NCBI GenBank assembly: GCA_041917695.1
Contig: JAYRXE010000037.1
Span: 536,173-600,172 of the forward strand
Direction: 5' to 3'
Source of the DNA: Minisyncoccota bacterium
Lineage (GTDB): Bacteria; Patescibacteriota; Minisyncoccia; UBA6257; GWB1-50-10
Length of the DNA stretch: 64,000 bases
The translations under genes were made by a program, and so were the position numbers. Under the pieces are notes generated by a model. The model saw only the letters and a program-made list of their open reading frames with translations, did not search any database and had not been told where the DNA came from. Numbering within the stretch: the first letter of the stretch is position 1; each line of letters opens with the position of its first letter. Below are positions 1-64,000 of this stretch, piece by piece.

Positions 1-485
1 ATAGCGCCAATCTCATTATTTCCATGCATCACTGACACGAGCGCCGTCCGTTCGTCGAGCGCTTTACTTACTTTCTCGAAGGAAACTCGTCCGTCCGTTT
101 CGGGATCTACAAAAACCACTTCGACCCCCTCTTCCCGGAGCGCGCGCGCAAGCTCAAAGATTGAGGCGTGTTCCACGGAAGATACGACAATTTTCGGCTG
201 TGTTCCCGGAAAAGCATTTCTGAAACAGCTAACGACTCCCCGCACATATGCATTGTTCGCTTCGGTCGCCGAGGAAAAGAAAATCATGCCCCGGAAATCG
301 GTTTGGAGCGCCTTCGCGGCGTATTCGCGGGCTGTATCGAGCGCCGCCATCGCCTCGCGTCCGAATCCATGGATTGATTCCGAATTGCCGAAAGCCGACG
401 AGAAAAAAGGGAGCATTTTTTTCAGCACCCGCGGGGCGACCGGCGTTGTCGCCGCATAGTCCAGGTAAAGCCTCTTTCGGTCCAT
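1..485 (-). CDS. cysteine desulfurase (class V aminotransferase, IscS/NifS-like), N-terminal part; 3' end beyond window start
   Basis: Reverse-strand translation from ATG at 485: MDRKRLYLDYAATTPVAPRVLKKMLPFF...GNSESIHGFGREA...VSSVEHASIFELARAL, typical N-terminal region of IscS/NifS; runs off the window edge, so absent from the ORF track. Confidence 0.75.
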   Translation of the reverse strand, partial: MDRKRLYLDYAATTPVAPRVLKKMLPFFSSAFGNSESIHGFGREAMAALDTAREYAAKALQTDFRGMIFFSSATEANNAYVRGVVSCFRNAFPGTQPKIVVSSVEHASIFELARALREEGVEVVFVDPETDGRVSFEKVSKALDERTALVSVMHGNNEIGA

Positions 486-589
486 ATGGCTTGGATTATA
501 GGTTCACCCCGCCCGTTCTCAAATTGACTAATTATTTTTTTTGTTATGTACTGAGCTCAGTAAATTACGAACTATACAAGGAGGTTCCT

Positions 590-1042
590 GTGGAATTCAT
601 ATATTCCCCAAACAAATTGCCCATCCTCTGCGCCTATGGGGTACTCCGCACTTCCTCCGGCGAAGTTATCGTAGTGCAGGACAGAAAGGACATAGGCTCA
701 AAAAGAAAAAAATTCCCCGGCGGGAAGATAAAACTCGAAAAAGATGGGACTCCGCTTGAAACGCCCGAACAAGCTCTCGTGCGCGAACTTAAGGAAGAAA
801 TCACGCTTATCCGGCCGATAACCTTAGCGGACATGCTCGTGAAAGAGAAGCCTCACCAGGCGCATGCCATGGCTTTTTATTTCATCGCAGAACCCGTGTC
901 ACTTGAGGAACTCGCCCCGGGAAGAAAGGTTCAGGCGATCCACGCGCTTACCCATGCCGAGCTTCAGAGAGAGATGCCGTGGATGCTCGATGCGCATGGC
1001 GAAATCGCAAGCACACTCACCTTTCCCGTCTCCGCAGAATGA
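590..1042 (+). CDS. NUDIX hydrolase
   Basis: NUDIX box GGKIKLEKDGTPLETPEQALVRELKEEITL; AAGGAGG RBS at 578-584 followed by GTG 590 in frame; the long upstream extension of ORF 248..1042 is non-coding. Confidence 0.7.
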   Translation: MEFIYSPNKLPILCAYGVLRTSSGEVIVVQDRKDIGSKRKKFPGGKIKLEKDGTPLETPEQALVRELKEEITLIRPITLADMLVKEKPHQAHAMAFYFIAEPVSLEELAPGRKVQAIHALTHAELQREMPWMLDAHGEIASTLTFPVSAE

Positions 1043-1051
1043 TTTGAAAAA

Positions 1052-1072
1052 CAAAGCCCTTTATCGGGGCTT
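1052..1072. terminator. bidirectional intrinsic terminator hairpin between NUDIX (+) and mgtC-like (-)
   Basis: aagccc-tttatc-ggggctt stem-loop flanked by T/A runs. Confidence 0.5.
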
Positions 1073-1077
1073 TTTAT

Positions 1078-1566
1078 TTATTCGGCCGATTTGCGAAACA
1101 TCCTATGGATATCGAGATGCCGCAATAATATCAAAAGAATCACGACGAGCGCCGTTGCGGCAACCGCAAACGTCGTGAGCCCCAAGCCGCACAAGAGACC
1201 GATCGCCGCGACGAGCCATACCGTCGCCGCCGTCGTTACGCCATATACGTGCACGCCGTGCTGGACGATAATTCCCGCCCCTAAAAAACCGATGCCAACT
1301 ACGATATTTCCGATAAGGATCATCCAGCCGCTGTTTCCCGCAATGATGCGCGAAAGCTCTTCACCGTTAGAGGCGACAAGATGCGGGAGCAGCAATCCCG
1401 CCATGGTGAATATCGCCGAGCCGGCGGCAACCAATACGTCCGTTCGAAGGCCCGCGGCCTTGCCGGCCAGCTCGCGTTCAACGCCGATAATGGCGCCGAG
1501 CAGGATGGCAATCCCGAGCCGGATCAACATATCGTCAAAGGGAAGCATATGCATGAAGTATAGCAA
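1078..1566 (-). CDS. MgtC/SapB family membrane protein
   Basis: Motif LLGAIIGVERELAGKAAGLRTDVLVAAGSAIFT typical of MgtC; multiple TM helices. Confidence 0.75.
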   Translation of the reverse strand: MLYFMHMLPFDDMLIRLGIAILLGAIIGVERELAGKAAGLRTDVLVAAGSAIFTMAGLLLPHLVASNGEELSRIIAGNSGWMILIGNIVVGIGFLGAGIIVQHGVHVYGVTTAATVWLVAAIGLLCGLGLTTFAVAATALVVILLILLRHLDIHRMFRKSAE

Positions 1567-1570
1567 AAAT

Positions 1571-1595
1571 AAAAACCCCGTATAACGGGGTTTTT
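1571..1595 (-). terminator. intrinsic terminator downstream of lipoprotein gene
   Basis: aaaaaccccg-tataa-cggggttttt. Confidence 0.55.
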
Positions 1596-1617
1596 ATCTA
1601 TATTTCGCAAATGCAGA

Positions 1618-1950
1618 TTATTTGCTTTGCGGAAATGGGAGAGGGGGAAGTAAAACCGTATCTTTTTTATCTACAGGGGACGGCTTATTCTTCTCGTCAA
1701 ACTGCGAAACAACCTCAACATTCTTTAAGCTGTCGCACGGCACGCATGCGATTGAAAGGACATTCAAACCTGGATAAGAAGTGGATCGTACCGTCGCAAA
1801 ACAGAGACCCGTTCTCGTATCTTTTACATACACAAGTTTTTCTACTACTTCTTTCGTTTCATTTTCGGAAGCCGTTTTTAAAGATGTGCGACTACCGCAC
1901 GCAGAAAAAGTTACTGCCAGTAACGCATATAAAACAAACAGTTTTTTCAT
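1618..1950 (-). CDS. small lipoprotein (signal peptide + lipobox FSAC), unknown function
   Basis: MKKLFVLYALLAVTFSACGS...; AT-rich local composition. Confidence 0.55.
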   Translation of the reverse strand: MKKLFVLYALLAVTFSACGSRTSLKTASENETKEVVEKLVYVKDTRTGLCFATVRSTSYPGLNVLSIACVPCDSLKNVEVVSQFDEKNKPSPVDKKDTVLLPPLPFPQSK

Positions 1951-2051
1951 TTGTATTACCTCATTTAAGTTCTTAATTATTCTAATTTAATTATAGCAGT
2001 TATTTAGTATATTGTCAATATCCCATTTATTGACCCTGAATCGAGGGAAAT

Positions 2052-2081
2052 AAAAAACGCCAAGGTGAACCCAGGCGTTTC
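2052..2081 (-). terminator. intrinsic terminator downstream of bcp
   Basis: AACGCC...GGCGTT hairpin followed by U-run on minus strand. Confidence 0.45.
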
Positions 2082-2120
2082 TATCCCTACAGCAGAATAG
2101 CCCAATCTAGATATCCCTCT

Positions 2121-2567
2121 CTACTTCTCCGATTTCAATACTTCAAAATCCTTCAAGACTTCTTCGGCGTGCGTTTCGGGCGTTACCTTTGCATACGCCT
2201 TCCGCACGATTCCCTCCGGATCGATAAGATACGAGATGCGCTTCCTCCCCTCCTCATCGGCGCCGTAGGCGTGAATGACCGCCTGTTCGGCATCCGAAAG
2301 GAGCAAAAACGGAAGGGAATATTTCTCCGCAAACTGCGCATGGCTTTCAGGAGCGTCCTTTGAAATGCCGACGATTTCCAATTCGGAATCCTTGAATGCC
2401 GGGAAATTGTCGCGCAAGACGCACGCTTCTTTCGTGCATCCCGGCGTGTCGTCCTTGGGATAAAAATACACCAAAATCCACTTCCCGCGGTAATCGTGGA
2501 GCGCATGAGGCGTACCCGCCTTATCGGGAAGGATGAAATCGGGCGCGAGCGTGTTTTCGAGAACCAT
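2121..2567 (-). CDS. bcp: thiol peroxidase / peroxiredoxin, Bcp type (AhpC/TSA family)
   Basis: LAPDFILPDKAGTPHALHDYRGKWILVYFYPKDDTPGCTKEAC; true start at internal MVLENT (ATG rc at 2565-2567); the 247-aa ORF upstream extension is spurious. Confidence 0.8.
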   Translation of the reverse strand: MVLENTLAPDFILPDKAGTPHALHDYRGKWILVYFYPKDDTPGCTKEACVLRDNFPAFKDSELEIVGISKDAPESHAQFAEKYSLPFLLLSDAEQAVIHAYGADEEGRKRISYLIDPEGIVRKAYAKVTPETHAEEVLKDFEVLKSEK

Positions 2568-2574
2568 ACGGGAA

Positions 2575-3552
2575 TTACTCAGAAAGGAAGCGCTCCGTGA
2601 CGGCGAAGGAGCCGATGCGGTGAATCTTCGGGCAGTCCATCTTCGCCGGCGCGCCGATCGGGAGCGTGAGCGAGGGAACGTCGTGGCCGAAATCCGCGCC
2701 GAAGAGAATCGGGAAATTATATCCGTCGGTCGCGCCCAAAACCACGTCTTCAAGCGCCAAAGGCTTATCAAGCGCGGCCCACAGGTCGTTATCACCCTCG
2801 ATCGGCTCGAGGTTCGTGATTTTCCCGACCACCATGCCTTCGATCTTCTTGAAGACTTTCGCAACGCGAAGGCGCCACAAATAATTATCTATCTCCTCGA
2901 TGGTGGCATTCACTTCTTCCCAAAAGAGTATCTTCCCGTCCCACTTCGGCTCATACGGCGTGCCAAGCAAGCTGCACAGAATATTCAGATTGCCGCCGAC
3001 GAGCTCCCCTTCCGCGCGCCCGGGCTTCAAGGCCTTCCATTCGGTGAACGCTTTGTATTTCTCCGGCACACCCTTCATAAGGGAGTCCTTCAACGACGTT
3101 GCCGTGTATTTGCCGCCCTTCGTGCGCGGCGAATCGAGCGTTTCAATCGTCGGGCCGTGGAACGTTACGAGTCCGGTCTTCTGGTTTATCGCATTCAAGA
3201 GCGTCGTGATATCGGAAAACCCGATAAACACCTTCGGGTTTTTCTTTATGAGGTCCCAATCGATGTCGGGCAGAAGCTGGAGCGATGCGTAGCCGCCCGC
3301 CGTGCAGAAGATCCCCTTCACCTCGTCGTCCGCGAACATCGCGTGGAAGTCGGAAAGGCGGTCCTCACGCGGCCCCGCCTGGTAGTTGCCATGCACCGCA
3401 AAGGCGCGGGGACCGAGCTTCGGCTTGAAACCGAGGCTCTCAAGGACTTTAATGCCGTACGAAAGGTCCTCCTTCGAAACGACGGGGCTCGAAGGCGAAA
3501 TAACGCCGATTATATCTCCTTTTTTCAGTTTTGGGGGCTTTATCGGGTCCAT
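2575..3552 (-). CDS. ldcA: LD-carboxypeptidase (peptidase S66, muramoyl-tetrapeptide carboxypeptidase)
   Basis: GDIIGVISPSSP N-terminal motif, S66 family length and layout. Confidence 0.75.
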   Translation of the reverse strand: MDPIKPPKLKKGDIIGVISPSSPVVSKEDLSYGIKVLESLGFKPKLGPRAFAVHGNYQAGPREDRLSDFHAMFADDEVKGIFCTAGGYASLQLLPDIDWDLIKKNPKVFIGFSDITTLLNAINQKTGLVTFHGPTIETLDSPRTKGGKYTATSLKDSLMKGVPEKYKAFTEWKALKPGRAEGELVGGNLNILCSLLGTPYEPKWDGKILFWEEVNATIEEIDNYLWRLRVAKVFKKIEGMVVGKITNLEPIEGDNDLWAALDKPLALEDVVLGATDGYNFPILFGADFGHDVPSLTLPIGAPAKMDCPKIHRIGSFAVTERFLSE

Positions 3553-3651
3553 AATAGGGGGTGGGGTTTTGAAGCCTCGGGATTATACCCGGAATGGCCC
3601 TTCCCGGCAATCAGAGGTATTTTTGCCCTTCACATGTATACTTAAAGCCAT

Positions 3652-4203
3652 ATGGAGCATAAAAAACTCGGCGATAAGACCCTTTTCCTCTTTGTTTTAA
3701 AGCGGAGCGGGTTCTTTTTTCTTTCGCTCATCGTACTCTTTGCCGTCATCGGCTTGTGGGGAATACTTCCGGAATCCCTGCAACGGTATGTGGCGCTCGC
3801 AAATTTTCTCTTTGTCGTTTTCGTGCTCATTGTCGCGGCGGCGACCTTCGGCATCGCCTCCCTGGAATACCGCAATTACACCATCTCCGTCCTCGAGAAA
3901 AACGTGAAAATCACCCGCGGCATCCTAAACCGCGTCGAAATCGGCATTCCCTACCGCCGCGTGAAGCGCGTCGACATTATTCGTACGCTCATGTGCCAAC
4001 TTCTCGGCGTTTCGAACATCCTCATCACGACCCTCGGCGACGATGACGAGACGTCGCACGACGACGAAGTATTGCTCCCCTACATCGCAAAGCCGCTTGC
4101 CGAAAAAATCCAGCACGAAATCCTCCAGCACGCCCAAGTGGAGCAGATTGCCATGGCGCATCCCGGCGCCTCTCCCGAAGAAACGGCTTCCCGGCAGGGC
4201 TAA
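3652..4203 (+). CDS. membrane protein with bacterial PH (bPH_2/YdbS-like) domain
   Basis: Two N-terminal TM helices then ...ITRGILNRVEIGIPYRRVKRVDIIRTLMCQLLGVSNILITTLGDDDE (bPH_2-like). Confidence 0.5.
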   Translation: MEHKKLGDKTLFLFVLKRSGFFFLSLIVLFAVIGLWGILPESLQRYVALANFLFVVFVLIVAAATFGIASLEYRNYTISVLEKNVKITRGILNRVEIGIPYRRVKRVDIIRTLMCQLLGVSNILITTLGDDDETSHDDEVLLPYIAKPLAEKIQHEILQHAQVEQIAMAHPGASPEETASRQG

Positions 4204-4763
4204 GCGTAGGAAGGCGGCTCCTCGCGTATGCCTGAACGGAAATTCGCGTAACGGGCGAAGGCATACAAAATCGAAGACAGCCGGTTCATGAATTTCCGCG
4301 ACGATTCACTGAGCGTCGCTTCCCCTTCCTCGCACGCGTGTACTACGCGGCGCTCCGCGCGGCGCGCGATAGTGCGCGAAAAATCAAAAAAAGCGGCGAG
4401 TTCGGTTCCCCCCGAAACGAAAAAACTTGCGATGGGAGGCATTTCACGCTCCACATCGCCGATGACGTCTTCGATGTATTTCACGCGATCTGCCGATACC
4501 GATTTTTCAGCGCCTGCGAGTTCAGCCTGCACAATGAAAAGCGTGTGCTGGAGCGTTTTAACTATATCCCCCACCTTCTCCTTCCGGCTTATGATTTCCA
4601 AATTTTTTGCATACGCTTTCACCTTCAGCACGCCCAACAGTGAATTTATTTCGTCCACGGTGCCCAACGCTTCCGCACGCAGCGATTTTTTAGACTGACG
4701 CACTCCCTTCGGAGAGTCGAAAAACTTCGTTGTCCCGTCGTCGCCCTTCCCCGTGTATAACAT
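4200..4763 (-). CDS. ATP:cob(I)alamin adenosyltransferase, PduO/MMAB type
   Basis: N-terminal YTGKGDDGTT motif; convergent 4-bp overlap with preceding gene. Confidence 0.8.
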   Translation of the reverse strand: MLYTGKGDDGTTKFFDSPKGVRQSKKSLRAEALGTVDEINSLLGVLKVKAYAKNLEIISRKEKVGDIVKTLQHTLFIVQAELAGAEKSVSADRVKYIEDVIGDVEREMPPIASFFVSGGTELAAFFDFSRTIARRAERRVVHACEEGEATLSESSRKFMNRLSSILYAFARYANFRSGIREEPPSYA

Positions 4764-4880
4764 GCAGGCAATATATCACAGCCGTTTCGGCGCATCACCT
4801 ATTGACTGACATAGAAAAAAGACGGACAATAGTGAAGTTAATTAACAATATTTTTAACTTCAACCGCTGCGGAGGCGCGT

Positions 4881-5069
4881 ATGCTCTACATACAAACTGA
4901 TGGAAGCGACTTTCCGGTAGGAGGCATCCCTGAAACCGTTTTAACCCCTAAAGGAGCCGAAGAATTCGGCTTTGGAATCCCCCACGGGGGAAAAAGGACG
5001 AGGGATCTCATCAAAGAAGTTCGCTCACAAAAAGCAGGCACGGACGAAGACGAAGACGGCGATGAATGA
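4881..5069 (+). CDS. small hypothetical protein (62 aa, acidic C-terminus)
   Basis: ORF followed by a clean + strand terminator (5101-5125); no recognisable domain. Confidence 0.35.
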   Translation: MLYIQTDGSDFPVGGIPETVLTPKGAEEFGFGIPHGGKRTRDLIKEVRSQKAGTDEDEDGDE

Positions 5070-5100
5070 CGACTCAAAGGAGAGGAACAAAGACGATTTT

Positions 5101-5125
5101 ACCCGGCTATTCCAGCCGGGTTTTT
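5101..5125 (+). terminator. intrinsic terminator
   Basis: acccggc-tattcca-gccgggt followed by tttttattt. Confidence 0.55.
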
Positions 5126-5134
5126 ATTTGAGGC

Positions 5135-5590
5135 CTACCGTATCCGCTTCATCAATCCCCACGCCGCCGAAGGGAGATACAGTGCGGCGGTCTTCGTATA
5201 TTTGAAGAAGCTCTTTCCGGTTTCATACGCCTTCCGGATTTTCATAAAACGAGGTTCGAGAATCGCAATGAGTGAAAGCGTAAGACCCATGATGGCTATG
5301 TTGTCGAGGGTTGCCGCGAGCGTCCGGCCCACTACGGCGAACGAAACACCCCCGCTTTTGGGAGCGAGATAGAGCACCTGCAGAAGTGTCTCCTGGAAAA
5401 AACCGTACGCCCCGAAGAAAAACGAGGCCCACAAGAGGTACAACGCCGTCTTGGGGACGAGAAAAAGCTTCTCCTCCGCGCGGTCTGCGTCGTACTGCTT
5501 TATCCGCTCAAGCACCGCCCCGCGCATCAGCGAGAAGTCAGCCTCCGGCGCCGATTGCTCGAAGTATTTTTGTATCTTTTTTTTCATCAT
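5135..5590 (-). CDS. membrane protein immediately downstream of ECF sigma factor (putative anti-sigma factor)
   Basis: 4-bp overlap with sigma gene; cytoplasmic N-terminal segment then TM helices. Confidence 0.5.
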   Translation of the reverse strand: MMKKKIQKYFEQSAPEADFSLMRGAVLERIKQYDADRAEEKLFLVPKTALYLLWASFFFGAYGFFQETLLQVLYLAPKSGGVSFAVVGRTLAATLDNIAIMGLTLSLIAILEPRFMKIRKAYETGKSFFKYTKTAALYLPSAAWGLMKRIR

Positions 5591-6231
5591 ATGGACGTGT
5601 GCGATGTTTTGGGGTGAAGCGTTGCGATGCGGTCTGCTTCAGCCTGCTCGGCGCGTTCCAGTTCCCGCGCAAGGTATTTGCGGCCCCGGTGGAGGCGCGT
5701 CTTCACCGTGTTTTGAGAAATCCCCAAAACTTCGGCAATCTCCTCAATGCTGAACTCGTTGTAATAAAACAAGGTGATAGTCTCTTTGTAATGCAACGGC
5801 ATGTCGGCAAGCGCGCGCTGTACACTTTCGGATTCTTCCCGGCGCATAAAGGCGATTGCGGCGCTCGTATCGTCTTCGTCCGCCGCATGAAGCTCGAGGT
5901 TCGCCGCATTTCCTTCGAGCACTTCGCGGGTATACAGGCTCTTCAACTTTTTTGCGCTTGAAATCGCCACATTGTGGGCGATGGCGAAAAGCCATGAGGG
6001 GAATCGCTCCCGTTCCCGGCAGTACCGCAAATTCACATAGGCTTTATAGAAAGTGTCCTGTAAAAAGTCCTCGCAGTCCTCTTTCCGTCCGGCAATATGC
6101 CACAAATACCCAAAAACCTTCTTTGAATACCGGTCGAAAAGCACCCCGAAAAGCTCGCTATTCCCCAACAGCACGCGTTCGATAATCTCCTTATCGGAAA
6201 AAGCCGTAGTGTTATGAGAGGCGTATTTCAT
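5587..6231 (-). CDS. RNA polymerase sigma-70 factor, ECF subfamily
   Basis: Sigma-70 region 2/4 signatures (FAIAHNVAISSAKK; EIAEVLGISQNTVKTRLHRGRKYL); start placed at internal MKYASHN (ATG rc 6229-6231); longer ORF extension lacks coding features. Confidence 0.8.
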   Translation of the reverse strand: MKYASHNTTAFSDKEIIERVLLGNSELFGVLFDRYSKKVFGYLWHIAGRKEDCEDFLQDTFYKAYVNLRYCRERERFPSWLFAIAHNVAISSAKKLKSLYTREVLEGNAANLELHAADEDDTSAAIAFMRREESESVQRALADMPLHYKETITLFYYNEFSIEEIAEVLGISQNTVKTRLHRGRKYLARELERAEQAEADRIATLHPKTSHTSI

Positions 6232-6502
6232 AAAAAAGCGGAGCCCGGCATGCAGGAGCGTATACCGCACTCGCCTGCAAGCCCTTCCCTGTCTGTATAA
6301 CGTTTCTAGCGATGCCTTCGCTACGTAGACGCCTTCCCCTCCCTCAAGGTTCCCGAAGCGCCCGACGGGAACCTTCCTTTTCCTGGAGCGTCTTTCCCTA
6401 GTGAAACCCATACGCCATATGTCACGAGACAGTCCGCGCCTTCCTCCGCCTCAACTCAATAGGTAAACCAACCAAAGGGATACAAACGAAGAAATAGTGA
6501 CG

Positions 6503-6529
6503 CCCCTCCCCGTGTGCGGAGGGGTTTTT
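6503..6529 (+). terminator. strong + strand intrinsic terminator with no upstream + strand gene (possible sRNA end or leader attenuator)
   Basis: cccctcc-ccgtgtgc-ggagggg followed by tttttgg. Confidence 0.5.
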
Positions 6530-6669
6530 GGAACACAACGCAAGGTCACGCCTTCGGAAGCGGGTCGTCATACTTTCATGCCTCCTGTGTGGGGTGGAAA
6601 GGTCGAAAAAATGCATTTCTTCATATGCCCCGATACGGACCGAAAGCACAGCGAAAGACGAGGCGCGTG

Positions 6670-6867
6670 ATGCGTGAATTCAAGGAAGGGAAACTAAAAA
6701 GCGGACGAAGCGGAAAAAAAGCGACCTCCCGCAAACAAGCCGTCGCTATCGCCCTTTCGGAAGCCCGCAAAAGCGGTGCAAAGGTACCCGCACCCTCCCG
6801 ACGAAAAGCGAAACGAGAGGCTCCGCGCAAAGGAAAAAAGAAGGGGCGTTCATCGAAGAAGAAATAA
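6670..6867 (+). CDS. conserved small basic protein (65 aa)
   Basis: MREFKEGKLKSGRSGKKATSRKQAVAIALSEARKSGAKV... then Lys/Arg-rich tail; resembles a widespread small-protein family (identity from memory, not checked). Confidence 0.5.
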   Translation: MREFKEGKLKSGRSGKKATSRKQAVAIALSEARKSGAKVPAPSRRKAKREAPRKGKKKGRSSKKK

Positions 6868-6873
6868 CACGCT

Positions 6874-7023
6874 ATGCTCACGACTATCGCCATCATCCTC
6901 CTTATTCTGTGGCTTTTGGGCTACATCGCATTTCCGACGCTCGGGTGGTTCATCCACATCCTGCTCGTCGCCGCGATTGTGATATTCCTCATACGCATCA
7001 TCCAGGGCCGGAATCCTGTCTAG
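6874..7023 (+). CDS. lmo0937-family small membrane protein (49 aa)
   Basis: MLTTIAIILLILWLLGYIAFPTLGWFIHILLVAAIVIFLIRIIQGRNPV; below the ORF-track size cut-off; terminator follows. Confidence 0.6.
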   Translation: MLTTIAIILLILWLLGYIAFPTLGWFIHILLVAAIVIFLIRIIQGRNPV

Positions 7024-7052
7024 ACTAAAAATGCGCAAACAGTCTCAATAAA

Positions 7053-7075
7053 AAACCGCCCACGGGCGGTTTTTG
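7053..7075. terminator. bidirectional intrinsic terminator
   Basis: aaaaaccgccc-acg-ggcggttttt. Confidence 0.6.
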
Positions 7076-7077
7076 CG

Positions 7078-7842
7078 TCACTTACGCGACGCAGAGAGTT
7101 CTCTGAATGCCGTTTCCCAATAGGCATACGCGGACTGCTGGATGCTGTTTTCAACAAGGGGAATAGGGTGCGACACCATATATTCCGTCCCCTTCTCAAC
7201 GCCAAACGTTTCGAAAATGGGGCGCACCAGCCAATATCCTCCGTCATACGCCGCCCGTTCATACTCGGCCGGGGAAAAATCATCGCGCTCCAGGTCTTCG
7301 ACAAACATTTCGATTTCAGTCTTATCGCTCATGATGCTTTTCCCGAAATATTCCCCGACGCCTTCCGCAAGCATGTCTACCAACAGTCCCGACTTGGTGT
7401 CTCCGAATTCATCCAGGGGCCATTGTCCCAATCCCATGCGCCTGCTCACCTGGTCGGCGTAGGCGTGCCCCAATTCGTGGCAGACGACAAAGCGCGCGGC
7501 AGCGAGGAGGGAGGTATCGGATTTTCCAAAAAGCGTGTCTTTCTTAAAATCGTCCGGACTTGCCTCCATTTCGGCATACCGGGGAACAAAGAAGAAACGT
7601 TCCGTACCGGGTTCATAGCAGGCTTCAAAGGTCTGTGATTCGCTCATTTGAAACGGCTCCGGCATTCCGAAGACCACCGTCGGGCTCCACCTTTTTTCGA
7701 ATGCGATGCCATGGGTCCTTTCAAGGTATTCCACGGATGCCGAAAGAAGAGCGCGAAAGCGCGTGGCGCTTTCTTCGTCTTGGGCGCGGCACGCCGTCGT
7801 TACGCTCCATAGGCAGGCGATGAAAATCACGAGATGTCTCAT
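7078..7842 (-). CDS. secreted putative zinc metallopeptidase (HEXXH)
   Basis: Signal peptide MRHLVIFIACLWSVTTACRA; VVCHELGHAY zinc-binding motif. Confidence 0.5.
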   Translation of the reverse strand: MRHLVIFIACLWSVTTACRAQDEESATRFRALLSASVEYLERTHGIAFEKRWSPTVVFGMPEPFQMSESQTFEACYEPGTERFFFVPRYAEMEASPDDFKKDTLFGKSDTSLLAAARFVVCHELGHAYADQVSRRMGLGQWPLDEFGDTKSGLLVDMLAEGVGEYFGKSIMSDKTEIEMFVEDLERDDFSPAEYERAAYDGGYWLVRPIFETFGVEKGTEYMVSHPIPLVENSIQQSAYAYWETAFRELSASRK

Positions 7843-7898
7843 GCATGCACCTCCGTTTTAAATTTATAAAATTTCCTGCCCTTATTGTAACAAAAAAA

Positions 7899-8813
7899 TC
7901 AGTCGAAAATCCCGATGCGATACGTATCTATCTCCCGCTGGTCCAGGTCGTAAAAATACTTTTTCTCCGCATGCAGTTTCGTGGCAAGCGCCACCCCGAC
8001 AAAGCGCCAATGCCACGGTTCAAACTGGTAATACGCGTTATTTTTCGGATACGAGAGCACGAATCCGTACCGATAGGCGTTTGCCGTGAGCCAGGCGTAC
8101 TCCGGCGTGTTTTCAAAGGAGACGCTGAGCGTCGGGCCTGTCCGTGTTGCCACGATATCGACGGCCGTGCCGAGCTGATGCTCGGAATACCCCTGGTCTG
8201 CCGAAAACTGGTTTGCCCCCGACCCGTATATGACACGATACCCCGTTTTTACCGCAGTCTGTTCGTCAAACGAGCGGTATGCGGAAACGACGGCAAGCGA
8301 GGACGAGGCCGCGCGGGACGCCTCGATCATGCGCGAAAGATAGGGTACGACGCGCGCATGCGCGTACATGTCCTTTCCGGCGATCGCTCCGTAACTCGGC
8401 GGCACCTGCGCAATCTCGCGCGGAACGTAATGCTCGTTCAAAAAATAAACTTTTGAATATTTTTCAAGAAGTTCCTTGTCGAGCGTTGAAAGTTTCTCGA
8501 GCGTTCCGACCGCGCTCGAAATCCCGCGGATTTGCGACTCAAACGCGTCATTTTTTGATTTTTCCTGCGTGAGCGACCGGGAAAGTCCCTCACTCTCCTC
8601 CTGGGATACAGCAAGGTCGTTTTGAAGCGATGCAATGCGTGCTTCGAATTCCGCCGTCTTCCGCGCCAATTCTTCCCGCGCTGCTCCGAGATCCGTTTCG
8701 GACCTTTCAAACTTGCCGGCTAAATCAAAGTATCGATACCCGCCGTACCCCGCAACGAAAAGCATCGCCAGGGCGATTGCGGGAAATATCATTGAAGACG
8801 TATGGATTTTCAC
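7899..8813 (-). CDS. D-alanyl-D-alanine carboxypeptidase, VanY/M15B family, with N-terminal TM and coiled coil
   Basis: VanY-type motifs SAYRSFDEQ, SEHQLGTAVD, EPWHWRF. Confidence 0.75.
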   Translation of the reverse strand: MKIHTSSMIFPAIALAMLFVAGYGGYRYFDLAGKFERSETDLGAAREELARKTAEFEARIASLQNDLAVSQEESEGLSRSLTQEKSKNDAFESQIRGISSAVGTLEKLSTLDKELLEKYSKVYFLNEHYVPREIAQVPPSYGAIAGKDMYAHARVVPYLSRMIEASRAASSSLAVVSAYRSFDEQTAVKTGYRVIYGSGANQFSADQGYSEHQLGTAVDIVATRTGPTLSVSFENTPEYAWLTANAYRYGFVLSYPKNNAYYQFEPWHWRFVGVALATKLHAEKKYFYDLDQREIDTYRIGIFD

Positions 8814-8827
8814 GGATGAGATTCCAA

Positions 8828-8904
8828 TGGGGTGGATGACGGGTCATGATCCCGCGACCTCCGCTTCCACAGAGCGGCGCTCTACCAACTGAGCTACATC
8901 CACC
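8828..8904 (-). tRNA. tRNA-His (GTG), encoded G-1 and 3' CCA
   Basis: Manual cloverleaf: extra 5' G pairs with C73; anticodon loop CUGUGGA; T-loop AUCAUGA is atypical; CCA encoded. Confidence 0.75.
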
Positions 8905-8979
8905 ATAGGCTCGAAGAAAACGCAGTTTTCTTCTTCCCCCAGGATAGTATGCTACAGGCTTTTTCTCAAGGAGAACGCT

Positions 8980-9396
8980 TTATTCCCCCAGCCACTCTTT
9001 CGGCAAAAATTTCCTCAACTTTTTCTTTTCCGCATCCTTTTTCTTCGCTTCCTGGAAGCGCTGTTCGGCGGATTTGGAGATGCGCGTCGGAATACGGCGC
9101 TTCGGCTTTATGAGTGCCTGTGCGATTGCTTCGCGAAGATGGTTAAGCGCGCGTTCCCGATTCGCTTCTTGCGAGCGTTCTTCGTCGCTTTCCGCTTCAA
9201 GTTCGTCCGCCTGCGTGATACGCGAAGCAAGTTTTTTCCGGAGACGCTCCTTGTCTTCCGGCGACACGAGGATTTTTTCGACCGGAAGCCACACTTGCAC
9301 TTTTGTCGAACGCTTGTTCACGTTTTGTCCGCCGGGACCGCCTGAGCGCGCGGATTTCATTCGCACATCGCGGTCGTCGAAGAGCTTCATCTTCAT
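8980..9396 (-). CDS. arfB: peptidyl-tRNA hydrolase ArfB (class I release-factor GGQ domain, alternative ribosome rescue factor)
   Basis: SGGPGGQNVNK GGQ motif plus basic C-terminal tail, ~138 aa. Confidence 0.75.
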   Translation of the reverse strand: MKMKLFDDRDVRMKSARSGGPGGQNVNKRSTKVQVWLPVEKILVSPEDKERLRKKLASRITQADELEAESDEERSQEANRERALNHLREAIAQALIKPKRRIPTRISKSAEQRFQEAKKKDAEKKKLRKFLPKEWLGE

Positions 9397-10062
9397 ATGA
9401 ATAGGATTATTCTAGAGTATAATGAACCGGTGAACAATTTGCTTGAATCGCTGGGCGCGCTTGCGCTCCAGAACCCCGAATGGACGAAATTCATCATCGG
9501 CATCGGCATCCTCATTCAGGGCGAGATAGCGATACTCCTCGCCATGTATCTCATCCTCGGAAACCACGTAAGCTTTTGGGGTTTCGTTGAGGCCTCTCTC
9601 CTCGGCCTCTTCATCGGCGAATTTCTCATCTATGTGGCGGGGAGAACGCTTCGCACCACCCGTTTCGGGTGGAAACTTTCCCGCAAGCTCAAAACGAACC
9701 GCCGGGTCCGGCTGTACAGCTACTACATCACCAAAAACCGTCTGCGGATGCTCTTCCTGGCGAAATTCCTGCCGGGGGTGAATACGCTTTCCATCCTTCT
9801 CCTCGGGTGGATGCGCGTAAAGGTCCCGCAATTTTTCCGCGTGTACATCCCCGCCGCCCTTTTTTGGTTTGTCTCCACGGCTTTCGTCGCCTATTCCATC
9901 GCCGCCGGGTTGCGCTTTCTCAAATCATCCCGGATATTCGAACAGATTGAATTCGTTATCGCCGGCCTTATCGTCGTCTTCTTTATCGCGGAATGGGGGG
10001 TTAAGAAACTCCTCGCGAAGTACGCCCCGACGGACCTGCCGCCCTTCGGCGACGAGAAATAA
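9397..10062 (+). CDS. DedA/SNARE-associated (VTT domain) membrane protein
   Basis: Polytopic membrane protein with DedA-like core; head-to-head with arfB with zero intergenic spacing. Confidence 0.55.
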   Translation: MNRIILEYNEPVNNLLESLGALALQNPEWTKFIIGIGILIQGEIAILLAMYLILGNHVSFWGFVEASLLGLFIGEFLIYVAGRTLRTTRFGWKLSRKLKTNRRVRLYSYYITKNRLRMLFLAKFLPGVNTLSILLLGWMRVKVPQFFRVYIPAALFWFVSTAFVAYSIAAGLRFLKSSRIFEQIEFVIAGLIVVFFIAEWGVKKLLAKYAPTDLPPFGDEK

Positions 10063-10102
10063 TTTTGACAGCTGTCCCCGACCTTCTATTATTTCGATAT
10101 AA

Positions 10103-10174
10103 CCCCTCGTAGCTTAATGGATAAAGCAGGGCTCTTCTAAGGCCTTGATGGGAGTTCGATTCTCTCCGAGGGGG
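10103..10174 (+). tRNA. tRNA-Arg (TCT)
   Basis: Manual fold: acceptor CCCCUCG/CGAGGGG, anticodon loop CUUCUAA, T-loop UUCGAUU; no encoded CCA. Confidence 0.65.
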
Positions 10175-10237
10175 CACGGGCAAAACGGGCCGCTTCATGT
10201 TGCGGAGCGGGAAAAAATAGTTAGAATAAACAAGTTC

Positions 10238-10309
10238 GCCGCGGTAGCTCAGTGGTAGAGCGCAGCCCTGAAGAGGCTGGCGTCGGGGGTCCGATTCCCT
10301 CCCGCGGCA
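10238..10309 (+). tRNA. tRNA-Phe (GAA)
   Basis: Acceptor GCCGCGG/CCGCGGC, D-arm GCUCAGUGGUAGAGC, anticodon loop CUGAAGA. Confidence 0.8.
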
Positions 10310-10356
10310 CAAGCAGTCATTGCCTTTGCGCATCTGTTTGCGGTAGTATGAATTGC

Positions 10357-10428
10357 CGCGGGGAGGAGTAACGGTTGCTCGTCAGGCTCATAACCTGAAG
10401 GTAGTAGGTTCAATTCCTACCCCCGCAA
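10357..10428 (+). tRNA. initiator tRNA-fMet (CAT)
   Basis: Near-identical to E. coli tRNAfMet architecture, including the C1:A72 mismatch (CGCGGGG...CCCCGCA A) and anticodon loop CUCAUAA. Confidence 0.8.
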
Positions 10429-10434
10429 CAAAAT

Positions 10435-10470
10435 ACAAAGTCCCACCTTATTGGTGGGGCTTTGTATTTG
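10435..10470 (+). terminator. intrinsic terminator after tRNA cluster
   Basis: caaagtcccacc-ttat-tggtggggctttg followed by tattt. Confidence 0.65.
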
Positions 10471-10480
10471 CAGGTAGCCC

Positions 10481-10520
10481 AAAACAAACGCCTAGTCGAA
10501 TGACTAGGTGTTTGTTTTCT
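10481..10520 (+). terminator. second tandem hairpin/terminator
   Basis: aacaaacgcctagtc-gaat-gactaggtgtttgtttt. Confidence 0.5.
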
Positions 10521-10528
10521 GGTGCGAG

Positions 10529-11161
10529 TTAGGAGGCTATGTTAGAAGCGTTTTTCACAGATCTTCCCCAATATATTCGGGTAGCTACTAAACATAAACT
10601 AGCATTTGCAAAGATGAGATAGATTTGAAAAGCTGAATTTTCTATATTCCAAACCGGAATAGCCGGTATGATTATTATTGCGCCAACCAAACTTACAAAA
10701 TAGGAATAAACCGTTTCAGTTTCAGGGTAGCTCCACGCTTTAACAAGCGTGGGAACAGTTGCCAATAAGTCAGCAAGGGCGGCGAAAAGAATTGCGGATA
10801 ATGGGGAATCCGCTACAAGCCAGGAGATAATTGCAACAATTGAAAACGCTCCGCAGAGGTAATCAAATCGCCCAATTTTCCAATAGCTTTTGCGTAAGAA
10901 AAGCGCCGTAATAAAAATGACCAATGGTCCGAAGCCAGACATAAATATGCGTACGGATGCCCATCCATCCGCATGAGAAGAAAGTGCCGCCCCGAAAGCA
11001 ATCATAGGAACAGCGCCCCACAACCCCCAGGTAACCAAATTCGGCTTGGTCTTCCCTTGAAACATATCGCGAAGATATGCAAAAAGGCCGGTAAAGCCTA
11101 TTACGACCGATACTATTACGAGCCAGTGGGCAATGGATATCCCCCAAAATAGTTCATCCAT
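10529..11161 (-). CDS. polytopic membrane protein, unknown function
   Basis: 6+ predicted TM helices; AT-rich composition relative to flanks. Confidence 0.5.
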   Translation of the reverse strand: MDELFWGISIAHWLVIVSVVIGFTGLFAYLRDMFQGKTKPNLVTWGLWGAVPMIAFGAALSSHADGWASVRIFMSGFGPLVIFITALFLRKSYWKIGRFDYLCGAFSIVAIISWLVADSPLSAILFAALADLLATVPTLVKAWSYPETETVYSYFVSLVGAIIIIPAIPVWNIENSAFQIYLIFANASLCLVATRIYWGRSVKNASNIAS

Positions 11162-11231
11162 ATGAGTTATTTAACATTACCACAGCTCACGCCCGGCAGA
11201 GGTGTGATTTTTTTGTTTAGATAAAACTTTG

Positions 11232-11305
11232 CGCAGCGGACGGGACTTGAACCCGCGATCTCCGCCGTGACAGGGCGGCGCTTTAACCAGCTAAGCTACC
11301 GCTGC
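11232..11305 (-). tRNA. tRNA-Asp (GTC)
   Basis: Acceptor GCAGCGG/CCGCUGC, anticodon loop CUGUCAC, T-loop UUCAAGU. Confidence 0.8.
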
Positions 11306-11343
11306 AATGCAGCAATTCTGCGCCCGGTTATTCTAACAATTTT

Positions 11344-11814
11344 CTACCCTTTTACAACTTCAGAGTCCCCGAAACGCTTGATAAGGACGACTCCCATTTT
11401 CGGCAATGCCACGAGTTCGGCGAGCGGTTGGAGCTCGACCTTCCCGATTGATTCGCGTGCGTGTATCACTTCCCCGTTCCCCGCGTACATCACCATGTGG
11501 CCGATATACATGTCCCGAGTCGGAAACAGGTTGTCGTTGTAGTGCCCCTGGGGACCGCGCATGAAAAGCAAATCGCCGGCTTCAAGGTTCGAATAATCTT
11601 CGAGCGGGATTATTTCCCTTCCCTGGATATCGGCGGCCTGCAAGATGGTGCTCCGCGGGAGTTGGATGTGGATTTGCTTGTACAGGTATTGGACGAACGA
11701 CGAGCAATCAAATTCATGGGGCGCCTTTTCGGGAGTGGTGCCATACACGTACGGCGTTCCGATAAGCGACTTGGCGATGGTAATGATGGTTTCTTTTTGT
11801 TGTTCCGTAAGCAT
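11344..11814 (-). CDS. NlpC/P60 (C40) family peptidoglycan endopeptidase
   Basis: Catalytic Cys context HEFDCSSFVQYLY with downstream His; start may be 11856 (MRPSS) or 11814 (MLTEQQ). Confidence 0.7.
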   Translation of the reverse strand: MLTEQQKETIITIAKSLIGTPYVYGTTPEKAPHEFDCSSFVQYLYKQIHIQLPRSTILQAADIQGREIIPLEDYSNLEAGDLLFMRGPQGHYNDNLFPTRDMYIGHMVMYAGNGEVIHARESIGKVELQPLAELVALPKMGVVLIKRFGDSEVVKG

Positions 11815-11873
11815 AATGGGTTCCGCAGAGGCATTAAATGCGGATGACGGGCGCATTCACTCATCCGTATCCA

Positions 11874-11947
11874 GTAGCGGGGGCGGGGATCGAACCCGCG
11901 ACCTTAGCGTTATGAATGCTACGCTCTAACCATCTGAGCTACCCCGC
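11874..11947 (-). tRNA. tRNA with CAT anticodon (elongator Met or Ile2/lysidine)
   Basis: Acceptor GGCGGGG/CCCCGCU (G1-U72 wobble), anticodon loop UUCAUAA, T-loop UUCGAUC. Confidence 0.65.
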
Positions 11948-11994
11948 CGTACAAGAATGAATTGTACGGAGTTCGGCTAAAGTCGGCAAGCGAA

Positions 11995-13152
11995 TTATCG
12001 TACGTCCGCCTTAAACTGGCTCTTCGTCTCCTCGTAGAGCTTCGCCTGGAGCGCGTCCACTTCCTCGCTTCGCAAGGTGCGGTCATGGCTTCGATACACC
12101 ACCCGGAAGGTGTAGCTCGTCTTGCCTTCGCCGAACTTCTTCGGGTCGGCGTAGGTGTCGAGAAGCTCGACCTGCTCGATTAAATCGCCTCCGATGTCAC
12201 GGATGAGGTCGAAATAGTTATTTGGCTCGAAACCACTTGCAACCACGAAGGAAATGTCGCGGGTGATGGGCGGAAATTTGCTCACCTCCTTGAATTTGCT
12301 TCCTAAAACGAGCTGGGCTTTCACCCGTTCGTCCGTGGAGCGGAGGAGGCGGATGTCGGGAAGTTCCATGCTGATCATGGCGAGGCGTTCAAGGCCGAAT
12401 CCGAATGCCCAGCCGTTATAGCCTTCCAAGCCGAGTTTTTGCAATACTTCCGGGCGCGCCATTCCCCCGCCCAGCACCTCCAGCCATTCGCCGTCCTTTT
12501 GTATTTCCATCTCAAGCGACGGATCCGTGTACGGGAACGTGTCATGGTTGAACCGGAACACCGTGCTTCCGCCGAAGGTTGCCTTCGCGATCTTTCCCAA
12601 GATATCCTTCAAATCTTCGACGGTCACCGTCTTTTTTTCATTCGGCTCCAAGTAGAGGCCGTCCATCTGATGGAAGACGTTCAAGTGAAACCGGTCTATC
12701 TCGTCCTTGCGGTACACCTTGCCGTAGGAAAGGAGGCCGAGCGGTTCTTTCGCTTTTATCTTCGCCTGGGTCTCGGGAAGCTGGAGATAGTAGAGCCACA
12801 TCACGGTCGTGTGCGTGCGGAGAATATGCTCTGCATCCACGAAGTACGTGTCCGACGGCTTCCGAGCCGGATGGTCCGGCGGGAAGTTGAACAAATCGAA
12901 ACTTTCATCCGCGCGGACGATCTCCGGGGATTCCACATGGTCGAAATTCGAAAGCTCGTCTATTTTCCTGATGCGCGAAACAAGCTCCCGAATGGGGCTC
13001 CCCTCCTCCCGCGTGAGGTCGGAAAGGGAAAGAAAGCGCGCAAGGCGCATTTTATCGGGGTCCTGTGAGGTTTCCACCTCTTTCCGGAGGCCGTCTTCCT
13101 TCGGATTCGTTACGACCCGGTCTATTACGTGCGAGTTTTCGAAAAGCGGCAT
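11995..13152 (-). CDS. pheS: phenylalanine--tRNA ligase, PheS-type catalytic core fused to a C-terminal FDX-ACB anticodon-binding domain (monomeric, mitochondrial-like architecture)
   Basis: Class II motifs FPPDHPARKPSDTYFV and GFGLERLAMI; ~100 extra C-terminal residues DISFVVASGFEP...GEGKTSYTFRVVYRSHDRTLRSEEVDA matching the FDX-ACB fold. Confidence 0.75.
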   Translation of the reverse strand: MPLFENSHVIDRVVTNPKEDGLRKEVETSQDPDKMRLARFLSLSDLTREEGSPIRELVSRIRKIDELSNFDHVESPEIVRADESFDLFNFPPDHPARKPSDTYFVDAEHILRTHTTVMWLYYLQLPETQAKIKAKEPLGLLSYGKVYRKDEIDRFHLNVFHQMDGLYLEPNEKKTVTVEDLKDILGKIAKATFGGSTVFRFNHDTFPYTDPSLEMEIQKDGEWLEVLGGGMARPEVLQKLGLEGYNGWAFGFGLERLAMISMELPDIRLLRSTDERVKAQLVLGSKFKEVSKFPPITRDISFVVASGFEPNNYFDLIRDIGGDLIEQVELLDTYADPKKFGEGKTSYTFRVVYRSHDRTLRSEEVDALQAKLYEETKSQFKADVR

Positions 13153-13195
13153 TTCTTGATAATAGAAAAAAACAAGGAATTATCAAGAAAAAATA
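13153..13195 (-). promoter_or_regulatory. pheS promoter region with 11-bp inverted repeat (TTCTTGATAAT / ATTATCAAGAA)
   Basis: Minus-strand reading TTGATA-N16-TATTAT placed ~9 nt before the ATG; perfect IR arms. Confidence 0.35.
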
Positions 13196-13217
13196 AAAAG
13201 ACGCTTTGCAGCGTCTT
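13195..13217 (-). terminator. intrinsic terminator downstream of NUDIX gene
   Basis: aagacgc-tttgca-gcgtctt with U-run on minus strand. Confidence 0.5.
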
Positions 13218-13281
13218 GGTTATGCGATGAAGCACCAAACCTGCCCGCATTCCTACGCAAAGCGTTGCAGGCGGGCGGCTC

Positions 13282-13809
13282 TTAATCTTCGGGAAACCCG
13301 GGAACAATTTCCACTTCCGATTCGCGGTATTTCGCTGTTTGGCCTTTCAGCATGTAGGTCGAGGCGCGCACGTGCTTTCCGGCGAGGACATGCGGAAGCC
13401 AATCCTGGTCGGGAGGCATCATTTCTTCCCATGGAACGTCTTCCGGCAAAAACCACGTCGGGGTTTTCATCTCTTCCGTCTCTTTTGGCTCCCCCGTCCA
13501 GGAGTCCAATACGTAGGCGAAAAGTTCCAGAACGAATTCCCCGCCGGTATCTTTCTTATTGTGGCAGTGAACGATTCCCTTGAGCTTTAAATTGCTCGGT
13601 TCACTCGCCACGCCCGCTTCTTCCCGCAACTCGCGGACGGTCGCTTCGCGGAGTGATTCGTTTCCTTCAACTCCCCCGCCATAACCGTTCCAGGCTCCTT
13701 CTCCGATTTTCCGCTCTCCTCCCGCACTCCGGGGCTTTTTTGCCAAAAGCACCTTCCCGTCCTTGAGGAGATACACGACGGTCGCTTTTTTCAGTACTTT
13801 CTCTTCCAT
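13282..13809 (-). CDS. NUDIX hydrolase (MutT-like)
   Basis: NUDIX box GGGVEGNESLREATVRELREEAGV. Confidence 0.75.
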   Translation of the reverse strand: MEEKVLKKATVVYLLKDGKVLLAKKPRSAGGERKIGEGAWNGYGGGVEGNESLREATVRELREEAGVASEPSNLKLKGIVHCHNKKDTGGEFVLELFAYVLDSWTGEPKETEEMKTPTWFLPEDVPWEEMMPPDQDWLPHVLAGKHVRASTYMLKGQTAKYRESEVEIVPGFPED

Positions 13810-13909
13810 CTCTATGGTTTTAATTTAACAAATCTCGTTCAAGCCTAATACCCGTGGCTCGTACGGTCAAAGAAAATAAAAACCCGGTATAATCGGGTTT
13901 TCAATTTGG

Positions 13910-14320
13910 TTAGTGGGGAACTACTTCGTCGGTATATACCACGCGTAATTTTCTTTTCTTCTTAATCAGCTCATCAACATCTTCTTCATTCAGTAAGAGA
14001 TATTCTTCGTGATTATCTACATATCCAACTTCATCTGATTTGTATGCTCTCTTTTTTTCTTCATTATAAATAAAAATCAATGAACGCGGTTTACACTCTT
14101 TTCCATCAATTGCGGGTGAGAGAAGCTCAACTGCCTTGTGATATGCTTCGATACTATCGAAAACTACTACTCTTTTTTCCCTTTCGATAGTCACAAAATA
14201 GATCAAATCTGTCACAACCTGAATAAGATACAAGGACCCGATTTTAAACCCTACCAAGTTTCTCCAAAGTGGAGGATAGTCCCGGGGGGCTTTTTTCATT
14301 TTATGATGCGGAATTTTCAT
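13910..14320 (-). CDS. hypothetical protein (AT-rich islet)
   Basis: ORF in low-GC segment; own promoter copy upstream; no recognisable domain. Confidence 0.4.
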   Translation of the reverse strand: MKIPHHKMKKAPRDYPPLWRNLVGFKIGSLYLIQVVTDLIYFVTIEREKRVVVFDSIEAYHKAVELLSPAIDGKECKPRSLIFIYNEEKKRAYKSDEVGYVDNHEEYLLLNEEDVDELIKKKRKLRVVYTDEVVPH

Positions 14321-14357
14321 TTCTCTCCTTTTTTTGTTATAAATTTATGCTGAAAAT

Positions 14358-14387
14358 AAAATACCACGCATTTGGGATATTAGTCAA
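14358..14387 (-). promoter_or_regulatory. sigma70-like promoter (TTGACT-N18-TATTTT, TG-extended), copy 1
   Basis: Shares ~25/30 nt with the copy at 14814-14843; read on minus strand. Confidence 0.5.
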
Positions 14388-14471
14388 GAAAATCTGAGTT
14401 TTAGATATCTTAAGCTAGACTTGAGGCGAGGAAATAAAAAGAAGGGCTTAGCCCTTCCTGAAAATAAGAAA

Positions 14472-14774
14472 TTAACACCCTCCTCCATCTGAGGTTAGCT
14501 TAAAATCACACGGACCTCCAAGAGAAATAAAGAAAGCGTCAAAATGATAAGTTCCATAAAAATAAATTTTCCCCCAACCCAATTTTTCGTAAGTGCTGGA
14601 AATTTCTTTTTTAATAGAGTCCGAAACATCTTTTAATTTGAAATCAAATAAATTAATTCGGATATTGTTTTTTGTAGGTTGAGGCTTTAATTTATTTTGA
14701 TTAAGAAAATTATTAATTTTCTCTTCTAAAACCTCGCTAGAAACTGCGGAATTGCTTAATTCATTTGTACTCAT
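14472..14774 (-). CDS. hypothetical protein (AT-rich islet)
   Basis: ORF in low-GC segment, preceded by the duplicated promoter. Confidence 0.4.
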   Translation of the reverse strand: MSTNELSNSAVSSEVLEEKINNFLNQNKLKPQPTKNNIRINLFDFKLKDVSDSIKKEISSTYEKLGWGKIYFYGTYHFDAFFISLGGPCDFKLTSDGGGC

Positions 14775-14813
14775 ATCACTCCTTTTTAGTTAGTAAAATA
14801 TAAACTAAAAAAC

Positions 14814-14843
14814 AAAATACCACGCGTTTGTGGTATTTGTCAA
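14814..14843 (-). promoter_or_regulatory. sigma70-like promoter (TTGACA-N18-TATTTT) with internal perfect IR ATACCAC-N6-GTGGTAT, copy 2
   Basis: -10 element ~40 nt upstream of ATG 14774. Confidence 0.5.
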
Positions 14844-14872
14844 CCTAATTCCTACGCGCGCCTGAGGAATTA

Positions 14873-16342
14873 TTACCCTCTCAAAAACTTTTCGTAATAA
14901 TCCCCGAGCGCCAATACGTCCCCGTCCTTGAAGCGCTTGCCGATGATCTGAAGCCCTATCGGAAGCTCCCCACTGCCAGGAGTATATTTTTTGAGCGGCA
15001 CGGAAAGTGCCGGAAGGCCGGCGAGATTCGCGGGAATGGTGAGCGCGTCCGCCGCGTACATCTCGAGCGGGTCATCTGTCTTCTCGCCAAACTTAAAAGC
15101 CGCGGTCGGGGCCGTGGGAGCAAGCAAAGCATCAACGTCCTCAAAGACCTTTTCGAATTCGCGGGAAATCACCTCCCGCACCTTTTCCGCCTTCTTGTAA
15201 TACGCATCGTAATAGCCGGCGGAAAGCACATAGGTCCCGAGCAAAATTCGCCGTTTTGTCTCATCGCCCAGGCCATACCCGCGCGCAGCGGCGTATTTCT
15301 CCTCAAGGTTCGAAAAGGCGATCCCCTCCCCGTTTACGCCGTTTAAAAGCTTCGGGTAGCGGATGCCGTCGAAGCGCGCGAGGTTCGCGGACACTTCGGC
15401 AGGCACGATGATGTAATAGGTCGAAAGGGCGTACTTCGTATGCGGGAGGCTCACGCGCTTTATCTCGAATCCATCCGCTTTGAATTTTTCTATGGCGCCT
15501 TCTACGGCCTCCTTCACCTCCGCTGAAACGCCATCAGAGAAATATTCATCCGGAATGCCGAGACGGAGCTTTTTCACTTCGGAAACTCCGGGGACGTTCA
15601 GAGACGCCCCCACCGATGTTGCGTCGAATTCGTCATCCCCTTCAATGCATTTGAAGATCTCGAGCGCATCCTCGACGGAATTCGCCACGGGACCGATCTG
15701 GTCGAGGCTCGATGCCATCGCGATAAGCCCAAAACGGGAAACCGCTCCGTACGTAGGCTTGAATCCGACGACGCCGCAAAAGGCGGCGGGCTGGCGGATC
15801 GAGCCTCCGGTGTCCGAACCGAGCGCGGCAAGCGCAAAGTGCGCGGCGACCGCTGCCGTCGATCCACCCGAGGAACCTCCCGGCACGCGCGAAACGTCAT
15901 GCGGATTCTTGGTCGGGCCATAAGCGGAATTCTCGGTCGAAGCACCCATCGCGAATTCATCGAGGTTTGTTTTCCCCAAGATAATCGCGCCCGCATCAAT
16001 CAGCCGTTTCACGACGGAAGCATCATAGGCGCTTACGTACTCCTCGAGAATCTTCGAAGCGGCGGTCGTTTTCTTTCCGCGGACGAGAAGATTGTCCTTG
16101 AGCGCCACGGGAACACCGGCGAGGGGCGGAAGCGCATCTCCCTTCGCAATCCGCTCATCGACTGCGCGGGCGGCCGCAAGCGCCTCTTCCTCGAAGACGG
16201 AAAGGTATGCATGGATACCGCCGTCTTCCTTCTTCATCGCATCAAGGTACGCCGACACGCCCTCCACGGCCGAAAAGCGCTTCTCCCTGAGCGCCTTCGC
16301 GTATTCCGCTATTGAAAGCTCGCGAATGTCCATCCCGTTCAT
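14873..16342 (-). CDS. gatA: Glu-tRNA(Gln)/Asp-tRNA(Asn) amidotransferase subunit A
   Basis: Amidase signature GGSSGGSTAAVAA..GSDTGGSIRQPAAFCG. Confidence 0.9.
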   Translation of the reverse strand: MNGMDIRELSIAEYAKALREKRFSAVEGVSAYLDAMKKEDGGIHAYLSVFEEEALAAARAVDERIAKGDALPPLAGVPVALKDNLLVRGKKTTAASKILEEYVSAYDASVVKRLIDAGAIILGKTNLDEFAMGASTENSAYGPTKNPHDVSRVPGGSSGGSTAAVAAHFALAALGSDTGGSIRQPAAFCGVVGFKPTYGAVSRFGLIAMASSLDQIGPVANSVEDALEIFKCIEGDDEFDATSVGASLNVPGVSEVKKLRLGIPDEYFSDGVSAEVKEAVEGAIEKFKADGFEIKRVSLPHTKYALSTYYIIVPAEVSANLARFDGIRYPKLLNGVNGEGIAFSNLEEKYAAARGYGLGDETKRRILLGTYVLSAGYYDAYYKKAEKVREVISREFEKVFEDVDALLAPTAPTAAFKFGEKTDDPLEMYAADALTIPANLAGLPALSVPLKKYTPGSGELPIGLQIIGKRFKDGDVLALGDYYEKFLRG

Positions 16343-16488
16343 GAAAGTAAATCTCCATTCATCGGATGAATGGGATTTCCGTATGTTGCGACTTTTACGG
16401 TATTGAAAATAATTTTCATTTGAAATAAGCGTTTTATTATGGAATTAGAATTTGATACACCGAGCAACATGTTCATGAACGGGATCCA

Positions 16489-16806
16489 CTAATCTTTTTT
16501 CTTATGCTCCAAGACGCCCGGTACCTTCAAATATCCCTTCGCCTCGGCCGGAAACGCCGCGATCGCATCCGTCCCGTCGAGCGCATTGCCTTCCGCATCG
16601 CTCCGGTACGCATTTCTGCCCGCATATCCCCCGCTCACCCGCTCGACGCCTTCGGTATCCACCTCGCTTAATTCCTCGACGTGCGCCAAAATCCGCTTCA
16701 AATCCTCAACGAGCTTCGGTTCCTTGTTTTTTTTCTCATCCTCGGAAAGCCCGATGCGCGCAAGCGCAAGGAGTTTCTCGATGGTCTCTTTGGTTATCTC
16801 GGCCAT
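16489..16806 (-). CDS. gatC: amidotransferase subunit C
   Basis: ~105 aa, LARIGLSEDE...LKRILAHVEEL pattern, immediately upstream of gatA. Confidence 0.75.
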   Translation of the reverse strand: MAEITKETIEKLLALARIGLSEDEKKNKEPKLVEDLKRILAHVEELSEVDTEGVERVSGGYAGRNAYRSDAEGNALDGTDAIAAFPAEAKGYLKVPGVLEHKKKD

Positions 16807-16836
16807 TGGCTTATGGGTTTCACCTTAACACCCATC

Positions 16837-19305
<2,469 letters not shown>

Positions 19306-19327
<22 letters not shown>

Positions 19328-19884
19328 TCATGCGGGTCTCCGACGATTTCCCGCGGCAACACGCGCGAGCTCACGGTTGTCTGGATGGCAAGCGGAGGCG
19401 TCGAGGTGCTTTCGCGGGGGGCAACCTCCATGGCGATAGTCACCCGCTCCGGGTTGCACGCATAGTCGTCGAATTGGACGCGTGTAAAGCACAGGCTCCG
19501 CACTTCGACATTTGAAGCGGTAAGCTCAAGCGGAACGTCTTCCCCTTCCTGCCGCACCACCGTCCCGTTTTCTGCGAGGTAAAACCTCGTTTCGGTATTC
19601 CGCTGGCCGTTGAAGAACGCGAGCACGCTTCCGGAGCCCAAGGGACATTCGCCCGTCTCGCCTTCCTGCACCAAAAAATCGTACCCCGTACGCGATTCCC
19701 GCGCCATTTGCTCCATGACGAGGCCTGCGTTATTTGAAACAGCCATGATCTGCTGGAGGAGCCGCTGGTTTTTGACGGCGGAGATGAAAATACCCGTCAT
19801 CACCGTCGAAACGACGGTAAACAGCCCCACGCCTACGAGAAGCTCCGTCGTCGTAAAACCCGATTGGTTGCGTATCTGTTTCAT
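19306..19884 (-). CDS. type IV minor pilin / pseudopilin (prepilin N-terminal methylation domain)
   Basis: SGFTTTELLVGVGLFTVV class III signal. Confidence 0.7.
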
Positions 19885-20414
19885 TGGTCTTCAGCCCGCC
19901 AATTCGTAAAAATCGTGTCGAGCGTCACCCGCTTGGGTTTCCCCCGTTCCTGCCACTCGACGACCGAGGATACCTGCAATTCATCGGGGGAGGCTTCGTC
20001 TTTTGAGACGATAAGCGTGCGCGTGAACGGCGTGGGCGCGCCCCCTGAATAGCCGATGAGGCCCGTCTCCTCATTCCTGTCCAAAAAGCGCGTAGACGTC
20101 GCGCCTCCAAGCGCCACCAAGGTCGTGCGGTTCGAATCATACGCGACTTCGTACGTGCCGTAATCGAACGTGCCAAGCGTGTCGCTCCAGGCAAATCCGG
20201 GGTCAACCGTGTCCGTGTCGACGATGTTCTTGGCTATCTCCAGCCCTTCCGCCGCAAGATACGTTCCTTCCGTCTTCAGGTACGCTTCCTTGTTCTGGCG
20301 AATCGAGGTGGAAATAAGCGAAAAAATACCCAACAGCCCGATGAGAATGAGGGAAATCGAAACGATGGATTCAATGAGAATATTTCCTTTCCGGGATGCG
20401 AGAAGATGCGCCAT
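19881..20414 (-). CDS. type IV minor pilin-like protein
   Basis: KGNILIESIVSISLILIGLL prepilin-like N-terminus; 4-bp overlap with next gene. Confidence 0.6.
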   Translation of the reverse strand: MAHLLASRKGNILIESIVSISLILIGLLGIFSLISTSIRQNKEAYLKTEGTYLAAEGLEIAKNIVDTDTVDPGFAWSDTLGTFDYGTYEVAYDSNRTTLVALGGATSTRFLDRNEETGLIGYSGGAPTPFTRTLIVSKDEASPDELQVSSVVEWQERGKPKRVTLDTIFTNWRAEDQ

Positions 20415-20419
20415 GGCAA

Positions 20420-20950
20420 TTAATGGAGGATGACCGCTCCCCCCGCGGTAACTTCGACCCCCGCCGTTTCTTCCGGCTTGTCCTTCAAAGCGATCGCAAG
20501 CGTGAGCGGGTTCCGCGTCGTAAGATACGGCGATTCGAAAATAATGATGTCACTGCCCGCTGTGGCGAATTGGACGTTGGGATTCAGGAGAAAGGTTTCC
20601 GTGGGCGCGCCGATTTCCACGCATTCCCCGCCGTCTTCAAGTCGCGTAACCGGCAACAGGCTGTACGTGCCGACGGGCTCGTTGAAAAGGAATGCAAAGC
20701 CGCATATCGAACCTTCGTTCGCCTTGTACCGCTGGAGGGCGAGCGACTTCGCGCGATTCAAAACTCCGCCGATTTTCGCCTGCTCGGTCGAAAGCACCAG
20801 GCGGTTCCCGCCGGTCTGGGTGAACGCGATAAGCATGCTCGACGTGATAATCATGATGGTCGCGGTGATGGCCATTTCGACCAGCGTAAAACCCGCCCGG
20901 GAGGCGCGGTTCTTTTTTTTATGGAATCTCAGGAATGCGATCTTCCGCAT
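20420..20950 (-). CDS. type IV minor pilin (GspH/FimT-like)
   Basis: AGFTLVEMAITATIMII prepilin N-terminus. Confidence 0.7.
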   Translation of the reverse strand: MRKIAFLRFHKKKNRASRAGFTLVEMAITATIMIITSSMLIAFTQTGGNRLVLSTEQAKIGGVLNRAKSLALQRYKANEGSICGFAFLFNEPVGTYSLLPVTRLEDGGECVEIGAPTETFLLNPNVQFATAGSDIIIFESPYLTTRNPLTLAIALKDKPEETAGVEVTAGGAVILH

Positions 20951-20982
20951 AAATCCTTTCTATTCTACCACGCTCTTCGGAC

Positions 20983-21882
20983 TCAGCCGAGGATTGAAAA
21001 ATACAGATTGAGCGCCTGATACCCGACGCAAAAAAGCGCCACAAGACCCAACGCGAGAAATGGGCCGAACGGAACCATGTCTTTCATCCCCCGTTTCCGC
21101 GAAGCGTACAGGATTCCGGCGGCGGCACCGCCGAAAACGAACCCGAAAAAGATGCCGAGAGATATATCAGGCCATCCGAAGAGCACTCCCGACGCGGCCA
21201 TGAATTTCACGTCGCCCATGCCCATTCCCCGGAATCGGGTGATGGCCGCAAGCGCCATGAAGAAAGCCCCCGCTATAAGGCCCCCGAGCGCGTGCGCCGC
21301 GAACTGGTTTTGGAAATGAGGAAACAAAAGCGCGTAGTGCCGTAAGAACGATTCGCTGAAGACGGGAAGTTCAGTCCCAAAAGCGGACATAAGGCTTGCG
21401 AGACTGAGTCCCAAGACCGCCAGAATGACATTTAATTCGTCGGGGATGAGGTAATGTTTCACGTCTATCGCCGCCACCAGGAGGAACACCAGAAACGCCG
21501 CCACCCACACGCCCGCAATCGCATAGTGCCACCAGGGAGCAAGCAGAAGAAAGAATATCTTTCCGTTCCACGCGTAGCGCGATATAAGAACGAGCGGAAC
21601 GGCGAGGAACATAGTTCCCGATATGAGTTCCACCAAGAGATATCTGAGGCCGATGGAGTTCCGGCAGGCGGAACATTTCCCGCGCAGAAAGACGAAGCTC
21701 GCAATCGGTATGAGCTCCCAAAATCCCAGCCGCTTCTTGCACGACATGCAATGCGACCAGCCCAACAGCTTCCGGAAATCAAAAAGCGACCGCTCGGGAT
21801 CGTAGCGCGCGATGAGGACGTTCAAAAAACTTCCCACCGCGGCGCCCGAAATGAAAAAGAGTGTCATCCCGAGGGTCGCCAT
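20983..21882 (-). CDS. pilD: prepilin peptidase (A24 family)
   Basis: GSFLNV motif, Cys tetrad (CMSCKK...CSACRN), GMGDVKFM catalytic-Asp motif, 8 TM helices. Confidence 0.85.
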   Translation of the reverse strand: MATLGMTLFFISGAAVGSFLNVLIARYDPERSLFDFRKLLGWSHCMSCKKRLGFWELIPIASFVFLRGKCSACRNSIGLRYLLVELISGTMFLAVPLVLISRYAWNGKIFFLLLAPWWHYAIAGVWVAAFLVFLLVAAIDVKHYLIPDELNVILAVLGLSLASLMSAFGTELPVFSESFLRHYALLFPHFQNQFAAHALGGLIAGAFFMALAAITRFRGMGMGDVKFMAASGVLFGWPDISLGIFFGFVFGGAAAGILYASRKRGMKDMVPFGPFLALGLVALFCVGYQALNLYFSILG

Positions 21883-21892
21883 ATCCGTCTGA

Positions 21893-22351
21893 TTACGGGG
21901 TTACCGTACCGGTCGTAAGATTGCAGCGCGTGTCCGTCGATTGCGGTTCCGCCGTGACGACGCCGGCATTGCCTTCGGAATCGACGCAATACCATTGGTT
22001 GTCGTTCGTAAGCATTTTCGCGTAGGCGATGTAATACGTGCCGTCCGGATTCACGATTTGCAGGCTCGAAGACTGAGCTGATGCGCTCGAGACATCCGCC
22101 GCAACGCGGGAAAGATCGCTGTTTGAAAGCGTCACTTCCGAATACGGCGCCTGCGAAGAGGGATTATAGAGCGCTTCCGCGATCGCCCGAACCTGGTTCA
22201 TTCCGCTTATGATGCGCGCATCCTTTGCTTTGTCGCGGGAAGGCCCGAGGCCCGCCAAGACCGCCGCAGAAAGAATGCCGATAATCGCGATGACGATGAG
22301 CATCTCGATAAGCGTAAAGCCTTTTCTATTGAACATGGTTTTTTGATTCAA
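21893..22351 (-). CDS. type IV major pilin (PilA-like)
   Basis: KGFTLIEMLIVIAIIGILSAAV prepilin N-terminus; C-terminal Cys pair. Confidence 0.8.
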   Translation of the reverse strand: MNQKTMFNRKGFTLIEMLIVIAIIGILSAAVLAGLGPSRDKAKDARIISGMNQVRAIAEALYNPSSQAPYSEVTLSNSDLSRVAADVSSASAQSSSLQIVNPDGTYYIAYAKMLTNDNQWYCVDSEGNAGVVTAEPQSTDTRCNLTTGTVTP

Positions 22352-22390
22352 ATGAAACCTTACCGACCTTTCTCGTGCTATCAGTATATA

Positions 22391-23596
22391 TTAAATCGTC
22401 TGCGTAAGCGAGAAGAGCGGGAGGAGGATGCCGGCAAAAAGAAACGCAACGAGCACCCCAACGAAAACCATCAAGACCGGCTGGATTAATGAAATGGAAT
22501 TTTCAATGGTATTCTCGATTTCACGCATATAAAAATCGCGAATCTTCTGCAGAAGCTCCTCCAGCCGGCCGGTCGATTCGCCGATGGCGATAAGCTGGGA
22601 AACCAGGGGCGGAAATTCCTTCCGTTCCTCGATGACCTTCGAAAGCAACTTGCCTTTCCGGACCTCCTCCGACGCCTGGCCGAGAATCTCCTGATACACG
22701 GTGTTCCCGATTGTGCGGGCGGATATCTCGACAGCCTGCGGGATCGTAAGGCCTCCCTTGATAAGCACCCGCGTGGATTCCGCGAAGCGGGAAACATAGA
22801 TTTTCTTGAAAAGTTCGCCGAGCACCGGCAAGCGCACTACCGATTCGTCAAAGACCACCCTCCCCTCCCGCGTTTGGAAATAGTTCACAAGCGTGATAAG
22901 CACCGCAACCAGTGCGAAGAGGATAGCCCACCACCATGCGCTTAAGAACTTGCCTCCCCCGAGAAGGAGGGCGGTGTACCACGGAACGGCGATGTTTGAA
23001 TCTTCGAAAATCGGAATAATCTGCGGAAAGACGACCGTCACGATGATGGCCAAAACGATGAACGAGAGGATGATGACGAAAATCGGATAAGAGAGGGCAT
23101 TCTTAATCTTTGACTGCATCGCCACCTGGCCTTCCAGGTAATCAGCCAAGAATTCCAGGACTTCGGAGAGGCGTCCGGTGACCTCGGCGGAGCGCACCAT
23201 GTTGATATAGAAATCGGAAAAGACATTCGTATGCTTTTCCAACGCCTGCGAAAGGGAGAAGCCCGCCTGCACGTCGTTCGTGATTTCATAGATTGCCTCC
23301 TTCAGCACGGGGTGCTCGGTCTGCCGATACAGATTCGAAAGCGAATCGGAAAGCGGCACCTGCGAAGCAAGTAAGGTCGAGAATTGGCGCGTGAAAACCA
23401 TAATCTCCGTGGTCTTTACGCGTTTGAAGAAATTCAAAACGCGGTCGTACCACTCCTCTTCCGTATGGGTTTCGACGGAAAGGACGAAAAGCCCGTGACT
23501 CAGGAGGATATTCGAAGCCGAGGCCTGGTCCGGCGCTTCGACATTGCCGACCTGCAACTCCCCTTCTTTAGTTCGTGCCTTGTAACTGAATTTCAT
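22391..23596 (-). CDS. pilC: type IV pilus assembly platform protein PilC (GspF family)
   Basis: 401 aa, duplicated GspF domains, three TM segments. Confidence 0.85.
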   Translation of the reverse strand: MKFSYKARTKEGELQVGNVEAPDQASASNILLSHGLFVLSVETHTEEEWYDRVLNFFKRVKTTEIMVFTRQFSTLLASQVPLSDSLSNLYRQTEHPVLKEAIYEITNDVQAGFSLSQALEKHTNVFSDFYINMVRSAEVTGRLSEVLEFLADYLEGQVAMQSKIKNALSYPIFVIILSFIVLAIIVTVVFPQIIPIFEDSNIAVPWYTALLLGGGKFLSAWWWAILFALVAVLITLVNYFQTREGRVVFDESVVRLPVLGELFKKIYVSRFAESTRVLIKGGLTIPQAVEISARTIGNTVYQEILGQASEEVRKGKLLSKVIEERKEFPPLVSQLIAIGESTGRLEELLQKIRDFYMREIENTIENSISLIQPVLMVFVGVLVAFLFAGILLPLFSLTQTI

Positions 23597-23599
23597 TCC

Positions 23600-24670
23600 T
23601 TAGCCGCGATTCACAAGAATTCGAAGTTCCGACGGATTCAGCGAATAGGCCTCGGCTTGCTCAACGGTGATATCCTTGCGCTTCACGAGATTCACCAGCG
23701 AGCGATTCAAGGAAACCATGCCTTCCTGGATACTCGTTTCAATAACCAAATCGATTTGATAGATTTTCCGTTCACGGATGAGGTTTTTGATGGCGGGATT
23801 CACGAGCATGATTTCGGTTGCGGGCACCCGGCCGCCGCCCACGCGGGGAATGAGACGCTGGGAAACGATGGCGACCAAGGTCGAAGCGAGCTGGGAAACG
23901 ACCTGCCCCTGCTGGTTCGGCGGGAAAGAATCAATGATACGGTCGATTGTCTGTGACGCGGAATTCGTGTGAAGGGTCGAAAAGACCAAGTGGCCGGTTT
24001 CGGCGGCGGTCATCGCAGTCGAGATGGTTTCCGGGTCGCGCATTTCGCCGACCATGATGACGTCGGGGTCCTGGCGGAGGATTGAGCGAAGTCCGTCGTC
24101 GAAAGAACGCACGTCGGCGCCGACCTCGCGTTGCGAAATAATGGCCCGATCCTGGGAAAAGACATACTCAATCGGGTCTTCGATGGTGATGATATGCTCG
24201 TTCCTCGTGTGGTTTATCTCATCGAGGATTGCCGCCAAGGTCGTCGATTTACCCTGCCCGGCGGGACCCACCACGAGGATAAATCCCTGGTTCAGCCTGG
24301 TAAAATCGTGGACGATGGGCGGAAGCCCCAATTCCTGCACTGTTTTTATTTGGGAAGAAATGAGGCGGAGCGCCGCGGCGGGAAACCCGCGCTGGTAATA
24401 GACGTTTACGCGAAAACGGGCTTTATCTTCGTAGGCGTAGGAAAAATCAACCTGCCGGTCGCGGGCGTACGCCTCCTTCTGCGGGTCGGTGAGCAACGCG
24501 GCAACGAGCCCTTCGGTGTCTTCCTTGGTCAGAACGCCTTCGTTTCCCACCGGAACGAGCATCGAATCAACCCGCACGGTCGGTCGTTTGCCGACGCAAA
24601 AATGAAGGTCGGAAGCATTCTGCTTCACGCAGGTGAGGAGCAATTCATTCAGCTTCTCTTTATATTCCAT
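23600..24670 (-). CDS. pilT: twitching-motility retraction ATPase PilT
   Basis: Walker A GPAGQGKSTT, Asp/His boxes, ~356 aa. Confidence 0.85.
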   Translation of the reverse strand: MEYKEKLNELLLTCVKQNASDLHFCVGKRPTVRVDSMLVPVGNEGVLTKEDTEGLVAALLTDPQKEAYARDRQVDFSYAYEDKARFRVNVYYQRGFPAAALRLISSQIKTVQELGLPPIVHDFTRLNQGFILVVGPAGQGKSTTLAAILDEINHTRNEHIITIEDPIEYVFSQDRAIISQREVGADVRSFDDGLRSILRQDPDVIMVGEMRDPETISTAMTAAETGHLVFSTLHTNSASQTIDRIIDSFPPNQQGQVVSQLASTLVAIVSQRLIPRVGGGRVPATEIMLVNPAIKNLIRERKIYQIDLVIETSIQEGMVSLNRSLVNLVKRKDITVEQAEAYSLNPSELRILVNRG

Positions 24671-24717
24671 GGCACCATTATATCACCTGACCGGCGGCGC
24701 GCCTACGCGCTCCGAGC

Positions 24718-26457
24718 TCACTCCGTCTCCCGCAACACTTCTTCGATCAATACCTCGCCACGCAAGGCTTTCACGATGCCGTCCTGGCGCATTGAGATCA
24801 TTCCCTGCCGTTCGGCTTCCTTCAAAAGCTTTTCTTCGGAAAAACTTTCGTTCAATGCCGAGCCCAACTCCCGGGTCATTTGAAAAACCTCCGCGATAGC
24901 GATACGGCCGGCAATGCCCTTCCCTTTGCATACTTTGCATGAATCGTCGGCTTCCACTCGGTAAATCTGATACGGCTTCGGGAATTCCGCTTCCAGCTTC
25001 GCGCGTATGTCGGCCGGCATGCGCTTAAGGCCGTCCGCGATTTCGCGGGCCGCCTCCACAGGGGCTTCATAGGCTTTTTTGCAATTCGGGCAGAGCTTCC
25101 CCAACAACCGCTGGGCGAGCATCGTATGAAGCGCCGACGACAGCAGGAATTTCGGAACGCCGAGATCGAGCATGCGGGGAATGACGCCGAGCGCGTTATT
25201 CGTGTGAATGGTTGAAAGCACGACGTGGCCGGTGAGGGCAGCATTCACGGCAAGGGAGGCGGTTTCATCGTCGCGGATTTCACCGACCATGATGACGTCG
25301 GGGTCCTGGCGGAGGATTTGTCGCAAACCCGACGCGAAACTATAGCCGATCTCGGGATGCACTTGCGACTGGTTGATGCCGTCCATCGTGTATTCCACCG
25401 GATCTTCGAGCGTCACCACGTTTTGCGTGAGCGTGTCGATCTTCTGAAGCACGGCGTACAAGGTCGTCGATTTACCGGAACCCGTGGGACCGGAGACGAG
25501 GACCATGCCGTAGGGCGCTTCGACCGCGCGGGCGAGTTTTTCGAAGTTATATTCCTCAAATCCCAAACTTTCGAGCCCCTTCAGTCCGGTCAGCGGATCA
25601 AGGACGCGAAGCACGATCTTCTCACCGGCGGGAACGGGAAACGTCGCGACGCGAAAATCTATTTCGCGGCTGGAGATGATGGTACGAAAACGTCCGTCCT
25701 GCGGGATGCGGTTTTCGTCGAGGCGGAGGTTCGCGAGCACTTTCACCCGGCTCGTGATGGGTTGCGCGAGTATCGGCGGAAGGGACGCCACCTCCTTGAG
25801 CTCGCCGTCCAGGCGGAAGCGGATGCGCAAATGCGTCTTCGACGGTTCAATGTGAATATCGGAAGCCTGCGCATCGACCGCCTGTTGCAAGGTCTTTGCA
25901 ACAATTTTGATGACCGGAGCGTCTTCGGACGAGCGCGCGCCCTCGTCGAGCGACACGACCGCCGAGGCGCTCCCCTTCATCGATTTCGAAACGGTAGTGA
26001 CCAGTTCATCGATCTCGGAATTGTACGGTTTGTATTTCTTCCAGACCGCGCGAAGATCGGCGAGAGAAATGAGATACACGCCGAGCGAAAGGCGCTCGCG
26101 TTTTGCGATGAAACGCAACGCTTCCTGCGCACGTTCATCAAGCGGGTTCACCATGCCCACGACGAGCATGTTCGCCTTCTTCTCGATCGGCGCAAGCTTA
26201 TAGTTTACGGACGTTTCCTGCGGAATAAGCTTAAGCAGCTCGGGGGAAACCGCCTCGACGTCAACTTTTTTATACGGGACGCCGAGCGCCTTCGACTTCG
26301 CTTTGGCGACCTCCTCATCGGGGACCACGCGCCGGTCGCTCAAAATCTCCTCCAGCGGGGTCTTTGAGACTTGCGCCTCCTGCAAAAGACGAGACGCTTC
26401 TTCTTCCGAAAGGAGCGTCTTCTCGATAAGCGCACGCGAAAGTTCCTGGTCTGTCAT
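24718..26457 (-). CDS. pilB: type IV pilus assembly ATPase PilB/GspE
   Basis: N-terminal GspE N-domain, Walker A GPTGSGKSTT, tetracysteine motif CPNCKKAY...C..C. Confidence 0.9.
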   Translation of the reverse strand: MTDQELSRALIEKTLLSEEEASRLLQEAQVSKTPLEEILSDRRVVPDEEVAKAKSKALGVPYKKVDVEAVSPELLKLIPQETSVNYKLAPIEKKANMLVVGMVNPLDERAQEALRFIAKRERLSLGVYLISLADLRAVWKKYKPYNSEIDELVTTVSKSMKGSASAVVSLDEGARSSEDAPVIKIVAKTLQQAVDAQASDIHIEPSKTHLRIRFRLDGELKEVASLPPILAQPITSRVKVLANLRLDENRIPQDGRFRTIISSREIDFRVATFPVPAGEKIVLRVLDPLTGLKGLESLGFEEYNFEKLARAVEAPYGMVLVSGPTGSGKSTTLYAVLQKIDTLTQNVVTLEDPVEYTMDGINQSQVHPEIGYSFASGLRQILRQDPDVIMVGEIRDDETASLAVNAALTGHVVLSTIHTNNALGVIPRMLDLGVPKFLLSSALHTMLAQRLLGKLCPNCKKAYEAPVEAAREIADGLKRMPADIRAKLEAEFPKPYQIYRVEADDSCKVCKGKGIAGRIAIAEVFQMTRELGSALNESFSEEKLLKEAERQGMISMRQDGIVKALRGEVLIEEVLRETE

Positions 26458-26461
26458 GAGG

Positions 26462-26752
26462 CTATGGCCTGAACGGATTCGCTTTCCCCGGCGTCTCGCG
26501 GGGCGTCACCGGCGCGGCGTATTTCTCCAAGCTTTGGAACGACGGCGAACCGATTACCGCATCGGGGTTAAAACGAACTTTTGACAATTGGTTTATATTC
26601 TCGAGATTCTTCGGCGTCACCTGGTCGATAATCTCCGGCTTTTTGAAAAAGAGGAAATATGCGAGCACGAAGATGGCGACCACGATAAAGAGGGCGGTCA
26701 GCATCCCTATCCAATTCACCGGCTTCTTTTCTTCCTGGAGCAATATGGCCAT
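26462..26752 (-). CDS. small single-TM protein within the pilus operon
   Basis: 96 aa, one TM helix, tightly packed between pilO and pilB. Confidence 0.45.
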   Translation of the reverse strand: MAILLQEEKKPVNWIGMLTALFIVVAIFVLAYFLFFKKPEIIDQVTPKNLENINQLSKVRFNPDAVIGSPSFQSLEKYAAPVTPRETPGKANPFRP

Positions 26753-26758
26753 AGGCGG

Positions 26759-27313
26759 TTACTTTTGATAATAAAATTCGACTTTGAGGTTCAGAGACTG
26801 GACCTCGCTTCCCGGAATGGGGCGGATCTCGGCGCTCTCCACGGAGGCGATGCGGACATTCGTCTCAAGCCCGCGGAGAAAGCCCTTCAAAGATTCATAG
26901 GAGCCCGCAAGCGCCATGGTTACCCGCACGGTGCCCAATTGCTTCACGAGGTACTCTTTCGATTTGGGGAGGGCGGGCGTCTCGATGGAAAAAGACGTGA
27001 ACGTCGCCTGGTTCGCCGAAGCGATGGCGTTCAATTGGTGGAGAAGGTCCGTCGTGTCGGGGCTTTCGGGAAGGGCGAGCGATACCGTCTCGCGCACTTC
27101 GTCCATTCCCTGCGATTCCGTGATGACGTTTTTCACCTGGTCGACGGCCGCCTTTTGTTCGGTAAAAAGATTTTCCTTCGCAATGACCGCTCCGCGCTTC
27201 TCATTGATTGCCGCAAACTCGGGAAGGATGAGGCGCGTGTAAACGAAAATGGCCCCCATGAAAAAGAGTCCGGCGAAGGCGATGCTTAAAACGCGCTTGG
27301 TTGATGGTTTCAT
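26759..27313 (-). CDS. pilO: pilus assembly protein PilO-like
   Basis: N-terminal TM, coiled-coil, position after pilN. Confidence 0.65.
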   Translation of the reverse strand: MKPSTKRVLSIAFAGLFFMGAIFVYTRLILPEFAAINEKRGAVIAKENLFTEQKAAVDQVKNVITESQGMDEVRETVSLALPESPDTTDLLHQLNAIASANQATFTSFSIETPALPKSKEYLVKQLGTVRVTMALAGSYESLKGFLRGLETNVRIASVESAEIRPIPGSEVQSLNLKVEFYYQK

Positions 27314-27314
27314 G

Positions 27315-27893
27315 TTAGAGCGATGCGAATATCTCGTCGCGCGGATACAATTCGACGGTAAAAACGACGCGGCCCTGGTCGAATCCCATCTGGCGGACCG
27401 TCGCGCGCGTCTTAAAATCGGATGAACCGTCGAAAACGGAAAGTTGTTCGACGAATGAATCGATTGAGTTCGCGCGCCCGTTCACTTCAAGCTTTTTATC
27501 GCGCGGGGAAATTTTCGCCGAGACATAATACACCGACGGCAAGGTATGTTTTTCAAGCAATGCCAGGGTAGGGGCGCCTGCGGAATGCTTTTTCAAAACT
27601 TCCGTGAGATTGACGAGTTGAGAATAGAAAACGATGAACTGCTGCTGGTCTTCCTGGCTTACCACCGTCGCCAGCTGTTCGATGCGGCGGTCGAGCGCTT
27701 TTTCGCGCGAATCAAGGTACGTCGAATACCCGAATTTCAATCCGAGAAAAATGAAAAGCGTGAAACCGAAAACGACTCCGGCAAAAACCAATATCTTCCA
27801 CGGAAAACCGACCGCAATCGTGCGGTATCCGGCGGGAGTCGTCCCTGAATTTTGAACCATGTTCATGCCGTTAAGAGAAATAGCGCCGCGCAA
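27315..27893 (-). CDS. pilN: pilus assembly protein PilN-like
   Basis: Single TM then periplasmic domain; overlaps pilM by 23 nt. Confidence 0.65.
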   Translation of the reverse strand: MRGAISLNGMNMVQNSGTTPAGYRTIAVGFPWKILVFAGVVFGFTLFIFLGLKFGYSTYLDSREKALDRRIEQLATVVSQEDQQQFIVFYSQLVNLTEVLKKHSAGAPTLALLEKHTLPSVYYVSAKISPRDKKLEVNGRANSIDSFVEQLSVFDGSSDFKTRATVRQMGFDQGRVVFTVELYPRDEIFASL

Positions 27894-28977
27894 GTCCGTA
27901 CGTCAAAGCGAAACGATTTTCGAGATCCTTCATCGCAGGAACGAGACCCTGCGGAATCGCGATGCCCGACGTATATGAATGGTGGCCGATTTGGAAGCCG
28001 GTTTGGGCGCTCACATACCGTTCGAGGCCCAAAAGGCTTGCGCCGCCTCCCACGATTGAAAGTTTCTCGGCTTTTACGCCAAAAAGCTTCTCGTACGAAT
28101 CCTTCGCGCGCTTCACCTCTTGTATTATAACATCCAAAAAGGGCAGGAGGATAGTTGATAACTCCGATTCCGCGCCCGTTCCCGCAAGGCCGCGCCGGCG
28201 TTTCAGCTCTTCGGCGCGGGACATGGATATTTCAAGGCTTCGCGAAAGCGCCTGGGTGAGATATACCCCGCTGTAATCAGTTTGCGTCACGTATTGCACG
28301 TCCCCGGCGCGGACGATGGAAATGACGGAGGAAACGGCACCGATATCGAGCACGACAGTGGGCGCTTCCGTGAGCGACCCTTGAAGCGCGCGCGCCATCG
28401 CGAAAGCCTCCGGTTCAAGCGCAACCAGCTTCAACCCCGCTCGCTTGAAAACTTCTTCGTATGCCTTTACGACATCGTTCGGAACGGCAACCAGCAATAT
28501 TCGCTGGTGCTTCCCGCCGTCCTTGTCGGCGTATTCCCCGACCTTCCGCCATTCAAGCGAAACTTCGGAAAGCGGAAGCGGTACGTATTGCGCGGCCTGA
28601 AACCCGACGGCTTTCGCCGTTTCTTCGGGAGAAAGCATGGGAAAATCGAGCGTCGTTGCAAACGTGGTAAACGAGGGAAGCGACGCGACGCAGAGCTTTG
28701 ATGCGGGTTTCATGTCCCGCATAAGGAGCGAGAGCGCCGCGGCGGCATCCGCCGGCGAAAGTTTGAGCGAGCTCGTCTGTATCGCCTGGTTCGGATGGTC
28801 CAAATAGTCCTTCGTCTCTAGCAAGCCGTAGCTCGCCACCGAAAAGACATCCCCTTTTTTCTTCAGCTCGAGCGCTTTTATCGAGGTCGTTCCGATATCA
28901 ACGCCGATAACGGCTCCGCCCCGGAAAAAATTCCCGATATCCCTGAAAAAATCCGATATGGCGCCGCCGAACTTCAT
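27871..28977 (-). CDS. pilM: type IV pilus assembly ATPase-fold protein PilM (actin-like)
   Basis: VIGVDIGTTSIKALEL N-terminal actin-like phosphate-1 motif. Confidence 0.8.
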   Translation of the reverse strand: MKFGGAISDFFRDIGNFFRGGAVIGVDIGTTSIKALELKKKGDVFSVASYGLLETKDYLDHPNQAIQTSSLKLSPADAAAALSLLMRDMKPASKLCVASLPSFTTFATTLDFPMLSPEETAKAVGFQAAQYVPLPLSEVSLEWRKVGEYADKDGGKHQRILLVAVPNDVVKAYEEVFKRAGLKLVALEPEAFAMARALQGSLTEAPTVVLDIGAVSSVISIVRAGDVQYVTQTDYSGVYLTQALSRSLEISMSRAEELKRRRGLAGTGAESELSTILLPFLDVIIQEVKRAKDSYEKLFGVKAEKLSIVGGGASLLGLERYVSAQTGFQIGHHSYTSGIAIPQGLVPAMKDLENRFALTYGLARRYFS

Positions 28978-29023
28978 ATGAATGTGGATTTATCTTAACA
29001 TCCGCGCGAGCTATAGTGAAACG

Positions 29024-29716
29024 ATGGAGGCCTTCTCTCGCGCCGTCGACACGATCTTCCCGCGCACCTGCCTTTCCTGCGGCACTCCCGTCTCCGGACC
29101 ACTCCTTTTTTGCGCCGAATGTCTCGCGCGCGTCGGTACGATTGGCGAGTACGTGTGCTCTTCATGCGGGGCGCGCATCGCCGGAACCGGACATCGGCAT
29201 CCCGGAAGCATTCCCCTTTTCGCGGCTTTTCGGTACGAAGACGGGCCCGTGAAAGAATCCCTGCATGCGTTCAAATACGACGGCGTCGAGGCGGCAGGGC
29301 GGACGTTTGCCCTCCTCGTCAATCCGCTTTTCCCGCGTCCCGTTTCGTCCGTCGCATTCGTACCCATTCCCCTTCATCCCTCGCGCGAACGGGAACGAGG
29401 ATACAACCAATCGGCTCTTTTTGCCGAAGCGATGGCCTCATTGCTCGCCGCGCGGGGCATTGGAGCAACGGTTTTGTCGGGCGTTTTGAGGCGGACGCGC
29501 AAAACACAGTCACAGACCGAGATGGAAAGCCACGCGGCGCGGCGCATAAATGTCCGCGATTCTTTCGAAGTCCGTACGGTGTCCGACTGTGCGTCGAGCC
29601 TGGTACTGCTTGTTGACGACGTTTCCACTTCGGGCGCGACCATTGAAGAAGCGGCTGCAGCGCTCAAAAAAGCACGAGTCCCGCATCTCGCGGGACTCGT
29701 GATTGCGAAAGCCTGA
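29024..29716 (+). CDS. comFC: ComF family competence protein (double zinc ribbon + phosphoribosyltransferase domain)
   Basis: CLSCGTPVSG...CAEC zinc ribbon; PRTase motif LVLLVDDVSTSGATIEEA; ORF opens at 28982, only 4 nt from the pilM start, so 29024 (MEAFSR) is the preferred start. Confidence 0.75.
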   Translation: MEAFSRAVDTIFPRTCLSCGTPVSGPLLFCAECLARVGTIGEYVCSSCGARIAGTGHRHPGSIPLFAAFRYEDGPVKESLHAFKYDGVEAAGRTFALLVNPLFPRPVSSVAFVPIPLHPSRERERGYNQSALFAEAMASLLAARGIGATVLSGVLRRTRKTQSQTEMESHAARRINVRDSFEVRTVSDCASSLVLLVDDVSTSGATIEEAAAALKKARVPHLAGLVIAKA

Positions 29717-29726
29717 GCTTCGCCCG

Positions 29727-32228
29727 TTAGCGCTCTTGGAAGCCTTGGTCGGAACGTCCGACATTCACGCAGTCGCGGTTCTGTACGCACTGCTGTTCGG
29801 ACGATTCGGAGAAATCGCCGCTTTGGAGGCCCGGAATGGAAGAGTCGCAGAAGCTGTTACGCATGCACACCGGGCGGTTTTCGATGGTCCCTCCCGCATC
29901 ATCTTTCAAGGTCTTTGCCGCGCGGAGATTAGACCAGGTGGGGTCTTCCGAAAGAATGGAAACGCGGTACAGATACACCGAATCCGAATCGAGTTCCTCG
30001 TCCTTAAACGCGGGATTTTTCGTTATAACCGCCGTACGGAAATAGGCGCTGTAGTCGGGACCCGCCGCCGTCGCGGGGAACTCAACGCCGAACTGGCGGG
30101 AAACAAACGCGATGCCGGTACGGGTGAAGTCGGCAATATGTCCGCCCAAGGAAGCGGCGGCATCAAACGACCGTTCAAAAAGTTCCTGAACCGCCCCTAA
30201 AAACGAAGCCGTGAGCGTGGTAAGCGAGCGCCCCGCGTTTAGATTTTCCTCCTCGCCTCCGGACCACCCGTGGGTATACGGGAACGGATCCGATTCAACG
30301 CACACAATATCGGGCTTCCCCGTCGAGCCCTTCATCGCCGTCGAATAAACGTCGCGGAGACTCAAGGCCGCGCACACTTTCACTTTGTACTGGTACTGGC
30401 GGCCGTTCCCAACATCGCCATCTTCAAATACATACTGTTGCGGTGAAGCCGGCGGCTCTTCGGCGGTCCATCCGAGCACTTGGCCGCGAACGAGCGCATA
30501 GTTCGCTCCGCCGTCTTCCGAACGCCACAATTCTTGCGTATACGGCACCCACACGGTCGGGTTTTCCCACGAAACTTGCACTTTCTTCGAGCCGGTTGCT
30601 TCAAAGCGGAGCGTATAGTTCCGCGAGGGCGTCACTTTCATGCGTTGAAGCTCGAACTCGTACGGCGTCGTTGCGCGGGAAGTGTCTTTCCAGTTCACGA
30701 TAATCGAACGCGACGAATTCGCGTAAGCGTTCATGCCGGTTACCGTACCAATCGGCGCGGGTGATTCGCCGGTTCGGCAGGATACGATCGGCGTGCGCAC
30801 CGAATATCCGTCGTTTGTGAAAACCGTCTCGAGTTCGTAATAATACGTGGTCTTTTCGTCGAGATCCGTATGTGCAAAGGAAGCGAGCGGACCATTCGAA
30901 GAAGCGATGACGGTTTGCGGCGGAGTCGCCTTCGCCCCGCGGACCGTCACGCGGTGCGCCGGATAATTCGTACTCGTGTAATTTTTCGTGATGATAAGCC
31001 GCATGGAGGTCTGGCCTTCGGGCAGACACACCAAATCATAGGGCCGGACGATGGTAATCGAATCCGTCACAATGCCGTTTTCAGTTTCTTCAGTTGAAGA
31101 AGCGCGGAGCGTCGTATTCGCCGGCTGCGGAATGCGGTCCGGGGCGGTATAGCGCGTGAATTGCGAAGGGCCCGAGAGCGACGGATTCATGCGTCCATAG
31201 GTGTCGTTCCCGCCGAGCGCGCCGGCGATGAACCAAGCGGTGGCAAGATTCGCGGAAAAATCCCGCGTATCGCGGATGGCGATTTTATGGGGTCCGGGCG
31301 GTTCGATGCCGTACGGTCCCGTCGAAGTGGGCGTAATGATGTTCAAAGACGACGAAGCAAAGACGAGCCACCCGCCGATAGTGTCCCCCGCCCACGCAAG
31401 GCCGGTGAGGACTTTATGATTCACCCCGCCGTTTCCCGCACAGCTTTCCCCCAGGGAGACGGGCGATTTACCTATCGTTACCGTCCCGCCCGTCGAGTCG
31501 CCGAAACAAAGGCCGAAATTGTTGCCGCCCGCCACACCGCGCAAGGAAACCCAGCCGCCCCACGAACCCGGCGCTTCGCCGTTTATAAACCGCGCCCATC
31601 CGTAGAGCTTCCCGTCTGCGCCGATTCGCGCCGCGCATTCCCCGTTCGGACATCCTTCCAAGTCTTCATCATTAAATGAAAGCCACCCGTACCCTGTTCC
31701 CGATTCATGAGCCGCCCACATGACGCCGTGCATAAGGCCGTCCGTATCGGCATAGACGCCGTACGGCACCGAGGAATGATTGCCCTTTCCCTGCTCCTGG
31801 CTCGCATTGTTCACGCTAATCCACCCGATACCCTTCCCCGCCATGGCACCCCATCCCACGCCGCGGACGATGCTTCCTTCGCGGATATTCAAATTGAGCG
31901 GTGCACGGGAAGTACCCGCGCCGGTAAGCGCCCCGCCTTGCTTCCGCTGAATTTCGTAGATGTACGAATTGCCGGTCGGCACATTCTGGTCCCGCCAGCT
32001 CGCGCCCGTTCCGACATTGATGTTTGTGGTGCCCCCTCCGGGAGTGCGGCGGATAAGCGTGTATGACTCCCCTCCTTGTGCAGCCGGCCATCCGTCTACG
32101 AAAACACTTGCAAAATTTTCAGTAATTGAAGAGACGCGGACACGGACGGAGAGCGTTTCCTGCGCGGAAACCGCGGATGCGGAAAGGAAAAGCAGGGCAG
32201 ATGCAAAAACGAGGAAAAATTTCTTCAT
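29727..32228 (-). CDS. large secreted protein (833 aa), Gly/Thr-rich beta-rich repeats, unknown function
   Basis: Signal peptide MKKFFLVFASALLFLSASAVSAQ at internal start (rc ATG 32226-32228); no catalytic motif. Confidence 0.55.
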   Translation of the reverse strand: MKKFFLVFASALLFLSASAVSAQETLSVRVRVSSITENFASVFVDGWPAAQGGESYTLIRRTPGGGTTNINVGTGASWRDQNVPTGNSYIYEIQRKQGGALTGAGTSRAPLNLNIREGSIVRGVGWGAMAGKGIGWISVNNASQEQGKGNHSSVPYGVYADTDGLMHGVMWAAHESGTGYGWLSFNDEDLEGCPNGECAARIGADGKLYGWARFINGEAPGSWGGWVSLRGVAGGNNFGLCFGDSTGGTVTIGKSPVSLGESCAGNGGVNHKVLTGLAWAGDTIGGWLVFASSSLNIITPTSTGPYGIEPPGPHKIAIRDTRDFSANLATAWFIAGALGGNDTYGRMNPSLSGPSQFTRYTAPDRIPQPANTTLRASSTEETENGIVTDSITIVRPYDLVCLPEGQTSMRLIITKNYTSTNYPAHRVTVRGAKATPPQTVIASSNGPLASFAHTDLDEKTTYYYELETVFTNDGYSVRTPIVSCRTGESPAPIGTVTGMNAYANSSRSIIVNWKDTSRATTPYEFELQRMKVTPSRNYTLRFEATGSKKVQVSWENPTVWVPYTQELWRSEDGGANYALVRGQVLGWTAEEPPASPQQYVFEDGDVGNGRQYQYKVKVCAALSLRDVYSTAMKGSTGKPDIVCVESDPFPYTHGWSGGEEENLNAGRSLTTLTASFLGAVQELFERSFDAAASLGGHIADFTRTGIAFVSRQFGVEFPATAAGPDYSAYFRTAVITKNPAFKDEELDSDSVYLYRVSILSEDPTWSNLRAAKTLKDDAGGTIENRPVCMRNSFCDSSIPGLQSGDFSESSEQQCVQNRDCVNVGRSDQGFQER

Positions 32229-32296
32229 TAGAATCATTATATCAGACCCCGTATTCCAACTCATTCGGGAAATATGTGGAAAAGTTAGCCTCAAAA

Positions 32297-32326
32297 CAAA
32301 AACCCGCCGGGCGGCGGGTTTTTGTT
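32297..32326 (-). terminator. intrinsic terminator
   Basis: aaacccgccgg-gcggcgggttt directly after the stop of the 522-aa gene. Confidence 0.6.
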
Positions 32327-33895
32327 TTATCGATATTGGAAACACCGGGCGGTACACCGGAGACCGCGAGCGCCACCACCCTTCATATTCATTTCCCAAT
32401 TAGTGCCGTTCACACGCACATTGCATTTACCAAATTGAATGGTGTCATCCGATTCGAAGCCAGTCAAAGCGCAAAAGTAATTTGCCGTTGGCAAAATCGT
32501 ATTAGTCAATTCCTGCCGATTAACCGACACCCACGTGAATTCCTGGAACTGCTGGGTGGGATTCGGCTCCTCGCAGACGAGCCAGCCCTGCGCATCAACT
32601 TTCAAGAACTTGCGGACGCCGATGCCGTTCACGTTGAAACACGTCGTAGCGAGTACGTTATCCAAGTTCACCTTGAGACCTCCCGTATGATTCGGATCGG
32701 TAATGGAAAGCGTTTTCCCGAATTCTTGCTTCAAAGAAACGGTGTCGGAGCCGTTCGGATGCGTAAGCTCGATTCTGCCGGGGCGGAAAGTTCCGCCGTA
32801 AGTACCGCCCACCTTGAGCACGCTCTCACTCCCGGAGGAACCAACGATCTGTACCGGACCGCTTTGGGCCGCGAGGCGATCCTTGATGAGCATCATGCCG
32901 TCCTGGCCGACGCTCAATTGGGTGGCGTTCGCATTGTTTACGAAAGAAAGCGTCCCGCCGATGTTTTTAAGGGTATACGGCGTCACGTTCGTCGGAGCTA
33001 ACTTCACATCGTTTTGTGCGGTCACGGCGCCTTGCGCAGTGAACGTTGCCTGGGCAGTAAGCGGACGTGCCGCCGTGACGTTCCCTGTCGCCGCATCTAT
33101 TGAAAGAGCGGTCGTCCCTCCCGCCTGGGCGTTTGCAGAGTTGATAAGACCGTTATTCGTTTGGTTGCCCCCTCCGCCGTTTGTCACCTGGAAATTCACG
33201 GCGTTTGCCGTCACTTGCGTATTGAAATTCACGCCGTTTGTCGCACCGACGCTCACGACCGTCGTCGTTGTATAGACGCCGCCGCGGCCGAGTGCCCAAA
33301 AATTCGCGGAGATGTTATTGATAGTCCCGCCTCCGCCGCCAACCTTCACCCAGCATCGTCCCGCCTGGGCGTTTGCCGAGGGAATGAACGCCTCCTGCTG
33401 GCCCTGTGCGCAGTTTGTTCCGCCCGTAAAAAGCCATAAATCACCATTATCGTAGGTTATGGTGCCGGCAGGCACTCCCGTTCCTAAAACAGTTGTCGAA
33501 TAGCTGGGGAGCACTACCCCCTTAGTCTGAATAAGAAACGGATTTGTGCTGTTTGTCAGCACGGTATATCCACTCGCTGATAAGTAAAATGAATTATTGC
33601 CCGGTTGCGAGCGCACGGAAGCGCCATCTTGTAATATTAGTCCACTTCCACTGTTCTTATTCGCCTCAAGGTAATCAACTTTAATGCCGGCACTTTTTGC
33701 TTGAAATGTCTGCCCTATATCAATAGGAGCGGTAGTGTTTCCACCTGGAAATTGCTGGGTGGGCGGCGTCCACGTCGAAGGACCGCGCTGACCAAATACC
33801 TGCGTCGCGGAAAAAAGAAGCACTCCCGCGAAAAGACCGGCTAAAAGGAATCTCGAAAGTTTCATAGGCTTTTTATCTTGCTTTAAGTATAGCAA
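32327..33895 (-). CDS. secreted Gly/Thr/Asn-rich protein (522 aa) with Cys-containing C-terminal domain
   Basis: Signal peptide MKLSRFLLAGLFAGVLLFSATQVFGQ; low-complexity repeats; C-terminal ...FCALTGFESDDTIQFGKCNVRVNGTNWEM... Confidence 0.55.
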   Translation of the reverse strand: MLYLKQDKKPMKLSRFLLAGLFAGVLLFSATQVFGQRGPSTWTPPTQQFPGGNTTAPIDIGQTFQAKSAGIKVDYLEANKNSGSGLILQDGASVRSQPGNNSFYLSASGYTVLTNSTNPFLIQTKGVVLPSYSTTVLGTGVPAGTITYDNGDLWLFTGGTNCAQGQQEAFIPSANAQAGRCWVKVGGGGGTINNISANFWALGRGGVYTTTTVVSVGATNGVNFNTQVTANAVNFQVTNGGGGNQTNNGLINSANAQAGGTTALSIDAATGNVTAARPLTAQATFTAQGAVTAQNDVKLAPTNVTPYTLKNIGGTLSFVNNANATQLSVGQDGMMLIKDRLAAQSGPVQIVGSSGSESVLKVGGTYGGTFRPGRIELTHPNGSDTVSLKQEFGKTLSITDPNHTGGLKVNLDNVLATTCFNVNGIGVRKFLKVDAQGWLVCEEPNPTQQFQEFTWVSVNRQELTNTILPTANYFCALTGFESDDTIQFGKCNVRVNGTNWEMNMKGGGARGLRCTARCFQYR

Positions 33896-33956
33896 ATCTT
33901 TTCTTGTAAAAATGGGGATAAGAAAAACCCCTCCTTCGAGGGGTTCTTGAGATAAT

Positions 33957-34859
33957 TTACTTCACAACCGTCATTTTCCTTGCTTCAACAAAATCTTTTG
34001 CTTCTAACCGGTAAAAGTAGGTTCCACTTGCCAAGTGTGAAGCATCAACGTCGGCTTCATAGCTTCCTTTTCCCATCTCTCCGTCAACGAGCGTCTGCAC
34101 TTCGCGCCCGGCGATGTCATATACCTTTAAGGATACATGGCTTCGTTCGGGAATCGTGAAGGCAATCTTCGTCTTTGGATTGAACGGATTCGGATAGTTT
34201 TGACTGAGAGAGAACTCTTTAGCCGTCTGGTTTTGATTCTGAATGCCGGTAAGGCCTCCTTCAAAATCATCTACTACTGCTTGTGGTTGCCAAAATTGGG
34301 CAAAGGTCCAATAATCCCATTTTATTTTGCAACGTATCGAATCATTGGCGGGGGTGCCATTGAAATACAAATCAAACTTTATGCGAATAGCGCTAACCAT
34401 AGCAGGAGGGTTTTGGCCACCGATTGGAATCAGTTCTACTCCCCATGTGTTGGTTATTTCGCCCACTCCAAGTTGGATTGGACCCACCTCACAAAAATTC
34501 ACTCCATCACCTGAAATATAAAATGTGGTTTTCACATATACGTTCCCAACATAGGGATCAAGTTGAACCAATTTTTCGTAGACAACGCATTGCAGGTAAC
34601 TACTTCTTGATATTGAAGTCTGAAGATCTTTAGTTACTTCAAAACTTCCCTGCTGGAATGCGCGCCCTTCAAAGCAAACGGATCTCTGGCCATAATAATG
34701 ATCAGATTCGGATGTCATTTTAATGAATCCGATGTTTCCGGTTGTTGAAGTTACATACATTCCGTTTATGCCTTCCCCTTCTACTTGCGGGTCGGCAAAC
34801 GTTTGGAACACTCCTATAAATAAGAGAGCTCCAAAAAGAAGAAAACTTAAGAATTTCAT
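33957..34859 (-). CDS. secreted protein with T9SS (Por) type-A C-terminal sorting domain
   Basis: C-terminus SQNYPNPFNPKTKIAFTIPERSHVSLKVYDIAGREVQTLVDGEMGKGSYEADVDASHLASGTYFYRLEAKDFVEARKMTVVK is a near-consensus Por_Secre_tail; signal peptide; AT-rich. Confidence 0.65.
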   Translation of the reverse strand: MKFLSFLLFGALLFIGVFQTFADPQVEGEGINGMYVTSTTGNIGFIKMTSESDHYYGQRSVCFEGRAFQQGSFEVTKDLQTSISRSSYLQCVVYEKLVQLDPYVGNVYVKTTFYISGDGVNFCEVGPIQLGVGEITNTWGVELIPIGGQNPPAMVSAIRIKFDLYFNGTPANDSIRCKIKWDYWTFAQFWQPQAVVDDFEGGLTGIQNQNQTAKEFSLSQNYPNPFNPKTKIAFTIPERSHVSLKVYDIAGREVQTLVDGEMGKGSYEADVDASHLASGTYFYRLEAKDFVEARKMTVVK

Positions 34860-35021
34860 TCGAAACTCTCCTTTCTGTATTTATTTTTTTATTAATTATT
34901 TCTATCTTTATTATACCACATCCGTATGTTTTTTGCAATACATCCGTGGCAACTTGTCAAGGGTCTCTACAGCAAAGACGCTTCTCCCCTCCTCAAAGTT
35001 TCCCTTGCTTTTGAAATCCAC

Positions 35022-35537
35022 TTAAAACCCGCGTTTTTCTCGTTTTTTCAGTATTTCCTGGGTTTTCTCCATTACCCGCTCGTACTCCTTAACAGTCGAA
35101 AGACCAGCTTGCTTCCTTCTTTTTTCTAATTCCTTCTTATTCTCCACGGGAGCTAACTCAATTTTCCCCTTCTTGTTTCTTCGAAATTGCGTGCCATAGA
35201 TTTGCTTTTTCCCCTTATGGACGCATATCCGGTCGGTAAGAAACGCCTCGTCAATTTGGTTGAATCCGCAGTGAAAGAGGCAATTTTCCTGGAGCTCGGT
35301 GTCCGTTTGATGCTGTATGAGCAGCCAGAATTGATGGAGCGCTTTCGCCCCTACCATCTTCTTTGTCGGATAGCCGTGTTTTTCAATGATGTGCCGGACC
35401 TTGAATGTATGGATGTTATCTACGGCATATATGAGCCAGTTAAGCGGTCCCTTGCCGGGAGTGGCGAGATTGCGGGTCCGTTGATCCGCTTCATACATTT
35501 CCGCTATCTCGTGCTGGATTTCTTTTTTCATTTTCAT
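35022..35537 (-). CDS. hypothetical protein
   Basis: Start at MKMKKEI (rc ATG 35535-35537) overlapping the upstream gene stop (ATGA); no recognised domain. Confidence 0.45.
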   Translation of the reverse strand: MKMKKEIQHEIAEMYEADQRTRNLATPGKGPLNWLIYAVDNIHTFKVRHIIEKHGYPTKKMVGAKALHQFWLLIQHQTDTELQENCLFHCGFNQIDEAFLTDRICVHKGKKQIYGTQFRRNKKGKIELAPVENKKELEKRRKQAGLSTVKEYERVMEKTQEILKKREKRGF

Positions 35538-36109
35538 AAAACTTTTTTGACGCCGGCAAGATAGACGGCATCCATATCGTGTTCCGCTTCCGGAATCTCG
35601 ATTGCCCGCCATCCCTTTCGCCTCCCGAGCTTTTCCGCCCGTCCTTTAAGCACGGGGTGTTCCTTACTGCCGTAGAGCAACGTCACTTTTTTTGCGAGCA
35701 AGGGCGCATAGTCAAGTTTTTTCATTTCTCGCAACTGAATTGCGGAAAAATCGGAAAGTTCTTTCTTTTTATACCAATTCAAATCTTCGCCTAAAACGGG
35801 GGGCAAGGAACAAAGTAGTACATGCGTGAAGCGAACCCTCCTTGCAGCCAGATACGCTTCAAGTGCGCCTATGGAAAATCCCATAATCGTATCACGAGGC
35901 ATTGCGCTTGAGGATACTTGATTGATGATTCCATGGATAATTTCGGATAAGGGTGCGGGCCCTCCGAGGGAATATTTTCTATTTCTTGTGAAAAGCCGGA
36001 GGGGTATATAAGTATATTTTTTTGAAATGATTGCAATAAGGTTCCGATAATTTTCATCGGTAATCCGATGGCCCCATCCAGGCAAGATATAGATGTTTGG
36101 CTTCATCAC
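35534..36109 (-). CDS. alpha/beta-hydrolase fold protein (GxSxG)
   Basis: GFSIGA nucleophile elbow; ~190 aa. Confidence 0.5.
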   Translation of the reverse strand: MMKPNIYILPGWGHRITDENYRNLIAIISKKYTYIPLRLFTRNRKYSLGGPAPLSEIIHGIINQVSSSAMPRDTIMGFSIGALEAYLAARRVRFTHVLLCSLPPVLGEDLNWYKKKELSDFSAIQLREMKKLDYAPLLAKKVTLLYGSKEHPVLKGRAEKLGRRKGWRAIEIPEAEHDMDAVYLAGVKKVL

Positions 36110-36184
36110 TAGCTAGTATTCATTATGCCCCTTTTCGAGGTTCCGGCTCAAAAAATCTAACGCCACCCTTACTACCTCAACAAG

Positions 36185-37456
36185 CTAAATTAATACTTCC
36201 CGTGCAAAAGAATTCTTTTTGACCGGACCCACCACCGCAAGATTCATATTTTTATTCGTAAAAAGAGCCTTTGCTACTGCATGAATTTCAGCGCGGGTGA
36301 CTTTTTTATATCGCTGAATTATCTCTTCAATCGGCTCAATTTTCCCCTCCATAATTTCCTGTTCTCCCGAAAAAAGAGCCCAGTCTTCCGAAGTTTCGTT
36401 TGCTATACTCTGCCTTGCAATACTATATTCCTTCGTTCTCACTAATTCCTCTGAAGAAACGCCATTCTGTACGATGTCTCGCAGTTCATTGCGGATGACT
36501 TTCAAAACTGCAGAAAATCTTTGATTTTCTATTCCTCCCGCAATCGCAAAACATCCATGATCGGACCCTAAAATAGTTGTCGCCCCTATGCTATACGCAG
36601 CCCCCATCTCCCCATAGATTTTCTGCCATAATCGGGAACTCTCGGTACCCCCCAAGATGCTTTCCAAAACACGCACGGCGGAGTGCCTCTTGTCCGAAAC
36701 GGGAAACGCTCGAAATCCAAGCACGAAATTAGTCTGATTCGATTTTTTTCGCAAAATGTTTTCCACGAATCCTTGCTGATTTTCATCAACTCTTTTTTTG
36801 GGAATGACTTCTTTCCCCTCTTTGCCGGCAAATGCCTTAACAATCTCCTTTTGAATCATCGTTTGCGAAACATTCCCAGCGATTGAAATAACGATTTGGC
36901 TAGGCAGGTAATACCGCGCATGGTACGCACGAAGGTCCGCGGCGGAAATTTTTTTGATGCTTGTCGGAGTGCCTAATATTCTTCTCCCCGCCGCTTCCTG
37001 CGGGTAAAGCGTACTGTTGAACCTATCCCAGACGACGGACTGAGGATCGTCTTCATTCATGTTAATTTCCTCAATTACCACGCCTTTTTCTTTCGCAACA
37101 TCTGCGGCGTTCAGCGATGGATTGCAAATCACATCAAAGAGAACTTTTGATGCCGACTGGAAATCCTGGTTCGCCGCTTTCACGTAATAATAGGTACACT
37201 CATTTGAAGTGAAAGCCTCTGAAGAAGTACCTAGCGACTCAAAAGCCTGAGAAATAGCTCGATGATTTGGGTACTTTTTCGTTCCTCGAAAACACATATG
37301 CTCGAGAAAATGAGAGATTCCATTTTCTTGCTCGTTTTCATATTCGCTCCCGACCCGAACGAAAACAGCCGTGGTTACGGTAGCGCTTTCCGGCAAATGC
37401 GTATGGAGGAGGGTGAGGCCGTTTTTTAGTTTTGCTTTAGTCGTTTTAGGCATCAC
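36185..37456 (-). CDS. M16 family zinc peptidase (pitrilysin-like)
   Basis: Inverted zinc motif HFLEHM and downstream Glu; 423 aa. Confidence 0.75.
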   Translation of the reverse strand: MMPKTTKAKLKNGLTLLHTHLPESATVTTAVFVRVGSEYENEQENGISHFLEHMCFRGTKKYPNHRAISQAFESLGTSSEAFTSNECTYYYVKAANQDFQSASKVLFDVICNPSLNAADVAKEKGVVIEEINMNEDDPQSVVWDRFNSTLYPQEAAGRRILGTPTSIKKISAADLRAYHARYYLPSQIVISIAGNVSQTMIQKEIVKAFAGKEGKEVIPKKRVDENQQGFVENILRKKSNQTNFVLGFRAFPVSDKRHSAVRVLESILGGTESSRLWQKIYGEMGAAYSIGATTILGSDHGCFAIAGGIENQRFSAVLKVIRNELRDIVQNGVSSEELVRTKEYSIARQSIANETSEDWALFSGEQEIMEGKIEPIEEIIQRYKKVTRAEIHAVAKALFTNKNMNLAVVGPVKKNSFAREVLI

Positions 37457-37798
37457 GCTTATCCTACTGCGAAAAATTTAGAGGTACAACACTCTTCAAT
37501 AAAAAGAGTCGCAGTTATAGCGACTCTTTGTGCATCCATACTATCTTATCTGGGTTTTGGATGCGGCTTTGGTGTCGGTTTGGGCCTTGGCCTTCCCGGC
37601 GGATGATATCTGCCCCTTGGCATACTCTATGGCTCCTTTCTGCTTATTTATATTTATTAGCTCTCTACTGAGAGAAGATACTCAAGCAGGTACCTTTTTA
37701 ATTTCAAACCTAAACTCTCATTAAACTATAGCTCAAAGAATTAAAATGGCAATACCCTGGCGTACATTTGTCAAGATTCCTTATAGTTAAAGGCCACG

Positions 37799-37824
37799 AA
37801 AAACCCGCCGAATGGCGGGTTTTC
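37799..37824 (-). terminator. intrinsic terminator
   Basis: aaaacccgcc-gaat-ggcgggtttt. Confidence 0.6.
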
Positions 37825-37838
37825 TTGGGGTAAAGGAC

Positions 37839-39260
37839 TTATCGGCAATACCCGGCAATGTCCGTCCCTAAACAAATCGTGCACCCGAGCGCCGTCCAAC
37901 CATTGGTAACACCTGAAGGAACTTCATCAGGAACACCCACCCCTCCTGAAATGCTTCGCGGATCGCAGGTGGGAACCGAGTAGGCTACATGGCTACACGA
38001 GTTATTGGCATCAAATATAGCGCCCGATGTGCAGGTATAGGTTGGCTCAAAATCACTGCCAACGCCGCCTTCAGCTACCCCAAAAACTTCAGTGGTTTGT
38101 ATCTGACCGTTACCAGCGTCATATGATGCCCAACCCCCTTCGTTCATTCTATCGCAGTTATAATCAAAATCTTTTTCCGCGATGGGATTTATGAAATAGC
38201 TTGTCTGCCCGGGAAAGGCATTCGCATTATCGTCATGGCAATCAAGTCCCCCGTTCGGCAGCTCGCCAATATTCGGGTTCCACGGCCGCGAAGGCGAATC
38301 CTTCACGCGTACCTCAGGGGTGCACTGGTCGAGACATTCGTAGTGCATCGTACCAAGGTCGTCCGTAAACGTATCACTGTCGACGTCGTTGTACCACAAG
38401 AGCGCTTCCTTTATCTTTGCCGTCGAGCCGGTTTGGAGCGTTATCGCCCCGCTACTGATACGCAATGAGGCGTTATGGTCGGCATCGCCATTCCAAACAA
38501 GTGTTGAATTACCCGTAAGGTTGACGGTATTGTCTCCGAGCAACAAATCGCCGCCGTCAAAGCCCTCAACGCCCGTCGTCGGAGAACACGAACCCTGCAA
38601 ATTGCCATTCGCGTCGAAGACGCATTCAGGATCGGACCACGCGAGGGTGAGTGTGGCGGTATCGCCGTTAATGTCTTCCGCGACGAATTTCGTGTGATAG
38701 GTCTTCGTATGCGTGTCGTTCACGACCCATGCTCCTTCATATGAATACTCCATGAGCGCCTGCGCCTCGGCTTTCGAGACAAGCTGGTTCAAGACGCTTT
38801 CGGCGTAACCGTTTCCTTTATTGATGATAAGCGTGCCTTCATCGCTCACGAGATACGGCTGTGAACGGAAGTAATCCGCGGAAAGCGCTTTCGATTCTTT
38901 CATCGTAAGCGGAATCTCCTGCGTCTTTGAATCGGTGTCGATGACCGCCTTCACGCTTTTAAGCGCTACGGGACTCGCGATGCGCACCTGCATGAGCTGG
39001 GTATCGCCAACGCGCACCTTCAAGGGGCTCACGACGCCGCCCGTGAACTTCGGGTATTCCCCGGAGCTCGCGGTGAAGCGGTATTCGCCGTCGGTCGGCA
39101 ACTGCCACTCCTGCCCCCGGGCGTTTACGTAATACTCGCCGAGCTTGTTCGACGCATTGGGAACGAGGCCGTTCCAGAAATAATATCCGGCGACCAGAAG
39201 AAACGCGATGCCGACGACAACTGCGATCGTCGACTTCTCTTTTTGGGTAAAGTTTTTCAT
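37839..39260 (-). CDS. membrane-anchored extracellular Cys-rich protein (473 aa)
   Basis: N-terminal TM anchor; about 20 Cys in the C-terminal half; no known motif. Confidence 0.5.
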   Translation of the reverse strand: MKNFTQKEKSTIAVVVGIAFLLVAGYYFWNGLVPNASNKLGEYYVNARGQEWQLPTDGEYRFTASSGEYPKFTGGVVSPLKVRVGDTQLMQVRIASPVALKSVKAVIDTDSKTQEIPLTMKESKALSADYFRSQPYLVSDEGTLIINKGNGYAESVLNQLVSKAEAQALMEYSYEGAWVVNDTHTKTYHTKFVAEDINGDTATLTLAWSDPECVFDANGNLQGSCSPTTGVEGFDGGDLLLGDNTVNLTGNSTLVWNGDADHNASLRISSGAITLQTGSTAKIKEALLWYNDVDSDTFTDDLGTMHYECLDQCTPEVRVKDSPSRPWNPNIGELPNGGLDCHDDNANAFPGQTSYFINPIAEKDFDYNCDRMNEGGWASYDAGNGQIQTTEVFGVAEGGVGSDFEPTYTCTSGAIFDANNSCSHVAYSVPTCDPRSISGGVGVPDEVPSGVTNGWTALGCTICLGTDIAGYCR

Positions 39261-39439
39261 ATAGCTGTAAACCCTGCGCCGGCGACATCCGGCTTTTACT
39301 TGGTTTTATTATACCAAACCCCCTTGACAAGCCTGCCGGAAATACTTGAAAAAATAATACATATGTGTTATAATAAACTTAGTAATAAATTAAAAATATA
39401 AAAAGGCTGAAACGCCTCATTACGAAAGGAGTTTTCTCA

Positions 39440-40870
39440 ATGAAAACGATATGTGCTTTAACTCTATTCATCCTGGGAAATCTTCTTTTTTCCCAGCCGT
39501 ATACGCTCGTTCCCGAGTGGAGCAAAAACTTCACCCTGGGCGGGAACTCGGATGATTTTAAAGGAGTCGTCGTGAACAACGCTGATTTCAGCGTTTTCGT
39601 AAACGGTAATATCAGCACCACGGGATTTTCCTCCAGTGGGTTGGTAAAGCTTTCGCCTGTTGGAGATTCATTATGGGCCGTAACAGACAGCATAAATTCC
39701 ACAAGCTCCAATTCTCAGCAAATGATATATCACGAAGCTAGCGGAAAAACATTTTATGTTTCAAACGGCACCCAGTATTACCTTATTTCTCGAAATAAGG
39801 ATACGCGCGCGATTGAAAACATAGTTGCCTTCCCTACTCTGATCCACCTTGGCGACTACGGAGACTCATTGGTTGCAATCACCCATGAATCAAACGGCAA
39901 GATTCTTATCCTTGATGCCAACGGCGCCACAAAGCGGCAGTTCAACCTGGGCTATAACACCAACGTGGGAACCTTCACGCTTCGCGTGTGCGGTACTCAT
40001 CTCTGGATTATCGGCCTTCAGAACACTCAAACCGGTTTCTGCGCCAAGTACAACCTTTTTACCGGCCAGGAATTATGGAGGGTAAGCGTGCCTCGCCTCA
40101 TCCGCCCCTTCGGCGATGTTGACTCGCTTGGAAACGCATACCTCGGCGGAAGCAGGACTGACACCTTGAATGCGGCAGTGCTGAGATACAAGTGCATGAA
40201 GCTCAGTCCTTCGGGAGCGATCCTGTGGGATAAGGAAGCCTTGGTAAACCTTACCGACGCTGCCAATAACAACAACTGGGTGAACGGCGTTGCCGTATCG
40301 CTCCAGAAAAACGTTGTGGTCTTGGTCGGCGAAGCCGGAAAGGACAGTTTGGTGAACGACGGAAAGCGCGCCGGATACATCCGCATATTGAACATCACCA
40401 ATGGAGATTCAGTCCTTGCCATGAAGGTGTACATAAACCCCGTGGCCGGTTGGAATCAAATCCAGGGCGTGACGTTCGATATATATGGAAAGATGTATGT
40501 GGTCGGAAAGACCCGAGACGTCCTCTTGAACCCGGACAACACCGGTTTCGTCAGGAAGCTCAGGATTGATTCCCTCACGGGAATCAATGACCCCAGCGAG
40601 AATGCGGAAACATTCTCACTTGCCCAGAACTATCCGAACCCGTTCAATCCTACGACCACCATCCGCTTCTCAATTCCGAAGAAATCAGCCGTGAAGATAA
40701 CGGTATTCGATATCTTAGGCAAAGAAATCGCGATAGTGGCACAGAAAGAATATGGCAGAGGCGTTCATGAGCTCGGTTTTGACGGCTCAAATCTTTCAAG
40801 CGGCATCTACTTTTACCGCCTGGAAGCCGACGGCTTCAGCGAAACCAAAAAAATGATTCTCGTGAAGTAG
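39440..40870 (+). CDS. secreted beta-propeller-like protein with T9SS (Por) type-A C-terminal sorting domain
   Basis: Signal peptide; C-terminus AQNYPNPFNPTTTIRFSIPKKSAVKITVFDILGKEIAIVAQKEYGRGVHELGFDGSNLSSGIYFYRLEADGFSETKKMILVK; AT-rich. Confidence 0.65.
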   Translation: MKTICALTLFILGNLLFSQPYTLVPEWSKNFTLGGNSDDFKGVVVNNADFSVFVNGNISTTGFSSSGLVKLSPVGDSLWAVTDSINSTSSNSQQMIYHEASGKTFYVSNGTQYYLISRNKDTRAIENIVAFPTLIHLGDYGDSLVAITHESNGKILILDANGATKRQFNLGYNTNVGTFTLRVCGTHLWIIGLQNTQTGFCAKYNLFTGQELWRVSVPRLIRPFGDVDSLGNAYLGGSRTDTLNAAVLRYKCMKLSPSGAILWDKEALVNLTDAANNNNWVNGVAVSLQKNVVVLVGEAGKDSLVNDGKRAGYIRILNITNGDSVLAMKVYINPVAGWNQIQGVTFDIYGKMYVVGKTRDVLLNPDNTGFVRKLRIDSLTGINDPSENAETFSLAQNYPNPFNPTTTIRFSIPKKSAVKITVFDILGKEIAIVAQKEYGRGVHELGFDGSNLSSGIYFYRLEADGFSETKKMILVK

Positions 40871-40923
40871 TAACGCACTTCTCAAAGAGTTATTGGGGCG
40901 GTATCGCCGTTCCGCAATAATCT

Positions 40924-40949
40924 TATCCCCGCGACCTGCGGGGATTTTT
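40924..40949 (+). terminator. intrinsic terminator
   Basis: atccccgcg-acct-gcggggat followed by tttttatt. Confidence 0.6.
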
Positions 40950-40975
40950 TATTTCGCTCGGGCGCGTTTGATATA

Positions 40976-41467
40976 ATGAACCTAATGGAACCACAGAAAA
41001 ACAACGTGTTGCCGTTAGTGCTCCTCGCCGTCGGCATCATCCTCGGCTTCGCCGGAGGATATTTTTTGGGGACGAAGGCCCCGAAGGAAGAAGCGCGCAA
41101 TGCGAATCTTCAGGAACTCGTCGACGCGGCATACCCGAAACCGCCGGAGGATATCCGCACCGTGAACGCGAAGATCACGAAAATAGACGGAACGCGCATC
41201 GAGTTTGAAACCAACGATCCGGAGGATTATCTCCCGCACTCGGACGGTTCGGCGCCGTACACCATGACGCGCGTCGCCCGCGTAACGGACGCGACTGAGA
41301 TCTGGCTTCTTTCACCGACGAAAATCGATGCGAACGGGAACGTATCGAAGAAAAAACTTAAAATCACGGATTTGAAGGCCGGGGAGATGGTCGCCATCAC
41401 GGCTTCCGAAAACGTGCGCACCGCGAAAGAATTCGACACGCTCCTCATCGAGAAAGTCGAATACTAA
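40976..41467 (+). CDS. membrane-anchored hypothetical protein
   Basis: Single N-terminal TM; 163 aa. Confidence 0.45.
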   Translation: MNLMEPQKNNVLPLVLLAVGIILGFAGGYFLGTKAPKEEARNANLQELVDAAYPKPPEDIRTVNAKITKIDGTRIEFETNDPEDYLPHSDGSAPYTMTRVARVTDATEIWLLSPTKIDANGNVSKKKLKITDLKAGEMVAITASENVRTAKEFDTLLIEKVEY

Positions 41468-41487
41468 AGAAAAGCGGCAAAACCTTA

Positions 41488-41514
41488 AAACCTCCCGTTT
41501 CGGGAGGTTTTTTG
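41488..41514 (+). terminator. intrinsic terminator
   Basis: aaacctcccg-tttc-gggaggtttttt. Confidence 0.6.
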
Positions 41515-41548
41515 ACTGCCCTCCCCCGGCGTGCTAAAAAGCATACAT

Positions 41549-42139
41549 ATGAACCTCATTCCAACCGTCATCGAAAAGACCAATTACGGCGAACGCGCCT
41601 ACGACATCTACTCGCGCCTTTTAAAGGAACGCATCATCTTTTTGGGCGGTCCGGTGGACGACCATACGGCAAACAGCGTCATCGCCCAGCTCCTTTTCCT
41701 TGACAACGAAGATTCCAAAAAGGACATCAAGCTCTATATCAACTCCCCCGGCGGGTCGGTGACGGCGGGTCTCGCCATCTACGACACCATGCAGCACGTG
41801 AAGGCGCCGGTCTCGACCATCTGCGTCGGCATGGCAGCATCGATGGCGGCAGTGCTCCTTTCCGCCGGCGCGAAAGACAAACGCTTCGCCCTGCCGAATT
41901 CGGAAATCCTCCTCCACCAGGTCATGGGCGGCGCAGAAGGCCAGGCGACGGAAATCGAGATCACCGCCCGGCATATCTTGAAGATCCGCGAGCGTTTGAA
42001 CCAAATCCTCGTGAAACACACGGGCCAAAAGCTCGCGAAAATCGAGAAGGACACGGACCGCGATTTCTGGCTCTCGGCCGACGAAGCGAAAGATTACGGC
42101 GTCGTTGATACCATTCTGAAGCCTCACGGAAGGAGATAA
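41549..42139 (+). CDS. clpP: ATP-dependent Clp protease proteolytic subunit
   Basis: Catalytic Ser context [11 protein letters not shown], His in HQVMGG, Asp later; start MNLIPT (alternative 41531). Confidence 0.9.
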
Positions 42140-42217
42140 GGACGAGGTATTCGCAAAAGCTCCGCTCCGCGCGGGGCTTTTGTTTTAAGCCGAAAGAATT
42201 AGAATAAGACTCATACT

Positions 42218-43354
42218 ATGGCGCATACCGAAATACTCTCCCGCGGCGTCGAAAACGTGCTCGTCCGCGAGAGCCTTGAAAAGAAACTTGCCTCCGGCAA
42301 AAGGCTCCGCGTAAAATTCGGCATCGATCCGACCTCCCCCGACATCCACTTCGGGCATGCGGTCGCGCTCCGCAAACTCCGCGAGTTCCAGGACGCGGGC
42401 CACACCGCCGTGCTTATCATCGGCGACTTCACCGCACAAATCGGCGATCCGTCGGGCCGGAACAAGGAACGCCCCCCGCTTTCAGAGCGCGAGATCAAAG
42501 CGAACATGAAGCGCTATCTCGAGGACGCGGGAAAGATCGTGAACGTCAAAAAAGCCGAAATCCACAAAAACAGCGAGTGGCACAGAAAGATGGGCTTCGC
42601 GGAGCTTGCGCGCATCATGGCCGATTTCACCGCCCAGCAGATTATCGAGCGGGAAGACTTCAAGGCGCGCCTCAAGGAACAGCGACCGCTGTGGATGCAC
42701 GAACTCCTCTACCCCGCCCTCCAGGCCTACGACTCAGTCGCCGTGAAGGCGGATCTTGAAATCGGCGGGACAGACCAGACCTTCAACCTCCTTGCCGGGC
42801 GGCACTTGATGGAGAAGCGTGGCCTCGTTCCGCAGGATATTCTGACCACCCCCCTCCTTGAAGGGACGGATGGCGTGAAAAAGATGTCGAAGAGCGCCGG
42901 GAACTACATCGCCCTCGGCGATTCGCCGACGGATATTTTCGGGAAGACCATGTCGGTTCCCGATTCCCTCGTTGCGAAATATTTCTTGCTCCTCACCGAT
43001 AAGGGTGCGCCATCGGAAGATCCGTATCAGGCGAAGCTCGCTCTTGCCGAAACCCTGGTACGTATCGCGTACGGCGAAGCAAAAGCGAAGCGGGCGCGGG
43101 AGGAATTCAAGCAAACCTTCTCGCAACAGGGGGTTCCAACGGACATGCCCGAACTGAAACTCCCGAAAAAGGCGAAGCTTACGGAAGCCCTCCTTATCTC
43201 GGGCATTGCTTCAAAAAGCGAGGCGCGGCGACTTATCGAGCAGAACGCCGTCCAATTGAACCAAGAGACGATGCCGAGCGACGAAGAAATCATCTTCTCC
43301 TCCGGGGATATCCTGAAGGTGGGGAAGAAAAAATTCTTCAAAGTGAAAATATAA
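42218..43354 (+). CDS. tyrS: tyrosine--tRNA ligase
   Basis: HIGH-region GIDPTSPDIHFGH, KMSKS, C-terminal S4 domain. Confidence 0.85.
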   Translation: MAHTEILSRGVENVLVRESLEKKLASGKRLRVKFGIDPTSPDIHFGHAVALRKLREFQDAGHTAVLIIGDFTAQIGDPSGRNKERPPLSEREIKANMKRYLEDAGKIVNVKKAEIHKNSEWHRKMGFAELARIMADFTAQQIIEREDFKARLKEQRPLWMHELLYPALQAYDSVAVKADLEIGGTDQTFNLLAGRHLMEKRGLVPQDILTTPLLEGTDGVKKMSKSAGNYIALGDSPTDIFGKTMSVPDSLVAKYFLLLTDKGAPSEDPYQAKLALAETLVRIAYGEAKAKRAREEFKQTFSQQGVPTDMPELKLPKKAKLTEALLISGIASKSEARRLIEQNAVQLNQETMPSDEEIIFSSGDILKVGKKKFFKVKI

Positions 43355-43377
43355 AACCCCGCATACGCGGGGTTTTT
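43354..43377. terminator. bidirectional intrinsic terminator
   Basis: aaaaccccgc-atac-gcggggttttt. Confidence 0.6.
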
Positions 43378-43380
43378 AAA

Positions 43381-43983
43381 TTACGTGAGTCGTAAAGCGG
43401 TAGCTTTCTTTTTTCTTTTTTTCAGAAACTCGTGATAGAACAAACCAATCATCCAACAAGCGGCGATGAAGATAATTTCAAACGCGAGATAGATGCCAAG
43501 TTTCATTACAGACTTTTTTTCATAGATGCGTTGATGGATAATACCGTTTTCAAGCCATGGATCGCTTCTTTTTTCATGTTCAAGAAATAAGTAATTTGCA
43601 ACATCAGGGTATGAAACCCATGCCTTGAAGATATCCGGGCTATGTGGTTGCCTCCCCCATATTTGTCCGACCCGGTCCCCCGTAGCGATCCAAAGCGTCT
43701 CAAAAGGGCCTTCCTTCAAGAAATCCTCAAAGGAATTCAATGATATTTCGGAAATAGCATCCCCGTTTAATGCAAACACTTTGACGGACCGAGGATAACT
43801 ACTGGAGCCAATCTCTACGGCATTTTGGCTTGAAAATGGATCTTTCCCCAGCACTACCTCCTTGGCATCCACGTTAACCGTAACCGTTATTTCATCTTCC
43901 GGCGCCGTGAAAAAAAGGAAAAAAGTGCTTCCTGCCATGAGGCTGAAAACCACCGCAGAAATGATTATGGCTGCTTTCTTCAT
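43381..43983 (-). CDS. membrane protein (N- and C-terminal TM), unknown function
   Basis: 200-aa ORF with signal/TM segments. Confidence 0.45.
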   Translation of the reverse strand: MKKAAIIISAVVFSLMAGSTFFLFFTAPEDEITVTVNVDAKEVVLGKDPFSSQNAVEIGSSSYPRSVKVFALNGDAISEISLNSFEDFLKEGPFETLWIATGDRVGQIWGRQPHSPDIFKAWVSYPDVANYLFLEHEKRSDPWLENGIIHQRIYEKKSVMKLGIYLAFEIIFIAACWMIGLFYHEFLKKRKKKATALRLT

Positions 43984-44077
43984 GCGAACCTCCCTAATTT
44001 ATTTAAAAGTTAATGATTGCTACCCCGAAAAATACAAGGAATATTAGGATACGTCAAGATAACATGCGCGCACGAAC

Positions 44078-44106
44078 AAAAACGCCCTTATCGGGCGCTT
44101 TTGTTT
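44078..44106 (-). terminator. intrinsic terminator downstream of tRNA-Gly
   Basis: aaaacgccc-ttat-cgggcgcttttgtttt. Confidence 0.55.
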
Positions 44107-44109
44107 TAG

Positions 44110-44180
44110 TGCGGGCAAGGAGAATCGAACTCCTACATTCTCGTTGGCAACGAGATAGTCTACCATTAACTTATGCCCGC
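44110..44180 (-). tRNA. tRNA-Gly (GCC)
   Basis: Acceptor GCGGGCA/UGCCCGC, anticodon loop UUGCCAA, T-loop UUCGAUU. Confidence 0.8.
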
Positions 44181-44224
44181 CCGAACTCTCATGAGTGTAC
44201 GGGAAAGGCCTTTTCTCTTCAAGT

Positions 44225-44413
44225 CTAATACGCCGGCGGCTGGCTCGTCGGGCCTTCCGCATAGGGAGCGGAAGTCGGTCCCTGGAAATTCACCGTCGGG
44301 GCATTCGCCGGAGCCTGGAATATCGCGAAGAGTCCTCCGAGGAGGATGACGATAAGCACGAGCGCCACGACGAGGATCATGAGGATTTTATGATGCGTAC
44401 CCATTTCCCTCAT
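44225..44413 (-). CDS. small membrane protein (62 aa)
   Basis: One TM helix and a Pro-rich tail; low confidence. Confidence 0.3.
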   Translation of the reverse strand: MREMGTHHKILMILVVALVLIVILLGGLFAIFQAPANAPTVNFQGPTSAPYAEGPTSQPPAY

Positions 44414-44459
44414 TATACCAAAAACTCTCCCCCGCCATGGCGGAGGAGAGTTTTTTTAT

Positions 44460-45350
44460 TTAGGCCTTGGGGAAATCCGCGCGGAGCGTCTTTAGCGCCG
44501 CCTGCACTTTTTTCCTGAATTCCTCGTTTATCCGCTGGAGCGCGGCTTTCCGGTCGGCGGAAAGGGCGGGTACGGAGATTTTCGCTTTTTCAATCGTCTG
44601 CCGGTCGCTCAAAAATTTGTCTTTCGCATTTTTGATGGAAAGACGATACACGTCGCGGATGCCCGCGGCGCGGGCGGGGTTTGCCGTACAATCCGCGATA
44701 GCTTTTGCGGAAGCGGCGGCAAGCGCTTGTTTGTACGCCGAGACTGCGGCTTCGAGTTTCGCCTTGCGCTCGGCGTTCGCGCGTTCCGCCTCAGCCTTGA
44801 AAGAGGCTGCGATTGCGTCTATAGCCGTGCGGCGCTCGCGAAGGGCCGAGTCGATGGCGCCTTTGAAAACGGCCACAGCCGCCTTTTCGCGGTCGGTTGC
44901 CGCGCGGGCCTCAAGCGCTTTCACGCTTGCAGAGAGGTTTTCATCCCAGGCATCCCGGCGGCTTATGCGGGCGGCCTCGGCTTCGCTCTCCTTCCCCTCC
45001 CGTTCGCCTTGCTTTTCAATTTTCTTTTCGAAAAGCTCCGCTTCTTTTGAAGCAATCTTTGCGTCCATGTCCGCAGACGCCGTCGCAATACGGGCGCAAA
45101 AAACTCCGTTCTTCATCTGGCTGTCATCCCCCAAAACCGGGCGCAGAGGCTTTAACGGTTCATTCGTCGAGGATGCGGTCGGATTTTGGGAGCCGAGCAA
45201 AAGTTCCTGGATGCGTTGCGGAATGCCGAGTACGCCTCCTCCGCCCGCCCCTATGCCTCCTCCGCCCAAAAGTTGCGCTGACGCAAGCGGGGCGCTAACG
45301 GCGCCGACTAAAAGAACTGCAATAAAAATGTTAAATTTGGTTTTCATCAT
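44460..45350 (-). CDS. secreted coiled-coil, Ala/Lys/Glu-rich protein
   Basis: Signal peptide, Gly-rich linker, long coiled-coil; downstream of an ECF sigma/anti-sigma pair. Confidence 0.5.
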   Translation of the reverse strand: MMKTKFNIFIAVLLVGAVSAPLASAQLLGGGGIGAGGGGVLGIPQRIQELLLGSQNPTASSTNEPLKPLRPVLGDDSQMKNGVFCARIATASADMDAKIASKEAELFEKKIEKQGEREGKESEAEAARISRRDAWDENLSASVKALEARAATDREKAAVAVFKGAIDSALRERRTAIDAIAASFKAEAERANAERKAKLEAAVSAYKQALAAASAKAIADCTANPARAAGIRDVYRLSIKNAKDKFLSDRQTIEKAKISVPALSADRKAALQRINEEFRKKVQAALKTLRADFPKA

Positions 45351-45924
45351 AGGTCATTTCATCAAGGGTCTGTGAATCGCGGGCCGCCGACGATGCAGCC
45401 TCGTCCATCTGCGAGGAGAGCGAGGCGTTCTCTTCTTCCATCTGCGTGAACATGGCCGTAACGATGTCCTCCGCCTTGCCGCTCGCCGTCGGAAGCGGAG
45501 CAACGGCCTGCTTGCCGGTCTTATTCGCGTCCATCCATGCTCCTTCCGATTGAGTCTCGACCGTAGAGGCATTCGGCAATGCGGCGGTATCTTTCGGCGC
45601 GGAATGCCGGTAATTCAAAAAAGCGAACGCGAGAGCCGCGAAGGCAAGCGCCGGCACCGCCATGCGCCACGAAAAAGGCTTCGCGCTTACAAGGGCCGGC
45701 TTCGCCACAAAACGGCCCGGAGCTTCAATATGCCGAAGCACGTTTCTGAACGCGGCTTCCGAAGGAACCGCTTCTTCTTTCGCTTCACGGAGCGTCACAA
45801 AAACGCGCTCCACCTCTTCGAATTCTTCCGGAGAATCGGAAAAACGCGCCTTTAACGCGCTGAGGGGCGCGTCCTCGTCCGCCGCGCGGAGAACTTCCTC
45901 AAAGATATCTTTTTTCTTAGGCAT
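45331..45924 (-). CDS. putative anti-sigma factor (single TM)
   Basis: 8-bp overlap with the ECF sigma gene; cytoplasmic N-terminal domain, TM, extracytoplasmic tail. Confidence 0.5.
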   Translation of the reverse strand: MPKKKDIFEEVLRAADEDAPLSALKARFSDSPEEFEEVERVFVTLREAKEEAVPSEAAFRNVLRHIEAPGRFVAKPALVSAKPFSWRMAVPALAFAALAFAFLNYRHSAPKDTAALPNASTVETQSEGAWMDANKTGKQAVAPLPTASGKAEDIVTAMFTQMEEENASLSSQMDEAASSAARDSQTLDEMTYDENQI

Positions 45925-46525
45925 GGTGTTTCAATTTTTTCTGCAACATCCTTAATCCTCGGCTTTGGAGCTGCCGCACGGCTTCTTCGGACTTTCCCAT
46001 GACGGCGGATATTTCCTTCGTCGAAAGCTCTCCGAAAAAGCGGAGGGAAATGGCTTCCTGCTGATCGTTCGAAAGCACATGCATCGCTTCACGGACCACG
46101 TCGGTCATCATATTGCGGTCCGCCTTTTCGGTATGGCTTTCGTGTTCGTCAGCCGCATCGAATGCGGCCCCGTCCGGGACTTCCATTTCTGAAAATACGC
46201 TTTCGCGTTTTTTGCGGTGGAAGTCGATAAGGGCATTTCTTGCTACGGAGAAGAAATAACACAGAGGTTCTTCGTGTATTTCAAAACGCTCAAGGCTCGC
46301 ATATACCTTAACGAATACCGTTTGGGCGATGTCTTCGGCATCCGCCTTCGACCGGCTCCGTAAAAACAGGTATCGGTAGACGGGGGTGTAGTATATCTCA
46401 TACAACGCGCCGAATGCGCCTTCATCCCCTTCCTTGGCCCTCCGTAGCAATTCCCGAGGGTCTTTTTTTCCGGCGTTATGCCTGTTTTCGTTCATTAATA
46501 CGGTTAAAGAGTGGGGGTGTGACAT
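45917..46525 (-). CDS. RNA polymerase sigma-70 factor, ECF subfamily
   Basis: Region 2 (DIAQTVFVKVY) and region 4 (LSTKEISAVMGKSEEAVRQLQSRGLRML). Confidence 0.8.
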   Translation of the reverse strand: MSHPHSLTVLMNENRHNAGKKDPRELLRRAKEGDEGAFGALYEIYYTPVYRYLFLRSRSKADAEDIAQTVFVKVYASLERFEIHEEPLCYFFSVARNALIDFHRKKRESVFSEMEVPDGAAFDAADEHESHTEKADRNMMTDVVREAMHVLSNDQQEAISLRFFGELSTKEISAVMGKSEEAVRQLQSRGLRMLQKKLKHHA

Positions 46526-46587
46526 CCCCTTCCTCGTTCCTTAGTAAGTCTACCAGAAAGAGGAGGGTTTTGCTCCCGAGCGAACAA

Positions 46588-46612
46588 AAACACCCGTTCC
46601 GGGTGTTTTTGT
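46588..46612 (-). terminator. intrinsic terminator downstream of tRNA-Arg
   Basis: aaaaacacccg-ttcc-gggtgttttt. Confidence 0.55.
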
Positions 46613-46617
46613 TTTAG

Positions 46618-46689
46618 TGCCCTCGTGAGGAGTCGAACCTCAATTACAAGATCCGCAATCTTGCGTCCTATCCATTGAACGACGAGGGC
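46618..46689 (-). tRNA. tRNA-Arg, anticodon GCG as folded manually (unusual; needs tool confirmation)
   Basis: Acceptor GCCCUCG/CGAGGGC, anticodon stem CAAGA/UCUUG with loop UUGCGGA, T-arm UGAGG-UUCGACU-CCUCA. Confidence 0.6.
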
Positions 46690-46739
46690 GTGAAATGAAC
46701 GCTTTTCAGAATAAAGGCAATCGCTAAAAAAATAAAGCC

Positions 46740-47273
46740 TTACCCACGGCGGATGGCCGCCCTCGATATATCGATCGTCCCCCGATACAAGATGTGCGGG
46801 ACGAATACAAACCACAAAAGTTTCTTATCGTTCTTCAGCCGGAATTTGAAATACTCGCGCGTCGCCTCGGGCAACGTCGCGTAGCGTTCAAGCGATTCGG
46901 GATTATACGGAATAAAATCCTCCGGGTGCATTTCGCGGTCTTCCGGTGGACGCGGCGGATAGAGATAGACCATTGCTTTCTCCGGGTCCAACTGGTGCGG
47001 GTCTATTTCGTAGTAATCGAATTCGCGGAGATGCGGAGCGCCAAGTTCCGCGAGGGTTCGCTTGATTATCGCCGGGTCGAGAACGGTGAGGAAAAGGACG
47101 TCATTCCACAAACAATCCCATCCCGGTATGCGTTGTGCGGTAACATGTTCGCGTCCTTCGTACTTTCCGTACGCCTCCCGGTAAATATCCGGGTACACCT
47201 CCTTCATGGCGTTCAGGGGGTACAAGACGTTCCCGCGCATGTTCGGCGGGACGAAATGATAGAGTTTTGCCAT
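46740..47273 (-). CDS. conserved hypothetical protein
   Basis: 177-aa ORF with coding-like composition; no motif recognised. Confidence 0.45.
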   Translation of the reverse strand: MAKLYHFVPPNMRGNVLYPLNAMKEVYPDIYREAYGKYEGREHVTAQRIPGWDCLWNDVLFLTVLDPAIIKRTLAELGAPHLREFDYYEIDPHQLDPEKAMVYLYPPRPPEDREMHPEDFIPYNPESLERYATLPEATREYFKFRLKNDKKLLWFVFVPHILYRGTIDISRAAIRRG

Positions 47274-47885
47274 TTAAAACCCGATGCGTTCCGCGATGAT
47301 TTCCGCCAAGGTCTCCTCGTGCTCCTCTTCGGGCAAGTACTGCATGAGGAAGTCCCGCGCGACGACGGCGAGCTTGTCGTCAATCGGCAGATGGATGAAG
47401 GGGCTGATCTTCGAATTCCGGCGGAAGACGAGTTCGTCGAGGAAACCGAGGCGCTTCCGAATATGGAAACTCAAAAGCCCCTTGTAATCGGCGTACGGCT
47501 TCCCGTCTATCGAAAAGCCCGTGGCAGTCAATTCGTAATCGAGCGTGCGGGGCTTGCGCTTGCCGAACTCGACGACCAAAGCCGTCGCGATGGCGACAAA
47601 AACCGCAAAGAAAAAGTTTCTCTGCCACAAGGCGATGACAAGCAAGAGCGCCCCCGCGGCGATGATGCCCGTATACCACAGATAATCCTTTTCGATGTAG
47701 TGGAATTCAGCGGCGCGCCAGGAAATCGTTTTCCGGGCCGCATGCGGCAGCACCTCTATCTTGTGCAGGCCGGGCTGGTCCGCCGTCTCGCGTTTTATCG
47801 TGTGCACCGCGACGGAATGCGCCTTTTCCACGTGGATAGGAACGACCTCTCCGGTTTCGCGGTTCTTCTTTTTGGTGCGGACCAT
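47274..47885 (-). CDS. membrane protein, unknown function
   Basis: Two central TM helices; abuts the upstream gene. Confidence 0.45.
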   Translation of the reverse strand: MVRTKKKNRETGEVVPIHVEKAHSVAVHTIKRETADQPGLHKIEVLPHAARKTISWRAAEFHYIEKDYLWYTGIIAAGALLLVIALWQRNFFFAVFVAIATALVVEFGKRKPRTLDYELTATGFSIDGKPYADYKGLLSFHIRKRLGFLDELVFRRNSKISPFIHLPIDDKLAVVARDFLMQYLPEEEHEETLAEIIAERIGF

Positions 47886-47957
47886 ACGTGCGTTTATTAT
47901 ACCACGCGTTTCCTACGGCGGGGAAAATAAAATGCAGCCTTTACGGCTGCATTCGCG

Positions 47958-49145
47958 TTACTTCATTTCAAAATACCCCCCGCCAAACGTATAGCCTCCT
48001 CCGAAAGCGCAGAGTATGGCCTTTGTTCCGCTTTTTAGCATATCTCTTTCCCACGCCTCGCACATCAAAGTCGGAATGGTCGCGGACGTGGTATTCCCGT
48101 ACTGCTCGATATTGTTGATGACGATTCCCTTATACCCCGCCTTCACGAGACTGTCCGTAATCGCCTCATTCATCCGTAGATTCGCCTGATGGAAAAAGAA
48201 AATATCTATCTCCTCAAGCGTTTTACCGTTCTGATTCAATATCCGGGTGATCAAATCCCCTCCGGGAACTTTGGAGGCGCTGTTTGAAAAAACGAGCGGT
48301 ACGATATCCTTGAATACCTTTTTACCGTCCATCCACAGCTTGTGGAGCCACTGGTCCAACGCCTCGGGCGTCAGCGGATGCTTTGAACCGCCGTATTTTG
48401 CGATTATCTTCGCCCATTCGCTTCCCTGTACGCCGAAATAGAAAGATTCGGGCGTAAACCACGATTCCTCTTCGGAACACGCTTCAAGCACAATTGCTCC
48501 CGCCCCGTCTCCAAGCAACGGATAAAAATTCCGGTCATTGGGGTTCGTGGTGGTCGTCATCTTGTCCGCTCCGATAACAAGCACGCGTTTGCACAGTCCG
48601 CTTCGGATGAGCGCATACGCGCGTATCAAAGCGGTTACAAAGCTCGTGCATGCCGTCATGTTGTCGGAGCCGTAGAGCGTCTGAAGCGGATTCCCCGGAG
48701 AAATGCTCCGCCTTCCCAATTTCTCCGCAATCAGCGAAAAAGTCGGCGGCGAATACAGATAATCGGGGCTCACCGTTCCAAGCTCAATAAGGTCTATCTC
48801 ATCGATTGAAACATGTGCGTTCCGCAACGCCCGCTCCGCGGCGCATACTGCCAAATCGCTCGTGGCGATTCCTGCAGCGGCCTCACAGCGTTCGCGTATG
48901 CCGGTACGTTCCACAATCCATGCGTCTGAGGTGTCAAAATCCTTAAAAAATTTCTCGCGCTCGTTCATGAATTCTTCATCCGTAAGCTTCCGTTCATTCG
49001 TCATCTTCTCCATTTTTTTGGCGAAGATCGCCTCCCCGCGGTCGTGCAGTTCGGCCGAAAGGACGTCGTTCGTAAGGATACGTCCGGGAACTCCGTCATG
49101 CCCTGGAAATGCTTTGCCAAAACCGATAATGCGTACTCCTGTCAT
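47958..49145 (-). CDS. 3-oxoacyl-ACP synthase III (FabH) family / thiolase-fold condensing enzyme
   Basis: Active-site Cys context SDNMTACTSFVTAL, C-terminal GGGYTFGGGYFEM; longer than canonical FabH. Confidence 0.65.
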   Translation of the reverse strand: MTGVRIIGFGKAFPGHDGVPGRILTNDVLSAELHDRGEAIFAKKMEKMTNERKLTDEEFMNEREKFFKDFDTSDAWIVERTGIRERCEAAAGIATSDLAVCAAERALRNAHVSIDEIDLIELGTVSPDYLYSPPTFSLIAEKLGRRSISPGNPLQTLYGSDNMTACTSFVTALIRAYALIRSGLCKRVLVIGADKMTTTTNPNDRNFYPLLGDGAGAIVLEACSEEESWFTPESFYFGVQGSEWAKIIAKYGGSKHPLTPEALDQWLHKLWMDGKKVFKDIVPLVFSNSASKVPGGDLITRILNQNGKTLEEIDIFFFHQANLRMNEAITDSLVKAGYKGIVINNIEQYGNTTSATIPTLMCEAWERDMLKSGTKAILCAFGGGYTFGGGYFEMK

Positions 49146-49306
49146 AAGGAGCTCCTTTCTGTTTGGTTATGTTATTAATTGATTTTTACTGTCTCCGAGT
49201 GTAGGAGTTTTCCCTCCTAAATTCAACTTCTCCCTCGAGAGACGTCACGAATCGCTCCCCTTCGCGTCATAGTTCTAGAAAGGTCAAAAAACACACTATT
49301 TTCTCC

Positions 49307-50398
49307 ATGAATAAAAACATATTGTTGTGGGTAGGTATCGTGCTCGCCGTCGCCCTTACGGGAGCCGCCATCTACTACGCAAAAAACGATGCAGGCACGG
49401 GGGCGACAAACGCGACGTCGACGGAAAGCAACGCGACGTCTACCGCAACCTCCACGCAAAACGAGGGACGCGAGCCCGCAGCGCCCGCCGCTCTCACGAG
49501 TTCGAACGTGACGGTTTCGAATTCATCCGCCGTCGTAACGGGAACGGTCACCCCGAACGGCGCGCAGACCACGTATTGGTATGAATTCGGGAAGACCGCA
49601 AACTTGGGGCTGAAAACCGCCGCAAAGACCGTCGGTTCCGGCTTTGCCGCCATCCCCGCTCCTGAATACATCACGGGGCTTTCGGCGAACACCCAGTATT
49701 ACTTCCGCCTCGTCGCGAAAAATTCCCTGGGCACGTCGAATGGCGCGATCCGCTCGTTCACCACGAACATGATTCCGCCCCAGCAGGGCTCCGCGCCGAG
49801 CGTGTCGAGCGCGGGCGCCGCGTCCATCACGAAATCATCGGCGACGATCCGAGGTAACGTGAATCCGAACGGATGGGACACCTCGTACTGGTTTGAATTC
49901 GGCGAGACGGCGAACCTCGGGAACGTCACCGCGTTCCAGTCCGCCGGCGGAGGGAAGGTCGCCGTAAATGTTTCGGCGGTGCTTTCCGGCCTCAAACCCT
50001 CGACGCGCTATTACTATCGCGTGAACGCCCAAAACCAATTCGGCACGGTGAACGGCGCGGTCTTGAGCTTCGATACGGCGGGACCGGTCGTACCGACCGT
50101 CACCACGAATCCCCCGACCTCCATCACGGGAGTGGCCGCGAGCTTGAACGGCCGCATCGACCCGAAAGGGCTCGAAGCGACGTATTGGTTCGAATACTGG
50201 ACCGACGCGTCGACGCCGGGAACCTCGGTGCTCACCACGCCGAAGCAGACCCTTTCGGCCGACTCGGCTCGCAACGTGAGCGTCACCGTAACCAATCTCT
50301 CGCTCAACACGAAGTACCACGTCCGCCTGGTGGTGACGAACGAATCGGGACCGGTCTACGGAAACACCATAGACTTCCAGACTCGCGCTTCGCGATAA
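49307..50398 (+). CDS. secreted protein with three ~100-aa internal repeats (Ig/FN3-like)
   Basis: Signal peptide; repeats starting TYWYEFGKTANLG / SYWFEFGETANLG / TYWFEYWTDASTPG. Confidence 0.55.
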   Translation: MNKNILLWVGIVLAVALTGAAIYYAKNDAGTGATNATSTESNATSTATSTQNEGREPAAPAALTSSNVTVSNSSAVVTGTVTPNGAQTTYWYEFGKTANLGLKTAAKTVGSGFAAIPAPEYITGLSANTQYYFRLVAKNSLGTSNGAIRSFTTNMIPPQQGSAPSVSSAGAASITKSSATIRGNVNPNGWDTSYWFEFGETANLGNVTAFQSAGGGKVAVNVSAVLSGLKPSTRYYYRVNAQNQFGTVNGAVLSFDTAGPVVPTVTTNPPTSITGVAASLNGRIDPKGLEATYWFEYWTDASTPGTSVLTTPKQTLSADSARNVSVTVTNLSLNTKYHVRLVVTNESGPVYGNTIDFQTRASR

Positions 50399-50422
50399 CA
50401 CACTCATCTCCTGAGATAACAA

Positions 50423-50449
50423 AAAGACCTTCGTAAGAAGGTCTTTTTG
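50423..50449 (+). terminator. intrinsic terminator
   Basis: aaaagacct-tcgtaa-gaaggtctttttg. Confidence 0.6.
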
Positions 50450-50454
50450 TTCTT

Positions 50455-50617
50455 GGTAGCTCCACGGGGAATCTCACGCGCTTCGCTTTCTGAAACCCGA
50501 CGGTTTCAGTACTTCCGTCTTGGGGAAACATCCGTTTCCCCATCGCCCCTTTAGGTTCAATTCCCGAAAGACCCAAAAACCAAATGGCCGCATTATGCGG
50601 CCATGTGGGGTTTCTTG
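50455..50617 (-). repeat. tRNA-Glu-associated hairpin element ending in an 18-nt (up to 23-nt with one indel) copy of the tRNA-Glu 3' end
   Basis: Direct repeat gtagctccacggggaatc at 50457-50474 and 50617-50634; perfect hairpins 50490-50509 (CUGAAACC/GGUUUCAG) and 50522-50541 (GGGGAAAC/GUUUCCCC); terminator hairpin 50584-50604; no 5' acceptor partner, so not a complete tRNA. Confidence 0.5.
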
Positions 50618-50689
50618 TAGCTCCACGGGGAATCGAACCCCGATTTCCGCCGTGAAAGGGCGGCGTCCTAGCCGTTAGACGATGAAGCC
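50618..50689 (-). tRNA. tRNA-Glu (TTC)
   Basis: D-arm UCGUCUAACGGCUAGGAC, anticodon loop CUUUCAC, T-arm CGGGG-UUCGAUU-CCCCG; acceptor has two G-U pairs. Confidence 0.75.
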
Positions 50690-50740
50690 ATCGCGCGACA
50701 GTACTTACTCTACGAATTTACCCCAGGAAATCAATCCCGT

Positions 50741-51112
50741 TTAGTTCTTCTGCGTTATCTGCCAATCGACGATACGCACGATGCCGGAAGGGTCGACATA
50801 AAAATCGACGTTCGCCTTAAAGGCGTTATGCCCGTCCTCGTACTCAACGATCGCCCGCGAGTTCGAAAGGAACTCGATTTTCGTTATATAAAATTTCCCT
50901 CCCAAAACCTCCTTCTCGGGCGAAAGCTCGGAGACCCGCGCCCTGATTTCAGCCTCTACATCGGCCTTCAGCCGGGGCGTAAGTACCCCCTGAAAAGCCG
51001 GATTCGCCTCAGTACCCACCCTCCCGGGGCCGAAAACGTACCAATAAGCCGTCCCAATGCCTCCGGCGAAGATAAGCCCCAAAAAGCCCATAAATGCTAC
51101 CCTTTTCCACAT
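50741..51112 (-). CDS. small membrane-anchored hypothetical protein
   Basis: N-terminal TM helix; 123 aa. Confidence 0.45.
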   Translation of the reverse strand: MWKRVAFMGFLGLIFAGGIGTAYWYVFGPGRVGTEANPAFQGVLTPRLKADVEAEIRARVSELSPEKEVLGGKFYITKIEFLSNSRAIVEYEDGHNAFKANVDFYVDPSGIVRIVDWQITQKN

Positions 51113-51272
51113 ACCCCCATTATACCAGGGCGGTTTTTGCCCCCAGCCCGGGGGCTATTGACATTTTCTTGAATATATGCTAATATTTAAATAGAAAATG
51201 AATTGGTAAATAAATCAACTCATTTAAATTAAGAAATAATTTAACCATAAATTCATAAAGGAGAAGAAACAA

Positions 51273-51656
51273 ATGAAACTCACAGCAAGATTCGCTTTAA
51301 CCGCATTAGTATTAATCGCTTTATCATCCCCTAACCTGTTTTCACAGACTGTTGCTTCAAGTAACAAAGTTCCCAGCCTTGAACTCAAGGTTGAAAACGG
51401 AATTACCTACGTGCGCACAGGATACGAAAACGGCAGAATCGTTGTTCATAACGATAACGAAATGAACGATTTTGACAGGGAAATAAAGAATACAGTCCCG
51501 ATGCAGTGGGTCCAGCTTAACGGCAATGGCTATGCTTTCAAAGATGGCTATAAATTAAGCCTGGAAAACTCAGAAGGGAGATGGGTAGTGCAGAGAAACG
51601 GAAATGTACTCTGTACAAAAGTGCAAAGCGATCTCACAGCAGAAAAGAACAAGTAA
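51273..51656 (+). CDS. small secreted hypothetical protein (AT-rich islet)
   Basis: Signal peptide MKLTARFALTALVLIALSSPNLFSQ; own UUCG-loop terminator. Confidence 0.45.
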   Translation: MKLTARFALTALVLIALSSPNLFSQTVASSNKVPSLELKVENGITYVRTGYENGRIVVHNDNEMNDFDREIKNTVPMQWVQLNGNGYAFKDGYKLSLENSEGRWVVQRNGNVLCTKVQSDLTAEKNK

Positions 51657-51687
51657 CAAAGATTCCTCCTATAGATTCAAATAAACA

Positions 51688-51710
51688 AGCGGCCTTCGGG
51701 TCGCTTTTTT
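51688..51710 (+). terminator. intrinsic terminator (UUCG tetraloop)
   Basis: agcggcc-ttcg-ggtcgct followed by tttttt. Confidence 0.6.
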
Positions 51711-51720
51711 ATTAATTAAA

Positions 51721-51744
51721 AAACCCCGCGCACGCGGGGTTTTT
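51721..51744 (-). terminator. intrinsic terminator downstream of GH18 gene
   Basis: aaaaccccgcg-cac-gcggggttttt. Confidence 0.6.
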
Positions 51745-51757
51745 CTTTCATCCCTCC

Positions 51758-52858
51758 TTATTTCAACACGCTCCACATCGCCGGATCGTTCTCGCCGTTC
51801 ACCGAGAAGACGGATACTCCGCGAAGCTTGTATTTTTTCGCCAAGGCAACTTTTTCGGCGATGGCCGAAGCGTCCGGTATCCACGCGAGGCGGATGGACG
51901 AACCCGAAAGATATATCGCGCTTGCCTCCCCTGCCAGGTTCCGGATGACCGGCGCGCCGGTCGCGTTCCGAATATCCGTAAAGTCCTTGTAGGTGATGCT
52001 CCGGAGGCGGTTATAGCCCAGGGTCGGCGCCCCGCCGTTTACGCCCGGGACAAGCGCCACTTCATACTCGTAGCCGAAGGTCGCCACGCCGAGCATCACT
52101 TTCTTCGGCGAGATGGTCTTCGTCGTTTCCTTGATCACCTTTTCGACCCAGTCCTTGTCGGCGACGGGAAGATACGGCCGCCCCGTTCCTTTCGATTCGT
52201 TGAGCTTGATATCCACGTTCCGCTGGTCGTACGTCATCACCTTCACCTCGTCGCAATACTGGTTCAGCACGGTGTAGTCGTTCACGTATTGTATCTCGGA
52301 CGGAGGCGGAATCACTTTGAAGCGCGACTCAAGCGGGGTGCGCGGCTCGATGGTGCAGGAGAGCGTCTTCTTGCGGGCGTGGAGCGCGGTGCCGAGCTCC
52401 TTTATGAACGCGGAGAAATACGGCGCGGTCTCGGCGGTTTTGGACTCGTAATCGATATCGACGCCGTCGTACTTGTACTGGTCGACATGCGCGAGAATCT
52501 GGCTTACGTGGTCGGCGCGCGTCGTGGAGCTCGAGAGCGTGGCGAATATCGCATCGCCGTCGTGCCAGGCTATCGTGGGCACCATCTTCACCTTTTCAGC
52601 CTTCGCATCGAGCCAAAAGTCCTGCCACATGATGTCGTCGATTCCGACGAGGTCGACGATAGCGCCGTTTTGCACCTCGTAGGAGAAAGGATTCAGCTCC
52701 CAAATCGGCTTCAGGTGCGGAGCGGCTTCCTTCACGCCCGCATCATCCTTCCAGTACGGAATCCACACGCTGATCGGAAGCGACGCGGCCGATGCGCCAA
52801 AAGGCATCGCGATAACGGCTACCATGAGCCCTAAAAATATTTTTTTGAACATATACAT
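51758..52858 (-). CDS. glycoside hydrolase family 18 (chitinase-like), secreted
   Basis: DGVDIDYE catalytic motif; signal peptide. Confidence 0.75.
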   Translation of the reverse strand: MYMFKKIFLGLMVAVIAMPFGASAASLPISVWIPYWKDDAGVKEAAPHLKPIWELNPFSYEVQNGAIVDLVGIDDIMWQDFWLDAKAEKVKMVPTIAWHDGDAIFATLSSSTTRADHVSQILAHVDQYKYDGVDIDYESKTAETAPYFSAFIKELGTALHARKKTLSCTIEPRTPLESRFKVIPPPSEIQYVNDYTVLNQYCDEVKVMTYDQRNVDIKLNESKGTGRPYLPVADKDWVEKVIKETTKTISPKKVMLGVATFGYEYEVALVPGVNGGAPTLGYNRLRSITYKDFTDIRNATGAPVIRNLAGEASAIYLSGSSIRLAWIPDASAIAEKVALAKKYKLRGVSVFSVNGENDPAMWSVLK

Positions 52859-52960
52859 TAATTAATACGATACGCGCGACTTTTCGTTACTCTACCGTCA
52901 TTTTATCACACCTTTTCCGCTCCGCATTGACCGCTGAAAAAGCAGGAAATAAAATGATTC

Positions 52961-53527
52961 TTGTCGTACCTATCAACAATCATCCATTTTATGAGGAATA
53001 TCTTTAGAAAACGGACGGGAGCGACGGCGCTCCAAACGGTTCTCTCGGTTTTAGCGGTCGTCGCGGTCGGCGTCGGTGCGTGGTTTGCCTTCTCCAAGAA
53101 CAAAACCGCCCCTCAGCCCGAGGGAATCACCCCTTCGACCAACGAGCCTGCAGCGAATGGCTCGGAGAATGCCGCCACTTCGTCTGCGTCAGAAAATACG
53201 AACGGCGGGACCGCCAATGCCTCCGGCTATAAGGACGGCACCTACACGGCGACCGGAAATTACCTTTCTCCCGGCGGCGCGGAATCCATCGGCGTTACGC
53301 TTACCTTGAAAGACGGCGTAGTCACCTCAGCTGCCGTGCAAACGATGGGACGCGAACGCGAATCGCGCGAGATGCAAAAAGCATTCGCGGGAGGATTCAA
53401 AACGTATGTTATCGGGAAATCCATCGCGACGCTTTCGGTGGACAAAGTTTCAGGCTCATCGCTCACCCCGAAGGGATTCAACGATGCGGTGGTGAAAATC
53501 CGCGCACAGGCCCAGGTCCAAGGCTAA
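52961..53527 (+). CDS. membrane-anchored FMN-binding domain protein
   Basis: N-terminal TM, low-complexity linker, then an FMN_bind-like domain (YKDGTYTATGNY...GAESIGVTLTLKDGVVTSAAV). Confidence 0.6.
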   Translation: MSYLSTIIHFMRNIFRKRTGATALQTVLSVLAVVAVGVGAWFAFSKNKTAPQPEGITPSTNEPAANGSENAATSSASENTNGGTANASGYKDGTYTATGNYLSPGGAESIGVTLTLKDGVVTSAAVQTMGRERESREMQKAFAGGFKTYVIGKSIATLSVDKVSGSSLTPKGFNDAVVKIRAQAQVQG

Positions 53528-53530
53528 GCC

Positions 53531-54415
53531 ATGCGCGCGCCGGACTTCACGTTCGAAGCTATCGGCACCGCGTGGTCCATCCACGTAACGAGCGAGCTCT
53601 CTAGCGAGGCTCGCTCGCTTCTTTTTGAAGACATCCTTCACCGCATCGGCGAATTCGACAGGAACTATTCCCGTTTCCGCGCCGATTCGCTCGTGACGAA
53701 AATGTCCCGCGAGGCCGGAACGTACGAACTTCCCGACGATGCCGGGCCGATGCTCGAGCTCTACCGCAATTTGTATGAGCTCACGGGCGGACTCATGACC
53801 CCCCTCGTCGGGCGCCTGATGGAGGAGGCGGGCTACGACGCTTCCTATTCGCTCGTTACGCGCGAGCTCCACGAACCTCCGGCGTGGGAAACGGCGCTTT
53901 CGTACGAGCCTCCCACCCTCTCCGTCCTCGAGCCGGTCTTGCTTGATTTCGGCGCGGCGGGGAAAGGCTATCTCGTCGATCTCGTAGGCGGGGTGATGCG
54001 GAAGCATGGCGTCCGTTCGTACACCATCGATGCGGGGAGCGACATCCTCCACGCGAGCGAAACGGGAGAATCGCTTCGCATCGGCCTTGAAAACCCCGAG
54101 AACACCCGCGAAGTCGTCGGCGTTACCCCGCTTGGCGAGGGCGCGCTCTGCGCCTCCGCGGGAAACCGGCGCACGTGGGGCGACTTCCACCACATCATCC
54201 ATCCCCGCCTTCTCGCTTCCCCGAAGCATATTGCGGGAACGTGGGTAAAAGCGGAGACGGCACTTCTCGCCGACGGTCTTGCCACCGCGCTCTTTTTCGT
54301 CGAGCCCGCCGTGCTCGGGAAGCGCTACGAATTCGATTACGCCATCCTCTCCAGCGACAAATTGCTTTCCGTTTCGGAAGGATTCTCGGGAGATTTTTTT
54401 GCGGATTCCCGGTAA
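53531..54415 (+). CDS. FAD:protein FMN transferase (ApbE family)
   Basis: ApbE-like core with GAAGKGYLVD and the C-terminal D/T region. Confidence 0.7.
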   Translation: MRAPDFTFEAIGTAWSIHVTSELSSEARSLLFEDILHRIGEFDRNYSRFRADSLVTKMSREAGTYELPDDAGPMLELYRNLYELTGGLMTPLVGRLMEEAGYDASYSLVTRELHEPPAWETALSYEPPTLSVLEPVLLDFGAAGKGYLVDLVGGVMRKHGVRSYTIDAGSDILHASETGESLRIGLENPENTREVVGVTPLGEGALCASAGNRRTWGDFHHIIHPRLLASPKHIAGTWVKAETALLADGLATALFFVEPAVLGKRYEFDYAILSSDKLLSVSEGFSGDFFADSR

Positions 54416-54429
54416 GGTAAACTTATTTC

Positions 54430-55941
54430 ATGCGATATATCGATTCCCTCCTTAATTCGGTTACGATGTACCGACTTGTCTTGTACGGTCTTACGGCGCT
54501 TGCCGCGTGCGCGTTCCTGTTAAGTCTTTTCGGCGCCGTACACTATCCCCCGCTCAATCTTTTCTTTTCGCTTCTTATTCTCGTCGCCGTCGCCTGGGGG
54601 TTGAACGAGCTTCTTGCGCGCCTCTTCAAAGCGCCGGTAAACGTCGAATCGGCGTACATCACCGCCTTCATCCTTTTCTTCCTTCTCACGCCCCCGGGAA
54701 ACTTTTTCGAGGCGTTCCTTACCGCCGGCGCGGGAGCGCTCGCCATCGCTTCGAAATATTTCTTCGTCTACAAGAAAAAACATTTTTTGAATCCCGCGGC
54801 GGCGGGCGCGTTCCTGCTCGGCCTTTTCGGCTTCGGCCTTTCGGTATGGTGGGTCGCGACGCCGATCCTTTCCGTTCTCACCGCCATCGTCGGGTTTTTG
54901 GTCGCGCGGAAAATCCGCCGTCTGCCCCTCTACTTCACGTTCATTCTCTTCGCGCTTCTCTCCGTCGCGCTCTTTGCGTATTCAAACGGCGCAAACCCGT
55001 GGCAAACCGCGCTTGAGTCGCTCCTTTCCTGGCCCGTCTTCTTCCTCGCGGGATTCATGCTTACGGAGCCGCTCACGACCCCGCCCACCCGTTCGCTCCA
55101 GATCATCTACGGCCTCCTCGTCGGCCTGCTCTTTGCGCTCCCCTTCGAAGCGGGTCCCGTCTTTTCCTCGCCCGAACTCGCCCTGCTTCTCGGAAACGTA
55201 TTCTCGTTTTTCGTAAGTATGAAGGGACGCCTTGTGCTTACCCTCGCGGGTAAACGCACGGAAGGAATCGATATATACGACTTCGCTTTTTCCGCCGACC
55301 GGAAGCTCGCATTCCAGCCGGGCCAGTACCTGGAGTGGACGCTTCCGCGCGCTTCCCCCGATTCCCGCGGAAACCGGCGGTATTTCACGATTGCCTCTTC
55401 CCCGACCGAAAAAGATTTGCACCTTGGCGCCCGCGTTATGGAAAAGTCATCGAGCTTCAAGCGGGCGCTCCTCGCGCTCCGCGAAGGCGAAAAAATATTC
55501 GCGGGAGAACTGCGCGGAGACTTTACCCTGCCGGAAGACAAAAATCGGAAGCTCGCCTGGATCGGCGGGGGCGTGGGAATCACGCCGTTCCGGAGCATGG
55601 CGAAATATCTTACGGATACTTCCGAGAAAAGGGATATCGTCCTTTTCTACGCCTGCGTGAAACGTGAAAGCTTCGCCTACGGCGACATCTTCGATGATGC
55701 ACAGCGCGTAGGGATTAAAACCCGATACGTCATCACGGACCCGCATAATCTTCCGGAAAATTGGGACGGCCTCGCGGGACCGCTGAGCCCGGGAATGCTC
55801 ACGGATGCGCTCCCGGACTGGAAAGAGCGCCTGTTTTACCTCTCCGGACCCCAGGGAATGGTGGACGCGTACCGCGATATGCTCCGGGGAATGGGCGTGC
55901 ATCGGAAAAACATCTGTACGGATTATTTCCCCGGATTTTAA
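54430..55941 (+). CDS. polytopic membrane domain fused to an FAD/NAD(P)-binding ferredoxin-reductase-type domain
   Basis: ~270-aa multi-TM N-terminus; C-terminal RRYFTIASSP (FAD) and GGGVGITPF (NAD) motifs. Confidence 0.6.
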   Translation: MRYIDSLLNSVTMYRLVLYGLTALAACAFLLSLFGAVHYPPLNLFFSLLILVAVAWGLNELLARLFKAPVNVESAYITAFILFFLLTPPGNFFEAFLTAGAGALAIASKYFFVYKKKHFLNPAAAGAFLLGLFGFGLSVWWVATPILSVLTAIVGFLVARKIRRLPLYFTFILFALLSVALFAYSNGANPWQTALESLLSWPVFFLAGFMLTEPLTTPPTRSLQIIYGLLVGLLFALPFEAGPVFSSPELALLLGNVFSFFVSMKGRLVLTLAGKRTEGIDIYDFAFSADRKLAFQPGQYLEWTLPRASPDSRGNRRYFTIASSPTEKDLHLGARVMEKSSSFKRALLALREGEKIFAGELRGDFTLPEDKNRKLAWIGGGVGITPFRSMAKYLTDTSEKRDIVLFYACVKRESFAYGDIFDDAQRVGIKTRYVITDPHNLPENWDGLAGPLSPGMLTDALPDWKERLFYLSGPQGMVDAYRDMLRGMGVHRKNICTDYFPGF

Positions 55942-56116
55942 AAAATCCCCGCCTCAGGCGGGGATTTTTCATGTACCAAAAGGAAGTCGCACATCGGCAT
56001 GGTTATTCGTATATATAGATGTTGACTCTTACGCGGCGTAATACCTTACTCTTCCGCATGGTGACGCCTCGAAGCGGTCAGGCGTACGTCGACACCAAAA
56101 AACGCTCACTCTTCAT

Positions 56117-56872
56117 ATGACCTATTCAGTGAAAAAACTCGCACGGCTCGCAAACGTAAGCGTCCGCACGCTCCATTACTACGACACCATCGGGCTTTTG
56201 ACCCCCAAACGCGTGGCGGGCAATAATTACCGCGAATACGGCGAAGCGGAACTTTTAAAGCTCCAGCAAATCCTTTTCTTCCGCGAGCTCGATTTTCCGC
56301 TCGAGGAAATCAAGCGCATCCTGAACGAACCCGGATTCGACATGCTCGCCGCCCTCCGCGACCAGAAACGGCTCATCGAGATGCGGAAAAACCGCCTCCT
56401 GAATCTCATGAAGACCATCGAGCGGACCATGAAGAAAATACAAAACGAAACGACTATGGAAGACAAAGAACTCTACGGCAATTTCTCCAAAGAGGAGATG
56501 GACGAGTACGCGCGCGAAGCGAAGGCCCGCTGGGGCACCACGGACGCGTACAAAGAGTCCCAGGAACGGACTAAGAACTGGACGAAGGAAGACTACGCGC
56601 GCGTAGCGAAGGCCGGCGACGAATTGATGAAAAAAATCGCGTCGCATATGGCGCTCGGCGCCGCTTCTCCCGAAGTGCAGGCGCTCATTGCCGAGCATTA
56701 CAATAGCCTCCGCGCCTTCTACGAGCCGAACTTGGAAATGTACGTCGGCCTCGCGAATATGTACGTGGACGATCCCCGCTTCCGCGCGACGTTCGAGCGG
56801 TACGACAAAGACCTGCCCGAATTCATGCGCGACGCGATGCTTGCGTACGTGGAGAAACAAAAAACCGGCTAA
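56117..56872 (+). CDS. MerR family transcriptional regulator (TipAL-like, C-terminal TipAS-type effector domain)
   Basis: N-terminal HTH YSVKKLARLANVSVRTLHYYDTIGLL; long C-terminal helical domain. Confidence 0.8.
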   Translation: MTYSVKKLARLANVSVRTLHYYDTIGLLTPKRVAGNNYREYGEAELLKLQQILFFRELDFPLEEIKRILNEPGFDMLAALRDQKRLIEMRKNRLLNLMKTIERTMKKIQNETTMEDKELYGNFSKEEMDEYAREAKARWGTTDAYKESQERTKNWTKEDYARVAKAGDELMKKIASHMALGAASPEVQALIAEHYNSLRAFYEPNLEMYVGLANMYVDDPRFRATFERYDKDLPEFMRDAMLAYVEKQKTG

Positions 56873-56886
56873 GAAGCCGGTTTTTA
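56863..56886. terminator. intrinsic terminator
   Basis: aaaccggc-taagaa-gccggttttt. Confidence 0.55.
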
Positions 56887-56946
56887 AAATCAAACGGCGC
56901 TCTAGGCTTCAAAAGCCTGCTAGCCGTGAGGTGCTCGGAAATAGCT

Positions 56947-57699
56947 TCAGTACTTCAGGAGTACATTCTCGATAAGGTCGAGAGCGAATTCGGTTGTCTT
57001 GTGAGACGAGAACACAATCCCTGAAGGGTGACCCGCACTATTGCGAACACCGAGCTTCTCGTCGAGAATCTTTCGCACGTCCTTCGATATGACATTTGCA
57101 CTACGCATGAGCTCTATAACACGCGACTCCTTCAATTCTGCGAAGTCATCGTAGGCAACAACGGGCTTCATCTTCTTGTCGGAATGTGCCGCAATTGCAG
57201 CATTAAATTCCGTGAGGTATTTGCCGAAAGTGTATTTCTGCAGGTGATCCATCGTCAGAACCCAAACCATGATGATCGTCGCACGATACGATTCCACTCG
57301 ATAGCAGCGTATCGCTTCTTCCAAGAAGTTGCGCTCCTGAGAGTCCGTGAGTTTTGGGACAAGATCCAGAAGTTGTTTTCCGACTTGTACCCGCTTTGGC
57401 TCTGAATCGACGGCAATACGGATTTCATCGAACACCGAACGTTCAAGCCGATAGCCTTTCGCGTGCTTGATGTAGCGGCCGCCTTTCTTGTTTACCTCTT
57501 CGGAGAGATAGACAGAGAGACGTGAGTAGGGACGGAGATCGAGTAGTTCCATGCACTCCTCGATATCGGCCACAGCCGCACTTTCGGCAGTTGGCTGAGT
57601 AAGCAGGTAGTAGGCAAGATAATCAACCTGTTTCGTTGCCGACCAACTAGCAAAGTCAGGGAAGCGTGTGACGAATAGATTTAATTCTTCGCGAGTCAT
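56947..57699 (-). CDS. hypothetical protein with C-terminal Rx4H (HEPN-like) motif; candidate toxin/abortive-infection effector
   Basis: C-terminal ...LGVRNSAGHPSGIVFSS... (R-x4-H); lower GC than flanks; third gene of an overlapping three-gene cassette. Confidence 0.45.
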   Translation of the reverse strand: MTREELNLFVTRFPDFASWSATKQVDYLAYYLLTQPTAESAAVADIEECMELLDLRPYSRLSVYLSEEVNKKGGRYIKHAKGYRLERSVFDEIRIAVDSEPKRVQVGKQLLDLVPKLTDSQERNFLEEAIRCYRVESYRATIIMVWVLTMDHLQKYTFGKYLTEFNAAIAAHSDKKMKPVVAYDDFAELKESRVIELMRSANVISKDVRKILDEKLGVRNSAGHPSGIVFSSHKTTEFALDLIENVLLKY

Positions 57700-58130
57700 G
57701 TGGTTTTCTTGCTAAACCCCTTCTGCACAATTTCTTCACCACTGCGCGTCAGCACCCATGCTTTGAGGCTGCTCTTCTTCTCTTTTTCCTCCATAAGGTG
57801 ACCTTTTGCCACGCACATGTTCGCTTTATCGTTGATATTGGCCGGAACGGGTTCTTTGGCAGCGCGAAATCCTTTTTCGAGGTCGGCTCCGTTGAAAGGA
57901 GTAACACCATCATGATGTTCGAGGTAATATCCGATCGCGAGAGTCATCTGCACCGCGTTTCCGGGAGCACGGTCGATGATGAATTCCTTTATTGACATCT
58001 TCTTTTCGGTTGGTCGTGTGATGACCGGCTCGGTTGATCGCGGGCTATCCTCCAGGCGAGCAACACGCTCACCCAAGCCCTCAACCGAGGAGAGAATTTC
58101 TTCGAGGATTTTCTTCATCTCTGGGTCCAT
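57696..58130 (-). CDS. hypothetical protein (cassette gene 2)
   Basis: 4-bp overlap with the downstream gene; no recognised domain. Confidence 0.4.
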   Translation of the reverse strand: MDPEMKKILEEILSSVEGLGERVARLEDSPRSTEPVITRPTEKKMSIKEFIIDRAPGNAVQMTLAIGYYLEHHDGVTPFNGADLEKGFRAAKEPVPANINDKANMCVAKGHLMEEKEKKSSLKAWVLTRSGEEIVQKGFSKKTT

Positions 58131-58132
58131 AA

Positions 58133-58537
58133 CTATGCGTTTTTTGTTACCCCTTTCTCGAGACGTTCAATGACCGCATCAACGTGCCGGTTAGGGATCT
58201 CGTAATTCTTTCCACTGCCCGCAAGGAAGCTGTCCTTCCTGAGCTTCTGAATGAGCGGATCGACGGTGCCTTTCGGCAATTCAGTCTTCTCATGCACTTC
58301 CTTACCGGAAGTACCTGCGTCTTCGATAACCCCCTCGGCCTTAAGGAGCTTTTTCACGAGGCAGTAAGCGAGAACTTTTTCCTCATTTTTGAGCGCCTTA
58401 CCCCCTTTAGTGTAGAACACACTGTCTCCCCCGCGCTGAATACTAAGTATCGGCTTGAGCGCATTTACGGCCCGCGTCGTATCGAATGCGCCGCCGTCCG
58501 TGTAAAGCTCCTCGAGCAATGATTTTTTGTCTGTCAT
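58133..58537 (-). CDS. hypothetical protein (cassette gene 1)
   Basis: 2-nt gap to the next gene; no recognised domain. Confidence 0.4.
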   Translation of the reverse strand: MTDKKSLLEELYTDGGAFDTTRAVNALKPILSIQRGGDSVFYTKGGKALKNEEKVLAYCLVKKLLKAEGVIEDAGTSGKEVHEKTELPKGTVDPLIQKLRKDSFLAGSGKNYEIPNRHVDAVIERLEKGVTKNA

Positions 58538-58934
58538 AACGTTACGTATTAGTAGATAAACGACTTTACTCCAAGTATAGAAAAGTGGAATTATATGTCA
58601 AGCGGGTTCGAGTCTTTCACTTATTCATAATTGATAATCCAGCAAATTTATATAGAAACAGAGCATATTGCCTTTTATTATGACAAGCGGAAATATACAT
58701 TTTTACAGTGTTATCCAAAATGTCCTTTATCTAAGCTATATTTTCTCCTTTTTTTACAAGTCAAAATGGAGTTTGAAAATATTCATAAAATTTCCACTGC
58801 ATATAGAGGCCCTATACTAGGTTTTGATAAATGAGTCCTAATTAAGCACCGACGTGAAAGACGTGCATTCTTCGAACATATATCGTCGGCTCGACCAAAG
58901 GAAGACCCAAGACTGAGCCTCGGGCCTTCCGATA

Positions 58935-59129
58935 AGAAAAATTCGTGCGGAGGCGGAAGGCAAGACGAGATTCGAACGCGCTCACTGCCGTTCGCTTTTG
59001 AAAACCCTCGGTTTTCAATACTTTCCTACACAGGGAACCGGGCGCGGTTCCCTGACACCTTCCACTGTTCGAATCCTCTGAACTGACACGGAATACAAAT
59101 ACCGGCATAAAGCCGGTATTTTTATTCAG
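58935..59129 (-). repeat. tRNA-Ser-associated hairpin element ending in a copy of the tRNA-Ser 3' end
   Basis: Direct repeat gcggaggcggaagg at 58937-58950 and 59129-59142, plus attcgaac in both; perfect hairpins 59021-59044 (10 bp) and 58988-59008 (8 bp); conserved spacers GGAAAGUA and AAGCGAA shared with the Glu-associated element; terminator hairpin 59101-59120. Confidence 0.5.
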
Positions 59130-59216
59130 CGGAGGCGGAAGGATTCGAACCTTCGGTCCGGTTCCCCGGACAACTTCTTAGCAGGAAGTTGCTTTCGACC
59201 GCTCAGCCACGCCTCC
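59130..59216 (-). tRNA. tRNA-Ser (GCT), long variable arm
   Basis: Acceptor GGAGGCG/CGCCUCC, anticodon loop CUGCUAA, variable arm UGUCCGGGGAACCGGACC, T-loop UUCGAAU. Confidence 0.8.
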
Positions 59217-59348
59217 GTTATCTTTAAACGTGGAAGAAAACGTTTCCTAACACGCACGAATAATCTTCGCTAATTTTCACTTCAAAATCAAATTTCCTTG
59301 AATTCATGCGGTTTTACTGGTATTGTAGGAAGGCTCTATTTAACTCTC

Positions 59349-60770
<1,422 letters not shown>

Positions 60771-60773
60771 AAC

Positions 60774-61118
60774 ATGCGTCCCCATAGAAATCTGAAAGTC
60801 GGGAGCGTCATCGAACACGAGCTTTCCATCCTCCTTGCGCGAGAATTCGAGCTTCCCGGGGTGCTTATTACTGTCACTTCCGTAGATGTGGCGACGGATT
60901 TGCTCCATGCCAAGGTGCGCGTCGCCATCATCCCCTACGACAAGGAGATCGAGGCGTACGAGGAGCTCCAAAAGAAACGGGCGCGCATTGAGCATGCCAT
61001 CTACAAAAAAATAAATATCCGCCCGTTCCCGAAATTCGAATTCCTTATTGATTCCCCCGCGGAAAAAGTGAAAATAAAGACCAGGGGGAAAAAGAAAGGT
61101 GAAGTAGTGAAATGGTAA
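60774..61118 (+). CDS. rbfA: ribosome-binding factor A
   Basis: ~114 aa KH-like protein immediately after infB (conserved synteny); KVGSVIEHELSILL pattern. Confidence 0.7.
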   Translation: MRPHRNLKVGSVIEHELSILLAREFELPGVLITVTSVDVATDLLHAKVRVAIIPYDKEIEAYEELQKKRARIEHAIYKKINIRPFPKFEFLIDSPAEKVKIKTRGKKKGEVVKW

Positions 61119-61199
61119 GCCAAGTGGCGCCTGCCTGCGCAGGCAGGAAGTGGTAACGCAGCAGTCTGTCTCTCGGCGGGAAATTTAAGAAATAAATAT
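61119..61199 (+). pseudogene. tRNA-Cys 5'-half pseudo-copy with a palindromic 18-nt insertion
   Basis: GCCAAGUGGCG[CCUGCCUGCGCAGGCAGG]AAGUGGUAACGCAGCAGUCUG... parallels tRNA-Cys GGCCAGGUGGCGAAGUGGUAACGCAGCGGUCUG; no intact anticodon or T arm. Confidence 0.45.
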
Positions 61200-61271
61200 G
61201 GCCAGGTGGCGAAGTGGTAACGCAGCGGTCTGCAAAACCGCCATGCGCGGGTTCAATTCCCGCCCTGGCCT
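61200..61271 (+). tRNA. tRNA-Cys (GCA)
   Basis: Acceptor GGCCAGG/CCUGGCC, anticodon loop CUGCAAA, T-arm GCGGG-UUCAAUU-CCCGC, discriminator U. Confidence 0.8.
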
Positions 61272-61339
61272 CAAGAAAAAATCATCGAGAAACTTCTCGG
61301 TGATTTTTTATAGTTCCTGCAAGCGATAAAAAAACCGCT

Positions 61340-61570
61340 CTAAAGCGGCTTAAAATTCTCATTTGCATCTTCGTCTTCAGACACGTCTTCCATAAGCTCC
61401 CATTGAGTCCAATACTGACTATCTACGGGATATTTCCACGAGCGAATCAGCAAAATGTGGTACTGTCTCATTTCCCTATTGCGTTCTGCATCAACCCATT
61501 TTTTTCTCGGAATACTAATGACCGTTCCTTCCTGGAAAATGGCTTTACGCCCGGAAAACGGCCTTCCCAA
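61340..61570 (-). CDS. small hypothetical protein (76 aa)
   Basis: ORF only; acidic C-terminus. Confidence 0.3.
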   Translation of the reverse strand: MGRPFSGRKAIFQEGTVISIPRKKWVDAERNREMRQYHILLIRSWKYPVDSQYWTQWELMEDVSEDEDANENFKPL

Positions 61571-61664
61571 AAAAACATCCGGAACGTCCGGCGAGGTAAT
61601 TCTGTTGAAGACGACCTCTCTTTCTATCAGGGTAAATTTCTATCCTTATCCTACTCCTCCCGTC

Positions 61665-62330
61665 CTATATCTTCAAAACCGAAAGGCCCGTCGCGTAGAG
61701 CGCATACCCGCCGAAAAGGAAGACGAGGGCCACCGCCAGCAAAAAGGGCGCTCCAAGCGTCGTATACGGCTCTCGGAAAGCGACTAGGCGGAAAAGCGAC
61801 ACGAGGATTACCGATATAAAAGCGGCTGCGATAAAAATCACAAAGCCGGGCCACCCGACCAAAAGAACGGCAAGCGCGCCGAGCTCGATTTCCCCTATCT
61901 CGAAAAATCGCGCCTTCCATTTTTGGAGCGCCTTGAGGAAGAGATAGAAAATAAAGGCGCAAAGGAAAACGATGAACACGTTCAGCCAGAACCGGCCGTA
62001 TGAATAGAAGAGGAAGTATCCGAGCTTCCCGAAAAAGAACGGGAAACCCTTCAAGCTTTCGGCGATGGGGCTCGTCGCCGAGATTCCCTGCTCGAGGAAA
62101 ATGCGCGTCGCAGGGTCTTTCGCCCACACGTAATACTGCGCAAGCGTAAGCCCCGCCACATTGAGCAGGCGGAAACCCGCAGTCGCAAAGAGCGTGCGCT
62201 TTATTTTCTTCCGGAAAGCCTCCCCGCTTTCCTTTGCGCGGAAGAAAAGGTACGCGACGTATAGAAAAGCTCCGCCGAAGAAAACAGGCGGAGCAATAGA
62301 AAAGATTTTCTGCAGGACCTCGACCGGCAT
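61665..62330 (-). CDS. polytopic membrane protein translationally coupled to the upstream pilin gene
   Basis: ~7 TM helices; 4-nt gap to the pilin stop; lacks prepilin-peptidase motifs. Confidence 0.45.
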   Translation of the reverse strand: MPVEVLQKIFSIAPPVFFGGAFLYVAYLFFRAKESGEAFRKKIKRTLFATAGFRLLNVAGLTLAQYYVWAKDPATRIFLEQGISATSPIAESLKGFPFFFGKLGYFLFYSYGRFWLNVFIVFLCAFIFYLFLKALQKWKARFFEIGEIELGALAVLLVGWPGFVIFIAAAFISVILVSLFRLVAFREPYTTLGAPFLLAVALVFLFGGYALYATGLSVLKI

Positions 62331-62334
62331 TGGA

Positions 62335-63021
62335 TTAGAAATCCGTACCGACGCCGAGAATGGAAAGATTCGTGCCCACTTCGTAATAACTCGAATTGTT
62401 GCCGCCGTCGCGCGTCATCTTATTGTCTTCAGAAGTGAAGGCGAGCGATTCAAGGACGGCATCGATCTCGAAAGTAAGATCCGATTCGCTGCAGGCATAG
62501 CGGTATACCTTATCGCCGCTGCCGATGCCAGAACCCGACGAAACCGAGTTCACGGGATCAACCGGCAAGTTTGAGATCGGAGACCCTCCGGAAAGCGTTG
62601 CGAGCGAAACCGGAATCCAGCCGCTGCCGTCGGTCAGGGCGTTCGTCGCCGAAGAAGTCGCCTGTGCCGGTGCCGGGATGCTCGTGCTCCCCCCGTCGAG
62701 CGTCGTGTCGTTCAGCGTTATCGTATCGTCGTTTACGCTGTAAAAAATCTTGTCTCCGGAAGCCCAGGAAGAGGTCGCCGAGGTCTTACAGCCGTCGTTT
62801 GTGGCAACACCCGCAAGATAGGGGGTCGTTTTCGTCGTCACAAAGATAGCGAGGGCGTTTTTCATGGTCGCCAGGTCGGCGAAGCGCTGTGCATCGCGGG
62901 TTTTCCTCAGGGTTTCAGCAGGGTTAAGGACAAAAAGAACCGCGAGCGCCAAAATAGAGATGACGACCACGACGATAAGCAATTCAAGCAGGGTAAATCC
63001 CTGTTCACTGGTTCTCTTCAT
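62335..63021 (-). CDS. type IV pilin-like protein (second pilin locus)
   Basis: QGFTLLELLIVVVVISILALAV class III signal; Ser/Thr-rich C-terminal region. Confidence 0.75.
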   Translation of the reverse strand: MKRTSEQGFTLLELLIVVVVISILALAVLFVLNPAETLRKTRDAQRFADLATMKNALAIFVTTKTTPYLAGVATNDGCKTSATSSWASGDKIFYSVNDDTITLNDTTLDGGSTSIPAPAQATSSATNALTDGSGWIPVSLATLSGGSPISNLPVDPVNSVSSGSGIGSGDKVYRYACSESDLTFEIDAVLESLAFTSEDNKMTRDGGNNSSYYEVGTNLSILGVGTDF

Positions 63022-63130
63022 CGAAAAAATCGCAGGGAGCGAATATGGGCTTAGTATAGCAAAACGCCATGGAAAACGCGAACTTGTAAACGCGCGGCGC
63101 GCGCCCTATGCTGAAATCCGTAACAACACG

Positions 63131-63215
63131 GCCCAGGTGGCGAAATGGTAAACGCGAGAGACTTAAAATCTCTTGCCGGTTAAACGGCTTGTCGGTTCGA
63201 GTCCGACTCTGGGCA
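63131..63215 (+). tRNA. tRNA-Leu (TAA), long variable arm
   Basis: Anticodon stem AGAGA/UCUCU with loop CUUAAAA, variable arm UGCCGGUUAAACGGCUU, T-arm GUCGG-UUCGAGU-CCGAC. Confidence 0.75.
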
Positions 63216-63294
63216 CACAAAAACAAAAATTAGGGTTGGTGAAATAAAAAAGCCGCTCACTTCTGAGACGGCTAAAATTTTTGAGAGAACAGTA

Positions 63295-63645
63295 TCATGT
63301 GGCAATCACAAAAATTGAGTTTCCGAATATTTCTTTCTTTTTAATACGCAGCTTCCCGAGCGTTTTGTTGTTACCGCCGGAAAATGTGAAAATTGAGTCT
63401 AAGAGAGCATATACTTTATCTAATTTCCTTTGATTTCTTTTTGATTCAAGACCCTCAAAGCGGGCATCCATCCATCTTTTCTTTTTATTCTGGATTACGA
63501 ATTCGGCGTTAAAAGTCACCCTCTTCGACTCAAGATTTAGGTATCCTTCTCGTTTAATCCCGAGAAGTTTTTCTTTTGGGATATCAAGTATTTCCAGAAG
63601 ACTCAGTAATGCTATTTCTGCTTTCAAGAAAGTTTTTTTGTCCAT
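63295..63645 (-). CDS. hypothetical protein in AT-rich islet next to tRNA-Leu
   Basis: 116-aa Lys-rich ORF; composition differs from flanks. Confidence 0.35.
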   Translation of the reverse strand: MDKKTFLKAEIALLSLLEILDIPKEKLLGIKREGYLNLESKRVTFNAEFVIQNKKKRWMDARFEGLESKRNQRKLDKVYALLDSIFTFSGGNNKTLGKLRIKKKEIFGNSIFVIAT

Positions 63646-63781
63646 AAAGTAATTTTTTAATTTTTAAACTGTTTTGATTTTAAACTAAAAATAGAATACC
63701 ATATCCATATGATATTTGTCAATCTATTCACAATTTACACACGAAAGCGCACCTGAATCTCTCAAGTGGCTTGTTGTCGCT

Positions 63782-64000
63782 TTATTGCTTCTTATCCGAA
63801 ACGATAATGCCGTCTTTCAACGTCACCACCCGCTTCGCATGGCGGGCATATTCGTTTTCGTGGGTCACCATGACGATGGTCTGCCCTTCCCTATGGAGAT
63901 CGAGAAATGCCTGCATCACCACATCACCGTTTGCCGAATCGAGGTTCGCGGTCGGTTCGTCGGCAAAAAGGATTTGCGGATTGTGGGCAATAGCCCGCGC
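63782..64000 (-). CDS. ABC transporter ATP-binding protein, C-terminal part (5' end beyond window)
   Basis: Reverse translation ...ARAIAHNPQILFADEPTANLDSANGDVVMQAFLDLHREGQTIVMVTHENEYARHAKRVVTLKDGIIVSDKKQ* (Walker B, D-loop and H-loop). Confidence 0.8.
   Translation of the reverse strand, partial: ARAIAHNPQILFADEPTANLDSANGDVVMQAFLDLHREGQTIVMVTHENEYARHAKRVVTLKDGIIVSDKKQ

Follow-up and report, generated by a model that had tools for sequence, protein, structure and literature searches.

Organization of the Locus

We analyzed a window of 64,000 nucleotides from a Minisyncoccota genome—the window being this whole stretch of DNA—with a focus on three genes on its minus strand. Gene A (58133..58537, minus strand; 134 aa) heads the operon and encodes a winged-helix/helix-turn-helix (HTH) protein; gene B (57696..58130, minus strand; 144 aa) encodes a helix, a linker, and a winged helix; and gene C (56947..57699, minus strand; 250 aa) encodes a winged HTH (wHTH) domain followed by a HEPN domain, belongs to Pfam family PF27235 "AF_1680", and is predicted to be an RNase effector. 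The initial annotation had described three tightly coupled minus-strand genes of these lengths, and both coordinates and junctions were confirmed: a gap of 2 nt separates A from B (GCATAGTTATG), and B and C overlap by 4 bp, ATGA (ACATGACT).

All three are real genes: homologues evolving under purifying selection are numerous for each product, at 178 for C, 98 for B, and 53 for A. Identical A, B, and C proteins are also encoded on a 679,953-bp NCBI contig and by a Logan assembly. The genes form one transcription unit, a real operon. A promoter-like site, TTGACA-16 nt-TATACT, lies about 35 nt 5' of the A start codon (58574..58601, minus strand; 11/12 consensus matches), and a terminator-like hairpin with an 11-bp stem and a following T run is placed between the convergent genes C and MerR (56860..56885, minus strand)—both are putative signals, named by consensus match alone. 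The neighbors described at first are also present: a MerR/TipAS regulator gene (56117-56872) next to C, and a tRNA-Ser(gct) gene (59129..59216, minus strand), which we treat as context rather than as a member of the operon.

Base Composition and the tRNA Neighborhood

The cassette had been called an AT-rich block beside a tRNA cluster, and each part of that description holds in a narrower form. The GC content of the cassette, 0.50, is below that of the flanking genes (0.55-0.57), but the window mean is 0.528. GC3 values of 0.55-0.60 are likewise lower than those of the adjacent genes (0.70-0.75) and within 0.5 sd of the genes of the window (0.606 +/- 0.112). The truly AT-rich part is only the 591-nt spacer towards the tRNA, with a GC content of 0.40. 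The tRNA-Ser gene shares the orientation of the operon and stands 592 nt upstream; it is a single tRNA, however, with two others 2-4 kb away.

A repeat search found an exact 14-nt copy of the tRNA-Ser 3' end (CCTTCCGCCTCCGC; 58947..58960, minus strand); before it comes a stretch resembling a T arm, a degenerate GTTCGAATC. The copy is 182 nt away from the tRNA, in the spacer towards the operon, so the operon is not flanked by it; no other copy of this tRNA 3' end occurs in the window. The copy may be the relic of an old integration event. Among 72 loci of the family, six have a same-orientation tRNA upstream of the operon head at a distance of 800 nt or less, where about two would be expected in either orientation; this excess hints at past integration at tRNA sites and is no proof of it. 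No att-type repeats bracket the cassette, the one copy of the tRNA 3' end being upstream of the operon, and a tRNA-targeted genomic island was rejected, since the neighborhood has neither an integrase nor operon-flanking tRNA 3'-end repeats. The island position proposed at first therefore has weak GC and tRNA evidence in the window itself, although relatives elsewhere do lie beside recombinases, in prophage-like surroundings, or near defence genes.

The region 56800-59300 contains no tandem repeats, and the tRNA gave the only Rfam match. The spacer between operon and tRNA has no convincing small ORF, and an RNA antitoxin or other non-coding RNA in this AT-rich stretch was rejected on the absence of tandem repeats, Rfam matches, and a convincing small ORF. 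Type III-like control has been reported for AbiF, with tandem repeats encoding the RNA antitoxin upstream of the toxin; the lack of tandem repeats in 56800-59300, and of any Rfam match but the tRNA, speaks against such control here.

Protein C: A Winged Helix Joined to a Predicted HEPN Domain

Bacterial immunity and toxin-antitoxin (TA) systems repeatedly use HEPN RNases as effectors, and the ways in which these are controlled include AMPylation, cyclic oligoadenylates, ssDNA, and retron msDNA. C had initially been linked to this group by a short Rx4-6H motif. The motif is indeed present: the protein contains ...LGVRNSAGHPSGIVFSS, giving R219 and H224 of the predicted catalytic motif R219-N220-S-A-G-H224 (57028..57045, minus strand), which we place by conservation. 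Across 37 sequences R219 and H224 are invariant, N220 is nearly so (at least 90%), and further polar residues are invariant too; RNxxxH occurs in 109/109 distinct full-length C homologues. R-N-x3-H with invariant polar residues is a signature of catalytic HEPN domains, whose Rx4-6H motif mostly has a polar residue next to the R, as N220 is here.

The AlphaFold2 model of C (pLDDT 93) shows a winged helix and then HEPN. The N-terminal winged-helix domain (aa 1-98; 57406..57699, minus strand) is acidic and a paralogue of the B wHTH; the HEPN domain (aa 108-247; 56959..57378, minus strand) is all-alpha in the predicted structure, with a four-helix up-and-down core. A Foldseek search against the PDB gave nothing significant.

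For each of the three proteins, searches of Pfam (a release without PF27235), NCBIfam, and PADLOC gave nothing above the usual thresholds, and in that Pfam release the C protein of the window has no match at E<=1. Below threshold, a Pfam scan of 37 C-family members returned RiboL-PSP (E 0.0032), DUF4145 (0.023), Apea (0.028), and Swt1 (0.055), each E-value being that of a single member, with DUF4145 matched by nine of the 37. The best PADLOC match of C is PD-T7-3 (E 4e-4), over 34 residues and profile positions 12-45 of 432, and the sole PDB sequence match of the C-family profile is a weak one to 9wx2, "Dandelion-hepn" (E 0.007), a 163-aa chain whose alignment covers the first HEPN helices of C. 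The sub-threshold sequence matches of C are all HEPN families, Dandelion-hepn and the PD-T7-3/DARNA HEPN included. In PHROGs the sole match below 0.001 is phrog_27609 (function not assigned; E 1.4e-7), which spans the whole HEPN domain. No Dandelion chain was matched by the A and B profiles, and a literature search on "Dandelion" found nothing relevant.

The AlphaFold2 model, the conservation of RNxxxH, and the sub-threshold matches thus support C as a HEPN-type protein, as the motif alone had suggested, and no unrelated housekeeping family was matched. We predict that C is an RNA-cutting enzyme, which may be toxic. In the C family the HEPN domain is also found with swapped N-terminal domains, a pattern common in conflict-system effectors. 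Fusion of B to C, which would be a sign of interaction, was sought among longer C-family proteins; these bear unrelated N-terminal domains.

Is C an enzyme of conflict at all? In the MtlR/YggD regulators a HEPN-like domain serves to bind a ligand or partner and does not cut RNA, and C could be a winged-helix transcription or RNA regulator of this kind, with a non-cutting HEPN-like domain and with A and B as co-regulators. Winged helices in all three proteins would suit such a role. The R-N-x3-H motif in every one of the 109 homologues, together with the other invariant polar residues, argues against it, as does the acidity of the N-domain of C (pI about 5), unusual for a DNA-binding winged helix. 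We regard this reading as improbable, and return below to the genomic context that bears on it.

Partners B and A

The two small proteins had been described as having no recognizable domain; both prove to be winged-helix proteins. B opens with an acidic helix at its N terminus (aa 3-27), which a disordered linker (aa 28-45) joins to a winged helix (aa 47-137); this winged helix is basic, of the DNA-binding MarR/PadR/HrcA type, and paralogous to the N-domain of C. A has a conserved N-terminal region of about 65 aa (LYTDGGxFD...IQRG) and an HTH at approximately residues 70-115. Its profile matches are weak (MCM_C wHTH, HTH_IclR, and Lrp/AsnC-type), and for some of its 53 homologues the source annotation reads "biotin operon repressor" or "winged helix-turn-helix domain-containing protein". 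A was also compared with the winged helix of B and C, and paralogy was rejected—hhalign probability was below 1%, and A has no detectable homology to B or C. It heads the operon in six of the seven loci carrying it (locus L105 holds two copies), and is also first in three further four-gene operons. We predict that A is a transcriptional regulator, a separate winged-helix protein at the operon head.

The co-occurrence of C with a partner is close to complete. An adjacent same-strand upstream ORF is present in 106 of the 108 C loci with enough upstream sequence; the two exceptions are a frameshifted C beside an intact partner and a start-truncated partner. The gap between partner and C has a median of 4 nt, with 33% of pairs overlapping and 93% within 20 nt. 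These upstream partners form one family that includes B, as defined with a B-only profile. Their number per operon ranges from one to five paralogues. Synteny is therefore conserved, although the unit is smaller than first proposed: the A-B-C trio is kept in close relatives, whereas the pairing of B with C extends throughout the C family, and the conserved unit is C with at least one translationally coupled upstream B-family partner.

The fuller form of the operon is A-B-B'-C, and the A-B-C of the window, which is without B', is a reduced form of it. Bradyrhizobium lablabi (JAFCLN010000005.1) carries a version with four genes, and the Ochrobactrum plasmid pLM19O1 one with two. B' is the commonest partner across the family, yet it is missing here, and its loss without loss of C is seen. 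Its absence from the window means either that B substitutes for B', or that the partners are not simple antitoxins.

A predicted HEPN nuclease that is always accompanied by small DNA-binding-type partners is most likely a toxin or defence module. What the partners do in such a module can be read in more than one way. They may be sensors or adaptors that activate a self-inhibited C; the basic winged helices might, for example, recognize a phage protein or foreign nucleic acid and nucleate an active C oligomer. The basic, MarR/PadR/HrcA-type wHTH of B would fit this role, one to five paralogues fit diversifying sensors better than a single antitoxin, and B' is dispensable, C being kept after its loss. 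Tight coupling and strict co-occurrence, however, are expected of a stoichiometric inhibitor complex, and we consider activation by the partners rather unlikely. Charge complementarity is typical of some TA pairs. None was seen between partner and C, which are similar in pI and mostly basic.

Distribution and Genomic Context

The window's exact C protein has a precomputed PF27235 match over its whole length, as do 119 of the 120 homologues listed, the exception being a 163-aa fragment. PF27235 is a large, widespread, and unstudied family: it amounts to about 1,600 clusters when grouped at 50% identity, and a literature search on AF_1680/PF27235 found nothing relevant. The spread of the C family is patchy, over Patescibacteria, Proteobacteria, Nitrospirota, Bacteroidota, Planctomycetota, and other phyla. 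The family is present on some plasmids, with examples on Ralstonia solanacearum megaplasmids and on the Ochrobactrum plasmid pLM19O1. A phage origin was rejected, as no relatives were found in IMG/VR by a pattern-based search or in GenBank phages by tblastn.

Homology at the DNA level to the copy in the closest genome ends exactly at the cassette ends, and serine recombinases or integrases adjoin several loci. Taken with the patchy spread and the plasmid copies, these observations point to a horizontally mobile, accessory module. Most neighbors of C loci are ordinary genes. Restriction-modification (RM) and other defence genes lie near a minority of loci, some relatives are found among RM, CBASS-type, or DUF4238 genes, and one close relative sits in a prophage-like region with CBASS-type genes; the association with defence genes is modest, and was counted without a background comparison. 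Candidates for a fixed extra partner (methylase, nucleotidyltransferase, or ATPase) were rejected, as none recurs in the flanks of 111 loci.

These data also bear on C as a non-cutting regulator. The ordinary flanking genes favor that reading, and so does the position of the cassette next to infB-rbfA in two different Patescibacteria—this adjacency could mean long vertical retention. In contrast, the rare and patchy spread across phyla, the plasmids, and the recombinase neighbors argue for a selfish or accessory module, and no conserved target gene lies near C loci.

A further reading accepts the toxin but assigns it a different benefit: a plain type II-like addiction cassette that stabilizes its mobile element and has no role in phage defence. 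The generic type II layout is present, with a compact coupled operon, a DNA-binding-type protein upstream, and patchy mobile spread; in this compact, overlapping arrangement the nuclease lies downstream of its DNA-binding-type partner. The Ochrobactrum plasmid copy adjoins a Phd/VapC pair and an integrase, and the serine recombinases beside several loci also favor this reading. Against this, many chromosomal copies, that of the window included, have no visible element around them, and some relatives keep company with RM, CBASS-type, or DUF4238 genes. The reading overlaps the toxin or defence module that we prefer and differs only in the selective benefit, and many TA modules also act in defence. 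As a complete account we consider plain addiction distinctly unlikely.

Comparison with Known HEPN Systems

No named defence or toxin system matches the trio, which the initial annotation could not assign from sequence alone; searches of Pfam, NCBIfam, and PADLOC gave nothing above threshold. Abi_2 (AbiD/AbiF) is absent among the 25 families listed of the 32 matched by the 37 C-family members. In HEPN-MNT (HepT-MntA) systems a minimal nucleotidyltransferase, encoded beside the HEPN gene, serves as antitoxin to HepT by AMPylating it; A and B differ in having no nucleotidyltransferase match—B is a winged helix and A an HTH protein—and C has an additional N-terminal domain.

Within the HEPN superfamily, C resembles the DUF4145-like branch in its all-helical fold and R-N-x3-H motif, with a DUF4145 match (E 0.023) that is sub-threshold. 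According to a survey of HEPN domains, defence components typically occur in fusion with DUF4145 proteins or in genes beside theirs (Anantharaman et al. 2013, PMC3710099). A wHTH-HEPN protein with paralogous wHTH partners does not appear in the passages of the same survey that a term search matched (PMC3710099).

DARNA/PD-T7-3 is a single protein of about 456 aa with an N-terminal HEPN domain and a C-terminal Pds5-like region (about 300 aa); it forms dodecamers and is activated by SSB-bound ssDNA (bioRxiv 10.64898/2026.02.22.705581). The likeness lies in the motif: R117x4H122 in its HEPN domain of about 159 aa, and R112x4H117 (domain numbering) in C. The HEPN domain of C, however, is C-terminal, follows a wHTH in a protein of 250 aa, and has separate partner genes. 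C as DARNA/PD-T7-3 was rejected, because the match spans 34 residues and the architecture differs. For partners acting as sensors or adaptors, DARNA would offer by analogy a comparable mode of activation, by SSB-bound ssDNA, and the weak PADLOC match to the HEPN domain of an enzyme switched on by a nucleic-acid cue points the same way.

The type IX retron is the closest functional analogy for B and C, a HEPN nuclease with a separate winged-helix protein. In that system the winged-helix protein wraps HEPN and silences it until infection, and activation leads to rRNA and tRNA cleavage and abortive infection (bioRxiv 10.64898/2026.07.14.738597). Its HEPN domain lacks the canonical Rx4-6H, and its winged-helix protein, which carries two additional domains that bind HEPN, has no paralogous domain in the nuclease (bioRxiv 10.64898/2026.07.14.738597). 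A type IX retron needs a reverse transcriptase and msDNA, whereas this locus has neither; we rejected such an assignment, as a search up to 8 kb from the cassette found no RVT_1 gene and no RNA family of retrons was detected. This single structural precedent for a separate winged-helix HEPN partner is inhibitory, which tells against partners that activate C.

Proposed Mechanism

On balance, we think it somewhat probable that the cassette is a mobile module, of the HEPN toxin or abortive-infection type, under the control of its winged-helix partners, for which we infer the toxicity, defence role, RNase activity, and parts played by B and A. In this module C would be a metal-independent HEPN endoribonuclease, active—like other HEPN enzymes—as a dimer that joins two R-x4-H motifs. 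In the resting cell, B would keep C inactive in a complex, in which the paralogous winged helices pair or the acidic N-terminal helix of B covers the active-site cleft. A, and probably B as well, would bind the promoter region of the operon and set expression. Once the balance is lost, free C would cut cellular RNA (tRNA, rRNA, or mRNA) and growth would arrest; phage infection could be the trigger, as could loss of the element or degradation of the linker-containing partner.

A bolder version of the regulated module, which we offer tentatively, is that a HEPN nuclease with its own winged helix is governed by free-standing paralogues of this domain, one to five in number, and that this arrangement defines an unrecognized immune or toxin family. 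Such "decoy subunit" paralogues would set whether the HEPN dimer forms or reaches RNA, with a separate winged-helix regulator heading the operon. The "decoy subunit" family would span many bacterial phyla, the ultra-small Patescibacteria among them.

Significance

New modes of HEPN control have each been informative, and the PF27235 family has a distinctive control layout, with paralogous winged-helix partners in variable numbers. Patescibacteria have small genomes and few recognized defence systems; the cassette would give them a further candidate defence or addiction module. Should it turn out to be an ordinary TA pair, PF27235 and its partners would still gain a correct annotation. The family is carried by culturable hosts—Bradyrhizobium lablabi, Ralstonia solanacearum, Ochrobactrum, Chitinophaga, Sphingomonas, Marinobacter, and Pontibacter—in which direct testing is possible.

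Fold and Family of the Effector

The largest gene of the cassette, C (56947-57699, minus strand, 250 aa), encodes a protein for which a HEPN fold with an intact catalytic motif is well supported by modelling and sequence conservation. An AlphaFold2 model built from 37 homologues (pLDDT 93) predicts a winged helix at residues 1-98 followed by an all-helical domain at residues 108-247. Structural matches to C were the Sacsin HEPN domain (9.4), AbiA (9.0), the HepT toxin SO_3166 (8.8), Csm6 (8.7), and RnlA and LsoA (about 7), with winged-helix regulators matching its N-domain; Foldseek listed the same proteins for the C model, none significantly. The HEPN motif is R219-N-S-A-G-H224—in the 37-sequence family alignment R219 and H224 never vary and N220 almost never does, along with the invariant polar residues E122, E128, R139, T236, E237, D241, and N245, and an invariant W146. 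All 109 distinct full-length homologues that were gathered keep R-N-x3-H. A non-catalytic regulatory circuit of the MtlR kind is very unlikely given this invariance, and we infer that C is an RNase.

No curated model from the local Pfam, NCBIfam, or PADLOC libraries matched C above threshold. The HEPN families were the only ones named among sub-threshold matches of the C family: DUF4145 (9 of 37 members); RiboL-PSP, Apea, and Swt1 HEPN (one member apiece); the PDB chain "Dandelion-hepn" (E 0.007); and the N-terminal HEPN of PD-T7-3. A further match, phrog_27609 (function unknown), covers the whole HEPN domain (E 1.4e-7). The initial annotation had read C as HEPN from its Rx4H motif, and the predicted helical domain, the conserved motif, and these weak matches all bear that reading out. 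A precomputed match assigns the exact C protein, and nearly all listed homologues, to the very recent Pfam family PF27235 (AF_1680), on which we found no literature. C is a PF27235 member and, by fold and motif, belongs to the HEPN superfamily, nearest the DUF4145-like branch. A few family members retain the HEPN domain behind unrelated N-terminal domains.

Operon Organization

Upstream of C lie two smaller genes on the minus strand, A (58133-58537, 134 aa) and B (57696-58130, 144 aa); an ORF check reproduced the annotated positions and strand of all three exactly. A and B are separated by 2 nt (TAG-TT-ATG), and B and C overlap at ATGA. By consensus match, a strong sigma-70-like promoter site (TTGACA-16-TATACT, 58601-58574, minus strand) stands about 35 nt 5' of A, and a hairpin with a T run (56885-56860) separates C from the convergent MerR/TipAS gene. 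Given the coupled junctions and these flanking signals, A-B-C looks like a single transcription unit. The genes are real: a large protein collection holds 178 homologues of C, 98 of B, and 53 of A, often on common contigs, and proteins identical to all three occur, with neighbours unchanged, in an NCBI contig of 679,953 bp and a Logan assembly. The nearest copies in genomes come under the labels Patescibacteria or Minisyncoccia.

Related loci (L-numbers) were drawn from representative genomes, metagenomes, and specific contigs, with genes called by simple ORF heuristics. A same-strand adjacent ORF (107-395 aa) precedes C in 106 of the 108 loci having at least 700 nt upstream; the two exceptions still hold a partner, one beside a frameshifted C and one with a missed start. 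The gap to C has a median of 4 nt and is at most 20 nt in 93% of pairs, a third of which overlap, and BLAST links 86 of the 89 distinct adjacent partners into a single family, B among them. The partner of C is therefore obligate and translationally coupled. Frameshifts or stops break up the C homologue of L013, L020, and L043 beside an intact partner ORF, which could be toxin inactivation or MAG sequencing error.

The minimal operon is B'-C, where B' is a member of the wider partner family (about 150-200 aa). A fuller operon, seen in Bradyrhizobium lablabi, L135, L139, L005, and L001, reads A(131-134)-B(139-149)-B'(170-196)-C(247-250), and some operons have as many as five upstream genes. The trio A-B-C without B' recurs in L004 (82% identity) and L140 (78%). 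Since a relative at 79% identity holds all four genes, B' was lost or gained recently. Wherever present, A heads the operon, the sole exception being L105 with two copies of A.

Partner Proteins and Proposed Mechanism

A profile built from B homologues only was searched against 5,769 ORFs of the related loci. In 66 proteins encoded immediately before a C homologue it matched the C-terminal ~100 residues (best E 3e-11), and in 20 C proteins it matched the initial ~60 (best E 2e-6); hhalign comparison of the B and C alignments agreed weakly (E 1.4e-4, 27 columns, probability 53%). On this evidence, one winged-helix type is common to B, the B' family, and the N-domain of C. Homologues of A are called "biotin operon repressor" or "winged helix-turn-helix" in some sources, and A gives weak HTH matches; profile and alignment comparison detected no relation of A to B or C. 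The small partners, initially described as lacking recognisable domains, thus have them: a predicted winged helix in B and HTH-type signals in A.

We lean slightly toward reading the module as a toxin or abortive-infection system. C would be an RNase requiring HEPN dimerisation—a general rule of the superfamily (bioRxiv 10.64898/2026.02.22.705581; bioRxiv 10.64898/2026.07.14.738597)—and would be kept silent through binding by B, with the promoter repressed by A and perhaps also B. Infection, element loss, or partner decay would then free C to cleave RNA and stop growth. The elements of this model found here are the operon, a predicted wHTH-HEPN protein with intact motif, a partner whose paralogous winged helix follows an N-terminal helix and a disordered linker, and an optional HTH protein at the operon head. 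Partners that act as activating sensors rather than inhibitors are unlikely, even though paralogue number varies and B' is dispensable, both of which fit such a role; a plain addiction module, which overlaps the toxin/abortive-infection reading, is quite unlikely.

A published precedent for the proposed B-C relationship is the type IX retron, in which a separate winged-helix protein wraps and silences the HEPN subunit until phage exonuclease destroys the msDNA (bioRxiv 10.64898/2026.07.14.738597). PD-T7-3, renamed DARNA, is a tRNA anticodon nuclease with R117x4H122 (bioRxiv 10.64898/2026.02.22.705581). The lack of a match to any named defence system, already remarked on in the initial annotation, persists: PADLOC gave none above threshold, and we rejected a retron (no RT or ncRNA at the locus), HEPN-MNT (no nucleotidyltransferase partner), DARNA (differing architecture), Abi_2 (no match), and an RNA-antitoxin system (no repeats found at the locus). 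Small mobile operons with a partner-controlled HEPN effector are an already known kind of system; the partner type, and its paralogy with the effector N-domain, appear to be undescribed.

Distribution and Mobility

Searched against 1.84 billion cluster representatives, the C profile matched 1,622 proteins at E<=1e-3, of which 233 reached E<=1e-30. Genome matches, usually one per genome, fall in Patescibacteria, Alpha- and Gammaproteobacteria, Nitrospirota, Bacteroidota, Planctomycetota, Acidobacteriota, and others. Searches of IMG/VR and of GenBank phages gave no relatives. Plasmid copies occur on Ralstonia solanacearum megaplasmids and on Ochrobactrum plasmid pLM19O1, beside a DUF4238 gene, Phd/VapC, an integrase, and IS66. 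When the window is compared with L004 at the DNA level, similarity starts and stops at the cassette borders (58538 to 56949), and the genes outside are different. Flanks of 111 non-redundant loci are very diverse: serine recombinases or integrases adjoin about 8, and other minorities (raw counts throughout) include DNA methylases/RM components, GmrSD, Mrr, HEC-05, and DRT- or Gabija-like genes. The module behaves as an accessory, horizontally mobile unit.

The surroundings of the cassette in the close relative L140 (7277-8428) include an S24/LexA-like repressor, a ParB-N6_N4 methylase, a weak Sf6-type terminase match, and a SMODS/AGS_C (CBASS-type) gene—a prophage-like or defence region on a patescibacterial-type contig. 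In L139, another recent "AF_nnnn" Pfam family (PF27226, AF_1845; 7252-7809) is encoded a few genes away. In L046 (JGI 3300001380 contig), genes around B'-C form a near-perfect inverted duplication (38-4150 versus 8578-12690), and the serine recombinase occupying the same place in L047 is missing; this could be an assembly artefact, or recombinase-mediated inversion or deletion.

tRNA Context and Composition

In 6 of 72 loci a same-orientation tRNA precedes the operon head by no more than 800 nt, against about 2 expected in either orientation, which hints at past integration at tRNA genes. These tRNAs, 5-592 nt away, are Ser-gct (the window), Ser-gga, Glu-ctc, and, three times, Gln-ctg (the other loci being L004, L010, L011, L014, and L050). 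A tRNA-proximal island position was initially proposed; the window has no integrase, and its only copy of the 14-nt tRNA 3'-end repeat (58947-58960, minus strand) lies between tRNA and operon. This repeat is the exact end of a degenerate copy of the tRNA-Ser 3' part (GTTCGAATC...CCTTCCGCCTCCGC), about 180 nt downstream of the tRNA; a terminator-like hairpin (59091-59127, minus strand) stands directly 3' of tRNA-Ser. The degenerate copy, within 58947-59128, resembles the remnant of a past integration or excision event at this tRNA; it does not bracket the operon.

In a second patescibacterial lineage (L052/L053), the module adjoins the same infB-rbfA-tRNA-Cys-tRNA-Leu block as in the window (59298-61118), but its partner genes differ (232 and 195 aa) and tRNA-Ser is absent; both a shared hotspot and long retention would fit. 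Between infB and rbfA, that lineage has an Avd-like 23S_rRNA_IVP gene.

The cassette was initially called AT-rich, which holds in part: its GC is 0.50 and its GC3 (0.55-0.60) is below that of adjacent genes (0.70-0.75), but departs by no more than half a standard deviation from the mean of the 71 long ORFs in the window (0.606 +/- 0.112). The sole truly AT-rich part is the 591-nt spacer to tRNA-Ser (0.40). Six ORF blocks of the window (13910-14774, 33957-37456, 10529-11161, 43381-43983, 51273-51656, and 63295-63645) have GC and GC3 of 0.24-0.53, far below the cassette, and are by composition stronger candidates for foreign DNA.

Follow-up and report, generated by a model that had tools for sequence, protein, structure and literature searches.

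The segment downstream of the tRNA-Ser(GCT) gene in the window, i.e., in the whole stretch of 64,000 nt analysed here, belongs to a widespread family of non-coding elements in Patescibacteria (CPR bacteria), of which it is a genuine, diverged member. The elements comprise about 100-200 bp, and the family is apparently undescribed so far. On balance, we lean towards reading it as a non-autonomous insertion element with a structured core, probably an RNA, that recombines within conserved gene ends and restores them, with the Ser locus as an old and diverged copy.

Anatomy of the Ser and Glu elements

The tRNA-Ser(GCT) gene is intact and encoded on the minus strand (59129-59216; called by ARAGORN and matched by the Rfam tRNA model with 59.6 bits), on which all features of the window elements given below are located. 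A direct repeat search identifies its last 14 nt, CCTTCCGCCTCCGC (59129-59142), as copy 1 of a repeat whose copy 2 (58947-58960) is identical in 14/14 positions. Copy 2 comprises the 3' T-stem strand, the 3' acceptor-stem strand and the discriminator base of tRNA-Ser. That is, the identity of the two copies ends exactly where the tRNA ends, and the element spans 182 bp from copy to copy. A reading of the window from its letters and open reading frames only (referred to as the sequence-only reading) had already reported a duplication of the tRNA end with the partner at 59129-59142, but placed the second copy at 58937-58950, i.e., 10 nt off.

Immediately 3' of the tRNA lies a terminator-like hairpin (59091-59127), an inverted repeat of 16 nt with 94% complementarity, whose arms (59091-59106 and 59112-59127) are present as that reading had described them. 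This hairpin constitutes the variable spacer of the element and shows no relation to the hairpin after copy 2, which was read from the sequence as GGAAGGCCC...GGGTCTTCC followed by TTTGG (58899-58930). The latter is probably the original tRNA-Ser terminator, displaced downstream of copy 2. Neither of the two hairpins is called by a simple consensus terminator scan. The spacer is followed by the 5' arm AGGATTCGAAC (59067-59077), found as an inverted repeat of 11 nt with 100% identity, which repeats the tRNA-Ser T-loop and the beginning of the 3' T-stem strand in inverted orientation without a mismatch. The inverted T-loop-like motif noticed earlier hence corresponds to the perfect 11-nt copy GTTCGAATCCT relating 59067-59077 to 59140-59150.

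The conserved core (58994-59065) was located by a covariance model match of 47.5 bits (E 3.1e-13) and shows the order purine-rich 5' junction, hairpin 1, junction UGUAGGAAAGUA, hairpin 2 and AAAGC. Inverted repeat analysis recovers hairpin 1 at 59031-59054 as the perfect 10-bp helix CAGGGAACCG/CGGTTCCCTG that had been proposed. Hairpin 2 (TTGAAAACC/GGTTTTCAA, 58998-59018) is perfect as well, but its helix has 9 bp and a GAG loop instead of the 8 bp given before, and AAGCGAAC, also claimed for the element, is present on the minus strand. On this strand, AAAGCGAAC stands 3' of hairpin 2 and before a direct copy of the T-loop. Direct repeat and alignment data assign 58961-58993 to the 3' junction and degenerate target copy GAACGGCAGTGAGCGCGTTCGAATCTCGTCTTG, i.e., a variable third-hairpin region and the direct T-loop copy GTTCGAATC (9 nt, 58969-58977; a direct repeat), followed by an insertion of 9 nt. 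In the predicted fold, this region falls within the closing stem. There is no ORF inside the element; an 88-aa ORF that overlaps it (58842-59108) was rejected as non-coding, given the family-wide indels and variable hairpins.

A sister element is found at tRNA-Glu(TTC) (tRNA call at 50617-50689). Here, the repeat search yields copies of 18 nt, namely copy 1 at 50617-50634 and copy 2 of the tRNA-Glu 3' end, GATTCCCCGTGGAGCTAC, at 50456-50473, which is preceded by the family's 3' junction GCGCGTGA. The 5' arm GGGAATTGAACC (12 nt, 50554-50565) is an inverted T-loop copy with one mismatch according to sequence and strain comparison; in contig L128, from a strain 98.5% identical to the window, the respective arm (GGGAATCGAACC) is a perfect T-loop complement. 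The core (50485-50553) is matched with 56 bits (E 6.5e-16). The order of parts matches the Ser locus. In the window, the terminator behind copy 1 has no relation to the one behind copy 2. The shared architecture claimed by the sequence-only reading thus extends to homology, as alignment and covariance model both show; the pairwise alignment it had proposed gives the common blocks GGAARTAYTGAAAMC, GGTTTYMRAAAGCGAA and GCGCGT.

To put both loci into the context of the window, we scanned its 64 kb on both strands with the covariance model (R1), which was built from 53 metagenome core sequences, none of them from the window. Only the two sites are found, and the next score (14 bits) belongs to the opposite strand of the same hairpin. 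Both elements show the core features of the family (purine junction, hairpin 1, UGGNGGAAG, hairpin 2) as well as its arm features, i.e., an 11-nt perfect arm and a 14-nt copy for Ser and, for Glu, an arm of 12 nt with a single mismatch together with a copy of 18 nt. Other tRNA loci, which the earlier reading had suggested to inspect, were screened for a copy of their own 3' end of at least 14 nt within 600 nt downstream. Only tRNA-Ser and tRNA-Glu show one among the 12 tRNAs of the window. Weak pattern matches at 12.4, 13.8 and 35.0 kb lie inside coding sequence and were discarded as chance.

The element family and its targets

Strict patterns derived from the two window copies gave one true match and one chance match in 185,579 genomes (one per species) and no match in viral contigs or metagenomes. 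The window copies are atypical for the family, which was revealed by a pattern based on two other genomes, L002 and L006. In the former (contig CAZWRY010000006.1, 38% GC), a third copy lies behind tRNA-Lys with a 42-nt repeat that includes the terminator. The contig is labelled 'Bdellovibrionales', but we consider it CPR because its DnaJ is closest to Moranbacteria/Parcubacteria proteins. The window is assigned to Patescibacteria by the relatives of its short IF-2. The relative L006 carries elements behind tRNA-Ala and tRNA-Leu and a variant behind tRNA-Glu. In total, at least 120 CPR-type metagenome loci match the pattern GGGGTCGGGARAAC...TCCCGTGG.

Read along the core strand, the intact gene end (X-Y) is followed by a spacer of about 20-90 nt, which is not conserved between elements, often contains a terminator and presumably supplies the promoter at 5'-end targets. 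Next are an arm of 9-17 nt complementary to X-Y, the junction G-R-A-A-A GGGGU and hairpin 1, then UGG-N-GGAAG and hairpin 2, sometimes with an extra hairpin before the latter. RGAG, an optional hairpin 3 (often GCGAAGC), a degenerate X and an exact Y complete the order. The conserved core is about 70-100 nt long and contains two or three hairpins, among them optional ones of variable length. Degenerate X commonly reads GTGAGAT where the gene has GTTCGAT, i.e., the mismatches of copy 2 are located next to the core.

Among the matches listed, 56 distinct elements show an exact repeat of 12-56 nt. The spacing of the repeat copies is 115-215 nt for 54/56 elements, and the two remaining elements have 274 and 333 nt. 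The 5' arm is specific for its target: the median score of cognate arms is 10.5, whereas shuffled arms (1120 shuffles) average 4.5 and reach 10 at most. For 47/56 elements, the better match of the arm is with the intact gene and not with copy 2.

With regard to targets, a tRNA or tmRNA is called at most 160 nt upstream for 67/124 core copies among the matches listed, which cover 18 amino-acid specificities and tmRNA. At least seven protein genes serve as targets too. These are hit either at the 3' end, i.e., rpsI (L025, L115) and rpmG (L119), or at the 5' end with the core on the opposite strand, i.e., a typA-like GTPase (L010), fusA (L027), dnaB (L100), rnhA (L107) and one further gene (L030). 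Each protein-gene locus shows a duplication of the respective gene end, and the element is located outside the intact gene in every case among the matches listed. At locus L122, tRNA-Glu is followed by an element with a tRNA-Gly-type 3' arm, possibly a result of recombination between cores. Four core copies without arms (L018, L039, L044, L109) are found directly 5' of whole tRNAs and end at the +1 position, such that RNase P would set their 3' end.

The sequence-only reading had favoured a mobile or templated process over coincidence. The family supports this, as it occurs at many genes with each copy carrying the end of its own neighbour, and the Ser site is empty in relatives. Namely, the element is absent after the near-identical orthologous tRNA-Ser(GCT) genes of L005 and L006, which speaks against an ordinary trailer conserved across the lineage, the alternative considered by that reading. 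L006 carries elements at tRNA-Glu, tRNA-Ala and tRNA-Leu while missing one at tRNA-Ser(GCT). Cores of about 80% identity occur in hosts of 38% GC (the Moranbacteria-like contig L002) and 53% GC (the window). In L030, the first 17 codons are present twice, and one version deviates from the other by one codon and by synonymous changes at five third positions. These mostly synonymous differences show that the copies diverged under coding selection in different lineages rather than by decay of a local duplication.

The repeat includes the terminator in L002 (42 nt) and L095 (56 nt), i.e., the terminators after both copies are identical, and a repeat of 43 nt is found in L010. Larger arrangements exist as well: in L062, a version of 1.78 kb, the tRNA is separated from arm and core by three cargo genes (Ham1-like, phosphoribosyltransferase, GrpB), among which Pfam finds no recombinase, and L110 shows a tandem array in which a core of a second, different type occurs as well. 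Presence/absence polymorphism, which the earlier reading had proposed to look for, is not seen for the same-species contigs L128 (98.5% identical) and L129 (100%), both of which are occupied; the comparison showed neither an excised form nor an empty site in a near-identical genome. A further contig, L003, breaks off 17 nt short of the tRNA. Where one genome has several copies (L006), these are mosaic instead of near-identical.

Predicted fold of the core and database searches

In the predicted folds, pairing of the two arms encloses the core as a three- or four-way junction with a single-stranded tail of 6-9 nt. A closing stem formed by the two arms is predicted for 8/9 full elements folded, including those at rnhA, rpsI and fusA. 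Fold z-scores range from -2.4 to -8.4 for eight elements, and the ninth (L045) reaches -0.83. The Ser element shows the same arm-closed shape with a z-score of -2.8. The Glu element folded alone yields -1.6, which is not significantly better than shuffles. The fold is kept in the strain that is 98.5% identical to the window.

Hairpin 2 covaries, with compensatory changes at 8/8 pairs and 94% of cells paired, and its score is reached by 0/500 shuffles. Such compensatory changes in the alignment indicate long-term selection on the fold. Furthermore, the junction position N of GUGG-N-GGAA and position 4 of the tetraloop on hairpin 2 change together (C-G 30, U-A 10, A-U 3, exceptions 5), and the switches happen within single stem types. 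The pattern has the appearance of a tertiary pair, which would be RNA-like. Strand preferences are visible too: GNRA loops cap hairpin 1 in 49/109 copies on the core strand vs. 1/109 on the other strand, and GCGAAGC occurs 20 vs. 0 times. GCGAAGC is also known as a very stable DNA mini-hairpin. The numbers of G-U and A-C mismatches (13 vs. 35), taken as an indicator of the folded strand, are confounded by a bulged-A subfamily. Scans for sigma-70 promoters predict none for the window elements. Taken together, we consider a folded RNA of the tRNA-sense strand more likely for the core than a folded single-stranded DNA.

Searches against Rfam 15, which covers, e.g., group I/II introns, self-cleaving ribozymes, tmRNA and omega RNAs, left the core unmatched for the window and 12 canonical loci at gathering as well as permissive thresholds (E up to 1 or 10). 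Likewise, collections of phages, plasmids and viruses hold no match to the element, and a literature search by sequence string and topic found no description of it. Within 5 kb of the elements among the matches listed (at least 120 loci), no protein family is shared except target genes and syntenic neighbours, and neither a recombinase nor a reverse transcriptase nor a nuclease (including TnpB/IscB-type) is linked to the element. For the neighbours in the window, Pfam reports no recombinase and no adjacent reverse transcriptase; a crude motif scan of the window for tyrosine recombinases and reverse transcriptases gave nothing credible.

Several known elements were considered and set aside. The published group I intron of Patescibacteria relates to the anticodon loop and has no connection to the element. 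Hammerhead, HDV-like and twister ribozymes, retrons, diversity-generating retroelements, split/permuted tRNAs and box C/D RNAs were checked by eye, where the conserved junctions misfit, and gave no Rfam match. The repeat pair of a diversity-generating retroelement was rejected, since there is no adjacent reverse transcriptase and the repeats are exact or show TC to GA changes in the T-loop, i.e., changes that are not adenine-specific.

Mechanism, rival explanations and known systems

Given one core, dozens of unrelated targets and no travelling protein, the choice of the target would come from the element's own arms, via base pairing or homology, and an enzyme would act in trans by recognizing the folded core. 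Entry would take place by a crossover inside the stretch of 12-56 nt common to the element and a conserved gene end. The gene would stay whole, now ending in element-borne sequence, and its displaced original end would be stranded behind the core. Against this reading, which we favour, stand the missing link to a recombinase, reverse transcriptase or nuclease and the missing empty site in a near-identical genome. Furthermore, a crossover inside Y alone leaves the origin of a new target-specific inverted arm unexplained and fails to account for L122, and the frequent GTGAGAT as degenerate X is unaccounted for by the proposed crossover. Mosaic copies and a selected fold suit a host-useful RNA gene as well as a parasite. 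The four arm-less copies in front of whole tRNAs speak against the favoured reading as well. A more far-reaching version, which we consider doubtful, takes the core as scaffold of an insertion system of CPR bacteria themselves that is guided by RNA and programmable: the arms would read both strands of a chosen gene end, and a recombinase or reverse transcriptase acting in trans would place the element, sometimes with cargo, behind the gene and restore it. In this case, the element would act as an 'address label' free of protein, for which a change of the arms alone would suffice to select another target.

If the favoured reading is true, CPR bacteria carry many tiny elements whose target is written in the flanking arms and not read by a dedicated site-specific protein. 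For organisms with minimal genomes, this would be a new path of horizontal spread, and it would be a source of rearrangements and assembly breaks at tRNA genes. The core would represent a new class of structured RNA, and the element might serve as a compact programmable insertion tool. On a conservative reading, the family still bears on annotation: incomplete tRNA copies in CPR genomes, as well as 'orphan' N-termini of genes, could be explained, and tRNA-adjacent duplications need not mean prophages.

Among the rival explanations, we tentatively keep as a possible one that the core is a functional structured small RNA (guide-type or ribozyme) from tRNA transcription units, whose arms close the fold or pair with DNA or transcript of the neighbouring gene, mobility being secondary. 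In the extreme, the two arms would guide a trans-acting enzyme to both target strands in a bridge-RNA-like manner. Covariation of hairpin 2 and of N with the tetraloop base fits a small RNA, and so do the strand-biased GNRA loops, the optional hairpins of variable length, the fold retained in the 98.5% identical strain and the four arm-less copies ending at +1 of a whole tRNA. But no promoter is predicted for the window copies, a terminator separates the tRNA from the core, and no partner protein was found near the element. Moreover, each arm has the other as its pairing partner in the predicted folds and would hence not be free as a guide, and a mere RNA gene leaves unexplained why gene ends are duplicated exactly, species-specific terminators included. 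Another rival is a MITE- or SINE-like element that would insert behind gene ends by staggered cuts or target-primed copying with a transposase or reverse transcriptase in trans, such that the repeat would be a target-site duplication. The youngest-looking copies (L002, L095, L010) indeed show an exact repeat up to the insertion point including the terminator, repeat length varies as in target-primed retroposition, and reverse transcriptases of diversity-generating retroelements exist in relatives (L005). We nevertheless judge this unlikely: the spacer between copy 1 and arm lacks the conservation expected for the 5' end of a transposed unit, the gene-end copies of L030 differ at synonymous sites, identity at the window loci ends with the tRNA and is followed by two unrelated terminators, and neither fixed terminal inverted repeats nor a fixed repeat length are observed.

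Partial duplication of a tRNA or tmRNA 3' end from the T-loop onwards is the classical signature of integrase-mediated islands. The elements could thus be attL/attR scars of integrase-carrying islands or prophages that once resided in tRNA genes and were deleted later, an explanation that shares the target spectrum of tRNA, tmRNA and conserved gene ends. It is very unlikely, however, given more than 50 elements of one narrow size range with one conserved core, the occurrence of this core at dozens of different targets, and the lack of integrase fragments nearby and of phage, plasmid or viral matches; nor is there a full-length integrase island with the core among the matches listed (at least 120 loci). 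An ordinary tRNA trailer or terminator with a chance likeness of two loci has a negligible probability. Its one point of support is the z-score of -1.6 of the Glu element alone. This reading is refuted by the scores of model R1 (E-values from 1e-13 down to 1e-16 and no further site in the 64 kb), the absence at orthologous tRNA-Ser genes in relatives and the copies of the same core at the ends of protein genes.

Given that nothing in Rfam 15, in the phage, plasmid and viral collections or in the papers searched matches, we regard the family as an element of a new kind, whose mechanism is inferred. Like integrase islands and CIMEs, it has an insert flanked by direct repeats of the 3' gene end starting in the T-loop, would restore the gene by sequence of its own, targets tRNA, tmRNA and conserved gene ends, and occurs as tandem array (L110) and cargo-only version (L062). 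Unlike these, the element has 115-215 bp instead of kilobases, no integrase within or nearby, and an inverted target copy across the core; one core serves 18 tRNA specificities, tmRNA and at least seven protein genes, whereas islands have one att core per family.

The attP(+) of CTX phage and attC of integrons are folded single-strand attachment sites. Similar to them, the inverted arms of the element, about 70-100 nt apart, pair in predicted folds into a mismatched stem mimicking a duplex target. The integrated layout (hybrid site, element, inverted arm, loop, hybrid site) is alike too, and cassette-like cargo and arrays recall integrons. In contrast to the fixed dif or attI partner, the stem of the element differs with every target, its 'loop' is a conserved, covarying multi-hairpin core, and no link to Xer or IntI was found. 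AAC/GTT, as in the conserved RYYYAAC/GTTRRRY boxes of attC, is present only where the T-loop supplies it and is missing at the non-tRNA targets L010, L027, L030, L100 and L107.

With bridge or seek RNAs of IS110/IS1111, the element shares a structured non-coding module with short target copies in both orientations, such that the target is possibly programmable by base pairing. It differs by its far smaller size, the lack of an adjacent DEDD recombinase and of sequence or Rfam similarity, and the duplication of 12-56 nt of the target. Bridge RNAs have two internal loops with unpaired target and donor guides; the folds predicted for the element pair its two arms with each other. MITEs and tRNA-derived SINEs are likewise small, non-coding and non-autonomous, with several copies per genome and inverted repeats plus flanking direct repeats. 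The inverted repeats of the element, in contrast, are copied from the target and not fixed, its direct repeat of 12-56 nt always covers the gene end, and its sites are the ends of conserved genes rather than arbitrary positions.

A cargo-bearing element and alternative cores

A version of the element at L062 measures 1.78 kb (4383-6280; L-numbers denote contig loci from other genomes or metagenomes). In it, three cargo genes (Ham1-like, phosphoribosyltransferase and GrpB) are flanked on both sides by a repeat that comprises the tRNA together with 40 nt of adjoining sequence. Behind the cargo genes follow, in this order, the arm, the core and copy 2 of the gene end. A recombinase is absent from the enlarged element.

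The flanking-arm logic is also used by other core types. In L110 (~286-710), a tandem array behind tRNA-Arg(CCT) combines a core of the R1 type, i.e., the type described by our covariance model of metagenome copies from outside the window, with a subsequent different core, such that the tRNA end is present in three copies. A rearranged variant is found at tRNA-Glu of L006 (10378-10540), a relative without an element at the orthologous tRNA-Ser; its hairpin 2 is identical to that of the window's Ser element.

At L122 (341-520), the element located behind tRNA-Glu has a 3' arm that corresponds to the 3' end of a tRNA-Gly and that L023 carries in identical form. Such an arrangement points to recombination among elements or else to a switch of target.

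Cores without arms and inserted palindromes

Four loci carry cores that lack both arms and repeats and are placed immediately 5' of whole tRNAs, namely L018 (277-360), L039 (4337-4420), L044 (982-1066) and L109 (minus strand). Their settings are an Ile-Ala spacer, Met and Arg leaders and a Tyr-Thr spacer, and the distance from the first G of the core to the tRNA start is 78-79 nt.

The hairpin regions of some cores (L008, L014, L020, L066, L074 and L116) contain insertions of short, GC-rich palindromes that follow the pattern CCTGCC...GGCAGG. Such palindromes are also inserted elsewhere, with 10/129 loci affected overall. They may represent a separate tiny repeat family of these genomes.

Several metagenome contigs (L003, L024, L012, L059 and L088) terminate at or inside elements or at the neighbouring tRNA, e.g., position 1 of L003 corresponds to window position 59233, 17 nt before tRNA-Ser. 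The repeats may break assemblies.

tRNA-Cys and neighbouring genes

The 5' half of tRNA-Cys (window 61200-61272) is partly copied upstream in direct orientation, between rbfA and the tRNA (61119-61175, plus strand). Both share an exact 16-nt match (GAAGTGGTAACGCAGC), and the partial copy is split by a perfect 18-nt palindrome (CCTGCCTGCGCAGGCAGG); the R1 core is absent from this region. Relative L005, which lacks the Ser element, shows no such duplication, and its tRNA-Cys overlaps the end of rbfA. There, a diversity-generating retroelement (RVT_1 reverse transcriptase and bAvd; 6844-8881) adjoins rbfA and tRNA-Cys.

Next to the window's tRNA-Ser, in divergent orientation, lies the IF-2 gene (59349-60770, plus strand), which encodes 473 aa only and begins at the G domain, as is typical among the CPR relatives found. 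The GC content drops to 0.44 within window 34001-38000, compared to ~0.53 elsewhere, and this region could be a foreign island. Finally, in L002 an ORF for DnaJ (2628-3548), located upstream of the element at tRNA-Lys, spans 306 aa versus ~365-375 aa in homologues, with which its final ~14% fails to align. Its 3' end may be altered.
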